DNA from: a virus
Direction: 5' to 3' (one strand)
Length of the DNA: 64,000 nt
Virus record (IMG/VR): IMGVR_UViG_3300002446_000060
This document shows positions 1 to 64,000 of the stretch, piece by piece (the first letter of the stretch is position 1; every line of letters starts with the position of its first letter). A program made the translations under genes and the position numbers. The notes below the pieces were generated by a model, which worked only from the letters and a program-made list of their open reading frames with translations, made no database searches and had not been told where the DNA came from.

Positions 1-764
1 TATTCTTCATTCATGTCTGATAAATTGGTAAGATGAATTTGTTGAATGCTATCATTATTATATTTTTTATTATTCGTTTCTTTTATCTTATTTTTGATAT
101 CAATTGATGAAGATGGAGCATTTCCGCCGTATTTCTCATTGCATGTTTTCTTGGTTTTTTCTTTAACAACATCAGATTGACACGCATATTTAACACCATA
201 TTTTTCTAAACATGTATCTCCTATTTTTGATTTTATCGATTCAACTTTAAAATTGTGATCAACCCCATATTTATCCAAACAAGTTTGTTTCATTTTTTCT
301 CGAATATTATCAATATACGCATTACGATCGCCATATTTTTCGAGTATAGTATCATGAATTTTTATTTGAATAATGGATGATTTTGCTGGATTGTCTACTC
401 CATAATGTTGTTGAGTTGTTATTTTCTTTTTGGTTTTTATTTCTGGACTATTGCACATACATTTTCTAGAGCAATATTGTTTATATCCAGCAACATAATT
501 TTTCAAATGTTTAATATTTCCGCAATAGCACAGTTTTTGAACTATAATATCATTCAATTCTTTATCAATGCAATATATCATTTCATTTATTTTATTAAAA
601 AATGATGGATATTTTGTATCAAATTCTTCAAATAATTTCTTATTAATTGGATTTGATATGATCTTCAATAGATTTTCATGTATTGGGTAAAAAATGATAA
701 TTCTTGAAGCAAAATTATCGTAAAACTCTTTTAATATTATTTGTGAATTTTCTTTATTAAACAT
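1..764 (-). CDS. Hef-like homing endonuclease paralog, N-terminal part (runs off window start; absent from ORF track)
   Basis: Manual translation from ATG 764: MFNKENSQIILKEFYDNF...LCYCGN...YKQYCSRKC...KQTCLDKYGVDH...DTCLEKYGVKY. Same Zn-knuckle and T(C)LEKYG repeats as 5943..8021 and 43922..45886. Confidence 0.8.
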   Translation of the reverse strand, partial: MFNKENSQIILKEFYDNFASRIIIFYPIHENLLKIISNPINKKLFEEFDTKYPSFFNKINEMIYCIDKELNDIIVQKLCYCGNIKHLKNYVAGYKQYCSRKCMCNSPEIKTKKKITTQQHYGVDNPAKSSIIQIKIHDTILEKYGDRNAYIDNIREKMKQTCLDKYGVDHNFKVESIKSKIGDTCLEKYGVKYACQSDVVKEKTKKTCNEKYGGNAPSSSIDIKNKIKETNNKKYNNDSIQQIHLTNLSDMNEE

Positions 765-770
765 ATTAAT

Positions 771-799
771 ATTATATACACGTTTATATTTTTTAAACA
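771..799 (-). promoter_or_regulatory. Putative sigma70-type promoter for the ORF starting at 764 (possibly leaderless)
   Basis: Minus strand TGTTTA-17 nt-TATAAT, then only 6 nt to the ATG. Confidence 0.4.
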
Positions 800-802
800 A
801 AA

Positions 803-832
803 AAAGAGGGTAAAAATAATTTTACCCTCTTT
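803..832 (-). terminator. Intrinsic terminator after tail tube gene
   Basis: 13-bp inverted repeat aaagagggtaaaa/ttttaccctcttt, 4-nt loop, followed by a U-run on the minus strand. Confidence 0.75.
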
Positions 833-847
833 ATAAGGAGAAAACCG

Positions 848-1342
848 TTATGCCACTCGTTCACGCCAATCATAACTAAACGTTATATTAATCTCCATTG
901 CTGTATCAACATTATCCCAAGATACTGGTGTATCAGGAATAACCTTTGGCCATGCGCCATTTAATTTATAAGTTGCAATAACTTCTCCACTCTGACTATA
1001 ATGAATAAGATTGCAATTTTTCTTATATTGACTATGATTATTAGCGCCAATGCCCGAATCATTTTCTTTAATAAGATTGTGCCACGCTTCAATTTCATTA
1101 AATCCAGCATAGTCTTCATCTAGGATTAAAGTTACTTCCCAATCTGCAAATGTTTTATCACCAGCAAATTTCGCTTCTACACCCTGATACTTTATAGGAA
1201 TTTCGCCTAATGTTGCTCCTGGAAGAGATGATGATTTAATCAAAAATCGTGCTTTATCGGGAAGTCCTGGAACTTCTACTTCAAATTTATTAGGTCTAGC
1301 GCCACCTAAAAAATTAGCTTTGAAATCTTCTATATTAAACAT
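848..1342 (-). CDS. gp19: Tail tube protein (T4 gp19-like)
   Basis: GGARPNKFEV, LPGATLG, AGDKTFADWEVT and GAWP motifs; directly downstream of the sheath gene. Confidence 0.9.
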   Translation of the reverse strand: MFNIEDFKANFLGGARPNKFEVEVPGLPDKARFLIKSSSLPGATLGEIPIKYQGVEAKFAGDKTFADWEVTLILDEDYAGFNEIEAWHNLIKENDSGIGANNHSQYKKNCNLIHYSQSGEVIATYKLNGAWPKVIPDTPVSWDNVDTAMEINITFSYDWRERVA

Positions 1343-1358
1343 AATTTATTCTCCTTGG

Positions 1359-3224
1359 TTACACGGTATAGGGTGAAGAAACTATTTCTTCAAAATTTAC
1401 CGTTGCTTGAGTTGCATTAAAATTCAGTCTAATCCATTCAGCGCTCTGAGCTGGTTTAACATAAAAATCAGCTAACATTGTTTGAGATGCAATTACATCA
1501 CCAGTATTATTTGTTTCATCGCAAATAATCATATATTCTTCAATGCCACCAAGACCTTGAACTATTCGGAATATTGGTTCAACATCTGCAACAAAACGTC
1601 TTCTTTCAGTTGCTGTGTTTTTCTGGAATTGATAATATCTAGAAATGTCAACTGCATTCTTTTGAAGTAATATGAATAGACCACGAATATCAACTCTTGA
1701 AAATAATGATGAAGAAGAAGTTTTAAGAGTTTTTTGTCCAAAAACAACATGTCCAACATTTTTCAATGTATAAATTGGATTAATTGCAACTGGATACATC
1801 TGATCGCGATAACCTTCAGATGGATTAATTGCTAATTTAACGCAATTTTTAATTAAACCACGATTAACACCAGCTGGAGCTTCCCATGCTTGGCCCGCTG
1901 CATAAATACCAGCAACATCACCAGTTATCGGAACCCAAGCATATTCATCATTATATCTATCATATTGATATTTATAGTTGCCATAAAATGCTGCAAATGA
2001 TGAATCTTTATTTAATGTTGTTGTAACATAAGTAATCATATTGGCAATAGCAGTTGCCATAACAATATTAACAACATCAGCTTTTTTTGGACCAAAAACA
2101 CCACGCGAATCTCTTCGTGTATCAAGAATTTCATCAATAATATGAGCTGCTACAGTTTCACCATCAGCAATATCAATACAACCAGATTCAAAAATTACAT
2201 CGATATCAATTTCTTCTTTATTTTCAAAAAGATCATAACCATCCATATAATCGCTTGCTTCTGGTGCAACGTGAACACCTTGCGCCAAACTTGTTGAGAC
2301 TACTGAATTGACTGTTGAGATAGTGCTATTATCATAAACATAAATATAATTTGAATATTTGTTTAAATATGTTTCAATGTAATAGTTTTCACCACGATAA
2401 TTCTTAGCACCCGGAACTAATGATACAATATGCTTTTCAACAATTCCGCCATTTAAAAGAACAGCAACAGCAACTTCAGTTGTAGTTGGTGCAAATTCAA
2501 AATTGGCTTTAAAAGTAGTTGTACCAACGATAAGTGCATTAGCAAAATTAGTTGAATTTGAAATTGCAACTGAAATGTTATTACCATAAACACCAGGATA
2601 TTTTGCTAATACTTTAAACTTAACATAATCATCATCAGCAACAACGATTTCATGATCAAGATTTTTCTTGAGCATTGTAAATGGGTAAGTTGTAATATCA
2701 TCAACAATAGTTGTAATTGATGCAGTTTTTGGAACTGATTCACCATCAGTTATATCTTCTTCTTCTTCAAAAATTCCTGAGGTAACATCCACTATTAAGC
2801 TGGTGATAAGACCTTCAACATCAACCTTAACAACAACGCCAGTGGCCAAACTTGTTACACCGCTAATAGCATCTCCAGCAACAAATTCGCCAACTACTGA
2901 TTCAAGAACAAAAGTTTTAAGAGCTTTTGAGAATAATGCAATACCAGCATTAGATGAACCAGCTTCTTTTATTGCTCTTACAAGATACAATTTATCATTA
3001 TAAGATAAGTAATTAGCTGCGCAAAACCAGTCTCCGCGATTAAGAGCACTCGGTGGATTAAAATTTTGAACCAACGTCTTTTCTTCATCTACAAAAAATC
3101 TTTCACCAACGGGACCCCAGTTAAAGTTGCCAACCATAGCGCCAAACCTATTTGCAGTTTGTCGGCTAGGCGATAAAAAATCTCTTTCATTTACATCTAT
3201 ACTCGGTGATAATCCAAAGCTCAT
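1359..3224 (-). CDS. gp18: Tail sheath protein (T4 gp18-like)
   Basis: LSPSIDVNERD, GNFNWGP, WEAPAGVNRG and FGQKTL...FSRVDIRGLF motifs. Confidence 0.95.
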   Translation of the reverse strand: MSFGLSPSIDVNERDFLSPSRQTANRFGAMVGNFNWGPVGERFFVDEEKTLVQNFNPPSALNRGDWFCAANYLSYNDKLYLVRAIKEAGSSNAGIALFSKALKTFVLESVVGEFVAGDAISGVTSLATGVVVKVDVEGLITSLIVDVTSGIFEEEEDITDGESVPKTASITTIVDDITTYPFTMLKKNLDHEIVVADDDYVKFKVLAKYPGVYGNNISVAISNSTNFANALIVGTTTFKANFEFAPTTTEVAVAVLLNGGIVEKHIVSLVPGAKNYRGENYYIETYLNKYSNYIYVYDNSTISTVNSVVSTSLAQGVHVAPEASDYMDGYDLFENKEEIDIDVIFESGCIDIADGETVAAHIIDEILDTRRDSRGVFGPKKADVVNIVMATAIANMITYVTTTLNKDSSFAAFYGNYKYQYDRYNDEYAWVPITGDVAGIYAAGQAWEAPAGVNRGLIKNCVKLAINPSEGYRDQMYPVAINPIYTLKNVGHVVFGQKTLKTSSSSLFSRVDIRGLFILLQKNAVDISRYYQFQKNTATERRRFVADVEPIFRIVQGLGGIEEYMIICDETNNTGDVIASQTMLADFYVKPAQSAEWIRLNFNATQATVNFEEIVSSPYTV

Positions 3225-3242
3225 ATAATAAACTCCTTCTTT

Positions 3243-4859
3243 TTAAAAATCATCATCATCATTTAAAATATTCAAATCTATATCTACAGATCCATTACAG
3301 ATAAATCCAATAGGTAAAAAATCAGCTTCTATCTTTTCTTGCATTCTACTTTTATTATTTACTAGATCAATTGAAATCCAATTTTCGAGATTAGCTTTCT
3401 TTGATATAAAATAAGAAAAAATAACTAATGGCGTTACCAAGTCGTCGTGATAACCGCTATCAGCTTCATAAGAATTTTTCTTCTTTACATATTTACTTAT
3501 TTCTGATATAGTTTCAAAATCTTGCAAAATGAAATTTTCATTTTCGATATTGCCTTTCAAATAACTATTTCCAATTAATTTAGTCTGTTTTGTCATTTTA
3601 ATTCCGAAATCATCTGTATCTGACTCAAAAAAGACGTTTTCATTTTCATCTTCATATACGAGTCGATTTAAAACTTCACGTCCATAAGTATTAGATTCAA
3701 CGATACACAACGCATCATTATAGTATTTTGCCATTTTATCTATAATAATGTCAAATTCATTTGTTTTAACTTCATTATCTCGATATGTTGCTACTTGTAA
3801 AAATTTATTATTTGTCATTATTTGAAAAACTTGGCATGTGCTATAATCATTACCAACACCTTCTGATACGTCAGAAATTATGATATATTGATTATGTTCT
3901 TCTGGCTGATTATAGATTAAAAACTTATCATCAAATCTCGATTCTAAGATTATTGATGGTTTTAAATTTTCTAAAGCTTCACCTTCGACAAGAGTTCCGC
4001 CCGAGCCAGTAAAATAGCATTCATATTCTTGACGCCATTTTCTTAATCCTTTTGCTCCGCCGCCCAGAGCTTGAATAGTTTTTACTCTGTATTTATCATC
4101 ACGTCCAGGAACTTCATTCCACTTGACTCTAAATGGAACATATTCACTTTGTTTATTTGAAGCTAATACCCAAAATTGATAAAAATGATTATAGCCTTTT
4201 GGTGTACTGGTTATTATAATTTGAGCAGATTTAACTGCTGATATAGAAGGATAAACTGCAGTATAAAATTCTTCCCATAATCCTTTATCGATTATGGCTG
4301 CTTCATCTAAATAAACTATGCTTGCTGTATCACCTCTGTTACCACTCGAAGAAGTTGATTCTGCATATATATTTGTATTATTTTCAAAGCTAATTTGCTT
4401 TTTATTCCATTCAGTTATACCCTGCTTTAACCAAAATGGCAGATGCATATACATTTCTTTAAGCTTTCTTAGTGTTTTCTTAGCCGTTCCTTCCTTGTTC
4501 GCTACAATAATGATATTTTTATAATCATGAAACAAACCGACCCAAAGAAGATATGCTATTGTGAAAATTGATTTACCACACTGTCTTGGGGCCATTACAA
4601 TTATTCGTTTTTCTTTTTTGTATAATTTGGCCATTTCCATTTGGTATGGATACAAATCAAACGGAATAATTCTACCCTTATCAGAATCAACAATTTTAAT
4701 ATACTTAACACAAAAATAAACGAAATCATCCATACATTTTATGAGCTCTTTTATTTGTTCATCAGAATATTCTATTTCAACATCTGGGGCGCGAAGCTTC
4801 GGATTTCCTTTGAAATAGTTCTTATCATCGATGTATGTTTTTTGTTTCGTTTTTTTCAT
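3243..4859 (-). CDS. gp17: Terminase large subunit (T4 gp17-like)
   Basis: YFKGNPKL N-terminus, Walker A APRQCGKS, Walker B YLDEAA, ITSTPKG, nuclease SDVSEGVGNDYS and HDDLV. Confidence 0.97.
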   Translation of the reverse strand: MKKTKQKTYIDDKNYFKGNPKLRAPDVEIEYSDEQIKELIKCMDDFVYFCVKYIKIVDSDKGRIIPFDLYPYQMEMAKLYKKEKRIIVMAPRQCGKSIFTIAYLLWVGLFHDYKNIIIVANKEGTAKKTLRKLKEMYMHLPFWLKQGITEWNKKQISFENNTNIYAESTSSSGNRGDTASIVYLDEAAIIDKGLWEEFYTAVYPSISAVKSAQIIITSTPKGYNHFYQFWVLASNKQSEYVPFRVKWNEVPGRDDKYRVKTIQALGGGAKGLRKWRQEYECYFTGSGGTLVEGEALENLKPSIILESRFDDKFLIYNQPEEHNQYIIISDVSEGVGNDYSTCQVFQIMTNNKFLQVATYRDNEVKTNEFDIIIDKMAKYYNDALCIVESNTYGREVLNRLVYEDENENVFFESDTDDFGIKMTKQTKLIGNSYLKGNIENENFILQDFETISEISKYVKKKNSYEADSGYHDDLVTPLVIFSYFISKKANLENWISIDLVNNKSRMQEKIEADFLPIGFICNGSVDIDLNILNDDDDF

Positions 4860-4867
4860 ATAAAAAT

Positions 4868-4897
4868 GTGGCGTATAACAACTAAGTTAAACGCCAC
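4868..4897 (-). terminator. Hairpin just upstream of the terminase start (terminator-like)
   Basis: gtggcgt/acgccac 7-bp GC-rich stem followed by ATTTTT on the minus strand, 8 nt before the gp17 ATG. Confidence 0.4.
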
Positions 4898-4922
4898 GAA
4901 TAGAGGTATTACTATATAGAAT

Positions 4923-5339
4923 TTAATTTAATATTTCAAATAAAAACTCTGATTTATTTTCTGCTGTCTCATAGTCTTTTTTGTCTATCTTTTTTTCATT
5001 CCATATATAAAACTTTTTACTTGATTTTACTTTTCCTTGAGCCAAATCACTTTCAAAAAGTTCTTCTAATGTGGCATCATTCTTAGGTTCCGTTACAATC
5101 TTTTCGCTTTCATCAATACTATTTACTAATTTTTCTGATTCAACTTCTTTAACAATTTCTATACTTTCATTCACAACTTCTTCTTCTTTAACTGGAACAC
5201 GTTTAAAATACTGTGGAAATTCATCTGCCATTTTTGTGGGCAATTCAACAATATCTCCAAAGATATGAAATCTTTCATTTCGTTTATAGTCAAAATTCCA
5301 ATCGACCATTTTCAAATTATAATATTTTGCTTTTCTCAT
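4923..5339 (-). CDS. Hypothetical protein between gp14 and gp17
   Basis: 138 aa ORF abutting gp14; acidic low-complexity middle; family not recognised. Confidence 0.6.
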   Translation of the reverse strand: MRKAKYYNLKMVDWNFDYKRNERFHIFGDIVELPTKMADEFPQYFKRVPVKEEEVVNESIEIVKEVESEKLVNSIDESEKIVTEPKNDATLEELFESDLAQGKVKSSKKFYIWNEKKIDKKDYETAENKSEFLFEILN

Positions 5340-5941
5340 TACTTATCTCCAAATATATTAGGTTGCGAGCTATTTAATATACCAGTTATTTCTGTATCGA
5401 TTTCATCATTTTCAGATTCAATATCAGAAGTATCAAGTTCATTAAGAGAATCAATTTCGTTAATATCAGTATCAAGTTCTTCGTGTGAATAATCATGCAT
5501 TCTGGTTTGAAAAGTATATTTAGTTGGCTTTCCCATGTGCATAAATGGATCATCTTTATCAGAATGGAATATTTCCATTAACCAATTTCCAGCTGGAACA
5601 TAGATTAAATCACCTTCTACTGGAACCAATGAATCAGTTATTGATTCAAATTCGTCAATGTTTATTTCGAATGTTGCTTGATCAGTTATGGTTAATCCAA
5701 AGTGACCAAACATATCTCCTTGGCCGCCAAATTCACTAAATGAAGTTAAATACATAATCATTGGATATGTATCATTAAATTTAGCCAAAACATCTTCACC
5801 TAAGATTAAATCAACTTTCTGCTCGATCTTGGGCAAATAGACAACTTCTATTCCACGCATATTTATTATTTCATTTTGCAATGAATTATACAGATTAAAA
5901 TCTGCTGTCCTAAAATTAAAATTATGAGGATATTGTGCCAT
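5339..5941 (-). CDS. gp14: Neck protein (T4 gp14-like)
   Basis: EIINMRGIEVVYLP, FGGQGDMFGHFGLTITDQATF and PVEGDLIY motifs. Confidence 0.92.
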   Translation of the reverse strand: MAQYPHNFNFRTADFNLYNSLQNEIINMRGIEVVYLPKIEQKVDLILGEDVLAKFNDTYPMIMYLTSFSEFGGQGDMFGHFGLTITDQATFEINIDEFESITDSLVPVEGDLIYVPAGNWLMEIFHSDKDDPFMHMGKPTKYTFQTRMHDYSHEELDTDINEIDSLNELDTSDIESENDEIDTEITGILNSSQPNIFGDK

Positions 5942-5942
5942 T

Positions 5943-8021
5943 TTATTTTATCCATTCGAATACATAATTTCCGCAATCATAAATTTTACGGTAATTATTA
6001 TTGTACATATTTTCTGTTTCAGTCAATTCCTTATTATATACTGATAAAATATTTTCCAATTTGTGTTTTTGAAATTTAATTCTAGATTGTAAATTTAGCT
6101 CGGGCAATTTAAAATAAAAATAGTTTGGCAACGTCTTATCAATTTCCGAAAATCCAATATGTCTATATAAATTGCCATCTGACCACCTTCTGTTAGCATA
6201 GCTAATAACAGATAATGGCTTATAATTATTTATAAAATATTTGAATAGTTTTGATGCTCCACCAACGATATTTAATCCTTGTTTAGAGCAAAACCTAATT
6301 AATTCATATTCATATTTTTTATTATATCTAGACTTACCAAACGTCATAAGCGAAACTAACTCATTATCATAATATAATCCGATTCTAGTTGATGACATAC
6401 AAGATCCTTGAAGATGGTTATTTTCAAGAAATTTATATGATGTATCATAATCAACTTCTTGGATTTTGCATTTTCTCGCATAGATTCTTTGATTCAACCC
6501 AAGTTTTGATTTAATAACAGATTTCCAAATGTCCGGCTTTTCTAACCACTCATTTTCAAAGATGTGCAATAATTGAATACCTTGTTTTTCGCATTGCTCA
6601 GTTTTATACAAATGATTAAATTTTTTACTAGATTCTAATTCATAATTATTTAAAACAGACCAAGCATTTTTTCCAAAAGAATGGTATGCCAAGCCATCAT
6701 ATTCGATAGCCATATTATGATCTTTAATTAAAATATCTAATTCCAAATTATTTAAAACTGAATAATCATTATTCATAGCATAAATATTTAAAGATAATAA
6801 CCAATCATATATTAAGTTTTGCGTTCGATTTCTTTCAGCTTTTTTTGCTTCTATGATGTTGAATAATTTTCGTGTAATGTGAGCGCGCGTAAGAGAGCAA
6901 TTAAAATAATTGCAAAAATCGTCAAATATAAAATACCCATCTTTAATAAAATGTTCTCGGATAAAATCCTCATTATAGTTTTCATAATTAGTAAAATTTA
7001 TTTGTGTGTGACTGTTAAAACCATATTTGATGAAATTATTATCTCTAATTGTTTGTTTGATTTGATCAGACAGCATCGGATTTTCAACACCATATTTCTC
7101 AATCATGCTCTCCTTTATTTTCTCTTGAATTTGTTCTGAAGTGAAAGAGCATGTTGAATTGTATTTTTGTAAAAAAGTATTCAAAACAGCTTGTTTTCTT
7201 TGATCTGTCTTAGAATAATGATCAACACCATATTTATCTAGCAACGTCTGTTTAATTTTATATTGAACTTCTTTATTTTGAAATGGTGATTCTACACCAT
7301 ATTTATCCATACTAGTTTTTTTAATTTTATCTTGATATTCTTTTGTTTTAGAATAATGATCGACGCCGTAACGTTCAAAAATTGTATTTTTTGCTTTTTC
7401 GCGATTAACATAGTTTTCATCACCATATTTCTCTAACTTTGTTTTCTTTATTTGAATTTGACCTTCTTCTGTCTTAGAATAATGATCAACGCCATATTTC
7501 TTTAAACATGTTTGTTTAGCTTTTTCGCGATTAACATAGTTTTCATCACCATATTTCTCTAACTTTGTTTGCTTTATTTTAGCAACATTGGTGTAATTTT
7601 CATCGCCATAATGTTCTAACTTTGTTTGCTTTATTTTAGCAACATTGGTGTAATTTTCATCACCATAACGTTTGTGTTTAGTTTGTTTCTTTTTTAGTTT
7701 TGTTTCAGGACTAGTTGCGGCGCACTTGGTTGAACAATAAGTTTGATATCCAGTCGTATAGTTTCTAAAAATTATTGGTTTACCGCACACACAAAACTTT
7801 TGTTTGAAAGTATTATCAATATCTTCAAATTTTAAAAGATAAAACATTTCCAACACTTTGGAAAAAAAGTTTGGATACTTTTCATTGAACCGTTTAAATA
7901 TTTCTCTATTGATCTTTTTTAAAGATAGAGAAATACACTCATTTTCGTTATACACTTTAAATCTTTCAAAATCTTGAAAATTTGAAAAATTTGTAAGAAA
8001 ATCGTGCAAAATATTTTTCAC
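5943..8021 (-). CDS. Hef-like homing endonuclease
   Basis: CVCG..YQTYCSTKC knuckle, KYG repeats, ELDILI..AIEYDGLAYHS nuclease-like motif, C-terminal IYARKC..HLQG..ELIRFC..SYANRRWS..IYDCGN domain; inserted between gp13 and gp14. Confidence 0.8.
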   Translation of the reverse strand: MKNILHDFLTNFSNFQDFERFKVYNENECISLSLKKINREIFKRFNEKYPNFFSKVLEMFYLLKFEDIDNTFKQKFCVCGKPIIFRNYTTGYQTYCSTKCAATSPETKLKKKQTKHKRYGDENYTNVAKIKQTKLEHYGDENYTNVAKIKQTKLEKYGDENYVNREKAKQTCLKKYGVDHYSKTEEGQIQIKKTKLEKYGDENYVNREKAKNTIFERYGVDHYSKTKEYQDKIKKTSMDKYGVESPFQNKEVQYKIKQTLLDKYGVDHYSKTDQRKQAVLNTFLQKYNSTCSFTSEQIQEKIKESMIEKYGVENPMLSDQIKQTIRDNNFIKYGFNSHTQINFTNYENYNEDFIREHFIKDGYFIFDDFCNYFNCSLTRAHITRKLFNIIEAKKAERNRTQNLIYDWLLSLNIYAMNNDYSVLNNLELDILIKDHNMAIEYDGLAYHSFGKNAWSVLNNYELESSKKFNHLYKTEQCEKQGIQLLHIFENEWLEKPDIWKSVIKSKLGLNQRIYARKCKIQEVDYDTSYKFLENNHLQGSCMSSTRIGLYYDNELVSLMTFGKSRYNKKYEYELIRFCSKQGLNIVGGASKLFKYFINNYKPLSVISYANRRWSDGNLYRHIGFSEIDKTLPNYFYFKLPELNLQSRIKFQKHKLENILSVYNKELTETENMYNNNYRKIYDCGNYVFEWIK
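7393..7672 (-). repeat. Intragenic tandem duplications in the Hef-like gene
   Basis: 57-nt period near-identical unit (YGDENYTNVAKIKQTKLE) at ~7561/7618; identical 52-nt segment at 7393 and 7519 (126-nt period). Confidence 0.85.
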
Positions 8022-8076
8022 ATCATCAAATCCATTTATATTAGAATAATATAATTATATATTGAAATTAAGAAAT

Positions 8077-8835
8077 TTAACCAATTAACATCGTCGGAAA
8101 TCCGCAAAATTCGTCCTCGAGCTGTTCCTCAAGTCTTTGAATTTCTTCATTTGCATCAGACATCAATCCGTCGTGGTTCAAATCGCCACCGCCAGGAAGT
8201 GGAACACCATTATATTTTTTCAAATTTGTTGCCCATTGACGTTTTGCTAAAGCTGAAGAGTAATTTTTCAACCATCTATTATTGAATATATCCTCATTTA
8301 TTCCAGGATTATCTTCATCGGTGTCCGGTGCTTCATATACTAATAAATAAAAACTACTAGTATTGGGAAACTGTTCTAATAATCTATTCATATCGCCTGG
8401 AATAGTGATTCTATGCATAGTATAGTTAAAATCAAATATAATGTTTTGATTTGAAACTGAATCTTCCCATTGTTTTATAGCCATTCGATATGTCATAATA
8501 GAAGAAACATCACTAAGTTTCCAAAGATAATCTTGATATGGCATTGGTGATACTGGAATTAATAAGTCTTCCATTCCAGACATGGCTGAAAAAATATTGT
8601 TACCGGGATATATGTTAATAACTGTTTTTATTGATGCTGGCAAAACATAACTACTTTGGCCTTGAATTAAATCTAATTTGTAAACATTCATGATCGTAGC
8701 ATCGTAATGTCGTTCAGTAAAACGATCTACAGCTTCATGAATAGCATCATCTAATTGCTCTGTTGTTATTTCTACATTATGAATAGGTGAACCCAATTTT
8801 CTAAGAATATAAGCTCTTAATTCTACAATTGTCAT
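8077..8835 (-). CDS. gp13: Neck protein (T4 gp13-like)
   Basis: LRAYILRKLGSPIHNVEITTEQLDDAI, RWLKNYSSALAKRQWATNLKKY and LPGGGDLN motifs. Confidence 0.93.
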   Translation of the reverse strand: MTIVELRAYILRKLGSPIHNVEITTEQLDDAIHEAVDRFTERHYDATIMNVYKLDLIQGQSSYVLPASIKTVINIYPGNNIFSAMSGMEDLLIPVSPMPYQDYLWKLSDVSSIMTYRMAIKQWEDSVSNQNIIFDFNYTMHRITIPGDMNRLLEQFPNTSSFYLLVYEAPDTDEDNPGINEDIFNNRWLKNYSSALAKRQWATNLKKYNGVPLPGGGDLNHDGLMSDANEEIQRLEEQLEDEFCGFPTMLIG

Positions 8836-9704
8836 ATTAGCGATCCTATTTGTTTTAGTGTTTGTTCACCGATAATTCCATCAGCAACTAATCCATGCGA
8901 AGCTTGAAATTTTAATATGTGCTGATAAGTATCTTTTAGATATATACCATCTTCAAAGATATGAAAATAATGCTGTATTTTCTTTATTTGATCAGATTCT
9001 GAACCATAAATAATTGTTGATTTCATAGTCTTATTTACAGTTCTTTCGAGCCACCAATAATTGACTAATAGATAGTTAAATTCATTTTCTGGTAATGAAT
9101 AAATATGATCATGAAATAGTTTCCAATGAGATGTATTATTTTTTCTTTTTTTGCATTCTGGATAACCTGCAATTACTTGACAACCAGCACTTGCATGTGT
9201 TTTTCCATCAACATTACACCATGCCGCATGAATATTATCATGAACATTAGCTATTTCAATTCTATCCTTAGAATCAAAACTAAGATTATCTGAACTTCTT
9301 CTAATTGGTTGTGCTTTTGTTTGTCTTAATGCTTGATGTGCTGTTTGCTCAGATGGATAATGTAATCCTCTTGCATATGATTTATAAAAACCACATTCTA
9401 GTTGATTAGAACCATTGCCATTGAGTTGTAATGCTTTGGTTAGGTATTTTATATGTGGAATAGTTGAACCTTGCAGAATCATCATCTTATCATCTTTAAA
9501 CACTATAAATGAACAAGCCATAGATTCATAGTCAATTCTCTTTGAATCTATTTCAATTTCATTTAACCACTCACCATAATTAGATGATACTGATGCTCGA
9601 ACACCAAGAATATGAACATCACGTTTAATATTCAAATTCTTTTTTAATTCTTTAATATGATTCAATGTTATTTTCATATATTCACCATTCCCAAGTTTTT
9701 CCAA
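8832..9704 (-). CDS. Putative endolysin: L,D-transpeptidase-like catalytic domain plus C-terminal peptidoglycan-binding domain (start probably MKITL...)
   Basis: NIHAAW...HASAGCQV resembles the YkuD H-x(n)-S-x-G-C motif; C-terminal DGIY..T..ILKFQASHGLVADGIIGEQT is PG_binding_1-like. Confidence 0.65.
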   Translation of the reverse strand: MEKLGNGEYMKITLNHIKELKKNLNIKRDVHILGVRASVSSNYGEWLNEIEIDSKRIDYESMACSFIVFKDDKMMILQGSTIPHIKYLTKALQLNGNGSNQLECGFYKSYARGLHYPSEQTAHQALRQTKAQPIRRSSDNLSFDSKDRIEIANVHDNIHAAWCNVDGKTHASAGCQVIAGYPECKKRKNNTSHWKLFHDHIYSLPENEFNYLLVNYWWLERTVNKTMKSTIIYGSESDQIKKIQHYFHIFEDGIYLKDTYQHILKFQASHGLVADGIIGEQTLKQIGSLI

Positions 9705-9873
9705 AACCTATAAATCCACCGTCTTTTTTATTAATAATAACTTGAAAATCTTTTTTCTTATTTTGATATGTTATTGAAATATGTGTTTCATTGCCGTATT
9801 GGATAGGTCTTAGTTGCAATCCGCTCTTACCTTTTTTAATTTGTTCAAGAGCGGATTGCAACTCTCTAACCAA
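9682..9873 (-). CDS. Small hypothetical protein in the lysis cassette
   Basis: 63 aa TTG-start ORF filling the gap between the putative holin and endolysin. Confidence 0.4.
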   Translation of the reverse strand: MVRELQSALEQIKKGKSGLQLRPIQYGNETHISITYQNKKKDFQVIINKKDGGFIGFGKTWEW

Positions 9874-9881
9874 TACGTTAC

Positions 9882-10391
9882 TTACTTTTTTGAGCCACTA
9901 AGAGCCATTTTTTCATTTAGAAAATTTTCCACTGACTGAGTAATGGCAGCTGAAACTTTATCTTGAATATACTCTACAACCATATCTCCAGCCAAATATT
10001 TTTGAAGAGTTGACACTTCTGGAGTTAATCTTGCAAGTGCTAATGAAGCAACTTCTTTTGCAATATTAGCAACTTCTTTCATATCGATCTTGCCATCGTT
10101 TTCGTATGCTTCTTCAGCTAATCTTTTAACGGTATTATGCTGAATTGTTAACAAGTCAAATAAAACGTTTTCAACTTTTACGATTGAATCATTTACACGT
10201 TTTGATACTTTTTCTGACAAGTGCTTTTCAGCTAATGATTTGAGATATTGCGCTATTGGTTTGAGCAAAACTAATGATATTGCAATCAAAGAAAGTATCA
10301 TTGCAATAACCAATGTTGCTACTAATGTAATGCCATAGCTCATGAAAAAAGGAAGAATAGTTGAAACCCAGAGAGTGTTTAAAAATTCCAT
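9882..10391 (-). CDS. Putative holin (N-terminal membrane segment, LL-H-like organisation)
   Basis: Hydrophobic ITLVATLVIAMILSLIAISLVLL followed by helical soluble domain; strong SD (AGGAG); upstream of the endolysin. Confidence 0.5.
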   Translation of the reverse strand: MEFLNTLWVSTILPFFMSYGITLVATLVIAMILSLIAISLVLLKPIAQYLKSLAEKHLSEKVSKRVNDSIVKVENVLFDLLTIQHNTVKRLAEEAYENDGKIDMKEVANIAKEVASLALARLTPEVSTLQKYLAGDMVVEYIQDKVSAAITQSVENFLNEKMALSGSKK

Positions 10392-10414
10392 ATATAAACT
10401 CCTATTTAAATAAA

Positions 10415-12136
10415 TTAAGAAATATTAAAGTTTGATCCGTTTAATCTGATAATTACCATGCCCGCTCCACCAGCTCCGCCAATACCGCCAGCTGCTGCAC
10501 TTGCTCCGCCACCGCCACCGCCACCGCCGGGGCAACCACCACCACCACCACTTGATGAAAGTAATCCAACTTGTGAAGATAGACCAGGAACTCCTCCAAA
10601 CGAACTATTTGATCCATTTGTAGAGTTAATACCTATTGTCGAATCAATAACAGTCCCACCATTTCCACCATTTCCACCATATTTTCCTGCGTTTCCACCA
10701 TTTCTAATAGTGATTGTACTACCGCCACCGCCAGCACCACCGCCAGCACCCCATGCACCATTTCCACCAGCGATATTCGCACCACCACCACCACCGCTTG
10801 CTCCAGAAGGATTTACCATTTCTGGATTATTTACGCGTGTTCCAGGTCCACCAGTGACATTATATTGACCACCATAACTTATTCCGCCAGCTCCAGCAGA
10901 TCCAGCGCCGTATTGACCACCGCCACCGCCACCACCAATAACACTGTTAACAACATTGAAATAAGAATTTCCGCCTGTTCCACCAACTTGATCTTCTACA
11001 TTTGTTAATCCACCAGTTCCGCCGCTACCAACAACGATCTCGTAAACTGTTTCTGGAACAACTGTATATGCATTATGAGCAGCAGCACCACCACCACCGC
11101 CACCATGTCCTTCATTAGCAACGCGACCGCCAGCACCACCGCCGCCGCCACCAACAACTAATAATTTAATTGATGTAATTCCCAGCGGGCATGTCCAAGA
11201 ATAAGTTCCTGGAATTACATATTCCCATTGCGCAAAAATTGTATTTTGTAAACCAGTTACATCATCTTGAACATCTCCAACATCAGTTTCAAGACCACCA
11301 ATCGCTAATTCATTTGCATCAACTCTTCCTTCAAGATCTGCAATTCTTTTCTCATCAATAACAGATGTTGGTATTGCTGTATTAGGAGTATGATTAGGAC
11401 TCATTCTAGCTGATGCAATAACTCGTGTTGTAAATTCAGCAAATGTTCCACCATTTATTGTGTGAAAAATAGATGTTCTTAATGTTGTTCCAGATGAAAC
11501 ATTATACATTTTAGCAATTGCGCTTAATGATGATTCGAATGTTATCTTGCTTTGTAATATATTCTTAACATCATCATAAATTATTATTTCGATATCTTTT
11601 TCAGCAGAAACTGAAATATTTTGATCATCTAGATAAAAATCATAATAAGTATACCCATCAATGTCTTCACGTTTTTGAACGATTAAATATACTTCATAAG
11701 GTGAATTTTCTAAGTTACCAGCGCCAATCATTTCACCTGACATCTTAGTCATTTTTAAGAAATTATAGCTATAATTTTCCCAAAAAATGTAAAATTCATA
11801 TGATCTGCACAAGCTTTTATATTCTGTTGATATTGAGATACCACCATAATGAATATCAAAAGCAAACATTGTATCTAAATGTTGTTCAGAATATGCTTCG
11901 CCGGTTAAATGATGTTTATAACTAAATAATTTAACAGCTGAATTTGCTGTTGTTAATGTAACTGATTGAGAACCAGGAGTTAATATTTTTTGTGATCTTT
12001 CATTTAAAAATGTTGTTCTATTTAATAATGCCTGGGCTTGGCTATTTGCAACTTGTCCAGGACCGCCTAAAACAACATCAGTCGTTTCTATTTGATATAC
12101 ATCATCCAATGATGAAACTGGAGTTAGGTTTGACAT
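10415..12136 (-). CDS. Tail fibre protein with glycine-rich C-terminal domain
   Basis: N-terminus VYQIETTDVVLGGPGQVANSQAQALLNRT is typical of P2/Mu-type fibre anchors; coiled-coil then PGTYSWTCP..LVVGGGGGG Gly-rich domain. Confidence 0.75.
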   Translation of the reverse strand: MSNLTPVSSLDDVYQIETTDVVLGGPGQVANSQAQALLNRTTFLNERSQKILTPGSQSVTLTTANSAVKLFSYKHHLTGEAYSEQHLDTMFAFDIHYGGISISTEYKSLCRSYEFYIFWENYSYNFLKMTKMSGEMIGAGNLENSPYEVYLIVQKREDIDGYTYYDFYLDDQNISVSAEKDIEIIIYDDVKNILQSKITFESSLSAIAKMYNVSSGTTLRTSIFHTINGGTFAEFTTRVIASARMSPNHTPNTAIPTSVIDEKRIADLEGRVDANELAIGGLETDVGDVQDDVTGLQNTIFAQWEYVIPGTYSWTCPLGITSIKLLVVGGGGGGAGGRVANEGHGGGGGGAAAHNAYTVVPETVYEIVVGSGGTGGLTNVEDQVGGTGGNSYFNVVNSVIGGGGGGGQYGAGSAGAGGISYGGQYNVTGGPGTRVNNPEMVNPSGASGGGGGANIAGGNGAWGAGGGAGGGGSTITIRNGGNAGKYGGNGGNGGTVIDSTIGINSTNGSNSSFGGVPGLSSQVGLLSSSGGGGGCPGGGGGGGGASAAAGGIGGAGGAGMVIIRLNGSNFNIS

Positions 12137-12149
12137 TTATAACACCTCT

Positions 12150-12638
12150 TTATGCAGCAATATTTCTAAATTGTATTTTCCACCAACCCGAAATAGTAAC
12201 ATCAACATCTTTTTCAATTGGATATGATTTAGACGGATTTCTAGATAACATTGAAAACATTACTCCGTCAGTATTAAACAAACCAAATTGCCAAACATCA
12301 TGGCCATTAAATTCACTATCGGCTAGTGTAAAATTAAAAATGATATCATCAGGAGCACCAGATCCATCATATGTCACCGAATCAATAGATTTCAAATAAG
12401 TTGTTCCATCAAGATTCGTTTTTGCAATTCCTACTGGTAAATTACCACTACCAAATTTTACTTTATTTACAGCTTTATTTGTATAAACACCAACGCCACC
12501 AAGCAATTGTGATAGTATTCTACAAGACGTGTTGACAATTAGATTATGTTCTTCAGTTGCTATAACTTCTCCATTTTTGATAATATCAAGATGAAGAATA
12601 CCACTTACATTATTTATGTTATAAACATCGGTTTGCAT
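12150..12638 (-). CDS. Tail collar / fibre attachment protein
   Basis: HNLIVN, KVKFGSGN and FNG..VWQFGLF..DGVMFS pattern of tail-collar fibre proteins; between the gp7-like gene and the fibre. Confidence 0.55.
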   Translation of the reverse strand: MQTDVYNINNVSGILHLDIIKNGEVIATEEHNLIVNTSCRILSQLLGGVGVYTNKAVNKVKFGSGNLPVGIAKTNLDGTTYLKSIDSVTYDGSGAPDDIIFNFTLADSEFNGHDVWQFGLFNTDGVMFSMLSRNPSKSYPIEKDVDVTISGWWKIQFRNIAA

Positions 12639-12669
12639 TGTTTACCTCCGGGTTATTAACTTTATTTAC

Positions 12670-13548
12670 TTATAATAATTTATCAAATGTGTCGTATGGA
12701 ACTCCAAGTTCAGATGCAACTATTGAATATAATTCAAATACTCCGCCATCTTTACCATCATAATTTCTTGTTCCATCAAACATTCTAGCACCATTATAAT
12801 AAAATACTTTTTCACTTAGATCAGCAATTTCAATTATATTTGGCGCTACTAAAAAATCAAATTCATATGTTTCAATTGCATCAGCAACATAAAACGGTTC
12901 TGTTGGTGAATATACTTCCCCGATGGCATATGTTTCAATCGCATCAGCAATATAAAAACTATCTGTTCCATCTACTGGAAATAAAAACTCTGGATAAAAT
13001 CCAACTGGATTCAATTGATCGATCATGGATACAATTAAATTACGTCTAAAGTCGCCTTGAATCGTATAGGTATAAGCATTTTTATATGGGAGATAATTTC
13101 CAGGAATATAATAAGGTGGATCATAACTCATCCAATAATCAGAATTTTCAATTACAGTATAATCAATTGTTTCTACATAATTCTCATCGCTATAAACAAA
13201 GAATCGTGTTAAATATTTTAATGCAATATCAAATGATAATTTTTTACCTTTATTATTATAAAGCAACTTACTAATGGAAAGAAATAATCTCTTATTTTCA
13301 TTAGTAAGCTGATATTGTGTCGTATCCAATAAATTTTTACAATATTGCTCAAAATAATCATCAATAAAAGTATCAGTTATTTTATCCGGATCAAGATTAT
13401 CAGTGATATTCATTATATCCTGAGCGCATTCTTGATCAACAAAATCTATAAATCCATATAAGAATTTTATATATTGCGGATAACGTGTATAGTAATATTC
13501 TGGAATTTTTGAATCAATAATCTGTCTAAGACGTTTAGTAAGAATCAT
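12670..13548 (-). CDS. Baseplate wedge protein (short gp7-like / P2 gpI-like)
   Basis: IPEYY..YPQYIKFL, YNNKGKKLSF, NPVGF and C-terminal YNG..FDG..YDG; follows gp6. Confidence 0.6.
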   Translation of the reverse strand: MILTKRLRQIIDSKIPEYYYTRYPQYIKFLYGFIDFVDQECAQDIMNITDNLDPDKITDTFIDDYFEQYCKNLLDTTQYQLTNENKRLFLSISKLLYNNKGKKLSFDIALKYLTRFFVYSDENYVETIDYTVIENSDYWMSYDPPYYIPGNYLPYKNAYTYTIQGDFRRNLIVSMIDQLNPVGFYPEFLFPVDGTDSFYIADAIETYAIGEVYSPTEPFYVADAIETYEFDFLVAPNIIEIADLSEKVFYYNGARMFDGTRNYDGKDGGVFELYSIVASELGVPYDTFDKLL

Positions 13549-15449
13549 TGAATATACTCCATATAAGCTCTATCATGGTCTAGAAAAGTTTCTTTGTTGA
13601 ATTCGATTGCAATATCATCTGCAAATTCAACTTCAAAGGACATAACATTGTATGTATTGAAATAAAATTTGTCTTGTATTTCTATATAGCCTGTGTCATA
13701 ATTGATTGTTCCACTGTATACACCATTTATAAGGATTGAACCAAGACCATTATCAGTTATTACAAATCCACCAAGATTTCCAGATATTGAATTTTGAACA
13801 ACTTCTCTATCTAATCGAATAACAACTGATGCAAATACTGTGTTTGTTGTTGTTGAAGTTGTTCCATTAGTAATTGTCATTCCTGAATGAAATATATCAG
13901 TTGTAGTTCTTTCTATGACAAGTTCATTTCTAAATGAATTTATAAGTGTAATTATTCCCGATACCGTATGTCCAGAATATAAACCACTAACAGTATCTCC
14001 AACTTCAAAACCAGTAACACTATTAACTTTTACAAAATTTAATGCTTTTGGAAACGATACAAAAGTTCTATAAGTTACAGAACAATAATTAACAAAGTCA
14101 AATGATTTTATGAACGTTATCAATTCCGAAATATTAAACGAAGAATTGAACTTAACTTTTGTTTCCATATAATCATGTATGGCTAATTCAAACGCAACTT
14201 TATCAATATCAAAGTCTCTAAGCATTTTAACAGTAATTGATGGATAAACTCTTAAAATGTTTGGTTTTTTATACTTACCAAAAACTTGAATAAATTTGAA
14301 TGGCTCAAAAAATGTTATAACAGAATTCTGTTCTTCAGATGTCATAAATTCATATGTTACACTTAAATCATTTTCATCAACTGTTCGTCTCAAACCAGAG
14401 AAAATGAAATATCCTTTATCCAATTTAGAACTCGTCGTTAATGTTTCTGTTGGATACTCATCTAATAAAGTTACAATATCTCTATGAGAAGAATAAATTG
14501 TCATATCAGCCATGTTATGATATAATGGCAATTCAGTTATTTTGTTTCTATAATCATCTTCAGTGACGCATCTACCAGCACCAGAGAAAAACAAAGGTGC
14601 ATTAGAAGCGATAGATTGCATTTCTTCCTCATCTAAGCCATCTTTAAGCACATCCGTTGTTAGCGTTGATAAATAACCTGAATCCAAGAATGCTGTTTCA
14701 AAGAGAATGGCTTTCTCATATGTTAAACCATTATATAATGCTCCATTTGTTTTAATATATTTAACTTGAATGGAATCACCAGCCGCTGGAACATTAAAAA
14801 AACCATCGTACTTATCAAAACGAATTTCGAAATTGTCAAGATAACGAATAAAGTAATTATTTGCTAAGTAATAATTCTGCTGTTCATAAACTGATTTCCA
14901 CTGAACACTATTAACAAACAAAGCAAAATTTTCTTGATCAACAGTTTCTTTGTCAGCTAAATAAAATGATTCAAAATCTTCGCCTAGAAATGTATGTTCG
15001 TACGTTATTAGCTGTCCTTCATATGCTTCTATATCCATTGATGATGATGCTGGAATTGTAAAATCTTCTATTGTTATAAGTCGAATCGATTCCATTATAA
15101 ATGAAGTGTATGCTGGTATAAGAACATCAGATGTTTTTGTATTAGTAACAACTAATGTTATTTTTGGGGCCGATTTTCTTCTCGGAAGATAATTTAATTG
15201 ATATGCTGATTTATATATGTTTTCTTCCAATTGAGCAGTCTGAATAAACAGCTCATTACCAACAAAATTCAAAATAGAATTTAAATACATGATAATATAA
15301 GCACAAAAATTTATCCACGAAGAAATAGCCGATCCTTCAAAGTTATAATCTTTTAGCGTTGTCTGTTGTGATAAAAATGTTTTCAAACGTGATTTTACTG
15401 ATTCATAATCAACATCATAAAATTCTTTATAAGCCATAGTGTCCCTCAA
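13545..15449 (-). CDS. gp6: Baseplate wedge subunit (T4 gp6-like)
   Basis: DVDYESVKSRLKTFL, DYNFEGSAIS, ELFIQTAQLEENI and RCVTEDDY motifs. Confidence 0.92.
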   Translation of the reverse strand: MRDTMAYKEFYDVDYESVKSRLKTFLSQQTTLKDYNFEGSAISSWINFCAYIIMYLNSILNFVGNELFIQTAQLEENIYKSAYQLNYLPRRKSAPKITLVVTNTKTSDVLIPAYTSFIMESIRLITIEDFTIPASSSMDIEAYEGQLITYEHTFLGEDFESFYLADKETVDQENFALFVNSVQWKSVYEQQNYYLANNYFIRYLDNFEIRFDKYDGFFNVPAAGDSIQVKYIKTNGALYNGLTYEKAILFETAFLDSGYLSTLTTDVLKDGLDEEEMQSIASNAPLFFSGAGRCVTEDDYRNKITELPLYHNMADMTIYSSHRDIVTLLDEYPTETLTTSSKLDKGYFIFSGLRRTVDENDLSVTYEFMTSEEQNSVITFFEPFKFIQVFGKYKKPNILRVYPSITVKMLRDFDIDKVAFELAIHDYMETKVKFNSSFNISELITFIKSFDFVNYCSVTYRTFVSFPKALNFVKVNSVTGFEVGDTVSGLYSGHTVSGIITLINSFRNELVIERTTTDIFHSGMTITNGTTSTTTNTVFASVVIRLDREVVQNSISGNLGGFVITDNGLGSILINGVYSGTINYDTGYIEIQDKFYFNTYNVMSFEVEFADDIAIEFNKETFLDHDRAYMEYIQ

Positions 15450-15823
15450 CTAACTCTATTTAACGTAAGATTTAAAACATTAGATTCTGATAAACGAATA
15501 AGATCGAAATAAATAAACACCTCGTAATATTGTTCATCTAAATGTTTTTCTATTTCAATGTTGGTTAATCGTATTCTAGGTTCCCAGTTTTCTAGCGCTA
15601 CTTTGATCTCATCTTTAAGCATGATTGCTGTTATATCGCTAATCTTTTCCATCAGTAGTGTATAGATTTTTGAGCCATATAAAGGCATGTTTTCACGTTC
15701 GCCAAGTTTTGTCAATAAAATGTCAACCATTGACTGCTTAACAGCTTCAGCATCTTCTCTATAATTAATTCCGCTAAACTCATTTCTAGCCATGAAATAA
15801 TCCAAATCTAAATAATCAGACAT
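15446..15823 (-). CDS. gp25: Baseplate wedge subunit (T4 gp25-like)
   Basis: AVKQSMVDILLTKLGER...YGS and ALENWEPRI motifs. Confidence 0.92.
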   Translation of the reverse strand: MSDYLDLDYFMARNEFSGINYREDAEAVKQSMVDILLTKLGERENMPLYGSKIYTLLMEKISDITAIMLKDEIKVALENWEPRIRLTNIEIEKHLDEQYYEVFIYFDLIRLSESNVLNLTLNRVS

Positions 15824-16105
15824 TTATATGCTCCTAACATTGCTAGATCCAGTTATAACTGAACCGCTAAATGTTCCAACAAATGGAGAACCTATCATTC
15901 CAATTGGAAGAGAATTGACTCTATTTTTTGTCGTTCCAATTAAAAATCCAATATGACCGCATGAACCTTGAACAATACAATGTAAGTTAGATGTTGGCAA
16001 ACCATTTGTGAATACATTGTTTGAGCCAGTAATTATTCGTCCACTCATCCAAGATTCGCAAGCTGCGCAGTAACCCTGACATATATCATTAACTTTTGAT
16101 ATCAT
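15824..16105 (-). CDS. PAAR-like spike tip protein (gp5.4-like)
   Basis: ITGSNNVFTNGLP, GSCGH and ITGSSNV repeats; directly after gp5. Confidence 0.75.
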   Translation of the reverse strand: MISKVNDICQGYCAACESWMSGRIITGSNNVFTNGLPTSNLHCIVQGSCGHIGFLIGTTKNRVNSLPIGMIGSPFVGTFSGSVITGSSNVRSI

Positions 16106-16116
16106 ATTTTATTTAC

Positions 16117-17181
16117 TCAATTCAGATTTATTAATGAGCCTGTTATCGTAACAATACCGGTTGATGTAACCGAGCATGTTGCGCAGTTAATATCAAGAGC
16201 TGTTGTAGCATCCACGTTTATTGCACTTGTTGCAGATATAGTTAATATACCTGTTGCAGTAATGTTTGTATTCCCGCCAGCTATGTTTAATTCATTTGCA
16301 GAGCCAATATTTACTTCATTGGATGACATAATATTGATTGAATCGTTACCATCAATAAAGATTTCTTTTTCAGCTGTAATTGAAGCCTCATCTTTTAACT
16401 CTATTGTAGCAATTCCATTACATATCAAATCAGTTGTTCCATTTATTTCAACTAATGAATTTCCATCAACTTTTAACAATAAATCACCTTTAACATATGC
16501 ATACTTATCTTGCAAAACGATATCAAAATCATTTCCTTGAATTTTTGATACTTTTGAACCATCTGGATAAACTTCAGTGTATGAGTTTGATGGATGATAA
16601 ATATGTATGCGTTCAGAATTCGGTGTTGAATCCAATTCAATAATTATTCCCGATTGAGTTTCAATAACTCTATTATATGGATATGTTGTGTTATAACCAG
16701 ATTCTGGCTCATCGACATCAATACCACCAACCTGAAAAGTGGTTAGATTATCATTTTTTGTTTTAACACATGTATCGTCCGTTTTTTCATTTCTTGCTAA
16801 TCTTGAAATTGAACTTTCATCTTTATAATCATCAGTTGGATATTCTCCGTTTGGATCAGTAAAACCATTTTCATAAACGGGTGTTTGATCAACTATAAAC
16901 GGCATTACACCAAAATAAACTGGTTTTTGTTTAAATCGATCCAAAAAGAAGACAAAGACTTTTGTTCCATTTACGATTCCACCAAAATCGGATATACCAT
17001 CAGTTGATGAATTTGTAATTGGATATGCTGGAATTGCCCATGGCAATTGTTCTGTTAATAATAATTGAGTCGGTGAATCTATTTGAGTTTTATTTTCCGT
17101 ATGAATTCCAAAGACTCTTATTCGAAGTCTTCCGAGTTTTAACGGATCATTATTATCTTCAACTATTCCAATATAAAACAT
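16117..17181 (-). CDS. gp5: Central spike protein (gp5-like; OB fold plus beta-helix, no lysozyme domain)
   Basis: FYIGIVEDNNDPLKLGRLRIRVFGIH, LPWA, YPYNRVIETQSG and ERIHIYHPS; only 354 aa. Confidence 0.9.
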   Translation of the reverse strand: MFYIGIVEDNNDPLKLGRLRIRVFGIHTENKTQIDSPTQLLLTEQLPWAIPAYPITNSSTDGISDFGGIVNGTKVFVFFLDRFKQKPVYFGVMPFIVDQTPVYENGFTDPNGEYPTDDYKDESSISRLARNEKTDDTCVKTKNDNLTTFQVGGIDVDEPESGYNTTYPYNRVIETQSGIIIELDSTPNSERIHIYHPSNSYTEVYPDGSKVSKIQGNDFDIVLQDKYAYVKGDLLLKVDGNSLVEINGTTDLICNGIATIELKDEASITAEKEIFIDGNDSINIMSSNEVNIGSANELNIAGGNTNITATGILTISATSAINVDATTALDINCATCSVTSTGIVTITGSLINLN

Positions 17182-17184
17182 ATA

Positions 17185-18339
17185 TCAACCAACTTTCGCA
17201 TTATTAAAAAATGCATTTTTAAATAAACGGATATTCTGTTTATAACTTCTATTCGCTTCAATAATATGTTTGATTTGCAAGATAAGCCAATCATTTTGAA
17301 AATTCTGATTAATTGGCTGATTATCAAAGCTAGGCAAATTGAATTTTACAACGTCACCAGCTTTTCTTTTCAACGAACCATTTATTTGTAATGTTAAATT
17401 ATAATTTTGTGCTGTCGACAATATAATGTTTCGTGTTAGTGATGATTCCAAATCATCATAATCAACATCAATATCATTATCAAAACTCGACAAAAATGCT
17501 TGAAATGGTTTATTAGATCCCATCATTTTAAAATCATTATCATAAACATCGTTTAATGTTTTCTTTTCCATTTCATAGCCATAATTTTCGATGCTTGGCT
17601 TATATACAGTTTTTCCAAAGCCACCAATATTTAACATTTTTAATATACTAAAATATTTGTCAAATTGATATTGCTGAACCGTATTTAAACCTACTTTGCT
17701 TTCGACATTTGTCATCATAAATAATTCATGAACTGGCGATTGAGAAACTAAATTATTCAAAGTTTCAAATCGATACTGATCGCTTGTTTCAAAAAATAAA
17801 CTATCTTTATTTTGATAGCTAATATAATCAATGATTTCATCAACATTCCAAAAATTGGCAACAAATTCCATTTGTTCTGATTCTATTGATTGCACTATTC
17901 TTTTTGAGTTTATACTTGAAAAAATTGTATTTAAAATTGAATAACTAGTGTCTTCAAACTTATAACTAAACCTTTTATTTAAAGCGTTTATATGATCAGC
18001 AGAAGCCAATTTAAATATTAATGATACATTCTTATTCAATTCATTTGATGATTGTGTTTGAGGCATAACTTCTTCAACATAAAAATCAAAGAATCGAGCC
18101 GAATTATATGCTGAATCAGCAAAAGCAATTTCAACATATTCTCCACCAATTACTGGAAAGTTCTTGAGCATATCAGAAGTATCTTTTATAGATAGCATTG
18201 CTGTTAAATAATGAGAAAAAATATCTTCATATATTTCAATTTTCATGAATACATTTGAAAGATCTAATGATTCACCATTCTTTGAAACAATATTAATACT
18301 ATATAAGTTACATAAATTTAATACATCATTTTCACTCAT
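17185..18339 (-). CDS. Baseplate hub protein (gp27-like)
   Basis: IEIYEDIFS...IKDT..FPVIGGEYVEI and AGDVVKFNLP..WLILQIKH pattern; upstream of gp5. Confidence 0.7.
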   Translation of the reverse strand: MSENDVLNLCNLYSINIVSKNGESLDLSNVFMKIEIYEDIFSHYLTAMLSIKDTSDMLKNFPVIGGEYVEIAFADSAYNSARFFDFYVEEVMPQTQSSNELNKNVSLIFKLASADHINALNKRFSYKFEDTSYSILNTIFSSINSKRIVQSIESEQMEFVANFWNVDEIIDYISYQNKDSLFFETSDQYRFETLNNLVSQSPVHELFMMTNVESKVGLNTVQQYQFDKYFSILKMLNIGGFGKTVYKPSIENYGYEMEKKTLNDVYDNDFKMMGSNKPFQAFLSSFDNDIDVDYDDLESSLTRNIILSTAQNYNLTLQINGSLKRKAGDVVKFNLPSFDNQPINQNFQNDWLILQIKHIIEANRSYKQNIRLFKNAFFNNAKVG

Positions 18340-18340
18340 A

Positions 18341-20338
18341 TTATTGCCTTTCGACTAAAATCCATTTAAAAGTTAATCCAGCAATACCTGTGTTATAAAC
18401 TCTTACTTCTGTTGTGGATATTGGCAAATAATAAATATCTCCAATATTTTCAACTTCTGGATCCAAACTAAATATTGGTGTTATTAAAAGATTCATCTGT
18501 GTTGTGTTTACTATTTCGCCATGAACTTGTAATGTGATTGTTGTATATGAATTTAACCCAGCAGTTTCTGCTATTCCGTGTTCAATTGCATCGTGAATAA
18601 TGACATATCTAAACGGAATTGAATCATCTCCAGAATTAAAGAATTTGATATTATTTTTATCTATCAATTGAATTGAAGTTGTACCAGCATTACCAAGATC
18701 ATCAGAGCTTGTAGCTAATTGCGTAGCGGCAAAACATATATCTGTCGAATCAATAATACTGGGATCATTTTCGACACTTATAGGCACTCCTTCAACTGGA
18801 TCGGTAAGTATATCACCATGCTCTTCATCAACATACACTCTATAGTTAAAAGAATCACCAGAAGCACCAGAATTAAAAACATTTATCTCTGTCAAACTAT
18901 CAACTGCAAAACCAACTTCACCAATATTACCAGCAGTTGGCCAAGTGCTAAATAATGGAGGAGAAATAACAGGACAAATTTTTGTTTCATCAGTTGTTAC
19001 ATATCCAACATATAAAGCAATTAGATTTCCAGTTCCAGGAAACAAATATGTAATGTTAGAAAATGTATTTTTAAAAATTGACCAATAGAATCTATTCCCA
19101 GATGCTCCAGTATTATAAATTCTTAAAGTATTTTTATCTATTGCTTCAAAACTAACCTTTCCAACTTCCGTAAAATCAACCAAGCGATCAATTATTGGTG
19201 TTATCATTACACCAATTTGTGCTTCATTCAAAATGTCATCATTATCATCTAATGCTATTTCTGTGTATAATCCTGTTCCAGCAAAATTGCTTATTCCAGA
19301 TTGAATTATTTCTTCTTGTTCTGAGAACTTTTTATCATCAGGAGATACTACCAAATAATCAAAAACAATATCACTAGCACCAGTGTTATAAACTCTTGGT
19401 TTGATCAGATTACTTCTAATACCAATATCGCCAAGAGTTCCTAGTTGATCAGCTGTTGGTCTATTTGATAAATATATGTGATAATCATAATCGTAGTTGT
19501 CAATTATTATTTCGCTAAAATCACCAACACCAGCTGTTAATCCACTATCAAAATCAACAATTAAACCATGTTCTGGATCATCTTTATCTTTATATTGTTT
19601 TAAATTATTTATAGTTGATTTGAATGTTTCAACGTTTCCATTTTCACTAACATCATTATTAAGAGCTAATAAAAATTTGGTGATGAAATAACCAACATCT
19701 TGTTCTTTAATCAAACGAATTATTCTCTTATCATCAGCTTCTCTTAAAAGCTTATCAAAATATTCAACAAATAATTCCATGTTCAATTCTTCAATGGGAT
19801 CAGTTTGTTTAAACACGGCATAGCCAATATTTATTGGTGTTGACAATGTATCTTCAACTACGATTCGAAATGAATTTACACCAATTTTTTGATAACCATA
19901 TTCAACATTGGTTAAATCACCGAGAGTTGTATTATTAGCTTGCAAAGAAAGAATAACAACATAATCATCAGCTTCTGTATTATTAAATACTATGTCCATT
20001 TCGAGCATCTCTGGAGTTAATTGAATAATTGATGCTTGTAAAATAGAATTTGCATAGTATTTTTCTGTAGCTAATTCTGTTGCAATAAATTCAATTTGCT
20101 CAGTTGGTAATGATATATCAAAGTTAATGTCACTTATGTTATTAAGTAATGCAATAATCCACCAATAATCAGGCGATCCATAAACTTTATTGGCTATGCT
20201 TGGCAATGTTTCATAATCTTGAATTCTGTAATTTCGCAATTGATCTTCACGAATTTCATTTATAACAACGCGTTTAAAAAGATTTCTAAATTGTGAATCA
20301 TTTATATTTATGACAGGCAAATTATTGAAATATTGCAT
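18341..20338 (-). CDS. Baseplate gp53-like (LysM) protein fused to about 5 tandem beta-rich repeats
   Basis: N-terminus YFNNLP..YRIQDYETLPSIANKVYGSPDYWWIIALLNNI is gp53-like; C-terminal repeats end in (Y/F)N(T/S)G...F.(Y/W). Confidence 0.7.
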   Translation of the reverse strand: MQYFNNLPVININDSQFRNLFKRVVINEIREDQLRNYRIQDYETLPSIANKVYGSPDYWWIIALLNNISDINFDISLPTEQIEFIATELATEKYYANSILQASIIQLTPEMLEMDIVFNNTEADDYVVILSLQANNTTLGDLTNVEYGYQKIGVNSFRIVVEDTLSTPINIGYAVFKQTDPIEELNMELFVEYFDKLLREADDKRIIRLIKEQDVGYFITKFLLALNNDVSENGNVETFKSTINNLKQYKDKDDPEHGLIVDFDSGLTAGVGDFSEIIIDNYDYDYHIYLSNRPTADQLGTLGDIGIRSNLIKPRVYNTGASDIVFDYLVVSPDDKKFSEQEEIIQSGISNFAGTGLYTEIALDDNDDILNEAQIGVMITPIIDRLVDFTEVGKVSFEAIDKNTLRIYNTGASGNRFYWSIFKNTFSNITYLFPGTGNLIALYVGYVTTDETKICPVISPPLFSTWPTAGNIGEVGFAVDSLTEINVFNSGASGDSFNYRVYVDEEHGDILTDPVEGVPISVENDPSIIDSTDICFAATQLATSSDDLGNAGTTSIQLIDKNNIKFFNSGDDSIPFRYVIIHDAIEHGIAETAGLNSYTTITLQVHGEIVNTTQMNLLITPIFSLDPEVENIGDIYYLPISTTEVRVYNTGIAGLTFKWILVERQ

Positions 20339-20350
20339 TGTATTTCCTCT

Positions 20351-21076
20351 TTAAATATTTTCTTTTGAAAATCGTCTAAGTTCTTTCATTGATATAGCAA
20401 TCTGAACCTGAGTTGGATTACCATCAGCAAATGTTCGCATAAAACCTTCAGGAGAATAATTAATTGATAATTGATCAACGCCAGATAACAATGTTTGAAA
20501 TAGTATTTTTCCGTTGCCACCATAAATAGAAGCATCACAAATGTTTGGGAATATTAATTTTACTCCGAGTTCTGGCGTTGTTAAATATTTTAGCTTTTTA
20601 ATTATTTTAAAAATAATATCAGCTTCTTCTTTTGATTTTGGGACAAGATTAAACATAAAATCAAACTTTCTAAAGTCAATATTATTATATGTTTGCATAA
20701 CAAAGTCATTTATTTTATAGCCCTCGCCACGAGTGGCAACATTGCCAATTGCGTTTAATGCTTCAGAATCTCCTGTGACCCAACCAGCTAATCTACTTAA
20801 AACAGATGTTGTTAAAGCTTGCCCGCCTTTAAATATATCGATATTATCTTCCCAATTATGATTAAATGTTTCTGTTATTGTTTGTTCTGGAATAGCAAAA
20901 AAGAATTGAGCAATATTTTCTTTACCAAATAATGGTTTTTGGCTTTCAACTTGTTGAGCACTCCATTTATAAAAGTTTATTTTGATAAACGGATGAGTAA
21001 AATTAGATGCTCCAAAAGAAGAATTACCATCTAATTCTAATGGAAAGATAAATCTTGAATCTGGAATATCTGGCAT
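20351..21076 (-). CDS. gp48: Baseplate tail-tube cap (gp48-like)
   Basis: FRKFDFMFNLVPKSKEEA, IFPN, LSINYSPEG..FADGNPTQVQIAISMKE motifs. Confidence 0.8.
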   Translation of the reverse strand: MPDIPDSRFIFPLELDGNSSFGASNFTHPFIKINFYKWSAQQVESQKPLFGKENIAQFFFAIPEQTITETFNHNWEDNIDIFKGGQALTTSVLSRLAGWVTGDSEALNAIGNVATRGEGYKINDFVMQTYNNIDFRKFDFMFNLVPKSKEEADIIFKIIKKLKYLTTPELGVKLIFPNICDASIYGGNGKILFQTLLSGVDQLSINYSPEGFMRTFADGNPTQVQIAISMKELRRFSKENI

Positions 21077-21101
21077 TTGTTTAATCTCCTATATAAAAAG
21101 A

Positions 21102-21133
21102 AAGAGCATGGAGAATTTAATCCCCATGCTCTT
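21102..21133 (-). terminator. Intrinsic terminator after major capsid gene
   Basis: aagagcatgg/ccatgctctt stem followed by TCTTTTT on the minus strand. Confidence 0.75.
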
Positions 21134-21150
21134 ATTTACTCAATCAGATG

Positions 21151-22524
21151 TTATGAAGGAAGATTGGTGATTTCGATCTTTCTGAAATAATGTTCAGCTC
21201 CAAACGGATTATCAGTGAGAGCATATCTCATTCTGAAGAAAATTCTAGGCTGATCAGATTCCTGAGTTACACCCTGAGTAATTTTGAGAGGAACGTAAGG
21301 TGAATAGAATACACCAGCGTCAACTTCTGTATTACCCTTATAACCCATAATGATCTGTGTTGCATCACTCTGGATATCAACAAAAACCTTCATGTAACCA
21401 TTAAACATACCTACGAATGCAGATGCAAGAGGATCTACATTTGAAGTATCGAGTCTGCCAGACATTTCAAGAGCGGTAAGAGTGGAGGTATCAACAATCA
21501 TGAAGTTACCCTGGCCGCGTCTGTTAGCTTTTGCAATTTCACGTGAAGTTCTGGAAATCTTAGCTGCAAGGTTCTGATACTTTTCAACTTCCCATCTACC
21601 ATCAGCAGTTGAATAATTCCACGAAGTTACGCCACCGATAACGGCTTTGGCATCAGCAAGATCAATGAATTCACGATTAAGTTCAAGAATAATTTCTTCT
21701 GAACCAATCTGTGTGAAAAGACTAACTGCATCGATACCATGGCATGACTGGAGATCTTCAGCCATTTCTCTAGTGTAACTAGATTTCATTTTTCTACTTC
21801 TAACAGAAGCAGTTGCTTTTTCAATAGTAACGCCAAGTTCTTTCATATCAGTTCCAAGAACTTCACCAGCTGCAGTTGTTACTGAGCCAGACCAGTTTTT
21901 GAAAATGGTTTTGTAGAGAGCTTCATTGGCAGTCTGTGAAACAACTGTGGTTGCCTGAGCATTGTAAGGATTTGCATTATCAAGAAGATCATCAATTGCA
22001 AATCTATCAGCACCGCTGTTTGAGGTAATTTTAACGAGAAGTTTGTTACCTTCAATGTAAGCTACTGTACCAGTAACACCGGTAGAATTTGTGATATCAC
22101 CACCAACGGTAAAACCAGTTGAACTACCAACAATAAGAATCTGGCTTGTTGCATATTTCTGAGGAGTAGCTTCTGTGCCAGCATATACTGCTCTAAGAGC
22201 AAAAATAAGACCAGCTGGAGTATTAAGAGGCTGAACACCAAAGATTTCCATACCGATAAGAGAAGGAACTACACGTCTAAGCATAGGAATAAGAATCGGC
22301 TGAAACTGTTCGAGATCGCCAGAAACAGTTGATTCAAGAACCAATTTTTCAAGCTGTTCGAGCTGCATTGCAAGAATGGGAACATGTTTTGATTTAACTT
22401 TTGGCATTACGTCTCTGATAAAATCAAAAGCTTTATCTTCACATGTGATAACTTTATCCCATTTTTTCATAAGCTTTGCCGGAGAATCAAATACAATTGT
22501 TTTATTAATTTCACTGTCCATCAT
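21151..22524 (-). CDS. gp23: Major capsid protein (T4 gp23-like) with an inserted beta domain
   Basis: PILIPMLRRVVPSLIG..GVQPLNTPAGLIFALR, RKMKSSYTREMAEDL, MGYKG..DAGVFYSPYVPL; likely processing site LVLE|S at residue 64. Confidence 0.96.
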   Translation of the reverse strand: MMDSEINKTIVFDSPAKLMKKWDKVITCEDKAFDFIRDVMPKVKSKHVPILAMQLEQLEKLVLESTVSGDLEQFQPILIPMLRRVVPSLIGMEIFGVQPLNTPAGLIFALRAVYAGTEATPQKYATSQILIVGSSTGFTVGGDITNSTGVTGTVAYIEGNKLLVKITSNSGADRFAIDDLLDNANPYNAQATTVVSQTANEALYKTIFKNWSGSVTTAAGEVLGTDMKELGVTIEKATASVRSRKMKSSYTREMAEDLQSCHGIDAVSLFTQIGSEEIILELNREFIDLADAKAVIGGVTSWNYSTADGRWEVEKYQNLAAKISRTSREIAKANRRGQGNFMIVDTSTLTALEMSGRLDTSNVDPLASAFVGMFNGYMKVFVDIQSDATQIIMGYKGNTEVDAGVFYSPYVPLKITQGVTQESDQPRIFFRMRYALTDNPFGAEHYFRKIEITNLPS

Positions 22525-22562
22525 AATATAAACTCCTTAAAATATTTCAGTATTAGTTTTAT

Positions 22563-23363
22563 TTACTTTCTTAATCTACTGAGGTAGCCATCAACTTTGA
22601 GGCGTTCTTCTTTAGCAACTTTATCTTTCTTTTCTTCATCTTCTTCGTCTTTATCAACGACATCCTTAACTTCATCTTCTTCTTCAACTTCATCCTTATT
22701 TACTTCTTCTTCATCTTCTTCTTTGGTGACTTTCTTTTTCTTTGCTTCGCCAATTACAGTCTTTTTAAGAATTGCAAGTTTATCGCTAAAATCTTTAACA
22801 GATTCAGTAACAAGACCAGACATAAGGTTTAAAAGCTTTTCTTGGCTAACGGTTGACATACCATTAGTTGCTTTAAGAAAAATAACAGCTTTCTGTGCTT
22901 CAACAGCGTCTTTTTTCAATTCAATGTTTTCATTTAGAATTTTAGTATTTTCAATTTCAAGAATCTGCTTGCGAGTATTCATTTCGCTTACGAGTGATTC
23001 GTTACCTTCAGGAAGTTTGATACCATTTTTTTCAAAAACAGCTTGAATGCCATCAATAATCTGTTTTGCTTTTTCAACAACGATAACGTTTTTAATTGCA
23101 ACTTTATTTTCAGTTACAAATTCATCAACACAGTGCTTCATATAGTCGTTGATTTGTTCTTTGGTCTTGGCATTATATTCTTCAACTACAGCTTCAAACT
23201 TTGAATCATATTCTTCGGTAATTGCACGTTTTTCTGATTCAATTCGTTCGTTTGCAGCTTCTGCGACCATAGATTCAAAAATGACATCTAATTCCTGTTT
23301 TGCTTCTTCTGACAAAACTTCATCTTTAATATATTTCTCAAATGCAGGTATTAAATTCTTCAT
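22563..23363 (-). CDS. gp22: Prohead core scaffold protein (gp22-like)
   Basis: Coiled-coil acidic protein between gp21 and gp23; acidic tail and C-terminal YLSRL. Confidence 0.8.
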   Translation of the reverse strand: MKNLIPAFEKYIKDEVLSEEAKQELDVIFESMVAEAANERIESEKRAITEEYDSKFEAVVEEYNAKTKEQINDYMKHCVDEFVTENKVAIKNVIVVEKAKQIIDGIQAVFEKNGIKLPEGNESLVSEMNTRKQILEIENTKILNENIELKKDAVEAQKAVIFLKATNGMSTVSQEKLLNLMSGLVTESVKDFSDKLAILKKTVIGEAKKKKVTKEEDEEEVNKDEVEEEDEVKDVVDKDEEDEEKKDKVAKEERLKVDGYLSRLRK

Positions 23364-23399
23364 GTTTATTACTCCCTTAAATTAGTATTCGTGTAATAT

Positions 23400-24092
23400 T
23401 TACTTTCGAAATAAAGATCTAAAATAATTAGTCATAACCTTTTTAACTATTTGATCTTTAGTTTTTGATGTCATGTTTCGAAAATCATCTTTCGATTCTT
23501 CAATCACCTTATCAAAATCTTTTGCTTCAAGAATAACCCCATTTTGATATACCCAATCCTTATCTTCCATAACACCTTGAACGAACGCGTCAGGAGCACT
23601 TGGGTCATATACTATGTCTGACAACGAAATTATTTTTCGGCAATGAGTTTCAATATAATCATTTTTCTTAACAAGTTTTGCCAATGCTCTTGATGAAAAA
23701 CCTAATTGAACTCCAGCGTTTAATAAGTTTATAACTATGTCTCCACATGGGTTTCCTTCAATTGGTTTTGCCTTCAAATAAATATCATTATTGTCAATTC
23801 TTATTTCGGTGAATTTGTGTGAAACTCGTTCAAGATTTATTCTTACTTGATCTTTCAATTCATCAGGATGATTTAATTCGCCGAGAGCTCTATTCTTTTG
23901 CAAATAATTATCAACATGATCTTGAAGCTGTTCTAACATTGGCTCGCGAACATAGAAACGATCATTGGCATTTTTTAAATTTACTTGGATACCGATTCCT
24001 TCTAATACCCATGATTTTTTTCCATTGATATCTTCGAGAACTGGTTTAATTTTTTCACAATTAAATTCTCTAACTAATTTTAATCGTTCCAT
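23400..24092 (-). CDS. gp21: Prohead protease (gp21-like)
   Basis: LEGIGIQ..KNANDRFY, RALGELNHP, VSHK, LGFSSRA and DIVYDPSAPDAFV motifs. Confidence 0.93.
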   Translation of the reverse strand: MERLKLVREFNCEKIKPVLEDINGKKSWVLEGIGIQVNLKNANDRFYVREPMLEQLQDHVDNYLQKNRALGELNHPDELKDQVRINLERVSHKFTEIRIDNNDIYLKAKPIEGNPCGDIVINLLNAGVQLGFSSRALAKLVKKNDYIETHCRKIISLSDIVYDPSAPDAFVQGVMEDKDWVYQNGVILEAKDFDKVIEESKDDFRNMTSKTKDQIVKKVMTNYFRSLFRK

Positions 24093-24104
24093 TGATTTGT
24101 CCTT

Positions 24105-24731
24105 TTAATCGTCTGCAACTTCTTTTGTTTTAGTATCTAATGTTTTTCGTATGCTAAGTTGCTTGTAACCTATTGCTTCAAGTTCTTTTTTTATTGAATT
24201 TAGTTTGCCTTTATCATTGGTCCAATTTGATTTGTAGTCTTTTCCATTCTTATCGACGCCCTCAATTCGAAACATATCGCCGCCACTAGATTCTTTTACA
24301 GATTTAGCTTTTTTATTCATATCAATAACAAATTCTGATAAATCAGCTGAGAGTTTTTCTTTCATTTCATCATCTAATGAATCTAATCCATCTTCTTCAA
24401 GAGCTTTATAAAAATCTGCATTTTCTTCTGGAATTTTATATTCCATTTCATCTTCTGAATCATCGAGTTTGAATTTAACAACCATATTTTCATCATCAGA
24501 TTCTACTGCAAAGAGTTCAGCACTCTTAACGTCTGGCGTTGAAAGAGGGATCGAAACACTTTCTTCAACAACATCAAATCTAGCCAATTCGCGACTAACT
24601 TCTTTTGCAACTTTATTACAGCACTTATTAAATTCTTCAGTAAAAACAGCCATAAATTTATCTTTAAAGTCATAAATCTTCTGTTCGGTACAAGCTTCAA
24701 ACATTTTATCAACAATAGCTTTTCTATTCAT
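24105..24731 (-). CDS. Prohead core protein (gp67-like N-terminus with extension)
   Basis: Between gp20 and gp21; N-terminal helix (FEAC..FKDKF..AKEVSRELA) resembles gp67; several xxE|S sites. Confidence 0.5.
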   Translation of the reverse strand: MNRKAIVDKMFEACTEQKIYDFKDKFMAVFTEEFNKCCNKVAKEVSRELARFDVVEESVSIPLSTPDVKSAELFAVESDDENMVVKFKLDDSEDEMEYKIPEENADFYKALEEDGLDSLDDEMKEKLSADLSEFVIDMNKKAKSVKESSGGDMFRIEGVDKNGKDYKSNWTNDKGKLNSIKKELEAIGYKQLSIRKTLDTKTKEVADD

Positions 24732-26250
24732 TTATTTGTTCTCCAGTTTCATCAATATTATTTTCGGGCAAATCAGACTCACTAGTTTTCAAATCTTCTT
24801 CTATTTCTTTATTTACTATTTCAATTTCATCATCTGTTCTTCGTAAAATATATTTATTAATATACTTTTTACTAAAGAACTTATCCTTATATGCTTCAAC
24901 TTTGTCGAGCATTTCTACTCTGCGCTCCAATAAAGCCAATTCTTTGCTTTCAGCCCAATATGAATTTTCATTCCATTCATATCGAATGTTATCTTCAAAC
25001 ATGTCAGTCCATTCTTTTATATTTACTATGTTTTTGCAGATCAGCTGAATTTTAAGAGCTTGTGTTAGCATATCAGAAAATTTCATTTTAAGTTTTTTGC
25101 AAAATCTTGCAAATTTTAATTCTTCTCTTGAAAATTCATTTGATCCAAAATCCACTGTTGGAGCATTGTCGTTATCTGCTCTAGAAGAAGGTATCTTTAA
25201 TGATTTCCAAGTTCTTCTTTTAAAATATAAAACATCCGTAATTTCACCAAGTTGTTGACCACCAGAAATAGTCTGAACTTCTGTGCCTTTACTGCCCATT
25301 CTAGGCAGCCAATAATCTTCTAACATTGTCATTATAGACTTTGATTGATTTAATTGACCAGTTGTTGTATCATAAGTTAAACGTGATTTAAACTTATTCA
25401 TTAAAGTTTTTACGTATTGATCCGCTTTAGCTTGTCCAAGTTTACCAACATCAATATAAAAAGCCCTTCTCTCGGGTGCTCTAGTGAATCTATACACAAC
25501 AAGAGAATCTTCTAATAGTTTTAATTGGTTAGCTGGTTTGATAGCTTTGTGGAGATGAGATATATAATAATTATTTTTAGCATCTGTTAATCCAGATGGA
25601 ACAAAAATAATGTGATCAGATGAAACAATATAATCTTTTGGAATATCATTAGGATCAAAATATTTCTTTTTCAAGAAAAGTTCATTATCATCTTCGCTAA
25701 TATAGTAAAAATATTTTCCAATTTTTTTATCAAAAAATCTAAATATTTTAAATGGTGAAACGTGGTGAAAGCCGATTATACCATCCTTTTTATTTGTGGA
25801 AAAGAGCGGTTGCAAATAATAACGGCCATTGATATACCAACGTCTAAAATATTCATCGGCTTTAATATCAAATTTTAACAATTTTTTAAGATATTCAAAT
25901 TCTTCAATGATTTTCTTTTTTGTATTTTCTGAGGTATCAATCAAATCCAAATTTAATCTAATAACTGGATTAAAATCATCCATCACGATCGCTTCATCTA
26001 CGATTTCATCAATAGCCTCTTCAACAAAATCAAGCATTGAAAATTGATTATATTGATGAATCAATTGAGCAATATTATCAAATTCCATATCAAAGTTGAA
26101 AAGGAAATTGTGAACACCGCCTTCACTAACTCGACCTTTATCAGCTTCAATAAATTCTGGAATCTCTGGTTCACCAATTGTTTCAAATCCAAGCTTTTGT
26201 TGTAAAAAGCTTGGTAGAACGTCTTTAAATACTGATAATTTTTTAAACAT
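24724..26250 (-). CDS. gp20: Portal protein (gp20-like)
   Basis: AIDEIVDEAIV, FRRWYINGR, SHLHKAIKPANQLKLLEDSLVVYRFTRAPERRAFYIDVG and MLEDYWLPR. Confidence 0.97.
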   Translation of the reverse strand: MFKKLSVFKDVLPSFLQQKLGFETIGEPEIPEFIEADKGRVSEGGVHNFLFNFDMEFDNIAQLIHQYNQFSMLDFVEEAIDEIVDEAIVMDDFNPVIRLNLDLIDTSENTKKKIIEEFEYLKKLLKFDIKADEYFRRWYINGRYYLQPLFSTNKKDGIIGFHHVSPFKIFRFFDKKIGKYFYYISEDDNELFLKKKYFDPNDIPKDYIVSSDHIIFVPSGLTDAKNNYYISHLHKAIKPANQLKLLEDSLVVYRFTRAPERRAFYIDVGKLGQAKADQYVKTLMNKFKSRLTYDTTTGQLNQSKSIMTMLEDYWLPRMGSKGTEVQTISGGQQLGEITDVLYFKRRTWKSLKIPSSRADNDNAPTVDFGSNEFSREELKFARFCKKLKMKFSDMLTQALKIQLICKNIVNIKEWTDMFEDNIRYEWNENSYWAESKELALLERRVEMLDKVEAYKDKFFSKKYINKYILRRTDDEIEIVNKEIEEDLKTSESDLPENNIDETGEQINE

Positions 26251-26276
26251 ATATAATAATTCCTTTGAACTTTCTA

Positions 26277-26822
26277 TTATTTACTTGATTTCTTGATGCC
26301 GCCAACTTTTGTATAAAATCGGCTCATTAAAGTTTTAAAGATATATTCTTCACTTGCCTTTTTAAATTTCGGCATTACATTATCAACAACAACATCAAAA
26401 TTTTGATTGTTGAATTCTTTTATTTGACTTCTAATATGAGAATATAAATATGTTCTGATACAAAGCATTAAATAGCCTTTTGGAATTTGAGCAGCTTTAA
26501 AAGCATTCTTAATATCAGAATATTTAATTCTCTTTTTCCATGATGTAGCTTTCATAAATTCAGTTAATAATGATTTTCGCCATGTCCATGGAAGATAATG
26601 AAAGTTTATTCCAATAAATCTATCACCTGATTTACCCAATAGTATAAACATTGGAAGAGCATCCCAAAATTCAAGTTGTGACTTCCATTTAGCATCATAA
26701 ATCATTAAATAGAGATATCCAAGTTTTGCTTTTAATGGACTTTTTAAAGTCTCAACTTGTATTTTTTCTCTATCTTCTATAATGTCCAATAGTTTTTGAA
26801 CTTGTTTTGGTAAACTCGCCAT
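26277..26822 (-). CDS. gp2: DNA end protector (gp2-like)
   Basis: YLMIYDAKWK..FWDALP, FIGINFHYLP and CIRTYLYSHIRS motifs. Confidence 0.85.
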   Translation of the reverse strand: MASLPKQVQKLLDIIEDREKIQVETLKSPLKAKLGYLYLMIYDAKWKSQLEFWDALPMFILLGKSGDRFIGINFHYLPWTWRKSLLTEFMKATSWKKRIKYSDIKNAFKAAQIPKGYLMLCIRTYLYSHIRSQIKEFNNQNFDVVVDNVMPKFKKASEEYIFKTLMSRFYTKVGGIKKSSK

Positions 26823-26823
26823 A

Positions 26824-27255
26824 TTAGTCCTCGCTCAAGAATGAATCGATTTGATCTTTGAGTGATGCGTCGGAACCTTTATATATGATATCTATAATAT
26901 ATTTTCGAGCATTCATTATTGCTGAGTCAGACATTACCTTTATTTCACTCTCATCAACGCCGTTTAAACCTTCGTCAACAAACATTAATTCATAATCAGA
27001 TTTTAATTTTTTATATGATAGAACAAATCTAATTTCACCTCTACCCCAAACATACGTTGGGTCAAATGTTGTTGATAGACCTTTTTTGTGTATTGTTCCT
27101 AGCGATGGTCTAAAATAATTATGTGTCATTATATTTTTTGCTGCTTCTTTATTAGTCAAATGATATAATTGATCGTTTTTAATCTTTGATTCAATATCTT
27201 TATCAATTTTTTTAATTAGCATTGACTCTAATAATATGCTAGACCAATTTTTCAT
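26824..27255 (-). CDS. Putative head-internal protein with ADP-ribosyltransferase-like fold
   Basis: Leader MKNWSSILLE|S; LYHLT, GLSTT and DESEIKV in the order of the ART H / S-T-T / E-x-E strands. Confidence 0.45.
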   Translation of the reverse strand: MKNWSSILLESMLIKKIDKDIESKIKNDQLYHLTNKEAAKNIMTHNYFRPSLGTIHKKGLSTTFDPTYVWGRGEIRFVLSYKKLKSDYELMFVDEGLNGVDESEIKVMSDSAIMNARKYIIDIIYKGSDASLKDQIDSFLSED

Positions 27256-27258
27256 ATT

Positions 27259-27939
27259 TCATCCTTTATTCAAAAAATATTCAATCTCTTGCACCTTTTG
27301 ACATATTTCGCATACATTGAACTTATTTTCATTTTCATCCATAAAATGTATTCCTAAGAATCCAACAATATTTTCACCGTTTTGAATAATTGGAATGATT
27401 AAAATTGTATTTACACCTTGATTTCGTAACATCAACTTTGATAGTGTTTCAGACATTTTATTAACTTGTATTCTATAAACGCCAAAAGGAGATTTGCATG
27501 AGTTTTCGCATGAATCGCCTTTTAATTTTTCTGCATATTTTTTTTGTTTTGAATCAAATAATGGAGAAATCATATCCCAAATTGATATTGCTAAAATGTT
27601 CTGCATATCCTTTGTTGTATAGCTGACTCCACTCGCTGTTATTTCATACGTCCTAGTCATTCGCCATATTGGTCTATTTGGTAGAAAGTTAGAACCATTA
27701 TGAAAATTATCAATAAACACTCTATCAGCATTTAGAATAGTTTTTATTTCAACTAATCGCTCATAAATAGAATCAAACTCTGCGCTAAGTTCATTTCCAT
27801 TGAATTGTTTGTGTAAAAAAGTATTTAAGAATTTTTTTGTAGCATCTGATATGTATGTGTGTATTCCATTTTTAATAGCGCCATAGATTAACCCTGCGAT
27901 AGTTACTATGATAAGTGTTATTATTTCGTTACTATTCAT
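27259..27939 (-). CDS. T4 gpT-like holin candidate (one TM segment plus GAF-like domain)
   Basis: TM IITLIIVTIAGLIYG; LNADRVFIDNFHNG...YE and LIIPII..IVGFLGIHF GAF-like strands. Confidence 0.55.
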   Translation of the reverse strand: MNSNEIITLIIVTIAGLIYGAIKNGIHTYISDATKKFLNTFLHKQFNGNELSAEFDSIYERLVEIKTILNADRVFIDNFHNGSNFLPNRPIWRMTRTYEITASGVSYTTKDMQNILAISIWDMISPLFDSKQKKYAEKLKGDSCENSCKSPFGVYRIQVNKMSETLSKLMLRNQGVNTILIIPIIQNGENIVGFLGIHFMDENENKFNVCEICQKVQEIEYFLNKG

Positions 27940-27968
27940 GATAAATTTCCAGTATTAGAGCATTATTT

Positions 27969-28475
27969 TTACAACTTTAATTCCCAATCAACAAATCCAT
28001 TTTCGGTTAATATTAAAAAATCCATTCCCTTATGAATTGCAACATTTTTGGCTGCATTCCACTTGGCTTCATTTACTATATACGTATTAACAGCATGAGC
28101 AAATGTTTTCATTTTAGAGTTACCTTTGATAGGTCTTTTAACTTGTGATAATGGTTTTATTTCAATTATTGCTTCTTTTATTTCTTTTTTGTTATTCATA
28201 AATTTTACATATACATCTACAAAGTATCGATGCATCTTATTATCGATAGGATTTAAATATTGAATTATAGTTTCTTCACATTTCCATTCAAGAATAGATG
28301 GATTCAAATCGAAATATTTATAATATTTCAATTCTAATGAAGATCGAAAGACAATATTATTCACATTTCCAACATACTTAGATATATTTACTGGTTTGTA
28401 AATTCCTTGAGTATATTTTGATGTTGAATTTAATTTTGGCTTTCCTTTATAAAAGTGTTGGCTTGAACTTCCCAT
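27969..28475 (-). CDS. gp4: Head completion nuclease (gp4-like)
   Basis: YKPVNISKYVG..IVFRSSLE, HRYFVD, IEIKP and NEAKW..A..FLILTE motifs. Confidence 0.92.
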   Translation of the reverse strand: MGSSSQHFYKGKPKLNSTSKYTQGIYKPVNISKYVGNVNNIVFRSSLELKYYKYFDLNPSILEWKCEETIIQYLNPIDNKMHRYFVDVYVKFMNNKKEIKEAIIEIKPLSQVKRPIKGNSKMKTFAHAVNTYIVNEAKWNAAKNVAIHKGMDFLILTENGFVDWELKL

Positions 28476-29983
28476 TTTTTAACTTTAAATTGTTCTCTTT
28501 CATAAAGCTCTAATCTTACTTCAGCATGTTTAAGAATAGAGTTCTTTATTTTCCCGTAGGATAAACTATCTACGATGTCATATATATTTACTTTGTTCTT
28601 GCTCGAATGAACGCGTAAGCCACGTCCAATCGACTGTAAAACAGATATTTTTGATTTGATAGATTCGCCAAATATAATATGATGCAATCGTTTAATATTG
28701 ACGCCCGTCGAAAATACACCATAATTTGCAACAATTATTGCGTTATCAGATTTCTCACAAATTTTTCTAACTTCATTTCTTATATCTTTATCAGTGTTGC
28801 CATTCACCAAAAATACTTGTCTATCTGTTAAGTTATTTTTAAGTTGTTCAAATAACTTAATTCCAAACTGACTATTTCTGCGGTACAACACAAGAATATT
28901 ATCAGTTTGTTTTTTGCATATAGATTCAATCAAATTTCGTTTGTAATTTAATTTATTAATGAAATTGACTTCGCAATGATATAATGAAGCACCCAAAGCT
29001 TGGCCTTCATGAAATTGTTTAATCTTAATCTTTTCTTTTAATAGATCAGCAGATTCTTTCTTTGAATATTTCAAAAAGATTTGATTGATTATTAAGTCAC
29101 AAAGATTGCCTCGTTCTATTTCTTTTGAGGTCTGAGTGAATTGATAAATTTTTCCATACAATGCATTTAATGAATATTCATTCAATTTTGCATCTTGTAT
29201 AGTTCCAGATGTACCGATTTTATATTTCGCTCTAGAACAATATTCAACAATCTTTTTAATTGTTTTTCCATCAGTTGAACCGGTATGACATTCATCAACA
29301 ATAACCGCTCCAAATTGCATAAAAAATTCTTTTGGTAAAGTCTGTAATGATTGCCAAGTTGATACGACTATCGATTTTTTAATCTGCTTATCTTGACCAG
29401 AAAAAATCTTTTGACAATCTTTAGAGCATGGCCTTTTTAATTTAACTGAATAATCATCAAAGTCTCCAACCATTTGATCAACCAATGAAATTGTTGGAAC
29501 TATAATTAGAATTTTATAATCTTGATTTCTGTGTAAAATCATTTTAACTAATGTATAAATGATTGCAGATTTGCCTGTTCCAGTTGGTGATAATAAAACG
29601 CCTTTTCTTTCGCATAAACCTGTTTTAATAGCTTCTAACTGATAATCTCTCAAAGGAAATGGAAATTTTAAAACATCTTCTGAAAATGTAATAATTTGCT
29701 GATTATTTGCAATCGTATTGGATTTATCAAAATTAACGTATTCAATAGTTATATCTTGTTTTGATAACCAAGCGTGCAGTTTAAATAGCAGGCCAATGGG
29801 AAACAAATTCTTATTCAGATCATATAATCTAATTTTTCCATCCCATTGGCCTGTTTTATATTTTGGCGTGAATTGATAATTCTCAGCTTTAAATGAAAAA
29901 TATTCTGATATAGCTTGTAGAACAACGATATCAGCTTCAATTTTTACATAAGTCTCGTTATATTTTTTTATTACGATATTCAC
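28430..29983 (-). CDS. uvsW: SF2 DNA helicase UvsW
   Basis: LRDYQ, SPTGTGKS, VSTWQS, DECH, FSTGVNI and LQSIGRGLR motifs; N-terminal WDGKIRL. Confidence 0.95.
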   Translation of the reverse strand: MNIVIKKYNETYVKIEADIVVLQAISEYFSFKAENYQFTPKYKTGQWDGKIRLYDLNKNLFPIGLLFKLHAWLSKQDITIEYVNFDKSNTIANNQQIITFSEDVLKFPFPLRDYQLEAIKTGLCERKGVLLSPTGTGKSAIIYTLVKMILHRNQDYKILIIVPTISLVDQMVGDFDDYSVKLKRPCSKDCQKIFSGQDKQIKKSIVVSTWQSLQTLPKEFFMQFGAVIVDECHTGSTDGKTIKKIVEYCSRAKYKIGTSGTIQDAKLNEYSLNALYGKIYQFTQTSKEIERGNLCDLIINQIFLKYSKKESADLLKEKIKIKQFHEGQALGASLYHCEVNFINKLNYKRNLIESICKKQTDNILVLYRRNSQFGIKLFEQLKNNLTDRQVFLVNGNTDKDIRNEVRKICEKSDNAIIVANYGVFSTGVNIKRLHHIIFGESIKSKISVLQSIGRGLRVHSSKNKVNIYDIVDSLSYGKIKNSILKHAEVRLELYEREQFKVKKWEVQANTFIKESQN

Positions 29984-30126
29984 ATAAAACCCAATATATA
30001 AATTTTTAAAATTAGTATATAATATTTACTGTATTATGTTTAAAGTCATCGCTGATGGTCCTTTACAATTTTGTATAAAAATAATACACGCAATTTCTAC
30101 AGTTCGGCAGTAAATAGAATAAATGA

Positions 30127-30155
30127 GTTACAAAAATTGATTTTTGTGGTATAAT
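30127..30155 (+). promoter_or_regulatory. T4-early-like promoter
   Basis: GTTACA-17 nt-TATAAT with TGTGG extended -10; ATG 6 nt downstream at 30162. Confidence 0.65.
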
Positions 30156-30161
30156 ATAAAA

Positions 30162-31232
30162 ATGATTCGTAAAAATGTAAAATTAAGCAAGATTATAAGT
30201 TCTGATATTCTTCAGGGCGTTAATCTAATGATCGCTAATAAAAAAGTTCCAACTTCTTTTATGGACTTTGTTAGCGGTCTTTTGCTTATTGATAATAATC
30301 AAGAATTTTCAAAAGATAATCTAAGGGTTATTTTTAAGAATTACTTTCCAAGATTATTTCAATCAACCACATTTGCAAAAAAATCATTTGTTCCATTCGA
30401 TCATTTCTTTGATTTGTGCCAATCAAATTTTTATTCTAAAAAAGGTATTATATCAAAAGTATCAAATAATAGATACAAAGTCAACAATATTCTTTCATCG
30501 TTATCAATTCAAACTCCCCATAAACATCTTTATAATATCAGAATAAATCATGAGCAATTTGAAAAATATAACCATAATATAACTAATCTTGTTAAAGATT
30601 GTAATTGGAAGTTGATTGAAATATTAGTTAATGGTTGCAAAGATGTTATTTTTACTTATAAACAGATCCAAAACATTTTTGGTCTTACTAAGAATGATGT
30701 TAAAAAATATTTAAAAGCCACTTGTTCTAATGTAACATACGTCACAAGAACAATAGGCAAGAATGAACAAAAGGATTTAGAATTAGATACTAATTTACTT
30801 GGTTCTAAAAAACATTATAAGATGATTAGAGGGTTTACAATTAACATCAATAAACCTCTTGATGTTATTCATATCAATGTAAACAAAAAGAATCTTATAT
30901 CTATTAAAGATCGTCTCGAAAAGCAACAATTCCGATATAATGTATACGATTTTATGGCGTCAGTAACCAATGCAAATCGTCCTAAGTTAGGTGATAGTGA
31001 TTGTTCATTTAATGATCAATACGAACGATTAGGTTTTACTTGTGTTACATCCGCACAATCTCAATGCAAATTAAAAGAATATGTTGAAAGTGTCAATATT
31101 GGTTCATATAAACAAATGAAGAATATCTTCGATTATTTGAAGAGTAATTTTCATCCTGAGATAGTTGAATATAAAGCATCATTTAAAGATGTGTATAATC
31201 AGCTATTAAAAAAGTTTATTTACCAGTTCTAA
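30162..31232 (+). CDS. Hypothetical protein with possible HTH, adjacent to the repeat tract
   Basis: Track start 30144 is a TTG inside the promoter, so ATG 30162 is preferred. FTYKQIQNIFGLTKNDVKKYL is HTH-like. Confidence 0.55.
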   Translation: MIRKNVKLSKIISSDILQGVNLMIANKKVPTSFMDFVSGLLLIDNNQEFSKDNLRVIFKNYFPRLFQSTTFAKKSFVPFDHFFDLCQSNFYSKKGIISKVSNNRYKVNNILSSLSIQTPHKHLYNIRINHEQFEKYNHNITNLVKDCNWKLIEILVNGCKDVIFTYKQIQNIFGLTKNDVKKYLKATCSNVTYVTRTIGKNEQKDLELDTNLLGSKKHYKMIRGFTININKPLDVIHINVNKKNLISIKDRLEKQQFRYNVYDFMASVTNANRPKLGDSDCSFNDQYERLGFTCVTSAQSQCKLKEYVESVNIGSYKQMKNIFDYLKSNFHPEIVEYKASFKDVYNQLLKKFIYQF

Positions 31233-31390
31233 ATAAGAACAGACACTTTCAACATATTTTTTTACTTGTATTAAAATGAAGTAAAAAATTCATTACTTAT
31301 TAATAATATTCCTATGTCAATTTTACTTTTAAAAACAAAAATGTGATTGGTTGTTTCGCTACGCTCCACAACAATTAAAAATAAATTAAT

Positions 31391-31737
31391 AAGAACTTAA
31401 CCAATATTTACTTAAATAAAGAAAAATAAAAAAGAACTTAACTAAATAAAAAAGAATTTAACTAAATTAATAAGAACTTAACTAAATTAAACAAGATTAA
31501 AAAGAATTAAACAAGAACTTAACTAAATAAAAAAGAATTAAACTTAATTAAACAAGATTAAACAGAACTTAACTAAATAAACCTTTAACTTTTTAATAAA
31601 CTTAATTAATAAGAACTTAACTAAACAAGAGCTTAACTAAACTTAATTAATAAGAACTTAACTTAATAAAAAAGAATTAAACCAAATTTAACTAAATAAA
31701 CTGGAGCTTAACTAAACTTAATTAATAAGAACTTAAC
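31391..31737. repeat. A-rich iteron-like direct repeat array (candidate replication origin)
   Basis: 8 exact AGAACTTAAC copies (31392, 31433, 31473, 31514, 31564, 31612, 31653, 31728) plus about 4 variants; 34-nt unit duplicated at 31629 and 31704. Confidence 0.8.
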
Positions 31738-31747
31738 CTTTTTAAAT

Positions 31748-31850
31748 AAAGAAGTTGATAAAATAATTAAGAAAAGTTTTTATAAAATATTATTTAATAA
31801 AGCTTAATTAGTTGTTTTTTCTTATTTTTAACCATTTTATCAACTTCTTT
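31748..31850. repeat. 17-bp perfect inverted repeat, 69-nt spacer
   Basis: aaagaagttgataaaat (31748-31764) / attttatcaacttcttt (31834-31850). Confidence 0.8.
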
Positions 31851-31936
31851 TTTATTTACTTTATTAAAAATCTTTTAAATATATTATTATATAAATAACG
31901 TTATAGTTATCTTCATTTAAGAAGTAAAGGTCCATT

Positions 31937-32371
31937 ATGAAAGAAAAGGGTAAATTTTACTTAACTAACAAAGAGTTTCTTTATGAATTAAGAAATTATC
32001 ATCGCTTAAAAAAAATCAGCAAGCGTCTTCATGAAATTTTTTATCTCTTATCAGAACGCATAGCTCGTAAATCTTTATTTTATAGAAGAGTTTCAAATCA
32101 ACATATTAAGTCAACTGATTTAACAGATGTATACAATGATTTTATTCATGAAGGTTACTTAAAATGTATTAAGAGAATTGAATCTTTTAATATCGAAACA
32201 CACTTTAACCCATTTTCATATTTTACCTCTGTTATTACAAATACATTTAAAGATTTCTTTGGAAAAGAATATAGAAATGAGGTTTTAAAATCTATTGCTC
32301 AACATGATTATGAACACCATTTTTTAATCACATACGGATTTCCATTAACACATATAAGCGAGGAAGATTGA
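31937..32371 (+). CDS. gp55: Late sigma factor (gp55-like)
   Basis: FYLTNKEFL N-terminus, CIKRIESFN and FNPFSYFTSVITNTF motifs; precedes gp47/46 as in T4. Confidence 0.8.
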   Translation: MKEKGKFYLTNKEFLYELRNYHRLKKISKRLHEIFYLLSERIARKSLFYRRVSNQHIKSTDLTDVYNDFIHEGYLKCIKRIESFNIETHFNPFSYFTSVITNTFKDFFGKEYRNEVLKSIAQHDYEHHFLITYGFPLTHISEED

Positions 32372-33399
32372 TTATGAAACATGCAATTATTGGTGATATC
32401 CATTTTAAAAAATGTAAAGATATTGAGCAGAAATATAGAGATAGAGTTTTATATTTCATTTTTAAAACTCTTCAAGAAAAAAACATAGATAACATTATTC
32501 AATTAGGTGATTTCTTTGATGATAGAAAGCATATAGATTTGCAAGTTTATGATGATGTTGTAAGAATATATGATAAGTACTTTTCGGATATGAATTCGAC
32601 CACTCTAATCATCGGCAATCATGATACATATTATAAAGATAACAATTCAGTTTTTTCACCAATACTATTAAAAGAATATTCCAACTTAAAAATTATAAAT
32701 AAGATTCAAGAAACGAATCTAGGCTTGTTTGTTCCATGGCTTAATAATTCAAACGTTGATGAATTTACAAAAACAATTGAAAATACAAAAGCTAAATATT
32801 GCTTTGGACATTTTGAAATAAATTCGTTTGCTATGATCAAAGGATTGGAAGAAAATAATGGGTTGTCAACAACGTTGTTTAATAAGTTTGATAAGGTATT
32901 TTCTGGTCATTTTCATTTAACACAAGATAAAATTAATATCTCATATGTTGGATCAGTTTTTCAAAATGACAGAAATGATATAAATGATATTAAACGTTTC
33001 ATGATTATTGATGATCAAACGCATGAAATTGAAGAAGTTAAAATACCATTTGAATTATTTAATAGAGTTGTTATTACATCAGAAGATGAAATGACTGATG
33101 ATTTGATAGATACATTTTCGGGTAAGATCAATGATATTATCTTTACAACCGAACGAAGTTTAAAACGTGAAAAATTTATTGATAAAATCATAGAATCATC
33201 TAGCAATTATGAATATCAAATTATTGATAATTCAGAATTGTGCAAAGAGAAAATAAATTTAATATCGCAAAATGATGATGTTAATGAATTATTTGTTGAT
33301 TATCTTACTCTATCAAATAGTTATGATCAACAAAGAAAAGATTCATTAAAAAAATTATTCATAGATATATATTGTGATATTAAAGGAGATTCAAAATGA
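32368..33399 (+). CDS. gp47: Recombination nuclease (gp47, Mre11-like; likely start 32374)
   Basis: IGDIH, QLGDFFD, IGNHD, FGHFE, SGHFH and YVGS metallophosphoesterase motifs. Confidence 0.95.
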   Translation: MIMKHAIIGDIHFKKCKDIEQKYRDRVLYFIFKTLQEKNIDNIIQLGDFFDDRKHIDLQVYDDVVRIYDKYFSDMNSTTLIIGNHDTYYKDNNSVFSPILLKEYSNLKIINKIQETNLGLFVPWLNNSNVDEFTKTIENTKAKYCFGHFEINSFAMIKGLEENNGLSTTLFNKFDKVFSGHFHLTQDKINISYVGSVFQNDRNDINDIKRFMIIDDQTHEIEEVKIPFELFNRVVITSEDEMTDDLIDTFSGKINDIIFTTERSLKREKFIDKIIESSSNYEYQIIDNSELCKEKINLISQNDDVNELFVDYLTLSNSYDQQRKDSLKKLFIDIYCDIKGDSK

Positions 33400-35588
33400 A
33401 ATTTAAAAAGATTAGATTTAAAAACTTTCTTTCCTTTGGAAATACCATTACAGAGATTGACTTAGATTCAAACCAATCTATTCTTATCACTGGTGAAAAT
33501 GGAACTGGAAAGACCACAGCATTAGAAGCATTTTACTTTGCTATTTGCGGTAAGCCATATCGCAAAATAAAAAAAGATGAACTCATAAATTCAACTAATA
33601 AAAAAGAATTGTACGTTGAAGTTGAATTTAACCACGAAAACCATGAATATATAATTAAGCGCGGAATCAAACCAAATTTATTTGAATTGTATCAAGACAA
33701 TAAACTAATTGATTTAACCGCATCTACAAAAGATTATCAAACAATTCTGGAAAATCTTATTGGTGTTGATTCAGATACATTTGCCAATACTATTTTTATA
33801 TCATCAAAATGTTACACACCATTTTTAAAATTGAAAGCAGAAGACAAAAGAAATTTCATTGAAAATGTTCTCAATATAAAAACATTCTCACAAATTCTTG
33901 ATGAAACAAAAATTAAACGAACATTACAGACTGAAAAACATAATGAAATTAGTTTCAACTTAAAAAATTCTATCGATAAGTTTAATATTGCAAAAGAATC
34001 GAATGAAACATATGCAAAGAATAACGAAGATGAAATAGAATCAATTAAAAAACTTATTGATACTGAAGAAACAACGCTAATCCCTATCAATGATGAGATA
34101 TCCAGAATTGAAGCTTATTTGAATAAGAATAAATTTGATGCTAAGCTCGTTGAAATTTTCAATGAACAAAATAATGTTCATAATGAAATTAACAGTGCAA
34201 CTCAAGCAATAAATGATGATACAAAACTTATAGTTGATAAGCACAATGATGAAATAAGTCTAATAAGACAACAAATATCAGCAGAAAATAAAAAACAAAT
34301 AGTATTAATATCGAATAAATCAGCATTAGAAAAACAATTTGATATGCTTTCTCATGAGCACACAAACACAATTGATAAATTGAAACAGATATTAGATAAA
34401 GAAATTGTCTTGATCAATAATGAATTCATTATTAAACAAAACGAGCAAGCTTCTATTATTGATAAGAATAATAAAGCTATTGAATTTTATCAACATAATA
34501 CTGAATGCCCAACTTGCAAACAAATAATATCATTAGACTCTGATATTATATCCAAACATGTTTTGTCTCTTAAAACTGAAATAGAACGTTGCAATAGATG
34601 CATAGAAGTGGCTAGAGATAGTGCCGATGAAAGAATCAAACATATAACTATTGAAACGCAAAAACAAAGTGATCTTACCAATGAATCTTACATATCTAAG
34701 AAGGAAGATGTTAAATTTCAATTATTTAAAATAAATGAAGACATTAGAAAAATAGAAGACTTGGTTGTAGATCTAAACGCTAAGATCATAAACGTTGAGC
34801 CTTTTATTAAAAAAGCTGAGGCTGAAAAGCAAATTAAAATAGCTGAGATGTTAAAAGAATTCGATGATAAAATAAATAATCTTCAGCTCAAAAAACAAGA
34901 TATTGAATCTAAGATAAAACAAGCTTCAAATAAAAGTTCTGAACTCTTAAACAAAAAAACAACATCAGATACTAAAATAAATTCTTTTAATGATAGAATA
35001 AAAGAATTGAGCTCAATAGAAAAAAAATCATTGATTGATACGGTGCCATTAGAAAAAGAAATAGAAATAAATAAAGAAGAACTGAACAAATCTGATTATG
35101 AAAAAGAAACTATTGCTGAATTGATTAAAATACTTTCAGACAAAGGCATCAAAACATACATCATTGCTAAGTATATTCCATACCTCAATGAATTGGTTAA
35201 TAAATATCTTGAAATATTCAATGCAAATTATCGATTGCAATTTGATTCTAATTTTGATATTCAAATTTCTGGTAGAGGATATGAAAAGCTTGGTTATTAT
35301 TCATTCTCATCTGGCGAAGAACAACGTGTCGACTTAGCATTATTATTTTCTTTTTATGAGCTCGGAAAAATGAAAAATAGTATTAACACAAATGTTTTAA
35401 TGCTTGATGAAATTAGTGACAAGAGTCTTGATTCTGATGGCTTATCTGGTTTATTTTCAATATTTAAGAATATGAAACAAAAAGGAATGACAATATTCAA
35501 CATTAGTCATCGTCCAGAAGTTAGAGACAAATTTGATAAAGTATATAAAATTACAAAGACTACATTTAGTTCTATAACTGAGGAATAA
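33396..35588 (+). CDS. gp46: Recombination ATPase (gp46, Rad50-like)
   Basis: GENGTGKT Walker A, CPTC zinc hook, FSSGEEQR signature and MLDE Walker B. Confidence 0.96.
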   Translation: MKFKKIRFKNFLSFGNTITEIDLDSNQSILITGENGTGKTTALEAFYFAICGKPYRKIKKDELINSTNKKELYVEVEFNHENHEYIIKRGIKPNLFELYQDNKLIDLTASTKDYQTILENLIGVDSDTFANTIFISSKCYTPFLKLKAEDKRNFIENVLNIKTFSQILDETKIKRTLQTEKHNEISFNLKNSIDKFNIAKESNETYAKNNEDEIESIKKLIDTEETTLIPINDEISRIEAYLNKNKFDAKLVEIFNEQNNVHNEINSATQAINDDTKLIVDKHNDEISLIRQQISAENKKQIVLISNKSALEKQFDMLSHEHTNTIDKLKQILDKEIVLINNEFIIKQNEQASIIDKNNKAIEFYQHNTECPTCKQIISLDSDIISKHVLSLKTEIERCNRCIEVARDSADERIKHITIETQKQSDLTNESYISKKEDVKFQLFKINEDIRKIEDLVVDLNAKIINVEPFIKKAEAEKQIKIAEMLKEFDDKINNLQLKKQDIESKIKQASNKSSELLNKKTTSDTKINSFNDRIKELSSIEKKSLIDTVPLEKEIEINKEELNKSDYEKETIAELIKILSDKGIKTYIIAKYIPYLNELVNKYLEIFNANYRLQFDSNFDIQISGRGYEKLGYYSFSSGEEQRVDLALLFSFYELGKMKNSINTNVLMLDEISDKSLDSDGLSGLFSIFKNMKQKGMTIFNISHRPEVRDKFDKVYKITKTTFSSITEE

Positions 35589-35590
35589 CA

Positions 35591-36220
35591 ATGGAAAATC
35601 AAGAATCTCTAAGCCGAAATATTCTTTTATTTGGTGATATAACATCAGAAAAAATTGAATCCATTATGCAGTATATTATAGATATCGTGGATCATGATGA
35701 TTATATGTCAGACACCTTGACTAATTATGAACGAGAACCTATAAAATTGTATATTTGTTCTGGCGGTGGAGAAGTAATGCCGACAATTGGACTCTGCGAA
35801 TATATAGCATATTGTGGAACTCCAATTGCAACAATATGCCTAGGCGAGGCTTGTTCAGCAGCATTTATGTTATTAATTGCCGGTCATAGAAGATATGCAG
35901 TTAAAGGCAGTTCTTTGATGGCTCATCAAATGGCTGGCGGCGCAATTGGTTCTGCTAAGGACTGCGAAATTCATTTACAACACATGAAAAAAGTAGAATC
36001 ATATATGATTGATTTAATTAAAGAAACTACTGAACTTCCTCAGTCTTTAATTGATGAAATTTATTCTAGTCAAATTGATAAATTTATGACAGTTGAAGAA
36101 GCCTTAGAATATAAAGTTATTGATTGCATTTATGGACAAGTTGATAGCGAAGAAACTGACGAAGAAGATGAAGAAATTTCTTCTGATGAAGCCAATATTA
36201 ATGAACCTTGCAACACATGA
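35591..36220 (+). CDS. clpP: ClpP-like serine protease
   Basis: ICSGGG, GEACSAAFMLLIAG (Ser), LMAHQ (His) and DKFMTVEEALEYKVID (Asp). Confidence 0.85.
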   Translation: MENQESLSRNILLFGDITSEKIESIMQYIIDIVDHDDYMSDTLTNYEREPIKLYICSGGGEVMPTIGLCEYIAYCGTPIATICLGEACSAAFMLLIAGHRRYAVKGSSLMAHQMAGGAIGSAKDCEIHLQHMKKVESYMIDLIKETTELPQSLIDEIYSSQIDKFMTVEEALEYKVIDCIYGQVDSEETDEEDEEISSDEANINEPCNT

Positions 36221-36837
36221 GTGAATATATGAAAAAAGCTTTTCTTGGAATAGATCCTGGCCGTAATGGTGGATATGCATTACTTGGGGAAGATGGAATT
36301 CTAATTGATTATTCCATCTTCCCATATAAACTAGAAGAATTTGATTCTAAAACCTTTATAGACTACTTAAACAAAATCAAATTGGAATATAATGTTTCAG
36401 TCATATTTGAATATGTTTTTGGTATGCCCAATCAATCTTCTGTAGCAACATTCAATTTTGGTAATAATAGAGGAGAAGTAATATCTCTCATTAAAGCTGT
36501 TGAATTACCATATCGTGAAGTTCAGCCAACTGAATGGAAAAAGAATGTATTAAAAGGTTTAAAATGGAAAGCTGAAACAGTTCGTTTTAAAGCACCGAAG
36601 GGTATATCAAAAGAAGAGTCAGAAATCTTAAAAGCTGAATTTAAAAAGCTTAATAATTCCAATAATAGCAAGGCTAAACGAGAAGCTAAGTTAGTATCAG
36701 CAGAATTTGTATTTAAAACGTTTCCACAAGCAAACATATATATTGGAAAGAATCCTCATGATGGAATGTCTGATGCAATTTGTATGGCGTATTATGGATA
36801 CTTATATGATAAAGGACAGTTATTAGCAAAAGAGTAA
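36208..36837 (+). CDS. RuvC-like Holliday junction resolvase
   Basis: LGIDPG, IFE, FNFG, VQPTEWKK and DGMSDAICMA motifs. Confidence 0.82.
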   Translation: MQHMSEYMKKAFLGIDPGRNGGYALLGEDGILIDYSIFPYKLEEFDSKTFIDYLNKIKLEYNVSVIFEYVFGMPNQSSVATFNFGNNRGEVISLIKAVELPYREVQPTEWKKNVLKGLKWKAETVRFKAPKGISKEESEILKAEFKKLNNSNNSKAKREAKLVSAEFVFKTFPQANIYIGKNPHDGMSDAICMAYYGYLYDKGQLLAKE

Positions 36838-36844
36838 ATAAATT

Positions 36845-37327
36845 ATGAATGATAACAATGTTACAAATTTTTCGAACAGAAATAAATTCAAAATATTAGT
36901 TCATTTTGATGATGTTAATACATTCGAAATGCTGGTAAAATCAGTGACATTTGGTGGAATAACACTTGGAACTACAATATATTCAACACCAATGCGAAAT
37001 CTTGAATATCCCGGAGATTCATTCCAAGCAGAAGATGCGGTTATCGATTTTTACTTAGATGAAAACTGGGAGTCATTTAAAGAATTGTTTCGTTGGATGA
37101 AAAGAATAAAATCAACCAAGACAGCTAATCAAAATCCTCTACTATTAGCTGATATGACAGTTCAGATTTTAAACACAAAATTTCGTGATACATTTAACAT
37201 TATATTAGAAGATTGCTTTCCATATTCATTAACAACAATAAATCTTGATACGGATGATGATGCAATGCCGTTGATGGGTCAAGTTATAATGAAAGTAAAT
37301 GATATGGATATTGTGGATAAAAATTAA
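36845..37327 (+). CDS. gp3: Tail tube terminator (gp3-like, gp19 fold)
   Basis: YPGDSFQ..IDFYLDENWESFKELFRWM and FPYSL motifs. Confidence 0.7.
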   Translation: MNDNNVTNFSNRNKFKILVHFDDVNTFEMLVKSVTFGGITLGTTIYSTPMRNLEYPGDSFQAEDAVIDFYLDENWESFKELFRWMKRIKSTKTANQNPLLLADMTVQILNTKFRDTFNIILEDCFPYSLTTINLDTDDDAMPLMGQVIMKVNDMDIVDKN

Positions 37328-37339
37328 AAATTTTATTAT

Positions 37340-37350
37340 TGTGGTATAAT
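37340..37350 (+). promoter_or_regulatory. Extended -10 promoter TGTGGTATAAT
   Basis: Identical 11-mer to 30145-30155; T4 early-like. Confidence 0.55.
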
Positions 37351-37387
37351 AATTTTGATGGAGTGATTCATTTTCAATCTCTTTTCG

Positions 37388-37419
37388 TTCCTCGGATAAA
37401 ACCGAGGAATTTTTTTTTT
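37388..37419 (+). terminator. Intrinsic terminator
   Basis: ttcctcgg-ataaaa-ccgaggaa followed by 10 T. Confidence 0.85.
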
Positions 37420-37475
37420 AATAAAAAAATGCATTACAATATATAATGAAACAAATACATTGAAAGAGGTTAAAA

Positions 37476-38768
37476 ATGGATAAAACAATAGACAGTTTTT
37501 TAGACAATGAATATAAAAACTATGCTGAAGAAGTATCATTTAAACGAGCTTTGCCTTCAGCCATTGATGGTATGAAACCAGTTAGACGTAAGATTTTTTA
37601 TTATATGTCAAAAAATAAAAACTCTGGCTTTATAAAAGTATCAGCCATTGCTGGTGGTATAGCCGAAAAATGTAATTATCATCACGGCGATGCATCACAA
37701 GCTATTATAAATATGGCAAAAGACTTTCCATCATCAAATAACTATTCTATGTTATTACCAAAAGGCATGTTTGGTTCGAAATTACTTCCAGGATCATCAG
37801 CAGCTTCGAGATATATTCATGCAAAATATAATTCAATAAATGATCTTATATTTTTAGATAATGATTTAATAGAACCAAATCATGACTTAGAATCTCCAGA
37901 ACCAGAATTTTATCTTCCGATAATTCCAATTCATCTTATAAATGGAATGAATGGAATAGGAATTGGTTATGCTGTTAAAATCTTTTCAAGAAAATTGTCA
38001 GATATTGTAACTTCAATTTTGGAATGTATTGATAATGTTGATATAACCAATGCCGCTCCATATTTTAACAAATGTAATTATAACATTCAACAACTAACAA
38101 TGAAATCATTTGAAATATCTGGAAAATATCATATTGAAAAGGATAAGCTTGTTGTCACTGAATTGATCCCGGGTATGGATCGAAATAAATTTGTTGAACA
38201 TTTGATCAAATTACAAGATAAAAACATTATTAAAACATATAATGATGAATCAAAATTAGACTTTAAATTTGTTATTAAGTTGAGTGATAATCTAACGCAT
38301 GATAAAATTCTACAAGTATTTAATTTGACTAAAGTGTTTCATGAAAACTATACAATGTTAGATCATCTTAACAACATAATAACGTTTGATAGCTATAATG
38401 AGATCATAAAATATTTTACAGATTATAGACTTAAAATTTATACTAAACGCAAATCATTGGCTATTAAAAAGTTGAATGAAGAAATCGAAAAAATAGAAGC
38501 AATTATTATATTCATAAAAAATATGAAAGATATTATAAATGCAAAATCAATAGATGAAATAAAAATACTATTCAAAGATAAGCTTAAACCTGAATCGATT
38601 GAATATTGTTTAAAGAGACCTTTATCGAATTTTATGAAAATGAATATTGATGATTTAAATAATAATATTAAAGAACATCAAAATATGATACAATATTATT
38701 CATCGGTAGAAGAAAAAACATTGTATAAAAATGATTTGAACACATTGCTAAAAGCAATGAACGAATGA
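37476..38768 (+). CDS. gp52: DNA topoisomerase II medium subunit (gp52, GyrA/ParC-like)
   Basis: RALPSAIDGMKPVRRK, YHHGDAS, AASRY active site and NGIGIGYA. Confidence 0.93.
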   Translation: MDKTIDSFLDNEYKNYAEEVSFKRALPSAIDGMKPVRRKIFYYMSKNKNSGFIKVSAIAGGIAEKCNYHHGDASQAIINMAKDFPSSNNYSMLLPKGMFGSKLLPGSSAASRYIHAKYNSINDLIFLDNDLIEPNHDLESPEPEFYLPIIPIHLINGMNGIGIGYAVKIFSRKLSDIVTSILECIDNVDITNAAPYFNKCNYNIQQLTMKSFEISGKYHIEKDKLVVTELIPGMDRNKFVEHLIKLQDKNIIKTYNDESKLDFKFVIKLSDNLTHDKILQVFNLTKVFHENYTMLDHLNNIITFDSYNEIIKYFTDYRLKIYTKRKSLAIKKLNEEIEKIEAIIIFIKNMKDIINAKSIDEIKILFKDKLKPESIEYCLKRPLSNFMKMNIDDLNNNIKEHQNMIQYYSSVEEKTLYKNDLNTLLKAMNE

Positions 38769-38788
38769 ATGAATTTGGTTAATAAAAG

Positions 38789-38938
38789 ATGAAAAAATTA
38801 ATTATATTTATATTGTTATCTATGTTATTTTCTGGTTGTCAAAAAGGTGAAAACATTTTAGTTGGTCCAATATTGATTGATGAGACGTTTTTACCTGATA
38901 ACGTTACTATCAAAAAGGAGATTGATAATGACAAATAA
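38789..38938 (+). CDS. Micro-lipoprotein A (49 aa; absent from ORF track)
   Basis: MKKLIIFILLSMLFSG|CQKGETFLVGPILIDETFLPDNVTIKKEIDNDK; lipobox LFSG-C. Confidence 0.7.
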   Translation: MKKLIIFILLSMLFSGCQKGENILVGPILIDETFLPDNVTIKKEIDNDK

Positions 38939-39629
38939 TATTATTGAAACAAATGGAAAGAAGTATAAATTAACAAATGTTAAGAATCTAATTGATTGCG
39001 ACAAAATAGATTGTGCTTGCACTATTTGTGATTATGATTTTAGTGAAAGATGCGATATTCCTTTAGATGTATGTCCAGATTATCACTGTCTTAAACTTGT
39101 AGCAGCTCAGGAAAGAATGAATCTCTCAGAATTAAGTTTTAAAGTTATTACATGCTCTAGCCGCATGACAAAATTGCACGATATTCTAAAATCTCTAGGA
39201 GTCGTTTTACCAATCAATTACAATAATACCGTTTTTGTTATATGCGATGAAGGTCATTTTCAATTCGGCGGGTCCTTTATTCACTTTGATAAATTTTTGC
39301 AAGAAGAAATAACATTTGATCAAGCTATTTATTTGTTAAACAAATGCTCAAATGATATTAAAGAATCGAAATTAGGAAAATTCATTGAATATGATATTGC
39401 GCCAGATGGAAAATTTGATTCAGGAAGAACATATTGGGCTGATTTTAATTTTGAAGAAAATGAAAATAGTATTTTTGCTGGATGGCTTTGGGAAAATCCA
39501 AAAAATCCTAATTGTAAAACGTGGTCAATGAATAGAAAAGGAATAAAAGGATCGCGTATGATATCAAATTGTAATGAATGGGAATATCCGATTATTCCAA
39601 AGAAAATAAGATATTGGGTAAAGGAGTAA
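38928..39629 (+). CDS. Hypothetical protein
   Basis: ATG 38928 preferred over track start 38877 (AAGGAG SD); Cys-rich N-terminus. Confidence 0.65.
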   Translation: MTNNIIETNGKKYKLTNVKNLIDCDKIDCACTICDYDFSERCDIPLDVCPDYHCLKLVAAQERMNLSELSFKVITCSSRMTKLHDILKSLGVVLPINYNNTVFVICDEGHFQFGGSFIHFDKFLQEEITFDQAIYLLNKCSNDIKESKLGKFIEYDIAPDGKFDSGRTYWADFNFEENENSIFAGWLWENPKNPNCKTWSMNRKGIKGSRMISNCNEWEYPIIPKKIRYWVKE

Positions 39630-39633
39630 TGGT

Positions 39634-39729
39634 ATGAGTTGTTCCAATTGTCCATGGAAAAATCCAGCAAGTATCGAATATGAAGTTTTTGAAGAAAATG
39701 GAATGATTGGCATTGAGACAAACAGATGA
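39634..39729 (+). CDS. Small hypothetical protein (31 aa)
   Basis: MSCSNCPWKN...; AAGGAG SD upstream; ATGA overlap with the next ORF. Confidence 0.35.
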   Translation: MSCSNCPWKNPASIEYEVFEENGMIGIETNR

Positions 39730-40007
39730 AATTAACAAAAATTGTTTACAATCAAATAGATGTTGAATTGGTCAGATTAAAAAAAGCAATCATTAATACA
39801 AAAGAGATGTGGTTATTTAATGAATTAAGATGTCCTAATTGTGGCGATTTCATTCACTTTTATCATGATGAAACAAAATTTGCCAGAGGTGTTGTTCAAG
39901 TTCAATGCAATAAACAATTATGCAACTGTGAATTTATTATAGTTTGTTGGCACCATTTCATACCGCCAAATAACTATTGTTTAATTAAAAAGGAAGATTT
40001 AAAATGA
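39726..40007 (+). CDS. Hypothetical Zn-ribbon protein
   Basis: CPNC ... CNKQLCNC; translationally coupled to neighbours. Confidence 0.6.
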   Translation: MKLTKIVYNQIDVELVRLKKAIINTKEMWLFNELRCPNCGDFIHFYHDETKFARGVVQVQCNKQLCNCEFIIVCWHHFIPPNNYCLIKKEDLK

Positions 40008-40240
40008 CAAATACACCAGAATTAATTTCACTTTGTGGTGGAAAATACTCTGTTAAAAATAACAATGGGGTTCTTGAAGTTTATAGGCATGGTGAACGCT
40101 GGCCTGAAAAAGAGAAACAACTAATTGGTGATGGTTTTGTATTAGCTTTGGTTCAAGAGATTGAAGAGTTAAAAGAAAAATTGGGCTTGCAACGAGGAAA
40201 TGGTAGACTGGTTTGCAATACAGTTATCGAAAATCTATAA
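40004..40240 (+). CDS. Hypothetical protein
   Basis: ATGA overlap and SD. Confidence 0.6.
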   Translation: MTNTPELISLCGGKYSVKNNNGVLEVYRHGERWPEKEKQLIGDGFVLALVQEIEELKEKLGLQRGNGRLVCNTVIENL

Positions 40241-40258
40241 AGCAATGAAAGAGGCAAA

Positions 40259-40444
40259 ATGTTTATGAAACAAATCAGCATGAGTGTCGAAGAATTGATT
40301 ACGAATCTGAGCAAATATCCACCATTGGCAAAGGTTTATTTTAATAGCGATGGATGTTATGCTGAAATGGCAATCATGATCTGGAAACTGGTAGAAATCT
40401 CCCTTCGCTGTGATGGTGAAATTTCTGATGATTTGAAAATGTAA
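40259..40444 (+). CDS. Hypothetical protein
   Basis: GAGG SD; part of small-ORF array. Confidence 0.45.
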   Translation: MFMKQISMSVEELITNLSKYPPLAKVYFNSDGCYAEMAIMIWKLVEISLRCDGEISDDLKM

Positions 40445-40457
40445 AAAGGAATAAACT

Positions 40458-40619
40458 ATGAAAATTATTGCAATCGTTGATATTGATGATAACCCTGCAC
40501 GTGTCGTACTCATAGAAGATGATATTGTCGAAATGATTAAAAGCAAAGTGTCGGACAAATACCCAGACGCATATGTAAAAGTTAAATCATTTAATGTGGA
40601 CACAACAGTCCGACTATAA
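40458..40619 (+). CDS. Hypothetical protein (53 aa; absent from ORF track)
   Basis: AAGGA SD; MKIIAIVDIDDNPARVVLIEDD... Confidence 0.5.
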   Translation: MKIIAIVDIDDNPARVVLIEDDIVEMIKSKVSDKYPDAYVKVKSFNVDTTVRL

Positions 40620-40638
40620 ATGATAAAACGAAAAACAT

Positions 40639-40932
40639 ATGATATTTGTTTTAACATTTTTAATCGGTGTCTTTGTCGGAGCAATGATCTGGGCAATGCA
40701 GGATTACATTCGAAACACAAGATTTCATGGTGGAACTACACAAATAAGATTACAGTTGACAAGGATGTTCAGGTTCCAGAACCGCTATGATCGGCGTAAA
40801 TACATGAGAACCATTCCAGAACCGGACAGAACGGCATTAATCGACATGTACAAAGAAATAAAGAATGGTCATGAAGATTTGGATATTGATAAATGGTTGG
40901 ATAATCATCACTATGAGGTAATAAAGAAATGA
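40639..40932 (+). CDS. Hypothetical membrane-anchored protein
   Basis: N-terminal hydrophobic IFVLTFLIGVFVGAMIWA. Confidence 0.55.
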   Translation: MIFVLTFLIGVFVGAMIWAMQDYIRNTRFHGGTTQIRLQLTRMFRFQNRYDRRKYMRTIPEPDRTALIDMYKEIKNGHEDLDIDKWLDNHHYEVIKK

Positions 40933-41165
40933 CGATGTTTAAATTATTGGAATATATCTTCAACCGAATTGGTCATCTTGGCTGTTTTGTTACAATCATA
41001 GATATAAAATCTGGTCAAATGGTGCTTAAAGTATGGAACAAGGCTAGATATGGCGTTGTTTCGATAACAGAAGAATTGTTAAATGATTTGTGTGATTCTA
41101 CCAATGAAAAGCGTAATGAAATGATTGATACAATTCTTCTGTTAAGTGCTTTAAAGGAAAGATAA
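40929..41165 (+). CDS. Hypothetical protein
   Basis: ATGA overlap with the previous ORF. Confidence 0.5.
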   Translation: MTMFKLLEYIFNRIGHLGCFVTIIDIKSGQMVLKVWNKARYGVVSITEELLNDLCDSTNEKRNEMIDTILLLSALKER

Positions 41166-41291
41166 ATGAAATTTAAAATCATAATCACAATATTAATTCT
41201 CATCTTCATAACTGCCTGTGAAGATAAAGGTAATTATGTTGATGTTGGCCCTGTTTTGGTTGATGAAAATCTTTTACCAAAGGATAAATAA
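41166..41291 (+). CDS. Micro-lipoprotein B (41 aa; absent from ORF track)
   Basis: MKFKIIITILILIFITA|CEDKGNYVDVGPVLVDENLLPKDK; lipobox ITA-C; paralog of 38789. Confidence 0.7.
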   Translation: MKFKIIITILILIFITACEDKGNYVDVGPVLVDENLLPKDK

Positions 41292-41461
41292 TGAAATGTT
41301 TCTATTGTGATAAGGAAGCAACCCACAAATCCACAGATATTAAATCAACAGTTTACCATTGTAAAGATTGTGGCTTTGAATTAGTTACAAGATATTTGAA
41401 AAAGTTTCCAGGTACATTAATTTGTACAATGAATCTAAATGAACAGGAGAATCTAAAATGA
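41291..41461 (+). CDS. Small Zn-ribbon protein (56 aa; absent from ORF track)
   Basis: MKCFYCDK...YHCKDCG; TAATG and ATGA overlaps on both sides. Confidence 0.55.
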   Translation: MKCFYCDKEATHKSTDIKSTVYHCKDCGFELVTRYLKKFPGTLICTMNLNEQENLK

Positions 41462-42093
41462 TTGATGTATTTGAACAGATTAAGCCCTTGTTGAGTTTCG
41501 ACACCCCAGACGACTTCTACTATGTTCAAGTGTTCCAACGGCGTAAGGACATGCCAAATGGAGCAAAGAAGAATACAATTATTATCAAGGATTATTACAT
41601 ACATTCTCTTGATTATTTTGAGAAAAAATATCCAGAGATTAAAGCATTGTGTAATTTCTTTGGTGCAAGAGCTGGACTACGTTTAAATAAACGATCATTT
41701 AAGAAAGTATCGTTTAGAACTATGTTGAACATTACTTCCCAAATGATGCAAGAAGATTTTCATTCAACTAAACAAGCATTTTCTAAAGCATGTGGGCAAT
41801 GTCACAATGAATCGTCTGGTAAAACATGGATTGTTGATATTGATGTAAAAGAAAGAGATGTTATTGAGTCTGTAAAAGATCACATTAACAACAACTGTAG
41901 ACCAGATGATACAAATAAGGTTATCATTGAATTACCAACGAAGAATGGTGTTCATCTGATTACAAAACCATTTGATAAATCTCAGTTTGTAAAAGTGTTT
42001 CAGATGGATATTCAATGCGATAATCCAATTAATTTGTATATTCCAGATATGGTTAATAAAGTTGATTTATATGAAGAGGAAGAAATAGCATGA
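41458..42093 (+). CDS. Conserved phage protein with AEP/primase-polymerase-like motifs
   Basis: WIVDID and PTKNGVHLIT resemble AEP motifs I and II; CAGGAG SD. Confidence 0.45.
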   Translation: MIDVFEQIKPLLSFDTPDDFYYVQVFQRRKDMPNGAKKNTIIIKDYYIHSLDYFEKKYPEIKALCNFFGARAGLRLNKRSFKKVSFRTMLNITSQMMQEDFHSTKQAFSKACGQCHNESSGKTWIVDIDVKERDVIESVKDHINNNCRPDDTNKVIIELPTKNGVHLITKPFDKSQFVKVFQMDIQCDNPINLYIPDMVNKVDLYEEEEIA

Positions 42094-42338
42094 AATTATT
42101 TAAGGTTCATTTTATTGATAAAAGAACATATCCAGTTTATGTTGTTGCAAAATCATTTGATGATGCGTCTGAAGAAGTAATATTTCAAATAAATTCAATG
42201 ATCGCAAAATCACCAAAAGTTGAAAAAATAGAGATTATTGCAGATGAGAGCGGTGCATTAAGTTACACATGTCAAAGTAGTTCACCAAGACTATTTATTG
42301 CTAGAAGTTATGATGAATCCGTTAGAAGGAATGAGTAA
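42090..42338 (+). CDS. Hypothetical protein
   Basis: ATGA overlap. Confidence 0.55.
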   Translation: MKLFKVHFIDKRTYPVYVVAKSFDDASEEVIFQINSMIAKSPKVEKIEIIADESGALSYTCQSSSPRLFIARSYDESVRRNE

Positions 42339-42562
42339 TGAAAAACACAAGAAAACAACAACTTTTGAATAGTATTTTAGCAGCAAATCAATTCATTCAA
42401 TCGGCGGAAATAGCTCTTGATGAAATAATTAAATACCAGAATACACAATATGAAGAAGGATATAAAAATGAACCTAAGCCAAGTATAAAGTTTGGAAGAT
42501 GCAAAAATCTAAGTTCAGAACTTAGTTATCAGTTGGTTGAATTGCGTAGAACCAATCTATAA
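42338..42562 (+). CDS. Hypothetical protein
   Basis: TAATG overlap. Confidence 0.55.
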   Translation: MKNTRKQQLLNSILAANQFIQSAEIALDEIIKYQNTQYEEGYKNEPKPSIKFGRCKNLSSELSYQLVELRRTNL

Positions 42563-42625
42563 AACCATAATTAAAATTTACGCAAACGTTGTATAATAAA
42601 CATAATTTAAACTAGGAGAAATGAA

Positions 42626-43849
42626 GTGGCATTGAAACTCAATCAAATTAAAAAAATTAGTTCTAATCCTTGGGCATTTACACTTTCAGATGAAAACTCA
42701 CCTTATTCAATCGATGAATGTGTTGATACAAACTGTTATGCTCTTAATGCTTTTTTGTCAGATGGTGATATCTTTAAAGGTTTACCAATGGGTAAAAGAA
42801 TCTCATTTTCTGGTGAATCATCTACAGCAAAATCATATTTTAATGCTTTCATCATCAAATCATTTTTAGATAAATATGAAGACGGTGTGGTAATTATATT
42901 TGAAACAGAAGGATCATCACTAAGACAGCAAGCAGAATCAATCGGAATTGATATGACAAGAGTCATTGTTGAACCAGTTAATATCATCGAAGAACTTCAC
43001 ACAAATATAATGCAATATTTGAAGAAATTAGAAGATGATTATATGGATACTAAAGAAAGAACAAAGATTTTATTTGCTCTCGATTCGCTTGGTATGCTTA
43101 GTTCAAATAAAGAAATTGATGATAAATTAGCTGGAAACAATACGAGAGATATGACTAAAGCTCAAGCTATTAAAGGAATGTATAGAGCTATTTCGTTGAA
43201 ATTATCATTGCTATCAATTTCTCTGTTGACAATCAATCACTCATATACGAACATTGGTGGTTATGGTGATTCTCAAGTAGAAGGTGGCGGCTCAGGATTT
43301 CAATATAGCGGAGATGTTAGATTTCTTCTTTCAAAATCTCAAAAACGAACTGGTAATATTCAAACGGGCGTAACAATTCGTCTCAAAGTTAAAAAGTCAA
43401 GATTTATTAAAGAGAATCAAACAATAGAGATTGATCTGGACTTTGAAAAGGGTCTCAATAAGTATTCCTATATGGTAGAGTTTGCAGATGCTTGTGGCAT
43501 GCTTAAATCATCAGATACCATGGTTAAATTTGAAGGCAATGAATATCCAAGAGCAATGTTTGAAGAAAAATTTGGCGAATATTTCAATGAAGAAAAAATG
43601 AAAATACTAGCTGATAGAATTAAAAAAATGCTTGGTTTTGGTGCTGATGATTGTATTGAGACAATGAATATTGATAAACTTATCAATCATGGTGTAACTC
43701 TTGGGTTCATTACTGATACACCCAGAACAATCATTTTACCAGATGGAACTAAAATCAAGAAAAATGAACTTAGAGCCAACGAAGAATTGATTCCAAAAGA
43801 GTTAATTGAACAAATTAAAAATAAACTTAAAGAACAACAAACGTCATAG
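42626..43849 (+). CDS. uvsX: RecA-like recombinase UvsX
   Basis: ALNAFLSD..GLP, SGESSTAKS, FETEG, LDSLG, INHSY and GGGSGFQY motifs; C-terminal extension. Confidence 0.93.
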   Translation: MALKLNQIKKISSNPWAFTLSDENSPYSIDECVDTNCYALNAFLSDGDIFKGLPMGKRISFSGESSTAKSYFNAFIIKSFLDKYEDGVVIIFETEGSSLRQQAESIGIDMTRVIVEPVNIIEELHTNIMQYLKKLEDDYMDTKERTKILFALDSLGMLSSNKEIDDKLAGNNTRDMTKAQAIKGMYRAISLKLSLLSISLLTINHSYTNIGGYGDSQVEGGGSGFQYSGDVRFLLSKSQKRTGNIQTGVTIRLKVKKSRFIKENQTIEIDLDFEKGLNKYSYMVEFADACGMLKSSDTMVKFEGNEYPRAMFEEKFGEYFNEEKMKILADRIKKMLGFGADDCIETMNIDKLINHGVTLGFITDTPRTIILPDGTKIKKNELRANEELIPKELIEQIKNKLKEQQTS

Positions 43850-43858
43850 TATATAGAA

Positions 43859-43889
43859 ATGAGGGAGAAGTTATCAGCTTCTCCCTCAT
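43859..43889 (+). terminator. Hairpin after uvsX
   Basis: atgagggagaag/cttctccctcat 12-bp stem, without a strong U-tract. Confidence 0.6.
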
Positions 43890-43921
43890 AATCTAATAAC
43901 TATTGCGGAGTTACCAGACCT

Positions 43922-45886
43922 ATGTATAATATACTACAATGCAGAGAGATTTTACAAGACTTTTTTGATAATTTTAAATCACTTCTTATCGGTGAATTGA
44001 ATAATAACAACATAAATACAATCAATTCTATCATTCGTTTTACGCAAAACAAAAATATTTTTTTATCATTTGATAAAAAATACCCAAAATTTTTTACCAA
44101 AATTTTAGAGATGTTTTATATTTCTAAATTTAGCATTGATGATATTTTAAATATGATTAGATGCAAACACTGTGGACAAAAAACCAAATATTATAAATTA
44201 TCATATCATGATTATTGTTGTCGCGATTGTGCATCAAAATCTGATATTCGAAAAGAAAAATTTAAAGAATCTTTTAAAAATGTCGATTATGCTGTTAGAC
44301 ATATTAAATCCGAACAAACAAAATTACTTAGGTATAATGATTCAAACTATAATAATCGAACAAAATTTAAAGAAACATGTTTAGAAAAATATGGGACTGA
44401 AAGACCATCAGAGTCAGAAATTATTAAAGATAGAATTAAAGAAACGAATAAAATTCGTTATGGCGTTGAAAATGTTTTTCAATCTGAACAAATTAAACAA
44501 AAAATTAAAGATACTAATATAGAACGATATGGCGTAGAAAACGTCTATCAATCTGAAATTATTAAGGATAAAATTAAACAAACTAATCTTGAAAGATATG
44601 GTTATGAACATGCGATGCATTCAGAGGAAATTAAAGAACGACATAGACAAACATGTTTGGAAAAATATGGTGTTGAAAATAATTTTCAATCTGAATCATC
44701 CAAAACTAAAATGAGAGTAACATGTTTAGAAAAATATGGTGTAGAATATTATGCACAAACAAATGAGTGTCAAAAAAGAAAGTGCGAAACCAATCAAATT
44801 AGATATGGGTCAAATACATTTACTGAAGCTCATTTAACGAATGTTGATGATATGAATTATGATTTCATAAAAGAAAATTTTATAAAAGATGGCTTCATAT
44901 CACTTGATAAATTGATGGAATATTTTAATTGTTCAGCAAGTTTTTATTATCAAATGTTACGTGATAGATTTGGTTTTGATGAAGGCGTTAAACCATCACA
45001 ACACAGAACACAACTTAAAATATATGAATGGATATTATCATTAAATATTAACGCTAAAAATGATGATAGAAAAATTTTATCAGGTAAAGAGCTCGATATT
45101 CTATTACCTAACAATAATCTAGCCATAGAATATGACGGATTAATGTTTCATTCATTTGGCAAATCGAATCACTCAATGTTTAATAATCATTTAATTGAGA
45201 ATTCTAATAAGCATGTTATTAAAACTGACGAATGTAAAAAACAAGGTATTCAATTGTTACATATTTTTGAAAATGAATGGTTAAATAAAGAAAATATTTG
45301 GAAAAGTGTCATCAAATCTAAATTAGGCTTGAATGAAAGAATATTTGCTAGAAAATGTGCCATTAGAAAAATTGACAATGTTATTAAAACAGAATTCTTA
45401 AATAATAATCATCTTCAGGGCAACTGTTCAAGCTCAATTAATATTGGACTTTATTATGATAATGAATTGGTATCTGTTATGACGTTTGGCAAATCGCGTT
45501 ACAATAAAAATTATGAATATGAATTAATAAGATTTTGTAATAAACTTAATTTAAACGTAATTGGAGGTGCTTCTAAGCTCTTATCTTACTTCATTAAGAA
45601 TTATACACCCAAGAGCCTAATCAGCTATGCTAATCGGCGTTGGAGTGATGGTAATATGTATAATAAATTAGGATTCAATTTAATAAATACTTCAGAACCA
45701 AACTATTTTTATTTTTTACCAACAGAATATATATTGCATTCTAGATTAAAATTTCAAAAACATAAGCTGAGTCAAATATTTCATAATTATGATGAAACAT
45801 TAACTGAAACAGAAAATATGTACAATAATGATTATAGAAAAATATATGATTGCGGTAATTATGTCTTTATAAAAATATTTTATTAA
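43922..45886 (+). CDS. Hef-like homing endonuclease
   Basis: Same architecture as 5943..8021: CKHC..YCCRDC, TCLEKYG repeats, ELDILLP..AIEYDGLMFHS and ELIRFC..SYANRRWS. Confidence 0.8.
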   Translation: MYNILQCREILQDFFDNFKSLLIGELNNNNINTINSIIRFTQNKNIFLSFDKKYPKFFTKILEMFYISKFSIDDILNMIRCKHCGQKTKYYKLSYHDYCCRDCASKSDIRKEKFKESFKNVDYAVRHIKSEQTKLLRYNDSNYNNRTKFKETCLEKYGTERPSESEIIKDRIKETNKIRYGVENVFQSEQIKQKIKDTNIERYGVENVYQSEIIKDKIKQTNLERYGYEHAMHSEEIKERHRQTCLEKYGVENNFQSESSKTKMRVTCLEKYGVEYYAQTNECQKRKCETNQIRYGSNTFTEAHLTNVDDMNYDFIKENFIKDGFISLDKLMEYFNCSASFYYQMLRDRFGFDEGVKPSQHRTQLKIYEWILSLNINAKNDDRKILSGKELDILLPNNNLAIEYDGLMFHSFGKSNHSMFNNHLIENSNKHVIKTDECKKQGIQLLHIFENEWLNKENIWKSVIKSKLGLNERIFARKCAIRKIDNVIKTEFLNNNHLQGNCSSSINIGLYYDNELVSVMTFGKSRYNKNYEYELIRFCNKLNLNVIGGASKLLSYFIKNYTPKSLISYANRRWSDGNMYNKLGFNLINTSEPNYFYFLPTEYILHSRLKFQKHKLSQIFHNYDETLTETENMYNNDYRKIYDCGNYVFIKIFY

Positions 45887-45979
45887 ATATTATTATAATG
45901 TATAGATATAAAATTATTAAATCATTTAGCGATGAACAAAAGAAATTTATAAGTAGAATAAAGGAATTGGCTAATAAAT

Positions 45980-46249
45980 ATGATAAAATTTCCAATAGTT
46001 GATGTTATCAATAAATATAATGTCAAAGAAGAATGTTTCGAACAAATTTTCACAATTAAAATGTTACAACAATCTGGTTCTTTAGTAATAAAGTGTATAC
46101 ATGGAAATAGTATGGTTGGCTCCAAAACATGTAATGATTGCGAATACAATAGTGGATTTGATTATGCAAAAGCTGAAATAAAATGCAATTGTTCTGATTG
46201 GGTAAATTATATTGTTAGCACCGATAATATTTCTAATTTGGTTGAATAA
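45980..46249 (+). CDS. Hypothetical Cys-rich protein
   Basis: CIHG..CNDC..CNC; AAGGA upstream. Confidence 0.5.
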   Translation: MIKFPIVDVINKYNVKEECFEQIFTIKMLQQSGSLVIKCIHGNSMVGSKTCNDCEYNSGFDYAKAEIKCNCSDWVNYIVSTDNISNLVE

Positions 46250-46252
46250 AAT

Positions 46253-46666
46253 ATGAGTAAAGAAAAATTTAATTACGCTGAATTTTTTAATGAAATTGAA
46301 TCCAATTTATCTGTTCATGCACATGATCTCGATAAAAAGATTTATGAAGCGCCAAATGCACATAATAAAATTATGCGTCAAATTACATTAGAAAAAAATA
46401 AACTAAATAAATTAGAAACTAAATATAATAAAATCTTTGCAAAGTTATATCATCATTATCGTTATGAATACGAATTTAAATTAGAATCTAAAGATGTTGC
46501 TATATTTTATTTAAAAAAAGATGATGAATTTCTGCAAATAAATGATGAATTAAATGATCAAAGACTATTGGTTGATACGCTTGAAAAGTGGATGAAGAAA
46601 GCTAATGCCATAACATTTGAAATTAAAAATATTCTAGAGTATTTGAAGTGGAGCAGCGGTAAATAA
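46253..46666 (+). CDS. uvsY: Recombination mediator UvsY
   Basis: Helical ~137 aa; LYHHYR and FEIKNILEYLKW pattern; near uvsX. Confidence 0.75.
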   Translation: MSKEKFNYAEFFNEIESNLSVHAHDLDKKIYEAPNAHNKIMRQITLEKNKLNKLETKYNKIFAKLYHHYRYEYEFKLESKDVAIFYLKKDDEFLQINDELNDQRLLVDTLEKWMKKANAITFEIKNILEYLKWSSGK

Positions 46667-46686
46667 AATCCAGCTATCAATATAAT

Positions 46687-46716
46687 ATGAGAAGTATTGT
46701 TTATGATACTTCTCAT
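46687..46716 (+). terminator. Terminator after uvsY
   Basis: atgagaagtat/atacttctcat stem followed by TATTTTTTC. Confidence 0.6.
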
Positions 46717-46764
46717 TATTTTTCAGTAAATATCACCATATAAAAAACTTCAGGAGATAAACTC

Positions 46765-48603
46765 ATGCTCAAACTCAATAAAACACAACTTCAAGAATTA
46801 GAAAAATTTGTTGAGCATTATCAGAATTCAATAAACGCGGCGAGTGGATCATTAGTGGATGCGAATGCTAATGTGACTGAGAAAAATGTGATAACAATGA
46901 TGGGTGAATTTGTTAAACCTATCATGATTCAATATAATCGACATATTAGATATGATCAAATTCAAAAAAATTTCGGTAAGGAAGTAGCTGATCAATATCT
47001 AAAAGATATAGAAAATCATACAATATACGTTCATGACGAATCCCGCGCTAGTGTGCCTTATTGTTTATCAATATCACTTTTCCCATTCTTAAATCATGGT
47101 TCAACTTGTATTGGTGGAAACACTGAAGCACCGAAGCACCTATCTTCATTTTGCGGCGGATTTATTAATTTGATTAACCAGATTGCAGCTCAAGTTGCTG
47201 GTGCTGTTGCCACACCTTCATTTTTAGTATGTTTTGATTATTTTGCAAGAAAAGATTATGGTGATAATTATTTAGAAGATCATAAGAAAGAAATAGATCA
47301 ATATTTACAAGCCGTCACTTATTATTTAAATGAACCTTGTTCGGGTCGAGATGGTCAGTCAGTATTCTGGAATATATCTATCTTTGATGAAACATATTTA
47401 AAGGGTCTCTATTCTGATTTTGTTTATCCAGACGAAAACTTTTCGAGAGTTAATTTTGAATATGTGAATAAACTTCAAAAATATTTCCTCAAATGGTTCA
47501 ATAAAGAAAGAACAAAGAAATTATTAACATTCCCCGTTATTACTTGCGCTATGGCTTATGATGAAAATAAAAATATCAAAGATCAAGAATTTTCATCCTT
47601 TATAGCCAACGAATTATCTGAAGGTAGCGGATTTTTTGTTTATCTATCTGATAATATAGATTCACTTTCAAGTTGTTGCAGATTAAGAAATGAATCTAAG
47701 AATGAATTTTCTTATACTCTCGGAAATGTTGGAGAAATGACTGGTTCTGTTCATGTTATAACAATCAATATGAATAGATTCATTCAGAACACTAAGAGAG
47801 AGTATAATACAAATCAACAATCGTTTGATAGTTTTCTCAATGAGAAATTAAAAGAACTTATTCAAAGAATACATAAATATCATTATTCAACAAGAGAAAT
47901 TTATAGACATATTATGGAAAAGAAAATGTATTCTGTTTATAATGCTCAATTCATTAAAATGGATAGACAATTTTCGACTATCGGTATAAATGGTCTAGTT
48001 GAGGGTGCTGAATTTCTTGGTTATAGTATCGATCCTAACGAAGCTTATATGAATTTCTGTTCAGAGCTTTTGAAAACAATTTCAACAGCCAATAAAGAAG
48101 CTAAACAGATTTATAAAGTTATGTTCAATACTGAATTTGTTCCTGGCGAAAATGCTGGTTATAAATTAGCTCAGTGGGATAAAAAAGATGGATATGTTGT
48201 TCCAAGAGAATGTTATAATTCATATTTTTATCGTGTTGAAGATAATTCTTTGAATATAATTGATAAAGGTAAATTGCATGGTGATCAAGTAACAAAATAT
48301 CTTGATGGTGGTAGTGCTTATCATATTAACTTAGAAGAATATTTGAATGCCGCACAATATGAAAAAATGTTTCATATTATGGCAATATTAGGAGTCAATT
48401 ATTTCTGCACTAATGTTAAGATAACTTGTTGTGAAGAAAAAGATTGCGGTTTTATTGATAAAAGAACGCTATCGAAATGTTCAAAATGCGGCGGTGAAAA
48501 TATTTCACATGCCACCAGAATAATAGGGTATCTCCGAAAAGTAAGCAATTTTTCAGAAGCTCGCCAAGTCGAAGAATCTTTAAGATTTTATCATAAAGAA
48601 TAA
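46765..48603 (+). CDS. nrdD: Anaerobic (class III) ribonucleotide reductase, no ATP cone
   Basis: IYVHDE, SSCCRL, VPGENAG, LDGGSA, CxxxxC..CSKC and TRIIGYL glycyl-radical motif. Confidence 0.95.
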   Translation: MLKLNKTQLQELEKFVEHYQNSINAASGSLVDANANVTEKNVITMMGEFVKPIMIQYNRHIRYDQIQKNFGKEVADQYLKDIENHTIYVHDESRASVPYCLSISLFPFLNHGSTCIGGNTEAPKHLSSFCGGFINLINQIAAQVAGAVATPSFLVCFDYFARKDYGDNYLEDHKKEIDQYLQAVTYYLNEPCSGRDGQSVFWNISIFDETYLKGLYSDFVYPDENFSRVNFEYVNKLQKYFLKWFNKERTKKLLTFPVITCAMAYDENKNIKDQEFSSFIANELSEGSGFFVYLSDNIDSLSSCCRLRNESKNEFSYTLGNVGEMTGSVHVITINMNRFIQNTKREYNTNQQSFDSFLNEKLKELIQRIHKYHYSTREIYRHIMEKKMYSVYNAQFIKMDRQFSTIGINGLVEGAEFLGYSIDPNEAYMNFCSELLKTISTANKEAKQIYKVMFNTEFVPGENAGYKLAQWDKKDGYVVPRECYNSYFYRVEDNSLNIIDKGKLHGDQVTKYLDGGSAYHINLEEYLNAAQYEKMFHIMAILGVNYFCTNVKITCCEEKDCGFIDKRTLSKCSKCGGENISHATRIIGYLRKVSNFSEARQVEESLRFYHKE

Positions 48604-48654
48604 AAATTATCCTCTGTATTATATGTTATTATATTAATACAGAGGATAATTTTT
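48602..48654 (+). promoter_or_regulatory. 20-bp perfect hairpin after nrdD; right arm carries GAGGA just before ATG 48655
   Basis: aaaaattatcctctgtatta / taatacagaggataattttt; TGnTATTAT lies in the loop region. Confidence 0.6.
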
Positions 48655-48861
48655 ATGAGATGTTATAATTGTTTTTCAGGAGTTGAAGTAATGAAAAATT
48701 AGTCAAAAGTTATTGGAACACTATTAGACGATTTAAGTTCTTCTAATTTTGGTATTAGATCAATCGAAAGTTTCGAATATCCAGAACTTAAAAAGATTCA
48801 ATCAGATTTAAAAAAATTGCGTGGTGATGTTGATAATTTATTTTATAAAATTAAAGTTTGA
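48655..48861 (+). pseudogene. Small ORF interrupted by an in-frame TAG (48700-48702)
   Basis: MRCYNCFSGVEVMKN*SKVIGTLLDD...KIKV; frame stays open for 52 codons after the TAG; second SD CAGGAG before ATG 48691. Confidence 0.4.
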
Positions 48862-48872
48862 TTAAATAATTG

Positions 48873-48932
48873 TTTACATACAATCTCCTTTGGTGTATAA
48901 TCTTATTATAGATAAAAACACTAAAGGAGATT
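48873..48932 (+). promoter_or_regulatory. Sigma70/T4-early promoter overlapping an RBS-sequestering hairpin
   Basis: TTTACA(48873)-17-TATAAT(48896); arms 48882-48896 and 48918-48932 (15 bp, one G:U), right arm contains AAGGAG. Confidence 0.75.
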
Positions 48933-48936
48933 TTTT

Positions 48937-49323
48937 ATGAACATATTAGACTTCATCAATGCCTCAGTTTATAATCTTGGTCGAGTTGCTATTCAATTTA
49001 GAAATGAATATCATAAAAACTTAAAAACACCTTCTAATTCAGCATCGTGGTATGCTCTAAACTCTTTCCGCGATGGATGGTTTAGAGTAAATGATTCTTA
49101 CCAGATAACGTACACATTCGGACTCAAAATAAAAGAATTTGAAATTAGTGGAATTAATAAAACAATGTGGGGCAAGGGATATGCTATAAAAGCACAACTC
49201 ACATACGAAACTCCTGCCAATGTAATAGAAACAACTCCTGCATGGTTGTATGTTGAAGATGATGTTGATCTTAATGAAGTTGAAAAATACATTGAAGATA
49301 ATAAAAAGTTTTGGGTAGATTAA
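48937..49323 (+). CDS. Hypothetical early protein
   Basis: Own promoter and AAGGAG SD. Confidence 0.7.
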   Translation: MNILDFINASVYNLGRVAIQFRNEYHKNLKTPSNSASWYALNSFRDGWFRVNDSYQITYTFGLKIKEFEISGINKTMWGKGYAIKAQLTYETPANVIETTPAWLYVEDDVDLNEVEKYIEDNKKFWVD

Positions 49324-49360
49324 GAAAAGTATTCCATAAACAAAAATATAGGAGATTGAA

Positions 49361-50029
49361 ATGAAATTTGAAATAAGAACCATAAAAATAAAATACGACA
49401 AATACAATGCTGAGTTGTTTGATTCTAAACTTCCACCATCTAATCAAATAAATTTCGAATTTTTCAAATCTAAGAATGCTATTGCAATGATTAGATATCC
49501 AATTAGTTGGAATCGCGATGATGCAGTAACATTTAGATTGAATTCACTGGTAGAATTTGAAACAGAACAATCTTTAAATCATACAATCATTCATGAAATG
49601 ATACACGTTTCTCAGTTCTATAATAGAGCATCAGAAACTGGCCATGGCCGTGATTTTAAACGTATTGCTAATGAAATATATGGCAAGAGTCATGGTCTCT
49701 TTAATATCACTAGAGTTCACTATGGCGAAGTTGAAATGATTGCTAAACAAAAAACAAATTCAAATATAATTGAAGATTGTATTGTTGTAGTAACTGATAA
49801 CAACTCGTTTAGAGTATATAAAAATACATCTTTAGAACGAATTAAAAGTCAAATGTTGTTATTTTCGTGCAATCAAGAATATTTCAAATATTCAGGAACA
49901 TTATTTAATACATACAATTCAAGTAGATCAAACATTTGCACGTCTGTATCATTTCAAAAAAATGTAAATAATATTGTTGAAGAAATGAAGAAGACCGCCG
50001 AAGTTTTATTAAAAAGGACAATAATATGA
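49361..50029 (+). CDS. SprT-like zinc metalloprotease
   Basis: YDKYNAELF..LP, TIIHEMIH (HExxH) and HGRDFKR motifs. Confidence 0.82.
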   Translation: MKFEIRTIKIKYDKYNAELFDSKLPPSNQINFEFFKSKNAIAMIRYPISWNRDDAVTFRLNSLVEFETEQSLNHTIIHEMIHVSQFYNRASETGHGRDFKRIANEIYGKSHGLFNITRVHYGEVEMIAKQKTNSNIIEDCIVVVTDNNSFRVYKNTSLERIKSQMLLFSCNQEYFKYSGTLFNTYNSSRSNICTSVSFQKNVNNIVEEMKKTAEVLLKRTII

Positions 50030-50523
50030 AAGAGTTTAAAGAATATATCGGTGAATCAAATGAACTTGACATAACTGATAAAGATGACATGATCGAACTT
50101 CTAATGGATCTTGATGAACAATTAGAAACTCCATTAGAAGCAGAGTTAGTCAGTTTACTTGTTTCGCTAATTAAAATGGATAAATTGGAATCTGATAGTT
50201 TTGATTCAATTGTTGATGCTATTGATTCTATTATTGATTTTGAACACACGGATCTTGGTTATGATTATGATGAAAACTATGAAGATGATTATGATGAAGA
50301 TGAAGAAGATGAAGTGGATGAAGCGCAACGCGCTTTGTATAAAAGAGCTGGATATATTAAGTGTCCAGATGGTAGAATAAGAAAAAGAGGCAAATGCGGC
50401 AAACCTCTCGATAGAAAAAGATCGAGACAAATGGTTAAAGCACGAAAGAAATTTAAAAGATCATTTGCAAAAGGCCAGAGAAAAGCTCAAAAAACCAAAA
50501 GAAGACTAGGTATGGTAAAATGA
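50026..50523 (+). CDS. Prohead core protein, gp68-like
   Basis: Leader MKEFKEYIGE|S; acidic N-half and very basic C-half ending KTKRRLGM, like T4 gp68. Confidence 0.5.
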   Translation: MKEFKEYIGESNELDITDKDDMIELLMDLDEQLETPLEAELVSLLVSLIKMDKLESDSFDSIVDAIDSIIDFEHTDLGYDYDENYEDDYDEDEEDEVDEAQRALYKRAGYIKCPDGRIRKRGKCGKPLDRKRSRQMVKARKKFKRSFAKGQRKAQKTKRRLGMVK

Positions 50524-50993
50524 AAAAATGGAATAAAATAGTTCTCGAAGGCATTAACGATAAGCGAACAAAAATTGAGATTTTAGCCAACGGAAAAAAA
50601 CAGATCATTCCAATTCCCTTTGGTTATGCAACTGATAGTGGTGAATATGGCCACAGAGACTTAGAAAAAATCAGAAACTATTTAACATCGACCGATAAAT
50701 ATGGTACTGTTTATCAAGTGCGACTTATTCAAGAGGCTAAAAATCAGTATCTGATTCTTGTTTCTTGTACTGACTTTGGAGATCAAGATTCTTTTAAACG
50801 TTCAGTAGAGCGCCGAATTATTAATGCTATGCAAAAATTTCAATTTAGACCAATGCCATCGAAGCTTTCAATCGTTGATTCGAAGTTTGTATATAACAAT
50901 GGAACCAACAATTATACACTCATTTTTAAAGCTATTGGCGAAAAACCAGTTGCATGGAACAATGTTGAAAATATGAAAGTTGAGATTATATGA
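50520..50993 (+). CDS. Putative head-internal protein
   Basis: Leader MKKWNKIVLE|G. Confidence 0.5.
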   Translation: MKKWNKIVLEGINDKRTKIEILANGKKQIIPIPFGYATDSGEYGHRDLEKIRNYLTSTDKYGTVYQVRLIQEAKNQYLILVSCTDFGDQDSFKRSVERRIINAMQKFQFRPMPSKLSIVDSKFVYNNGTNNYTLIFKAIGEKPVAWNNVENMKVEII

Positions 50994-51451
50994 AAAATTT
51001 TATGAATTATATATTAGAATCTAAAATGAATACGAAAGACTATAATTTTTATCTCTTAAATAAGGCCGGAAATAAAATACGTTCAGGTTGGGAATATAAA
51101 GAAGATGCTCAGGATGCAAAAGCTGATGATCCTGAATCTGGAAAAATAGTTGCAAAATCTTTTCTAAAACAAATGGATATTGATCCGAATGATGATAAGG
51201 TTTGGTCAACTGTGAATGAAAGTAAAAGTATCGTTAAAGAAGATCTTCATAAAAATTTTGGTGATAAGAATAAAAAGATGGATGAGTTGAAAAAATTTGA
51301 TACTCTTCTTGTTCAATCATTGAGACAATTAGCTGGTGTTGCTATGTGGGCTGAAGAAGAACAAAAGAAGCTGATTGCAGATATTCAGAAAGATCTTAGA
51401 GCAATTCAAAAGAAATCTGATACATTGTTTCTGGATGTTCTTGATAAATAA
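50990..51451 (+). CDS. Putative head-internal protein
   Basis: Leader MKNFMNYILE|S; second VNE|S site. Confidence 0.5.
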   Translation: MKNFMNYILESKMNTKDYNFYLLNKAGNKIRSGWEYKEDAQDAKADDPESGKIVAKSFLKQMDIDPNDDKVWSTVNESKSIVKEDLHKNFGDKNKKMDELKKFDTLLVQSLRQLAGVAMWAEEEQKKLIADIQKDLRAIQKKSDTLFLDVLDK

Positions 51452-51469
51452 CTGAGCGGTAAAAATAAA

Positions 51470-51829
51470 ATGAAAACATTTAATGAATATCTAAATATTG
51501 TTTGCGAGAATGAAGATAAAGAACTTGATAAAATAATCAATAGTCGTTTATCAGCTAGTTCTCAACAAATGAGAAAAAAACTGAAATCTGAATTGAAAAA
51601 ACTTATAGCTGGTGCAAGTAGCAATCTAGGTAAGTGGATTGAAGAAAAACAATCGGGCATCAAAGAATTTCTTCCTGAGTATTGGGAAGCTGCTTTAGCT
51701 GCATTGATATATCATCCAGAATCTGATTACGAACCACATCAAAAAATAAGAATGTATCATGCTATTGGTTCTTCATTCCATGAAAATATGAGAGATCCTC
51801 GAATGAAATACGATCCAGATGAAGATTAA
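51470..51829 (+). CDS. Putative head-internal protein (paralog of 52283)
   Basis: Leader MKTFNEYLNIVCE|N; shares KKL..E..KL..G..S.LGKW..E..GIK..PE with 52283. Confidence 0.5.
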   Translation: MKTFNEYLNIVCENEDKELDKIINSRLSASSQQMRKKLKSELKKLIAGASSNLGKWIEEKQSGIKEFLPEYWEAALAALIYHPESDYEPHQKIRMYHAIGSSFHENMRDPRMKYDPDED

Positions 51830-52286
51830 ATACCTTCGTTCAAATATAGTATTTCAAGAGATACCGGGTGAAATATCACTATCTTTTGAAATTACAAATT
51901 GTCCTTATTGCTGTCATAATTGTCATTCGCCTGAATTGCAAGAAGATATTGGTATTGAGTTAACTGTAGATGTTTTGCGATATTATATCGAAAAAAATAA
52001 AATAAATAATAAAATGTTAATTTCTTGTGTATTATTTATGGGAGGTGATCAGCATCCTGAATTATTAGACTTAATAAAAGTAGTCAAAGAATACAATTTG
52101 AAGACTGCTCTCTACACTGGAAGCGATGATGTTGATATAATACTCAAAAATCAATTAGATTATCTTAAAACGGGTCCATACATTAAAGAATTTGGCGATT
52201 TGAGATCTAAGAACACTAATCAAAGATTGTATAAAATAGTTGGTGGTATAGAAGTTTCTAGAATTGAGTTAGGAGATTTAACATGA
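51819..52286 (+). CDS. nrdG: Anaerobic RNR activating enzyme (radical SAM)
   Basis: FQEIPGEISL, CPYCCHNC (CxxxCxxC), FMGGD and YLKTGPY..NTNQRLY. Confidence 0.92.
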   Translation: MKIKYLRSNIVFQEIPGEISLSFEITNCPYCCHNCHSPELQEDIGIELTVDVLRYYIEKNKINNKMLISCVLFMGGDQHPELLDLIKVVKEYNLKTALYTGSDDVDIILKNQLDYLKTGPYIKEFGDLRSKNTNQRLYKIVGGIEVSRIELGDLT

Positions 52287-52591
52287 ATTGGAATGAACTA
52301 ATAATAGAACGGAAAGAAGATATCGATGAAGAAATGGTTAATCGACATCTAAATTCTAATGAAGTTGAAATTCAAAAGAAATTAAGAAAAGAATATCAAA
52401 AACTTTTATTAGGAGTCAACTCAGAATTGGGTAAATGGCTAGTTGAAAATGAAACTGGCATTAAGTATTATATGCCAGAAATTTATACAAATGCTTTTTA
52501 TGCCTTGACTCAAGTTAATACATCAATTAAAAATGTAAAGGTATTTAATGAAATTGGAAGTTTGTATAAAAAATATTTGTATTCAAAATAA
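52283..52591 (+). CDS. Putative head-internal protein (paralog of 51470)
   Basis: Leader MNWNELIIE|R; see 51470. Confidence 0.5.
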   Translation: MNWNELIIERKEDIDEEMVNRHLNSNEVEIQKKLRKEYQKLLLGVNSELGKWLVENETGIKYYMPEIYTNAFYALTQVNTSIKNVKVFNEIGSLYKKYLYSK

Positions 52592-52605
52592 CAATAAAAT
52601 TGTTT

Positions 52606-52641
52606 AAAAATACTCTAAGATTAAGTTCTTAGAGTATTTTT
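52606..52641 (+). terminator. Intrinsic terminator
   Basis: aaaaatactctaaga / tcttagagtattttt 15-bp stem including the T-run. Confidence 0.7.
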
Positions 52642-52703
52642 TATTAAAAAAACATCAATAATAGTAATATAAATTTATCTTAATTTATGAAAGGTTTTAC
52701 TAT

Positions 52704-53384
52704 ATGAAACTAAGCAAAAAAACTCTATCTATTCTCAAATCATTTTCTTCAATTAATCCAGTTATTTATTTCGGTGATCCAAAAGCAATTAAAGTCGTAA
52801 GTCCAGATGGCGGTGTAATTGGTTGTTATCAAGCTGATGAATCTATTAACAGAGAATGTTCATTTTGGGAAACCCCAAAACTTCTAGCAACAATTGATTC
52901 TATGGGTGGAGAAGAAGCCGAATTAGATTTTAATGATAAGTTTGTTAAAATCGTTTCTAATGATAAATCATCTCTTAAATACTTTTACACACCAGAAGCA
53001 ATGATTTTATCCTCAAACCCTAAACCAAAATCGTACGAAGCATATTGCAAAGCCATGGAAATGAATGTTGAATTTGAATTGCCAGTCGAGATGTTTAATA
53101 AGATTATGAAATTGTCTCAAGTAATGCAATTGAATAATCTTAAAATTGAATTTGAAAATGATAAAGGCAAAATCTTCCTTCTTGATGATACGAACAAAGT
53201 ATCTCACAACTTTGAATATGATATAAATGGTAAAGGAACAGGTTCTATCACACTTTACATTTCATCATTGAATATTATTCCTGGAACATACAACATTGTG
53301 ATTAAATCGGGTCTATTTTCCAAATTCATCAATAAAGATATTCCATTATTCTATATTGTTGCTGGCAAAAAGGAACAGAAATAA
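52704..53384 (+). CDS. gp45: Sliding clamp (gp45-like)
   Basis: MKLSKKTLSILKSFSSINP, LKYFYT and LNIIPGTYNIVI motifs. Confidence 0.92.
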   Translation: MKLSKKTLSILKSFSSINPVIYFGDPKAIKVVSPDGGVIGCYQADESINRECSFWETPKLLATIDSMGGEEAELDFNDKFVKIVSNDKSSLKYFYTPEAMILSSNPKPKSYEAYCKAMEMNVEFELPVEMFNKIMKLSQVMQLNNLKIEFENDKGKIFLLDDTNKVSHNFEYDINGKGTGSITLYISSLNIIPGTYNIVIKSGLFSKFINKDIPLFYIVAGKKEQK

Positions 53385-53386
53385 TT

Positions 53387-54325
53387 ATGAATTTAATTGA
53401 TATTCAAAGAACGTCTAATGACTGGGGAATGAAATATCGTCCAAATAAATTTGAAGATATTATTTTGCCAGAAAGATATACCAATCAATTTAAAAAAGTA
53501 ATAGCTCAAAAAGCTATGTGTAATTACATTTTTTCTGGTGAACCTGGGTGTGGCAAGACATCATTGGCAATGATACTAAGCAAAGAATTAGAATATGATA
53601 CGCTCTATCTAAACCTATCCAACGACACTGGTGTTGATGTATTAAGAAATGATATAAAATCATTTGGCATGACAGTATCATTAAATGGTGATAGAAAACT
53701 CGTAATTGCTGATGAATGTGATAGAGCTTCTCCTCAATTGAAAGATGCTTTAAAAGCTGAAATAGAAGCTATGTCAGAGAATGTTAGTTTTATCTTTATA
53801 ACTAATCATATCAATGTCATTCCAGCTCCTCTTCTTTCAAGACTTCAAAAAATTGATTTCACATTTACGCCAGATGAAATTAAAACACTAAAAACGTCTA
53901 TCTATAAACGAACTGTAGAAATTCTAAACCTGAATAAAGTTGAATATGAAAAAGAAGCAATTCAATTTGTTGTTAATAAAATCTTTCCAGATTTTAGAAA
54001 GATATTGAACCAACTTCAGTGCTTATCATTTCAAGGAGCAATCACAAAAGATGTTGTCGAAACATCAATATCCGTAAATATGAAAGATTATTTTGACATA
54101 CTTAAAAGAAAAAAGTATAAAGACCTAAGACAATACATTGCAAATCTTTCACTGAATCCACAGTATTTTTATTCAGAAATATTTAAAGATATTGACACTT
54201 ATTTTGAAAAGGATAAACTGGCGCAGGCTATTTTAATTTTATCGAGATATAGTTATGAATCAGCTTTTGTTATAGATCATGAATTAAATTTGTGTGCTTG
54301 CTCAATGGAATTGATGCTAATTTGA
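53387..54325 (+). CDS. gp44: Clamp loader large subunit (gp44-like)
   Basis: KYRP..FEDIILP, GEPGCGKTS, ADECD, FIFITN and FPDFRK motifs. Confidence 0.95.
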   Translation: MNLIDIQRTSNDWGMKYRPNKFEDIILPERYTNQFKKVIAQKAMCNYIFSGEPGCGKTSLAMILSKELEYDTLYLNLSNDTGVDVLRNDIKSFGMTVSLNGDRKLVIADECDRASPQLKDALKAEIEAMSENVSFIFITNHINVIPAPLLSRLQKIDFTFTPDEIKTLKTSIYKRTVEILNLNKVEYEKEAIQFVVNKIFPDFRKILNQLQCLSFQGAITKDVVETSISVNMKDYFDILKRKKYKDLRQYIANLSLNPQYFYSEIFKDIDTYFEKDKLAQAILILSRYSYESAFVIDHELNLCACSMELMLI

Positions 54326-54333
54326 AATTATAC

Positions 54334-54363
54334 AAAGAGGGCTTAAATATTTAAGCCCTCTTT
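54334..54363 (+). terminator. Hairpin between gp44 and gp62
   Basis: aaagagggcttaaa / tttaagccctcttt followed by T. Confidence 0.6.
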
Positions 54364-54377
54364 TAAAAGGAATTAAT

Positions 54378-54776
54378 GTGGATATTTTTACAATTCTCAA
54401 AGATATTAATATTGGAAAATCATTTAACTTGCACAATGATGCTGACTTCAATAAACAATATAATCCTTTTATGATCAATCGTTATTTGTCTATGAACCCC
54501 GAAACAGTATTAGAAGCCAATTGCATGAATAAATATAGTCAGAATAGTAAATCGGTGCAATATTTATTTTATTCTAGTATAATTGAAAAGAAAGATAGAT
54601 TTTTGAAATATCTCAAGTCCGAATCATCAAAAGAAGATAAAGATTTGATAAAATATATTCAAAAGCTTTATCAAGTAAATAAAATAGTTGCAGAGGATAT
54701 TGTTAAAACAATTCCTCAAGAAGAAAAAGACTTAATTATTGAAATGTTTGAGCAAAAAACAATAAGGAAAAGATAA
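54378..54776 (+). CDS. gp62: Clamp loader small subunit (gp62-like)
   Basis: IFTILKDIN, YNPFMINRYLS, EANCMN and QYLFY motifs. Confidence 0.88.
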   Translation: MDIFTILKDINIGKSFNLHNDADFNKQYNPFMINRYLSMNPETVLEANCMNKYSQNSKSVQYLFYSSIIEKKDRFLKYLKSESSKEDKDLIKYIQKLYQVNKIVAEDIVKTIPQEEKDLIIEMFEQKTIRKR

Positions 54777-54777
54777 T

Positions 54778-55119
54778 ATGAAAAAATGGAATAATATCGT
54801 ATTAGAAAATAATGGTAACGTATCATTTAGCATAAAAAATGATACAGGAAGCTCTTTTTATAAGCACCTAGAACCAATACAACAGAGAGAATTGTTGAAA
54901 AAATTAAAATCATCTAATGATGCTAATATTAAAAAATTTATTGACGAATTGAAAGCTGAAGATGGATATACACCATCAATAACTGTAAACTATAATAATT
55001 TTTCATTTGGAATGTATGGCGTTGATGGTGTCATTAGTTTATCCAAAGGTGGTCCATATCCAAGCGGAGCCAAATTGGATAATTTGTTAGATATTGATGA
55101 ATTCATTTCAGCTATTTAA
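54778..55119 (+). CDS. Putative head-internal protein (paralog of 55759)
   Basis: Leader MKKWNNIVLE|N; shares DGYT.SI.V.YNN..FGMYG.DGV and LDIDEFI with 55759. Confidence 0.5.
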   Translation: MKKWNNIVLENNGNVSFSIKNDTGSSFYKHLEPIQQRELLKKLKSSNDANIKKFIDELKAEDGYTPSITVNYNNFSFGMYGVDGVISLSKGGPYPSGAKLDNLLDIDEFISAI

Positions 55120-55123
55120 TACA

Positions 55124-55176
55124 AAAATTCATCCTAAGTAAATAATTATAAAATCATTTTACTTAGGATGAATTTT
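55124..55176 (+). promoter_or_regulatory. 19-bp perfect hairpin covering the regA RBS
   Basis: aaaattcatcctaagtaaa / tttacttaggatgaatttt; AGGA in right arm, TATAAAAT in the loop. Confidence 0.6.
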
Positions 55177-55536
55177 ATGATAAAAATAAAAATTTGCAAA
55201 GATGAAGCTATTATTATTGAAACATTAGAGAGACTTGGTATTGGTAATCGCCAAATGAAGACTATGTATCCAAGTGTTTATTTAAAACGAACTATAAATG
55301 GATATGCATTATTTCATTTTAAAGAATTGATGGAATCAGATGGTTTAACAGTTAATATAACAGAAGAAGATATTAACAGAAGAAATAGTATCATAAAGCT
55401 TTTAGAAAAATGGAATTTGATTAAAATTGATGATGAATCATTTCCGAAAGAATTTGAAACTGTTTTTGTATATGTATTGTCATATGTTGAGAAGGTTGAA
55501 TGGAAAATAAGTCATAAGTATAGAAAAAAATTTTAA
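55177..55536 (+). CDS. regA: Translational repressor RegA
   Basis: ETLERLGIGN..MYPS..HFKELMESDG..TEEDINRRNSI..LLEKWNLI; start 55177 (MIKI) aligns with T4 MIEI and has AGGA at 8 nt. Confidence 0.9.
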   Translation: MIKIKICKDEAIIIETLERLGIGNRQMKTMYPSVYLKRTINGYALFHFKELMESDGLTVNITEEDINRRNSIIKLLEKWNLIKIDDESFPKEFETVFVYVLSYVEKVEWKISHKYRKKF

Positions 55537-55550
55537 GGTGGTAGAATAAT

Positions 55551-55748
55551 ATGAAAAAGTTTTCAGAATATGTTGGAGAAAATGTTATAGACAATGGTCA
55601 ATATAGAATATCAATTAAAGATGGCTCTGATATTATAACATTTGTTAATGATAACGGCGAAATTTTTATTAAATTTAATCGCGAGCCAATTCAATTAAAT
55701 GCAGCGGATAGTCAAAAACTTATTAGTTGGTTTGTAAATCAATCGTAA
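55551..55748 (+). CDS. Putative head-internal protein
   Basis: Leader MKKFSEYVGE|N. Confidence 0.5.
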   Translation: MKKFSEYVGENVIDNGQYRISIKDGSDIITFVNDNGEIFIKFNREPIQLNAADSQKLISWFVNQS

Positions 55749-55758
55749 GGACATAAAT

Positions 55759-56097
55759 ATGAAATGGAATAAACTAGTATTAGAAGAAGCTAATAAAATA
55801 TCTTTTTATAAACATCCTAGAGGTAAATCTGGTGTATATAAAAATTTGACTGCTGCTCAGACTGATAAATTAGTTAAAAATTTAGAAGATTGGCGAGATA
55901 CTGAAATAAGCAAGTTTTTGATGGAATTAGAAACTAGTGATGATTATACCAGAACTATCGGAGTAAGATTTAATAATGTAGCATTTGGTATTTATGGACG
56001 AGATGGTATAGTTAGAATTGCTACGGGTGATATGTATTCGACAGCAAAAGTATTAAATCAATATTTGAATATCGATGAGTTTATTAATTCACTATAA
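55759..56097 (+). CDS. Putative head-internal protein (paralog of 54778)
   Basis: Leader MKWNKLVLE|E. Confidence 0.5.
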   Translation: MKWNKLVLEEANKISFYKHPRGKSGVYKNLTAAQTDKLVKNLEDWRDTEISKFLMELETSDDYTRTIGVRFNNVAFGIYGRDGIVRIATGDMYSTAKVLNQYLNIDEFINSL

Positions 56098-56107
56098 GGA
56101 CATAAAT

Positions 56108-56386
56108 ATGAAATGGCATCAAATATTAATGGAAGAAAATTTTTCAATAAAAGAAAAGAAAAATAATTGGATTTTCGGAAATATTGATAAATATCGTTTT
56201 GAAGCAGAGTACACTAATCAGCCTTCGTCAATGGGTATTAACGATGGAAGAATAAGTAAATTATTTTTATTTGATAATAAAACACTAATTGCTTCTTATG
56301 AACGCGGATATGATGAAGAAATAGATAAATCAATAATCAAAACATGGAACAAATTAATAGAATATTTGGAAAAAGAATTAGAATAA
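56108..56386 (+). CDS. Putative head-internal protein
   Basis: ATG 56108 (SD AAGGA) preferred over track start 56075; leader MKWHQILME|E; GINDGRISKL..YERGYD core. Confidence 0.55.
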   Translation: MKWHQILMEENFSIKEKKNNWIFGNIDKYRFEAEYTNQPSSMGINDGRISKLFLFDNKTLIASYERGYDEEIDKSIIKTWNKLIEYLEKELE

Positions 56387-56400
56387 TATAATTAAAAAAG

Positions 56401-56435
56401 AAAAGATTAGTATATTTTATCTATACTAATCTTTT
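56401..56435 (+). terminator. Intrinsic terminator
   Basis: aaaagattagtata / tatactaatctttt followed by TT. Confidence 0.7.
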
Positions 56436-56455
56436 TTCATGAAAGGTCATTTATA

Positions 56456-56953
56456 ATGAATTTTGAATTCGCTAAAGTAAGAGAAGTAAAGTCACCATTA
56501 CGTGGAACCGAAAAATCTGTTGGCATTGATTTTTTTGTTCCGGAATTTGATGAAAAATTTGTTAGAGATTTAAAAGAAAAGAACCCAAATATTAGTATTA
56601 TTGATGAAAAAATTATTCAAATTATGCCTCAAGAGCATGTTCTTATTCCATCTGGCATAAAAGTAAAACTTCCATCAAACTATTTTCTTAATGCTTTTAA
56701 TAAATCAGGGGTTAGTTCAAAGAAGCAATTAATTAAAATGGCTGAAACTGTTGATGAAGATTATCAAGGTGAAGTTCACATTTCTATTCTTAATGCTGGA
56801 CGAAAAATTCAGACTATTACAGAACATGAAAAGCTTATTCAATTTATTCTTCTTCCAGCATTATATGCTAATATTATTGAAAAAGATCAAGATAGTATTT
56901 ATACCAATATAACCAAACGAGGAGATGGCGGTTTTGGATCAACAAATAAATAA
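56456..56953 (+). CDS. dut: Trimeric dUTPase
   Basis: GIDFF, NKSG, VDEDYQGE and RGDGGFGST motifs. Confidence 0.92.
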   Translation: MNFEFAKVREVKSPLRGTEKSVGIDFFVPEFDEKFVRDLKEKNPNISIIDEKIIQIMPQEHVLIPSGIKVKLPSNYFLNAFNKSGVSSKKQLIKMAETVDEDYQGEVHISILNAGRKIQTITEHEKLIQFILLPALYANIIEKDQDSIYTNITKRGDGGFGSTNK

Positions 56954-58112
56954 TTTAACTTGGTGTAGTATAATTCCATTGATAGGCGGTTTAACACTTG
57001 GTGCTCAGAATGTACTAAAAACGCTACCAGAATATATAATATCCTTTGATGGATTTCAAGATAATGATAGTCACACTCTAAACCACTTTAAAAATGATAA
57101 TATTCCATATCTTAATGGAGATAAATTAGAAAATATCGATAAAGTTGATATGACCGTAATGGTTCCGCCATGTAGCGCTTTATCTAATTTAAACGTTAAA
57201 AGCGATACTGAATATGAATCAATAAAGTGGTTATACATTTCGACTAAGATAGCTATGGAGAAATGCGAAGCTAAAGTTATCATAGGAGAAAATGCTCCGG
57301 GTTTGTTTACTAAGAAGGGAAAAGCTGTCGTAGATCAACTTCATCAAATTGGTCTTGAACATGGTTATTCATTAAGTATTTTTAAAATAGATTCTAAATA
57401 TTGTAATTGCCCTCAGCAAAGATTAAGATCATTTTTTGTGTTTTGGAAAGGTGATCATACATATGAATTAGAACCGAAATGCGAAATGATTAAGATAGAT
57501 GATTATCTTAAAAAAACTAAGTTGAATATGAAATATCATAATGAAAAAGAAGAAGAAGACAGACTAATTAATTCAGCTCAGTATAAGTTTATTAAATATG
57601 AAATGAAACAAGAACTTAGTCAATTCTTAGATGGTGTTGGCTTTATTCAAAGATTGTTTAAGAATAACTTAATTGATAAATTTGAACAATTTCTTATAAA
57701 CAATAAATTTGATAAAGATCTAGCTTTAATAAAACATATTAAATATAAATTATCGATTGGAAAAAGTTTTTGGGATTCATATTCCATTTATGATACTCAT
57801 ACTAGAGGTTGCACAAACGCATTAACGGGTAAAACGATTAAAACATTATTACATCCATATAAAGATAGATTTTTAACCAATGCTGAATTGATTGCGATTA
57901 TGGGTTTACCATTTGATTATGAAATAGTTAATGATAAACTTATTCATATTACTCAAAATGTGACAGTTCAATCGGCTGAATTTATGGTTAAAGAATGTAA
58001 AAAATATTTTACAAATAATTTAAGAAAAATAAATTCTACATTAAATTATCAAGATTTAACAATAAGTGATAATATAAAACCAGAAACAATTGAGCTTAAC
58101 AATTTATTTTAA
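56925..58112 (+). CDS. DNA (cytosine-5) methyltransferase
   Basis: IPLIGG (motif I variant), PPCS (IV), GENAP (VI), PQQRLRSF (VIII) and TQNV (X). Confidence 0.82.
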   Translation: MAVLDQQINNLTWCSIIPLIGGLTLGAQNVLKTLPEYIISFDGFQDNDSHTLNHFKNDNIPYLNGDKLENIDKVDMTVMVPPCSALSNLNVKSDTEYESIKWLYISTKIAMEKCEAKVIIGENAPGLFTKKGKAVVDQLHQIGLEHGYSLSIFKIDSKYCNCPQQRLRSFFVFWKGDHTYELEPKCEMIKIDDYLKKTKLNMKYHNEKEEEDRLINSAQYKFIKYEMKQELSQFLDGVGFIQRLFKNNLIDKFEQFLINNKFDKDLALIKHIKYKLSIGKSFWDSYSIYDTHTRGCTNALTGKTIKTLLHPYKDRFLTNAELIAIMGLPFDYEIVNDKLIHITQNVTVQSAEFMVKECKKYFTNNLRKINSTLNYQDLTISDNIKPETIELNNLF

Positions 58113-58437
58113 AGGATATATTATGAATGAGATTGCTTTTAAAGGCGAAAAAGATAGTAAAGGAAAACTTAGAGTAGATTTAGTAACGCCTGAATGTATT
58201 ATTGGCATGGCTGAAGTTCTAGGAAAAGCATTAGAAAAATATACTCCAAATAGTTGGCAAAATGTGAAAGATGGTTTAAACGAGCATTACGCTGCGGTAT
58301 TACGTCACCTTCTTAAATGGCGTATGGGCGAATTAGATGATGACGAAACAAAACTAAGTCATATGAAACATGTTTTAACTAATGCAATGTTTCTGTTATA
58401 TCATGAAGAACATTTGTTGAGAAATAAAAATGAATAA
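58090..58437 (+). CDS. DUF5664-type (dATP/dGTP diphosphohydrolase-like) protein; likely start 58123
   Basis: KDSKGKLRVDLV, KYTPNSW, AVLRHL..W..GE..D.ETKLSHMKHV.TN motifs. Confidence 0.8.
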   Translation: MSLTIYFKGYIMNEIAFKGEKDSKGKLRVDLVTPECIIGMAEVLGKALEKYTPNSWQNVKDGLNEHYAAVLRHLLKWRMGELDDDETKLSHMKHVLTNAMFLLYHEEHLLRNKNE

Positions 58438-59128
58438 AAATGAATTAATAAAATACTATAAACAATTATATCAAAAATTGATATCCGAAGATTTTATTAT
58501 AGATAAATCAGGAGTTAAATTAGTTGAATTGATTGCTCCAAGATTTGAATTAGATCCAAACGAAGATTTAATTGATATTGAAATTCGTTCTAGTAATGCT
58601 AAATATGTGTTACAAGAATTAGATTGGTATTTGAGTAATGAATTGCATATTAATCGTGTTAATAATGTACGGATATGGAAAGAATGCGCAGATAATAATC
58701 AAGAAATAAATTCAAACTATGGTTATTTGGTTTTTGGTAGAGGAAATTTTAATCAATTTAATCACTGTTTGCAGACATTATTAAATCATAATGAATCAAG
58801 ACAAGCTATTGTTATTTATAATCGTCCATCGATTCATTATGAAGCAAATAGTTTTAATTGTAAAGACTTTATTTGCACTATGTTTCAACAGTTTTTTATT
58901 CGAAATAATAAATTAGAAACTATTACTAGTATGAGATCTAATGACTGTATTTTTGGCGCGTTTAACGATATTCCATGGTTCCATTATGTTATTAAAAAAA
59001 TGAAAGAAGAATTAAATAATAATGGACTTAATATTGAATTGGGACAGCATATATTTATTCCTAATTCTTGGCATTGTTATGAGCGTCATTTTGATATTTT
59101 AAGAAAAATCGGAGAACAATGTGAATAA
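58430..59128 (+). CDS. dCMP hydroxymethylase-like thymidylate synthase homolog (gp42-like)
   Basis: INSNYG, SRQA, DFICT and MRSNDCIFGAFNDIPW with Asp at the dC-specificity position (cf. T4 DFMCT, RSNDVVFGFRNDYAW); SWHCYERHF. Confidence 0.85.
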   Translation: MNKNELIKYYKQLYQKLISEDFIIDKSGVKLVELIAPRFELDPNEDLIDIEIRSSNAKYVLQELDWYLSNELHINRVNNVRIWKECADNNQEINSNYGYLVFGRGNFNQFNHCLQTLLNHNESRQAIVIYNRPSIHYEANSFNCKDFICTMFQQFFIRNNKLETITSMRSNDCIFGAFNDIPWFHYVIKKMKEELNNNGLNIELGQHIFIPNSWHCYERHFDILRKIGEQCE

Positions 59129-59528
59129 ATTTGATAATTTGTATATGGATATTGCAATTCGAATAAGCCAGATGAGTTTTTCTAATAGATCAAAAGTTGG
59201 TGCTGTAATAGTTAAAGAGAATAATATCGTTGCTTTTGGTTGGAATGGAATGCCATCTGGCTTTTCTAATTCTTGTGAAGATGAAAATAATAATACACAC
59301 GACGAAGTTATTCATGCTGAAGAAAATGCCATTTGTAAAGCTGCTAAACAAGGAATATCATTAAAAGACTCAACATTATATTTAACATTGAGTCCGTGTC
59401 CACATTGCGCAAAACTAATTATTCAAAGCGGAATAAAAAATGTTATTTATTTAGAAGAATATCGTATTAATAAGTGGATTGAATTTTTAAAAGAGTGTAA
59501 TATTAATGTGAGGCATTATGATAATTGA
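59121..59528 (+). CDS. dCMP deaminase
   Basis: KVGAVIV, GWNG, HAEENAI and PCPHC motifs. Confidence 0.93.
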   Translation: MNKFDNLYMDIAIRISQMSFSNRSKVGAVIVKENNIVAFGWNGMPSGFSNSCEDENNNTHDEVIHAEENAICKAAKQGISLKDSTLYLTLSPCPHCAKLIIQSGIKNVIYLEEYRINKWIEFLKECNINVRHYDN

Positions 59529-60090
59529 ACATAGAATAAATACAATTGGAGAATTAAAAAATGTTGATAAAAGTAACGGAATAGAAGTTGATATAAGATA
59601 TGATTCTAGTGTTAAAGATGTCGTTCTTACACATGATATTAACTTTACCCATAATAATACCTTAAATGATTTTTTACATTATTATAACCACGCGTTAATA
59701 ATATTTAACATTAAATCTAGTTTGTGCGAAGAGTATTGTATTCGATTAATGGAAAAGTTCAATATAAAAAACTACTTATTTCTCGATTCTCAAATTCCAG
59801 ATATCATTAAATATGCTAAGCTGGGATATGGGGATAAATTCATAACACGTATATCTAAATTTGAAACATATAATAAAAATTTAGTTTCATTGGCATCGAA
59901 GTATATATGGGTCGACACATTTGGTGAAGCGGATATTTCTTTCATAAATCAAAATGATAATCATGACTATATTTTTGTTTCTCCAGAATTGCATAAAAAA
60001 GATGAAAATATTGTTATATTAAAAGAAATGATAAAACAAAAATTTGATGTTTATCATGTTTGTACTGATTTTAAAAATTACTGGACATAA
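59518..60090 (+). CDS. GDPD-like (PLC-like phosphodiesterase) protein
   Basis: IEHRINT..GIEVDIR..THD..IFNIK; type seen in surface-polysaccharide loci. Confidence 0.65.
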   Translation: MIIEHRINTIGELKNVDKSNGIEVDIRYDSSVKDVVLTHDINFTHNNTLNDFLHYYNHALIIFNIKSSLCEEYCIRLMEKFNIKNYLFLDSQIPDIIKYAKLGYGDKFITRISKFETYNKNLVSLASKYIWVDTFGEADISFINQNDNHDYIFVSPELHKKDENIVILKEMIKQKFDVYHVCTDFKNYWT

Positions 60091-60093
60091 TAC

Positions 60094-61410
60094 ATGTTTG
60101 ATTTAAGCTTTATAGTTAAAAACAAAAAATTGTTAATAATAGATATTGATGACACAGTTTTGTCATATCAAAAAGCTCATGCTATTGCATTGAACGAAAC
60201 GCTATCAAAATACAATTTTACAATTGATGAATATAACAATAGTAAAGAATTAGTTAAGAAATTTATTAAGGGTGTTAATCAACATAAAAAAGAACTTTAT
60301 TTTAAAAAAATGGTTGAAGATTCAAACCATGATTATTCATTAGTACTCGAATTAACGAAAACATATAACTATTATTTATTTAAACACTTGGTGCTTGATG
60401 TATCAATAAAAAACTTATTAATTTACTGCAAAAATAATAATATTAACATTTGCGCGTTATCCAATTTTTATTCATTAGATCAAATCAAAAAATTGAAAAA
60501 ATTAAACATACTTCAATATTTTAATCATATAATAACCAGTGAAGATATTGATATAGAAAAGCCAAGTCCATTCATTTATTCATTTATATTAGAAAAATTT
60601 AATCTTAAATATAATGATGCAATTATGATTGGTGATTCAATAGTTGATATGCCATCATTCGGCATCGATTATTATCCATATAATTGTAACAATTTATTTT
60701 TTGCTATTTGTGGAAAATCTGGTTGCGGAAAATCTACACTAGCCATGCTATTAAAAGAAATATTTGGGGCAACAATTATTGAAGGCGATAATTATCATAA
60801 ATATGAACGAAATAGCGATATGTATAAAATAATGACTCATTATGATTATAGAGCTAATAATATTGATAAAATGAATGACGATATTCGTAAGTTATTTTAT
60901 TTAAAAAATATTTTATTGGCTCAATATGATCATACAACTGGAAAATTCAATAATATATCTGAAGTTAAATATAATGACAAAATAATTTTTGAAGGTTTGC
61001 ACTGGTTAAATTCAATTGAGACAAATAAGTTTTTTAAATTTAAAATATTCATAAATAATTTTCATAGTGATGAAAATAAAATTAAGCGAGATACAAGATA
61101 TCGAAACAAAACTAAAGAAACAGTAATAGATTCAATCAATGCTCGTAGTAACGATTATGATAAGTTTATTTATATTCAAAATAAATGTAGTAATATGATA
61201 TTCAATTATAATGAAACCGAACTAGAAATTGTTTTTACAAATGAATTTAATTTTGACATATTAAAAGCTATTTTTGAAAAATTAAATAATAATGTTATAA
61301 TAGAACAAAATCAATTCAAAGTACGTTATTCAATTGCAAATAATATTCGTGAATATCGTTCGGTTATAGTTAAATTATTTAATTTGCTAAAAAGGAACAT
61401 CTATGAATAA
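60094..61410 (+). CDS. HAD hydrolase fused to PRK/uridine-kinase-like P-loop kinase
   Basis: IDIDDT, EKPSP and MIGD (HAD); GKSGCGKST, EGDNYH, YDHTTGKF and EGLH (kinase). Confidence 0.85.
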   Translation: MFDLSFIVKNKKLLIIDIDDTVLSYQKAHAIALNETLSKYNFTIDEYNNSKELVKKFIKGVNQHKKELYFKKMVEDSNHDYSLVLELTKTYNYYLFKHLVLDVSIKNLLIYCKNNNINICALSNFYSLDQIKKLKKLNILQYFNHIITSEDIDIEKPSPFIYSFILEKFNLKYNDAIMIGDSIVDMPSFGIDYYPYNCNNLFFAICGKSGCGKSTLAMLLKEIFGATIIEGDNYHKYERNSDMYKIMTHYDYRANNIDKMNDDIRKLFYLKNILLAQYDHTTGKFNNISEVKYNDKIIFEGLHWLNSIETNKFFKFKIFINNFHSDENKIKRDTRYRNKTKETVIDSINARSNDYDKFIYIQNKCSNMIFNYNETELEIVFTNEFNFDILKAIFEKLNNNVIIEQNQFKVRYSIANNIREYRSVIVKLFNLLKRNIYE

Positions 61411-62071
61411 AACTGAAGCTACAAAATACTATAAAAAATTGCAATCATTGGTGAGCAATTTATTTGATTCGCCTAGCATTGGCGGAAACATATCTGTAAA
61501 ATATGATGACAAAATGTTAATAAAATCTTCTGGTTCTAATTTAAAAAATGAAACAAAAATATCTATAATGAATAATGAAACAGACATGAATTTAAATAAG
61601 ATTAAGCCATCTATGGAATATTCATTTCATAAAATTATACCATACAAATTTGTGCTGCACTATCATCCGATTTATCTTATGCCTTATCTCTGTTCTAATC
61701 ATAAATTCGATTTACCTTTTAAATTTAAAATACTCGATTATCATATGCCAGGCGTTGAATTAGCAGGAGCTATTTTAAATAATTCCAAATATAATATTTA
61801 TCTATTAAAGAATCACGGCATAATTCTTTGCCACAATGATATAGAACAAATTGAAGAAATGTATCGTTATATTAAAGAAAAATTTATTTCAATCTTAAAA
61901 TTTAATGATTATATTTCTCCAGATGATGTTATATTAAATAATGATATTGAAGTAATTCTTTATCATTGGGCAATAAGGGGATTATCAAATAACATCATAT
62001 ATTTAAATGATAATGATGTTAATGATTTAAATTCAAATTCAGATGAAAAATATAGGAAAAATTTAATATGA
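61403..62071 (+). CDS. Class II aldolase / sugar-phosphate epimerase family protein
   Basis: GGNISVK, IKSSG, PSMEYSFH, LHYHP and LLKNHGI motifs. Confidence 0.85.
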   Translation: MNKTEATKYYKKLQSLVSNLFDSPSIGGNISVKYDDKMLIKSSGSNLKNETKISIMNNETDMNLNKIKPSMEYSFHKIIPYKFVLHYHPIYLMPYLCSNHKFDLPFKFKILDYHMPGVELAGAILNNSKYNIYLLKNHGIILCHNDIEQIEEMYRYIKEKFISILKFNDYISPDDVILNNDIEVILYHWAIRGLSNNIIYLNDNDVNDLNSNSDEKYRKNLI

Positions 62072-63591
62072 ACATTATCATTCCGTGTACTGGCTTAGGC
62101 AAAAGATTTATTTCAAATGGTTATTCATGCCATAAGTCTTTTTTGCCTGTTGATAATAACGATTTAGTAATAGATAAAGTTATTAAAATGTTTGATCCCA
62201 AAGATAATTTTATTATTATTGCTAATGAATTTAATTACTCGGAATTAGTTAATCACTTTGTTAGATCAAACATTCATATCATTTTATCATATTATGAAGC
62301 CACCGGGCCAGTTAAATCTATTATAAATGCAAAAAATAAAATATTAGATGTTTTACAAGATGAGGGATGCATAATATCATATTCGGATTTTTATCAAACA
62401 TATGATTACTTAGATTTTAAAGAATGGATTAAAAACACAAATTCCGATGGCTGCATACTATCATACACAAATTATCATCCACATTTTAATGTCACAAATA
62501 ATAAATATGCTTCGTCAAAACTAGATAAAGACAATAATGTATTAGAAATAAAAGAAAAACATAATTTTGATTCAATGGAAAAAAGTTTTCATTCATCGGG
62601 AATGTATTATTTTAAATCGTTTGAATTAATCATGAAATACTTCAATATTTTAATTGATAAAAATATTCATTTAAACAATGAATACTATGTTTCGATGGTC
62701 TATAATGAAATGATTAATGACAAGTTAAAGATAACATCATATAATAAAATTCATCACTTTCTACAGCTTGGAACACCCCAAGATTATGAATATTTTAAAT
62801 CAATGGAAGATAAATATTTGAAATTGAATTCATTGTATATCAAAGAAAATAATATTAGACAAATAATGTTAATGGCTGGCCGATCAGAACGTTTTATTAA
62901 TGACGGATATGATATACCAAAACCATTTTTGATGGTATCCGATAAAAAAATGCATCTTATTCAAGATGATTATCTAAATTGCTATAAACGAACTTATATT
63001 ACCGCGGATGATTATGAAGAGTATGTTGAAAAGGACATATATGACAAATATGTTTTTATTGAAAAAAATAAAATAGGACCGGCATATTCTTATTATAAAG
63101 GCGCTAAACATATAACAGGCGAAGTGATCATAACTTCTTGCGATGTATTAGCTAATTATTTTACTAAGAATTTTTATGATAAAATTGATGAGAGCGATGT
63201 TATTATATTCGCCACAACCAATCATAAAAATTCAATAGAAAATCCTAATTCATATTCATGGATTAAACATGATAACGAAAAGGTTGAATCAGTATCATTA
63301 AAGAAACTATTGAATAATGCTAAAACAGACTATATGTTAATTGGTTCATTTTATGTAAAAAATAATGAAACATTTATTCATCATCTGAATTCTTTCTTAT
63401 CTATAGAAAAACAAAACAATGAAGAATATTTTATTGATGAATTTATGAATTATTTATTACTTTTCGGATATAAAATTAATACTGTTCTTGTTGATGGTTA
63501 TTATTCATTTGGAACACCAAAAGAATATAAAGAGTCTAATTATTTTTTAACCTATTTTGATAAAGAAAGTGAAACTAATGATAGAAATTAA
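62068..63591 (+). CDS. Tandem two-domain sugar nucleotidyltransferase
   Basis: IIPCTGLGKRF..HKSFL and MLMAGRSERF..PKPFL domains; each ends EYY/EYF...LGTP/FGTP. Confidence 0.85.
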   Translation: MNIIIPCTGLGKRFISNGYSCHKSFLPVDNNDLVIDKVIKMFDPKDNFIIIANEFNYSELVNHFVRSNIHIILSYYEATGPVKSIINAKNKILDVLQDEGCIISYSDFYQTYDYLDFKEWIKNTNSDGCILSYTNYHPHFNVTNNKYASSKLDKDNNVLEIKEKHNFDSMEKSFHSSGMYYFKSFELIMKYFNILIDKNIHLNNEYYVSMVYNEMINDKLKITSYNKIHHFLQLGTPQDYEYFKSMEDKYLKLNSLYIKENNIRQIMLMAGRSERFINDGYDIPKPFLMVSDKKMHLIQDDYLNCYKRTYITADDYEEYVEKDIYDKYVFIEKNKIGPAYSYYKGAKHITGEVIITSCDVLANYFTKNFYDKIDESDVIIFATTNHKNSIENPNSYSWIKHDNEKVESVSLKKLLNNAKTDYMLIGSFYVKNNETFIHHLNSFLSIEKQNNEEYFIDEFMNYLLLFGYKINTVLVDGYYSFGTPKEYKESNYFLTYFDKESETNDRN

Positions 63592-64000
63592 TAATTCCTT
63601 TGAAAACTATCTGTCTGATCTTAATTCATATTCGTTTGTTATTGATGCTATACAATCTATGAAAGAATATGAAGAGAAAATACCAATTTGCGTGTTATCG
63701 TATAAGTATGATAAAAAACGATCGAAATTTATTGTTCAATTGATGAATGAAATAGAACAAAACGGAAAATTAAACAGATCAATTATAATTTTTGTGTATG
63801 AAGAAGAAAAAGAACTTTATTCATTTTTATTAAAATACGATGGTATAGAACTTGTCTATATTAAAAAAGATAATGAAAATAGTACTTTATCTGGAAAAAG
63901 AAATTTTATCATTGATTATGCTAATCAACAGGGATTTAAGAACATTTTTATGATTGAAGACGATTGCGATAAGTTCTTTATTCCAATTCAAAAATTTAAA
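63578..64000 (+). CDS. GT-A fold glycosyltransferase, partial (runs off window end; absent from ORF track)
   Basis: Manual translation: MIEINN...IPICVLSYKY...IFVYEEEKELY...SGKRNFIIDYANQQGFKNIFMIEDDCDKF; RN..I and metal-binding EDD as in phage DNA glycosyltransferases. Confidence 0.7.
   Translation, partial: MIEINNSFENYLSDLNSYSFVIDAIQSMKEYEEKIPICVLSYKYDKKRSKFIVQLMNEIEQNGKLNRSIIIFVYEEEKELYSFLLKYDGIELVYIKKDNENSTLSGKRNFIIDYANQQGFKNIFMIEDDCDKFFIPIQKFK

Follow-up and report, generated by a model that had tools for sequence, protein, structure and literature searches.

Putative T4-style head-packing tags on at least 11 small proteins of an uncultured relative of phage T4

Here we describe a distant T4 relative, uncultured and known from a metagenome, that probably attaches a short head-packing tag of the T4 style to at least 11 otherwise unrelated small proteins, several of which are recognisable anti-defence enzymes. 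The tags are N-terminal leaders found in a 64,000-nucleotide stretch of the phage's DNA (the window) and just outside it. The reading that we favour, and consider probable on sequence grounds, is that the leaders are T4-type capsid targeting sequences (CTS) on internal proteins that would be cleaved after a glutamate and injected. The presumed mechanism is already known from T4; what appears to be new here is the larger repertoire and a tryptophan-type tag.

Results

An initial annotation had named ten open reading frames with such leaders, and a check of frames and translations confirmed all ten. Four leaders, starting at 50026, 50990, 51470 and 55551, are F-type. MKEFKEYIGE (50026..50523, plus strand) is followed by a 155-residue cargo with an acidic region and then a very basic tail, MKNFMNYILE (50990..51451, plus) by 143 residues without a known family, the long, 13-residue leader MKTFNEYLNIVCE (51470..51829, plus) by 106 residues and MKKFSEYVGE (55551..55748, plus) by 55. 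The six W-type leaders comprise MKKWNKIVLE (50520..50993, plus; 147-residue cargo without a known family), MNWNELIIE (52283..52591, plus; 93 residues), MKKWNNIVLE (54778..55119, plus; 103 residues), MKWNKLVLE (55759..56097, plus; 103 residues), MKWHQILME (56108..56386, plus), which precedes a DUF7678 domain, and MKNWSSILLE (26824..27255, minus, starting at 27255). The last heads a protein with a probable ADP-ribosyltransferase (ART)-clan fold, encoded in a late head-gene run between the gp4/226-aa gene and gp2. Shine-Dalgarno sites of AGGA/GGAG type lie 6-9 nt 5' of most of the starts, being weaker at 50520, 50990 and 51470, and one such site supports the start of 56108 that includes the leader, where public gene calls begin later.

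The leaders, 9-13 residues long, share one build, in which Met-Lys is followed by an aromatic residue (position 4), two hydrophobic ones (7 and 8) and a Glu (10). Position 3-4 is occupied by F or W in all ten, with Y, I or L three places further on, and the ends read IVLE, LVLE, ILLE, LIIE, ILME, YILE, YIGE or YVGE. This pattern is far more frequent than chance and almost confined to N-termini. The DNA pattern for M-K-x-[FWY]-x-x-x-hydrophobic-x-E was matched six times against 0.48 expected, a count reached in none of 100 shuffles, and every one of the six matches is the start of a reading frame. Of 44 instances of the core peptide motif in 20,372 residues, 13 lie within the first 17 residues of a protein and nine at positions 3-4. 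Scored with a PSSM of the leaders, window N-termini were bimodal: nine reached 16-25 bits and the best of the others 1.3. This result is circular, the matrix having been trained on the window. It was then applied to an independent relative, where 12 N-termini scored at least 4 bits and the following one 0.9.

A common N-terminus might also arise through cassette shuffling, in which recombination inserts genes at one conserved start module, made up of the ribosome-binding site and first codons, and the peptide itself would be functionless. The genes at 55759 and 56108 do share an identical 22-nt stretch over the ribosome-binding site and first three codons, and the flanks of gp62 and regA are hypervariable among relatives. 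The other leaders, however, have no common upstream DNA. Their fixed positions are encoded by different codons and their variable positions differ non-synonymously, which argues for selection on the leader peptide rather than on the DNA. Moreover, the fixed and free positions form a peptide pattern, and homologues of the ART-like protein in distant phages carry the same leader. We therefore regard a functionless by-product as highly improbable.

The leader is a movable module. The cargos had been described as mostly unrelated, but two pairs of them are paralogues, 54778/55759 and 51470/52283, so that eight cargo families remain in the window. With 51470 being F-type and its paralogue 52283 W-type, the second pair shows the two classes of leader to be interchangeable. 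Across three phages, 26 leader proteins fall into about 20 cargo families, and a leader-bearing gene of relative G001 (23832) has a leaderless paralogue (26047). Recognisable domains begin beyond the leader, at residue 14 in Acb1, residue 20 for DUF7678 and residue 27 in a SAM lyase. Between orthologues the cargo is kept at 64-88% identity and the leader changes at free positions only: MKDFLNYINE in the G001 orthologue of 50026 (64% identical), MKSWNEMLTE in that of 50520 (a diverged leader on an 88% identical cargo) and MKKWNEIVLE in the orthologue of 55759 in relative L001 (84% identical). About 94 kb of this phage hold at least 11 tagged genes, and 40 kb of a relative at least 12. A DNA scan of metagenome contigs for the W-leader gave six loci, of which four were chance or uninformative matches, one was a duplicate of G001 and one had a new cargo. 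A DNA search of positions 50000-56400 against a phage collection gave no match, and a search for gp44 relatives among viral contigs found none.

Leader quality does vary. MKTFNEYLNIVCE is 13 residues long, and some leaders in relatives have Glu at position 9 or no Glu; some homologues of the ART and Acb1 cargos keep the residues at 4, 7 and 8 without the Glu. It is conceivable that true packaging tags are limited to a subset, such as the ART-like protein of the head cluster and those F-type leaders that come closest to T4, and that the rest have decayed or been co-opted and are no longer packaged, an account that the variable quality and the large repertoire would both suit. Yet orthologues retain the key positions as the remainder of the leader drifts, which points to ongoing selection on most copies, and we think a mere subset quite improbable.

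Mutagenesis of the T4 IPIII CTS assigned residues 4 and 7 to targeting and residues 8 and 10 to gp21 processing (PMC9026906), and the positions conserved in the leaders are these same determinants, in agreement with the earlier proposal of a T4-type, CTS-like tag. The hydrophobic-x-E ends likewise match the processing determinants (hydrophobic 8, Glu 10; (L/I/V)-x-E), a correspondence of sequence. In the T4 record ipII and ipIII begin MKTYQEFIAE and ipI begins MKTFKEF. When a relaxed leader regex was run over T4 reading frames of at least 45 aa, it matched IPII, IPIII, gp24, gp61.1 and one spurious frame, as well as Alt if read from its second Met. Gp24 has a 10-aa propeptide; the second Met of the Alt frame is presumably its annotated start, and the N-terminus from there, MELITELFDE, fits hydrophobic 4, 7 and 8 and Glu 10. 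Proteins known to be processed by gp21 thus account for four of the six matches (hypergeometric P ~1e-5, assuming about 10 processed proteins among 278 T4 reading frames, a count taken from reviews). Applied to T4, the window-only PSSM ranked gp61.1, gp24 and gp21 at the top. The initial annotation had noted that a pattern as common at non-virion N-termini would speak against it; in T4, the pattern is found almost only on gp21-processed head proteins. Campylobacter phage NCTC12673, an equally AT-rich negative control, had no valid leader match.

T4 gp61.1 complicates this picture. Its N-terminus, MKTFKEFIKE, is perfectly CTS-like and its early gene adjoins the primase gene, but we know of no packaging or head role for it, so the leader pattern may not suffice for packaging. 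T4 Acb1 begins MMEFKDF. With gp61.1 in mind, one could see in the leader an N-terminal module that early accessory proteins share for interaction or regulation, with no connection to the head and only a convergent similarity to the CTS. It might, for example, be a short amphipathic helix through which these proteins all bind the same host or phage factor, or a tag that times their degradation or activation. The leader is indeed predicted to be helical, and most leader genes lie on the early strand among genes of replication and nucleotide metabolism, nine of the ten in the window being in early or replication-type operons. The tenth, however, sits inside the late head-gene cluster, and T4 ip genes are likewise located outside the head cluster. 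Given also the near exclusivity of the pattern to gp21-processed head proteins in T4, and the match of the terminal hydrophobic-x-E to the gp23 maturation site, we consider an interaction module rather unlikely and prefer head targeting.

Candidate late-promoter -10 elements were found near the leader genes. The octamer AGTAAATA lies at 55137..55144 (plus) upstream of regA and three leader genes, and further candidate copies lie on the plus strand at 54674-54681, about 100 nt upstream of 54778, and, as GTAAATAA, at 49964-49971. On the late strand AGTAAATA was found 23 times against 6.3 expected and precedes leader clusters, although this concerns a single 8-mer. The T4 late promoter TATAAATA is not enriched (12 found, 17.9 expected), and AGTAAATA was used in its place. 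A scan for sigma-70 promoters and terminators between 48.5 and 57 kb stayed at chance level.

The head genes that such tags would call for are present. A gp21-type prohead protease of the Peptidase S77 family (23400..24092, minus; phrog_207, head maturation protease), whose orthologue in relative L047 is Pfam Peptidase_S77, is the presumed processing enzyme. It is accompanied by a gp22 scaffold (22563..23363, minus; phrog_237, scaffold; T4_CASP in L047), a portal gene and gp23. As the initial annotation had it, residues 19-29 of gp23 read MKKWDKVITCE (22438..22470, minus), an internal stretch without a start and the local form of K-W-x-x-V-I/L-E, a motif present in most T4-like gp23 propeptides examined. 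Residues 61-64 read LVLE (22333..22344, minus). The probable maturation site, LVLE↓S (residues 61-65), aligns with T4 LTE65↓A, and close relatives have kept it. We also considered a gp23 start at Met19, by which gp23 itself would be a W-leader protein; this was rejected, as relatives have Leu there and the preceding residues are conserved.

The likeness of the W-type leader to the gp23 propeptide is real and specific, and the leader end also resembles gp23 LVLE↓S. The W-type tag may have been copied from gp23, as was further suggested, but a shared constraint is an equally possible cause. The gp22 N-terminus, MKNLIPAFEKYIKDE, has an F-type-like F-x-x-Y-I-x-x-E motif, which is conserved in a close relative. 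A predicted complex of gp22 with the W-leader protein 54778 had a score of 0.00 and poor folds, and is uninformative either way.

In Pfam and PHROG searches of the ten cargos, only 56108 was matched (DUF7678/phrog_4709), with nothing significant for the others. A structure-atlas search with 50520 and 55759, both low-confidence models, gave weak leads (tail-completion-like and SUKH-like) with TM below 0.5. The 143-aa protein at 26824-27255 was modelled with an AF2 pLDDT of 90, and its top PDB matches are all of the ART clan (Tpt1/KptA, DarT and PARPs), with a best E-value of only 5.5e-3 and TM of 0.54/0.63. Its residues H32, S61-T62-T63 and E102, candidates for the NAD-site triad of the ART superfamily, are invariant in 22 homologues. 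A leader-bearing homologue of Acb1 (anti-CBASS) sits just outside the window, and a SAM lyase with a leader was found in a relative. A homologue search with the Acb1-like protein reached three relatives only, too few for a leader distribution. On the best reading, the cargo would be a fast-turning-over set of accessory effectors that are, at least in part, anti-defence or host-modifying enzymes.

Discussion

We propose a model where the leader is an N-terminal propeptide that would dock its protein on the scaffolding core, formed by gp22 and partners, during prohead assembly. The gp21-type S77 protease would then cut behind the Glu that ends the leader (position 9-13), where the hydrophobic-x-E context resembles that of gp23 LVLE↓S, and free the mature protein inside the head, from which it would leave with the DNA at infection. 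Much of the cargo-tagging system first proposed for these genes is retained in this model, namely a T4-type capsid-targeting or propeptide tag on diverse and likely anti-defence cargo. Every computational test made was in favour of it: the CTS match, the specificity of the pattern for head proteins in T4, the modularity, the protease and scaffold, the putative ART-fold, Acb1 and SAM lyase proteins, and the resemblance of the W-type leader to the gp23 propeptide. A derivation of the W-type tag from gp23 is only one possibility.

The precedent is the T4 internal proteins IPI, IPII and IPIII with their CTS (Mullaney and Black 1996; see the reviews PMC9026906 and PMC3012670), and diverse internal proteins that share only the CTS have already been described in T-even phages (PMC3012670, PMC12373910). 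The resemblance extends to a 10-19 aa propeptide that starts with Met-Lys and has an aromatic residue 4, hydrophobic residues 7 and 8 and a Glu where the cut falls, to unrelated mature domains with only the tag in common, and to genes in variable loci outside the head cluster. The machinery of gp21, gp22 and gp23 is likewise common to both, as are modified-cytosine genes. Against three in T4, at least 11 putatively tagged genes occur in this genome; nothing in the T4 record examined corresponds to the Trp-type class; and some of the cargos are recognisable enzymes, in contrast to the small GmrSD inhibitors of T4. One point against the favoured reading is this count, as at least 11 tagged genes far exceeds T4's three IPs plus Alt.

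T4 Alt is a packaged, gp21-processed ADP-ribosyltransferase, and the leader-tagged protein at 26824-27255, with its probable ART-clan fold and its place among head genes, is reminiscent of it. At about 130 aa, however, it is far from the 682 aa of Alt and has no detectable sequence homology to it, and its best fold matches, which are weak, are Tpt1/KptA and DarT rather than Alt-type toxins. The hyperplastic ip loci of T-even phages, where it is the signal sequence that identifies ip genes and where close relatives differ in their loci (Repoila et al. 1994, as cited in PMC12373910), have a parallel in the gp62-regA-dUTPase interval, whose leader genes are not the same in the window, L001 and G001. 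The loci and the phage clade differ, gp23 being only 34% identical to that of the nearest cultured phages. Ejection proteins of phiKZ and SPN3US also have propeptides that the prohead protease cuts after Glu and that are thought to target the head (PMC5694885). The leaders here share an N-terminal propeptide with a predicted cut after Glu, whereas those of phiKZ and SPN3US are 80-130 aa long, have the cleavage motif A/S/G-x-E and belong to another phage family.

Injected proteins are the first line of counter-defence, as they are active before any phage gene expression. Recent work on T4 found that each of its three IPs inhibits specific GmrSD type IV restriction enzymes (PMC12373910). If the tag reliably marks injected cargo, it provides a short list of candidate anti-defence proteins in an uncultured clade, most without a known family, and suggests that Acb1 or a SAM lyase may be delivered ready-made. 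A testable idea about the binding partner of the CTS also follows from the likeness between the W-type leader and the gp23 propeptide motif. It is tempting to speculate, tentatively, that the clade loads a dozen or more effectors, including Acb1, a SAM lyase and a minimal ART, by way of two interchangeable tags, the Trp class imitating the docking motif of the gp23 propeptide and the Phe class resembling the scaffold N-terminus. By extension, T4 Acb1 and gp61.1 may be unrecognised packaged proteins, and the leader would be a general sequence handle with which to find injected anti-defence proteins in metagenomes.

Results

All ten open reading frames that the initial annotation had credited with a leader, an N-terminus of 9-13 residues ending in Glu, were found where it placed them. 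Tryptophan-bearing W-type leaders start at 50520, 52283, 54778, 55759 and 56108 and, on the minus strand, on the gene at 26824-27255, and F-type leaders, similar to the capsid targeting sequence (CTS) of T4 internal proteins, at 50026, 50990, 51470 and 55551. A ribosome-binding site of the AGGA/GGAG type lies 6-9 nt before most of these starts, with a weaker match at 50520, 50990 and 51470, and because such a site precedes the leader-including start at 56108, that start is favored. Public automatic gene calls for 50990 and 56108 (6225-6674 and 11352-11609 of retrieved locus L002) begin at an internal Met and lose the leader, so leader surveys of public protein sets miss some cases. The DNA pattern M-K-x-[F/W/Y]-x-x-x-hydrophobic-x-E has six matches in the window against 0.48 expected, a number reached in 0 of 100 shuffles, and all six are ORF starts. 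The core peptide motif lies at protein positions 3-4 in 9 of its 44 occurrences (20,372 residues scanned), and a PSSM built from the leaders themselves scores nine N-termini at 16-25 bits, the next best reaching 1.3. The cargos, the protein parts after the leader, had been described as mostly unrelated; they do form eight families, but not ten, since 54778/55759 and 51470/52283 are paralogue pairs. As the latter pair carries one leader of each type, the F- and W-types are interchangeable.

The window lies within a 119,994-bp metagenomic contig (GCA_900230635.1, OCNU01000024.1) of a very divergent T4-like myovirus of ~29% G+C, a member of a large uncultured phage clade. The cultured phages nearest to it, those of the Campylobacter CP81/NCTC12673 group, share only 34% identity with it in gp23. 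Late structural genes, including gp4, gp2 and portal, occupy 1-30,000 on the minus strand, as do the S77 prohead protease (23400-24092), gp22 scaffold (22563-23363) and gp23 (21151-22524). Replication and nucleotide-metabolism genes (NrdD, SprT-like, NrdG, gp45, gp44, gp62, regA, dUTPase and a DNA methylase) fill the remainder on the plus strand.

The first ten residues of T4 IPIII are enough for packaging, residues 4 and 7 serving targeting and residues 8 and 10 gp21 processing (PMC9026906, a review of the Black laboratory's work). The window leaders keep exactly positions 1, 2, 4, 7, 8 and 10. The T4 record has MKTYQEFIAE on ipII and ipIII and MKTFKEFTST...ITE on ipI; across its 169 kb the strict DNA pattern falls on the ORF starts of ipII, ipIII and gp61.1 only, and a relaxed regex finds IPII, IPIII, gp24, gp61.1 and one spurious ORF. 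Of these, gp24 carries a known 10-residue propeptide, and Alt also fits the regex when read from its second Met, which we take to be the annotated start. With Alt so counted, 4 of the 6 relaxed matches are known gp21-processed proteins (P ~1e-5, taking from reviews a count of ~10 processed proteins for the 278 T4 ORFs), and the PSSM trained on the window alone ranks gp61.1, gp24 and gp21 top among T4 N-termini. The concern that the pattern might be equally frequent on non-virion N-termini is thus not borne out in T4, where matches are mostly gp21-processed proteins; in this phage, the only one with known truth, the pattern marks prohead-targeted, gp21-cut proteins. The equally AT-rich Campylobacter phage NCTC12673 has no valid match to the leader pattern. 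T4 gp61.1 (54 aa, adjoining the primase gene; locus L023:667-831) begins with a perfect CTS, MKTFKEFIKE, and T4 Acb1 (57B, locus L037:953-1411) with MMEFKDFSTG, near IPI's MKTFKEFTST. To our knowledge neither is a known virion protein, and given gp61.1 a perfect leader alone is not proof of packaging.

The W-type leader resembles the gp23 propeptide. Where T4 gp23 begins ...AELLNKWKPLLEGEG, window gp23 has ...AKLMKKWDKVITCED, and K-W-x-x-V/L-I/L-E stands at the same place in most of 120 gp23 relatives retrieved, being absent from the most distant; it is therefore a widely conserved propeptide feature. The Met of MKKWDKV in window gp23 is internal to the protein, and relatives have Leu there. 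Outside the W leaders, the window proteome has K-x0-1-W-x-x-[ILV][ILV] in two places only: the gp23 propeptide and a single site close to the DUF7678 protein's C-terminus. W-leaders end in IVLE/LVLE, as does the probable gp23 maturation site LVLE|S, which aligns with T4 LTE65|A and is kept in close relatives. The F-type leader for its part resembles the start of the gp22 scaffold, MKNLIPAFEKYIKDE (a relative has ...VFEKYVSEE), and the gp23 N-terminal region probably touches the scaffolding core prior to removal (PMC9546572). The likeness first noticed between W-type leaders and the propeptide is accordingly real and specific by alignment and proteome search; it may reflect copying, as initially proposed, or a docking and cleavage constraint common to both. 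The second W-motif of the DUF7678 protein (56108-56386), KTWNKLIEYLE at residues ~75-88 and the sole internal proteome match besides gp23, may act in C-terminal processing or targeting, for which Alt provides a described precedent, or be a chance match.

The cargo at 26824-27255 lies in the late cluster between gp4/a 226-aa gene and gp2; a close relative lacks the gene at the corresponding position. Its 25 homologues share invariant H32, S61-T62-T63 and E102, its AF2 model has a pLDDT of 90, and its best PDB matches all belong to the ADP-ribosyltransferase (ART) clan (Tpt1/KptA, DarT, PARPs) but are weak (best E-value 5.5e-3). T4 Alt, a packaged ART, is its obvious analogue. Homologues in other phages have F-type (MKTFKEYLIE, MLLFKDYLLE), W-type or no leaders, once more showing the modularity of the tag. 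PARP domains also occur in a 388-aa WGR+PARP protein of the window's own genome (locus L051:975-2141) and in two giant proteins, each >1,360 aa, that lie immediately upstream of the portal gene in a 51%-MCP relative (locus L048:1-6563). The phage's genome also carries, about 9 kb to the right of the window, a minus-strand homologue of the anti-CBASS protein Acb1 (locus L031:20982-21455; Pfam Acb1 at residues 14-154) with the W-type leader MQKWYEIIFE. A 125-kb contig recorded under the name uncultured Arcobacter sp., from a more distant, 45%-MCP relative, has Acb1 (locus L050:5818-6315, starting MINFQELFDG) between gp4 and gp2, the slot of the window's leader-tagged ART-like gene; T4 has the order ipI-57B(Acb1)-57A-1-3-2-4. 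Cargo of the related contig G001 includes a SAM lyase (leader MKDFKNYIQE) and a zeta-toxin-like kinase (MKTFNQFINDE). No known family was found for the remaining window cargos.

Leader constraint acts on the peptide, not the DNA. Codons vary at fixed positions (Ile ATA/ATC; Val/Leu GTT, GTA, TTA, CTA, CTC; Glu GAA/GAG), and positions 3, 5, 6 and 9 differ non-synonymously. Upstream DNA is common to 55759 and 56108 only, as an identical 22-nt stretch (TAAGGACATAAATATGAAATGG; 55737-55767 and 56086-56116) that takes in the ribosome-binding site and initial codons of these adjacent W-leader genes and suggests a local duplication or an exchange of cassettes. Its limitation to this pair, together with the codon variation, argues against the leaders being a recombination-site by-product. 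We also compared three related phages: L001 (10.7 kb) has a new 74-aa cargo behind MKKWNEIVMES, and also MKKWNEIVLEE and MKSFKTFIAQE; G001 (an IMG/VR contig, 40.7 kb) has at least 12 leader ORFs; and a strain variant of the window's phage has one further F-type gene. Pooled, 26 leader proteins fall into ~20 families. Of two G001 paralogues with 39% identity, 23832 bears a leader and 26047 is leaderless, its domain running from the first residue. Orthologous cargos are kept at 64% and 88% identity with leader drift confined to free positions, and recognizable Pfam domains begin beyond the leader, at residue 20 for DUF7678, 14 for Acb1 and 27 for the SAM lyase. Judged from these comparisons, the leader is a movable module. 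The G001 orthologue of 50520 (locus L016:19622-19810) is shortened to 62 aa, probably by frameshift or as a pseudogene, consistent with fast turnover of leader genes.

In the window, TATAAATA, the late promoter of T4, shows no enrichment. Instead, AGTAAATA occurs 23 times against 6.3 expected (3.6-fold), 18 copies being on the minus strand, mainly inside the late region (22560-22567, 23397-23404, 26278-26285, 21133-21140, 12663-12670 and others), with several immediately preceding late genes for head and tail, among them gp23, gp22 and portal. Late promoters of this phage probably use it as their -10 element instead of TATAAATA. On the plus strand, copies lie at 54674, ~100 nt ahead of leader gene 54778, and at 55137, ahead of regA and three leader genes, and GTAAATAA at 49964 is 62 nt ahead of the first leader cluster; these offer suggestive but thin support for late expression of the leader clusters.

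Discussion

We consider it fairly likely, from sequence patterns, that the leaders are T4-type CTSs. The leader would dock its protein onto the scaffolding core, the S77 protease would cut after the leader Glu, and the cargo would be released and then injected. The early-operon setting of most leader genes, the large repertoire and T4 gp61.1 weigh against this reading.

CTS packaging is textbook for T-even phages, so the system is of a known kind. Its novelty lies in CTS-type tagging that appears to be present and expanded in a distant uncultured clade, in a Trp-type leader class that specifically resembles the gp23 propeptide motif, and in enzymes among the putatively tagged cargo, such as the ART-fold protein, Acb1 and the SAM lyase.

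Follow-up and report, generated by a model that had tools for sequence, protein, structure and literature searches.

We conclude that the locus described here, from an uncultured T4-like phage, is best explained as a DNA-hypermodification locus that follows the logic of phage T4 with a new sugar supply, although the balance of evidence favors this reading only modestly. An NDP-activated, pentulose-type sugar would be made from ribulose-5-phosphate and transferred to 5-hydroxymethylcytosine (hmC); the identities of the sugar, its nucleotide carrier, and the acceptor rest on inference, and there are no chemistry data. If the reading is correct, cytosines in the phage DNA probably bear a sugar so far undescribed on DNA, because an hmC-making enzyme adjoins an uncharacterized five-enzyme cassette and a DNA-type glycosyltransferase.

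The window (the whole 64,000-nucleotide stretch analyzed, from IMG/VR virus record IMGVR_UViG_3300002446_000060) carries a single, tightly overlapping run of plus-strand genes from position 56456 to 64000 (Table 1). A coupled run of seven genes, from the gp42-like enzyme to the glycosyltransferase, had been claimed in the original prediction, and this held: all seven are in place on the plus strand, with neighboring genes of the run overlapping by 4 to 14 bases or separated by 3-base gaps. The run is wider than was claimed, as dUTPase-like, C5-cytosine DNA methylase, and PF18909 (MazZ-like) genes lie directly upstream. The surroundings of the locus are replication and nucleotide-metabolism genes on a T4-like genome backbone.

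Table 1. Plus-strand genes of the putative hypermodification locus, with window positions and supporting matches
Feature	Position	Strand	Support
dUTPase-family protein, 165 aa	56456..56953	+	Pfam dUTPase 9.1e-13; NCBIfam dut 81 bits (cut-off of 102 not reached)
C5-cytosine DNA methyltransferase, 395 aa	56925..58112	+	Pfam DNA_methylase 9.3e-18
PF18909 (MazZ-type dATP/dGTP diphosphohydrolase N-terminal domain) protein, 104 aa	58123..58437	+	Pfam 6.5e-26
Thymidylate synthase homolog, T4 gp42 type	58430..59128	+	Pfam Thymidylat_synt 7.6e-17; PDB 1b49 2.7e-42
dCMP deaminase, 135 aa	59121..59528	+	Pfam dCMP_cyt_deam_1 2.6e-27; phrog_174 1.4e-56
GDPD-fold (PLC-like TIM barrel) phosphodiesterase-like protein, 190 aa; opens sugar cassette	59518..60090	+	Structure model
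HAD phosphatase and phosphoribulokinase-type P-loop kinase fusion	60094..61410	+	Pfam HAD_2 4.5e-18; PRK 6.3e-22
Class II aldolase/epimerase-fold protein, 222 aa	61403..62071	+	Pfam Aldolase_II 9.7e-13; PDB 2opi 1.6e-9
Tandem double sugar-phosphate nucleotidyltransferase, 507 aa	62068..63591	+	phrog_3980 2.5e-62
TAGT-family (PF20691) glycosyltransferase, N-terminal 141 aa, cut by window end	63578..64000	+	Pfam TAGT 1.2e-7 (fragment)

The best PDB match of the thymidylate synthase (TS) homolog, 1b49, is T4 dCMP hydroxymethylase. Alignment with ThyA numbering gives the T4 gp42 signature (L143 replaced by D, C146 and D169 kept, N177 replaced by D), and we therefore predict that the product is 5-hydroxymethyl-dCMP, not the 5-hydroxy-dCMP of RB69. 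The residue rule separating the synthase types is published, with Asn at position 169 in all tested 5hodCMP synthases (PMC13326640); RB69 gp48 has N there in our alignment, and BLAST found no match between the TS homolog and gp48. In this scheme, hmdCTP, formed after phosphorylation, would enter phage DNA, and the dCMP deaminase, dUTPase-like protein, and MazZ-like NTPase would tune nucleotide pools. The dUTPase-like protein may be an enzyme that shapes the dUTP/dCTP pool, and the MazZ-like protein, which shows no similarity to the RB69 gp56 dCTPase, is possibly a dNTP pyrophosphohydrolase of unknown specificity. Total replacement of cytosine is not shown, because no gp56-type dCTPase was recognized and no dNMP kinase was found in the window. 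As a separate observation, contig L002, one variant of the same phage, has a ThyX gene downstream that would relieve the ThyA homolog of dTMP making.

The first cassette protein (ORF 59518-60090) had no match in a Pfam search. Its AlphaFold model (pLDDT 82) is matched by Foldseek to the GDPD TIM barrels 2pz0, 3i10, and 5t9c (TM by query, 0.64 to 0.72; prob 1.0), and its HR, E.D.R, and HD motifs (H5, E23, D25, R27, H39, and D40) are invariant. In the adjacent fusion protein, the HAD domain spans residues ~8 to 188 and the kinase ~200 to 380; NCBIfam matches to phosphoribulokinase (1.8e-33) and ribulose-1,5-bisphosphate (RuBP) 5-phosphatase (1e-16) are both under cut-off. The nearest matches of the kinase are phosphoribulokinases from cyanobacteria, plants, and archaea, including PDB entries 6gve and 6hzk (2e-20), and the PRK motifs are conserved across the HAD-PRK kinase family. 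By these matches and motifs, the kinase is of the true phosphoribulokinase type, which fits the original suggestion of a pentose, pentulose, or polyol. The aldolase-like protein retains the Zn ligands and Glu of the FucA type as well as the phosphate site: G28, N29, S31, G44, P70, H92, H94, and H155 of FucA are kept in all alignment rows, and the E73 equivalent is kept in every row except AraD. It lacks the FucA Y113 loop and has a family-specific C-terminal segment, YTPDD...DEKYR. Both halves of the double nucleotidyltransferase (NTase) have complete NTase motifs in the alignment, and its model (pLDDT 85) consists of two RmlA/GalU-like domains (Foldseek 4evw, 3.6e-15). Natural fusions join GDPD-NTase-NTase in P0244/P0245/P0248 and HAD-PRK-aldolase in P0009-P0016.

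The window is identical to contigs L001 and L002 across 11,933 bases, and the parent contig supplied the downstream sequence that the original prediction had called for. The full TAGT gene (L001 11511-12455) encodes 314 aa and matches Pfam TAGT at 1.3e-11 (45.2 bits; cut-off, 27.5). The DXD and other invariant residues are common to this protein and the T6-type TAGT of phage AR1.

The gene order of the cassette recurs, at 33 to 47% identity, in at least five divergent phage contigs (L012, L014, L015/L011, L030, and ERZ1426823). The grouping is not due to chance, as the contigs are independent. A TAGT homolog lies 3' of the cassette in the first four; the ERZ1426823 contig has a 342-aa gene at this position, for which there was no DNA to test and which was left out of the TAGT homolog set. 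Four of the five have a TS homolog 5' of the cassette, and in the two of these that were inspected (L014 and L015) the signature residues are likewise T4 type (D143, C146, D169, and D177). In L012, none of the genes called within 10 kb upstream of the cassette is a TS homolog, and a 222-aa ORF there fails to align as TS.

A gene-neighborhood search of phages versus capsule loci, also suggested at the outset, found the same-order cassette in both. The GDPD-like, HAD-PRK, aldolase, and double-NTase genes occur in unchanged order, at 34 to 38% identity, in capsule loci of Campylobacter jejuni, C. coli, C. lari, and Helicobacter, and the four-gene cassette is also present in a bacterial locus adjoining rml genes. 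Downstream of the Campylobacter and Helicobacter copies, in contrast to the phage ones, lie DUF8374/DUF2972 capsule transferases and MeOPN genes, and the Campylobacter capsule loci with the cassette have neither TS nor TAGT. Cyanophage S-SM2 has the double NTase and class II aldolase within an LPS-like cluster, with no gp42 gene at the locus. Given the sharing with Campylobacter capsule loci, and of two genes with the S-SM2 cluster, the cassette is not inherently DNA specific. Thus, the claimed resemblance to bacterial surface-polysaccharide cassettes held, and the proposed transfer to modified cytosine is supported, since several divergent phage lineages carry the cassette together with a gp42-type synthase and TAGT and bacterial copies lack both. 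In the literature searched, we found neither a description of the cassette nor an identification of the product of the Campylobacter/Helicobacter version.

From the families, fusions, and synteny, we infer that the cassette draws off ribulose-5-phosphate. The phosphoribulokinase domain would form the 1,5-bisphosphate, whose 5-phosphate would be removed by the fused HAD domain to give pentulose-1-phosphate, and the class II aldolase-fold enzyme, whose known relatives act on ketose-1-phosphates, would alter the configuration of this product. The GDPD-like enzyme and the two NTase domains would then produce the NDP-activated sugar. The step forming the glycosyl donor is speculative, because the phosphate of a ketose-1-phosphate is not at the anomeric carbon; conceivably, an NDP-1-pentulose is converted to a 1,2-cyclic phosphate, which the GDPD-like enzyme opens to an anomeric 2-phosphate for a second nucleotidyl transfer. 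Judging from family membership, the TAGT enzyme would act on DNA after replication, attaching the sugar to hmC at its hydroxymethyl group, and the glycosylated DNA would be guarded against host nucleases. The original interpretation is supported as far as sequence analysis reaches, including its caution that the product could not be deduced from sequence; the product remains unproven.

The inferred pathway overlaps only in part with known systems. The T-even glucosyl-hmC system (T4 gp42, gp56, gp1, and alpha/beta-glucosyltransferases; T6-type TAGT second glucosyltransferase) shares the gp42 active-site signature, the dCMP deaminase, the T4-like backbone, and, in T6-like phages, a post-replicative TAGT-family DNA glycosyltransferase. 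However, T-evens use host UDP-glucose and have no sugar-activation genes, whereas the window has a five-domain donor cassette and a C5 methylase and no recognized gp56-type dCTPase. The arabinosyl-5-hydroxycytosine system of RB69, DLP3, and HY126 employs a 5hodCMP synthase, arabinose-5-P isomerase, AfhE NTase-kinase, AfhF HAD phosphatase, and GT-B arabinosyltransferases (PMC13326640). Like the window, it encodes a route from ribulose-5-P to an NDP-pentose through a bisphosphate, an HAD phosphatase, and an NTase, with sugar genes adjoining a TS homolog and DNA glycosyltransferases. It differs in its base (5hoC, versus predicted hmC with D169 kept), its isomerase, its APH-type kinase fused to an NTase (rather than PRK type fused to HAD), and its GT-B rather than TAGT transferases; the window adds the class II aldolase-fold enzyme, the GDPD-like enzyme, and another NTase domain, and BLAST showed no similarity between it and the RB69 cluster. 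The claim that the pathway is neither that of T4 nor that of RB69 therefore held. The NDP-heptose pathway (GmhA, HldE/HddA kinase, GmhB HAD phosphatase, and HldC/HddC NTase) makes a bisphosphate, removes its distal phosphate by an HAD enzyme, and ends in nucleotidyl transfer. The window follows the same logic but with a PRK rather than a GHMP or ribokinase kinase, no isomerase, and the same three additions. The haloarchaeal non-carboxylating pentose bisphosphate pathway likewise has an HAD enzyme acting on RuBP and then a class II aldolase on ribulose-1-P, and its NCBIfam models NF053830 (RuBP 5-phosphatase) and NF053831 (ribulose-1-phosphate aldolase) match the window weakly (1e-16 and 1.7e-4, far under cut-offs). 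That pathway is catabolic, ending in DHAP and glycolaldehyde, whereas the window products would feed nucleotidyltransferases.

An alternative is that the cassette and glycosyltransferase decorate a non-DNA target, either host surface polysaccharide (e.g., for a superinfection block) or virion proteins, and that the hmC pathway is merely a neighbor. The capsule and rml-adjoining bacterial loci and the S-SM2 LPS-like cluster are consistent with this. Nevertheless, we consider it unlikely, given that known members of the TAGT family that follows the phage cassettes act on hmC-DNA, that a gp42-type synthase lies 5' of the cassette not only in the window but also in four divergent lineages, that bacterial copies employ unrelated DUF8374/DUF2972 transferases, and that the locus sits amid replication and nucleotide-metabolism genes. 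It is also improbable that hmC is glycosylated with an ordinary aldopentose (arabinose or ribose), reaching the RB69 outcome via non-homologous enzymes without a ketose or new sugar. In its favor, the kinase-phosphatase-NTase logic matches the HY126/RB69 route (Ara5P to Ara1,5P2 to Ara1P to UDP-Ara), both routes begin at ribulose-5-P, and D-ribose and L-arabinose, besides D-xylulose, are reported from C. jejuni capsules. However, the locus has no sugar-phosphate isomerase (SIS/KdsD type), phosphoribulokinase-type kinases phosphorylate ketose C1, the class II aldolase fold acts on ketose phosphates, and the GDPD-like enzyme and second NTase domain would be left without a role.

We regard as very unlikely the possibility that an NDP-pentulose or -polyol, activated via its primary phosphate (cf. 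CDP-ribitol and CDP-6-fructose), places a phospho-sugar on hmC or on a first sugar in a teichoic-acid-like phosphodiester. The phosphate of pentulose-1-phosphate is indeed primary and non-anomeric, C. jejuni is reported to make CDP-6-D-fructose and CDP-6-D-glucitol in this way, Campylobacter NTase homologs have faint IspD matches, and the set includes a GDPD-like phosphodiesterase. Against this, the sole transferase conserved with the phage cassettes is a TAGT-family DXD glycosyltransferase and not a phosphotransferase, and both NTase domains are most like RmlA/GalU-type sugar-1-phosphate NTases. Even less likely is the idea that the TS homolog makes dTMP in the ordinary way, or 5-hydroxy-dCMP like the RB69-type synthase, so that the glycosylated base is not hmC: the family carries a thymidylate synthase annotation in databases and 5-hydroxycytosine glycosylation is common among T4-like phages (PMC13326640), but Asp at the N177 (dCMP, not dUMP), L143, and 169 positions, the similarity to T4 gp42 but not RB69 gp48, and the O2 requirement of dCMP 5-hydroxylation (PMC13326640) in a phage encoding anaerobic NrdD/NrdG argue against it.

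Under the preferred reading, hmC made by a gp42-type enzyme, the C5 methylase is odd, as hmC cannot be methylated at C5, and its role is unexplained. Its motifs PPC, ENA, QQRLR, and QNV, read from the translation, are intact. TET/JBP-TAGT phages reportedly use a C5 methylase to make 5mC, TET to make 5hmC, and then a glycosyltransferase (PMC8256090), and in both cases one locus combines a TAGT-family glycosyltransferase with a C5-cytosine methylase. In the window, however, hmC is predicted to be pre-replicative, and no TET/JBP dioxygenase was found among the plus-strand ORFs of ≥90 aa in the scanned window or in 10 kb downstream. The contigs derive from JGI samples 3300002219, 3300002220, and 3300000568, with prefixes SCADCLC and MLSBCLC, which suggest anaerobic oil-sands tailings cultures, and the window encodes NrdD and NrdG. 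The phage source thus appears anaerobic and is likely an oxygen-free habitat, which disfavors O2-dependent TET and suits gp42-type hydroxymethylation, with no O2 requirement. In L015/L011, L030, and the ERZ1426823 contig, too, a homolog of the C5 methylase adjoins the cassette.

The genes at 56456-64000 all lie on the + strand, and each overlaps or nearly abuts its neighbor. The original prediction described a coupled run of genes for a gp42-like enzyme, dCMP deaminase, GDPD-like phosphodiesterase, HAD-kinase fusion, class II aldolase/epimerase, double nucleotidyltransferase (NTase), and glycosyltransferase. This run is confirmed, the sole correction being that the locus begins about 2 kb further upstream. 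The sequence missing beyond the window was recovered from two longer contigs (L001 and L002), and the last gene encodes a 314-aa protein.

The phage is uncultured, T4-like, and low in GC (about 28%). From about 30 kb on, the + strand of the window encodes a gp55-like sigma factor, a gp46/47-like nuclease, topoisomerase II, UvsX, UvsY, a clamp loader, and RegA, as well as NrdD with NrdG. The latter two, an anaerobic ribonucleotide reductase and an NrdG-like 4Fe-4S activase, are consistent with an anaerobic host. The final 12 kb of the window match NCBI GCA_900230635.1 (OCNU01000024.1, 120 kb) and JGI 3300002219 (76 kb) base for base. Judging by the record prefixes SCADCLC and MLSBCLC, the JGI samples appear to derive from anaerobic oil-sands tailings enrichment cultures.

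We predict that the modified base is 5-hydroxymethylcytosine (hmC), based on the gp42 signature of the thymidylate synthase (TS) homolog and on the anaerobic context. The protein has the TS fold and homology (Pfam, 7.6e-17) and is nearest to gp42; its best solved relative in a PDB search is the T4 dCMP hydroxymethylase (1b49, 2.7e-42, versus ~4e-9 for E. coli ThyA). According to a published residue rule (PMC13326640), N177->Asp marks dCMP specificity and L143->Asp/Glu marks water access, with ThyA C146 as the catalytic Cys. When aligned with E. coli ThyA, a T4-type gp42 (phage AR1), and RB69 gp48, the window protein displays Asp 143, Cys 146, Asp 169, and Asp 177 (ThyA numbering), the complete gp42 signature. 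Its KDFICT and FNDIPW segments hold the catalytic C146 and the N177->Asp and L143->Asp replacements. The production of 5hm-dCMP from dCMP and methylene-THF is inferred. The anaerobic ribonucleotide reductase and the apparent anaerobic habitat fit an O2-independent hydroxymethylase and count against a hydroxylase or a TET dioxygenase.

One rival is an RB69-type system, in which arabinose is carried on 5-hydroxycytosine. RB69-type TS homologs produce 5-hydroxy-dCMP using O2 and a flavin (Lee et al., NAR 2026, PMC13326640), and Asn at ThyA position 169 (D169N) marks this type, whereas T4 gp42 retains Asp (PMC13326640). Position 169 is Asp in the window protein and in its homologs from two other cassette phage contigs (L014 and L015) but Asn in RB69 gp48, and no window protein, the TS homolog included, has a tblastn match to the RB69 cluster. 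We reject this reading on the basis of residue 169 and the lack of homology. The sugar pathway of the window has only a HAD enzyme and the NTase fold in common with the RB69/HY126 arabinose route. The arabinose-5-P isomerase, NTase-kinase fusion (AfhE), and GT-B arabinosyltransferases of the RB69 arabinosyl-5hoC system are absent from the window locus, in which no SIS or APH domains were found. A TET route to hmC is likewise rejected, as a scan of + strand open reading frames (ORFs) covering the window and the 10 kb downstream gave no match to a TET/JBP dioxygenase.

DNA is probably the acceptor of the cassette sugar, an inference that rests on sequence and gene context. The full-length glycosyltransferase gene product matches Pfam TAGT (PF20691) at 45.2 bits, above the gathering score of 27.5. 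It has its DXD motif in common with the T6-type enzyme, and G106, R108, D128, D129, D223, Y245, S249, K251, G253, and S255 are invariant between them. In T6-like phages, members of this family put a second glucose onto glucosyl-hmC. No TET/JBP gene accompanies the glycosyltransferase in that same set of scanned + strand ORFs (window plus 10 kb downstream), and T6-type TAGT members likewise occur without TET. Together, family membership, the shared DXD motif and invariant residues, and linkage in phage contexts make DNA the most likely acceptor; transfer to hmC itself or to glycosyl-hmC is inferred. Two phage lineages, unlike the window, have a GT47/exostosin-like glycosyltransferase after the TAGT homolog and may add a second sugar.

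The cassette proper consists of four genes, for the 190-aa GDPD-like protein, the HAD-phosphoribulokinase (HAD-PRK) fusion, the aldolase-fold protein, and the double NTase. The label GDPD-like held for the 190-aa protein at the level of the fold. Its model, built from a five-homolog alignment (pLDDT 82), matches the PLC-like GDPD TIM barrels 2pz0, 3i10, and 5t9c in Foldseek (probability 1.0, TM by query 0.64-0.72). HR, E.D.R, and HD motifs are invariant in its alignment in the GDPD order, albeit without residue-level superposition and with the Pfam GDPD model silent. Sequence-only searches with the GDPD-like profile and with the glycosyltransferase gave no PDB match. The kinase domain is of the phosphoribulokinase type (type II PRK-like), although a Calvin-cycle PRK role is not shown. 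The solved structures nearest to it are PRKs from cyanobacteria, plants, and archaea (6gve, 1.9e-20; 6hzk, 3e-18). The PRK core motifs are kept one by one in an aligned family member (P0012) and form invariant columns in the family alignment; the match to the curated equivalog NF005655 reaches 116 bits, below the cut-off of 236.

Conserved residues place the aldolase-fold protein in the class II aldolase/AraD/MtnB superfamily. H92, H94, H155, G28, N29, S31, and G44 occur in all rows of its alignment and E73 in all but AraD, so that the FucA-type metal ligands (three His), the catalytic Glu, and the phosphate-binding GN.S / SG site are all kept. The protein lacks the FucA Tyr113 loop and has a conserved C-terminal segment of its own. 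Its reaction is only inferred; aldolase, epimerase, and dehydratase cannot be distinguished. Ketose-1-phosphates are the substrates of most characterized members of this fold. Weak NCBIfam matches to RuBP 5-phosphatase and ribulose-1-phosphate aldolase are consistent with a ketose-1-phosphate route. The 507-aa double NTase was modeled as two RmlA/GalU-like domains (pLDDT 85), and the motifs G.G.R...K, D, K, G.Y.F, and GTP..Y are retained in each half. The kinase domain, fused here to the HAD phosphatase, is additionally fused to the aldolase-fold protein in many relatives. Proteins of 737-741 aa join a GDPD-like domain to the double NTase (HMM E 1e-32), and the GDPD-like profile clearly matches the N-terminal end of one of them (P0244). 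From these natural fusions, therefore, the five domains fall into two blocks, HAD-PRK-aldolase and GDPD-NTase-NTase.

In the simplest scheme, which is inferred, ribulose-5-P would be converted to the 1,5-bisphosphate, then to a pentulose-1-phosphate, and then to an altered pentulose-1-phosphate, which would be activated. A ketose-1-phosphate is not an anomeric phosphate, and the cassette has a phosphodiesterase as well as two complete NTase sites; on these grounds, we propose a two-step activation via a 1,2-cyclic phosphate. An NDP-1-pentulose would yield the cyclic phosphate, the GDPD-like enzyme would open it to pentulose-2-P, and NDP-2-pentulose would follow. Cyclic-phosphate chemistry is known for the GDPD-like phosphodiesterase family. 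This activation is speculation, and we consider it unlikely.

A bolder reading, which is improbable but cannot be excluded, is that hmC carries a ketopentofuranose of the xylulose or ribulose type, made through an undescribed activation of a ketose at its anomeric carbon with an aldolase-fold epimerase. If true, this would be the first ketose-modified DNA base and also the missing route to the xylulose of Campylobacter and other surface glycans. D-Xylulose is a known constituent of C. jejuni capsules. However, no link between the cassette and a xylulose serotype was found, as neither the literature searched nor cluster member names nor a genome-contig scan gave a serotype or product. Fructose and sorbose, found in the HS:1 and HS:19 capsules, are not explained as cassette products, because no cassette genes are among those named for these loci in the papers that describe them.

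The HAD-PRK fusion and the NTase, used as queries, found many relatives, whose contexts were read from their contigs. The comparison of neighborhoods in phages and capsule loci proposed with the original prediction found the cassette in both. The GDPD-like, HAD-PRK, aldolase, and NTase genes occur in this order, at 34-38% identity, within capsule loci (L008 and L023-L026) of Campylobacter jejuni, C. coli, C. lari, C. hepaticus, and Helicobacter. They are accompanied there by heptose genes, DUF8374/DUF2972 transferases, and methyl-phosphoramidate genes, and another bacterial copy adjoins rml genes. The cassette is very common in C. jejuni and C. coli capsule loci. TS homologs and TAGT genes are absent from all of the bacterial contexts examined.

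The four cassette genes also occur, at 33-47% identity, in five further divergent T4-like contigs (L012, L014, L015/L011, L030, and ENA ERZ1426823). In all four comparable contigs, the cassette is followed by a TAGT homolog; the ENA contig has an uncompared 342-aa gene there. A TS homolog directly precedes the cassette in four of the five, and both of those aligned have the gp42 signature. An Alc-family protein is encoded on one of the contigs as well (L014); in T4, Alc is linked to DNA that contains hmC. In a HAD-PRK tree of 83 cluster proteins, unrooted and with genomic context unknown for most rows, bacterial rows that carry a name group in a single sub-cluster, with the known phage rows spread over several deep clades elsewhere. 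The phage cassettes are therefore not a recent one-off capture. Among GenBank phages, there was no blastn match to the locus and no tblastn match to HAD-PRK or the glycosyltransferase; the cultured phages of that collection therefore lack the cassette. The NTase is the only cassette protein with matches to cyanophages in that collection (30% identity). A pattern scan of IMG/VR with HAD-PRK gave no match, which we take to reflect how limited the pattern method is when sequence is AT-rich, and not absence.

The contig L012 (ENA ERZ17914141, 24 kb) yields correct translations only when TGA is decoded as Trp. No TS homolog adjoins its cassette; a radical-SAM-like 222-aa ORF (CxxxCxxC) lies upstream, and genes for R2K ATP-grasp and radical SAM proteins lie downstream. 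The cyanophages S-SM2 and Bellamy have a double NTase (30% identity), with a class II aldolase two genes away, in a large LPS-like sugar cluster; tblastn found no HAD-PRK, GDPD-like, TS, or TAGT homologs in that of S-SM2.

Coordinates of the locus genes and of other features discussed in the text
Feature	Sequence	Coordinates	Strand	Remark
Genes 1-5 in order: dUTPase-family, C5-cytosine DNA methylase, PF18909 (MazZ-type NTP pyrophosphohydrolase domain), TS homolog, dCMP deaminase	window	56456 onward	+	
Genes 6-10 in order: 190-aa protein without Pfam match, HAD-phosphoribulokinase fusion, class II aldolase-fold, 507-aa double NTase, TAGT-family glycosyltransferase	window	to 64000	+	
C5-cytosine DNA methylase	window	56925-58112	+	
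C5-cytosine DNA methylase	L015	15462-16736		
C5-cytosine DNA methylase	L030	13779-15011		
NrdD and NrdG-like activase	window	46765-48603 and 51819-52286	+	
GT47/exostosin-like glycosyltransferase	L015	14387-15469		
GT47/exostosin-like glycosyltransferase	L030	12700-13788		
178-191-aa protein	L014	5291-5866		between TS homolog and GDPD-like gene
178-191-aa protein	L015	8126-8662		between TS homolog and GDPD-like gene
178-191-aa protein	L030	6797-7351		between TS homolog and GDPD-like gene
Thymidylate-kinase-like P-loop protein	L014	4042-4605		arrangement as in RB69 and DLP3
Thymidylate-kinase-like P-loop protein	L015	6868-7395		arrangement as in RB69 and DLP3
Cassette and TAGT homolog	L012	8730-16277		
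Double NTase and class II aldolase	S-SM2 (L007)	9001-12309		
Divergence of L001 and L002	L001/L002	from about 13680 onward		downstream of window end

Under the preferred reading, in which a cassette-made NDP-sugar is transferred to hmC-containing DNA by the TAGT homolog, the locus follows the logic common to T4 and RB69, namely, a pre-replicative modified dCMP and a DNA glycosyltransferase. To this it adds a predicted phage-made NDP-sugar, itself a known kind of addition. Glycosylated cytosines are a main means by which T4-like phages escape restriction enzymes, CRISPR, and other nucleases, and they are also targeted by type IV restriction and new defense systems. To our knowledge, no pathways have been worked out beyond glucose on hmC and arabinose or hexoses on 5-hydroxycytosine. 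The window locus points to another widespread family of T4-like phages, uncultured and equipped with a sugar donor of their own that differs chemically. We found no published description of the cassette in the literature searched, nor of its function in Campylobacter capsule loci. The system is thus relevant to both phage DNA modification and Campylobacter capsule biochemistry: solving the phage pathway would also reveal what a capsule-biosynthesis module does in a major food-borne pathogen and could show how ketoses or other unusual pentoses are activated.

The C5-cytosine DNA methylase, whose catalytic motifs are intact, is odd company for this pathway, as hmC is not methylatable at C5, and its presence is hard to square with full replacement of cytosine by hmC. 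Possibly it covers residual cytosines or serves another role. Such a gene is found near the cassette in three of the five further phage contigs; counting the window, an intact methylase sits beside the hmC/sugar cassette in four divergent lineages (27-31% identity). No gp56-type dCTPase or dNMP kinase was recognized in the window, and complete cytosine replacement is thus not shown. The MazZ-like protein has no similarity to RB69 gp56, and we therefore do not call it a dCTPase.

Some slots of the locus are filled differently among lineages. The MazZ-like gene of the window occupies the position that, elsewhere, holds a thymidylate-kinase-like P-loop protein directly upstream of the TS homolog, and the dCMP deaminase occupies that of a conserved protein of no known family in three phage lineages. 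Downstream of the 314-aa glycosyltransferase gene lie a 65-aa ORF and then a ParB-like gene, through which L001 and L002 are identical and beyond which they diverge. Past this point, one variant encodes HD-domain, Metallophos, PolyA_pol, and Acb1 (anti-CBASS) proteins, and the other encodes ThyX, a PARP/WGR protein, and a gyrase-B-like topoisomerase subunit.
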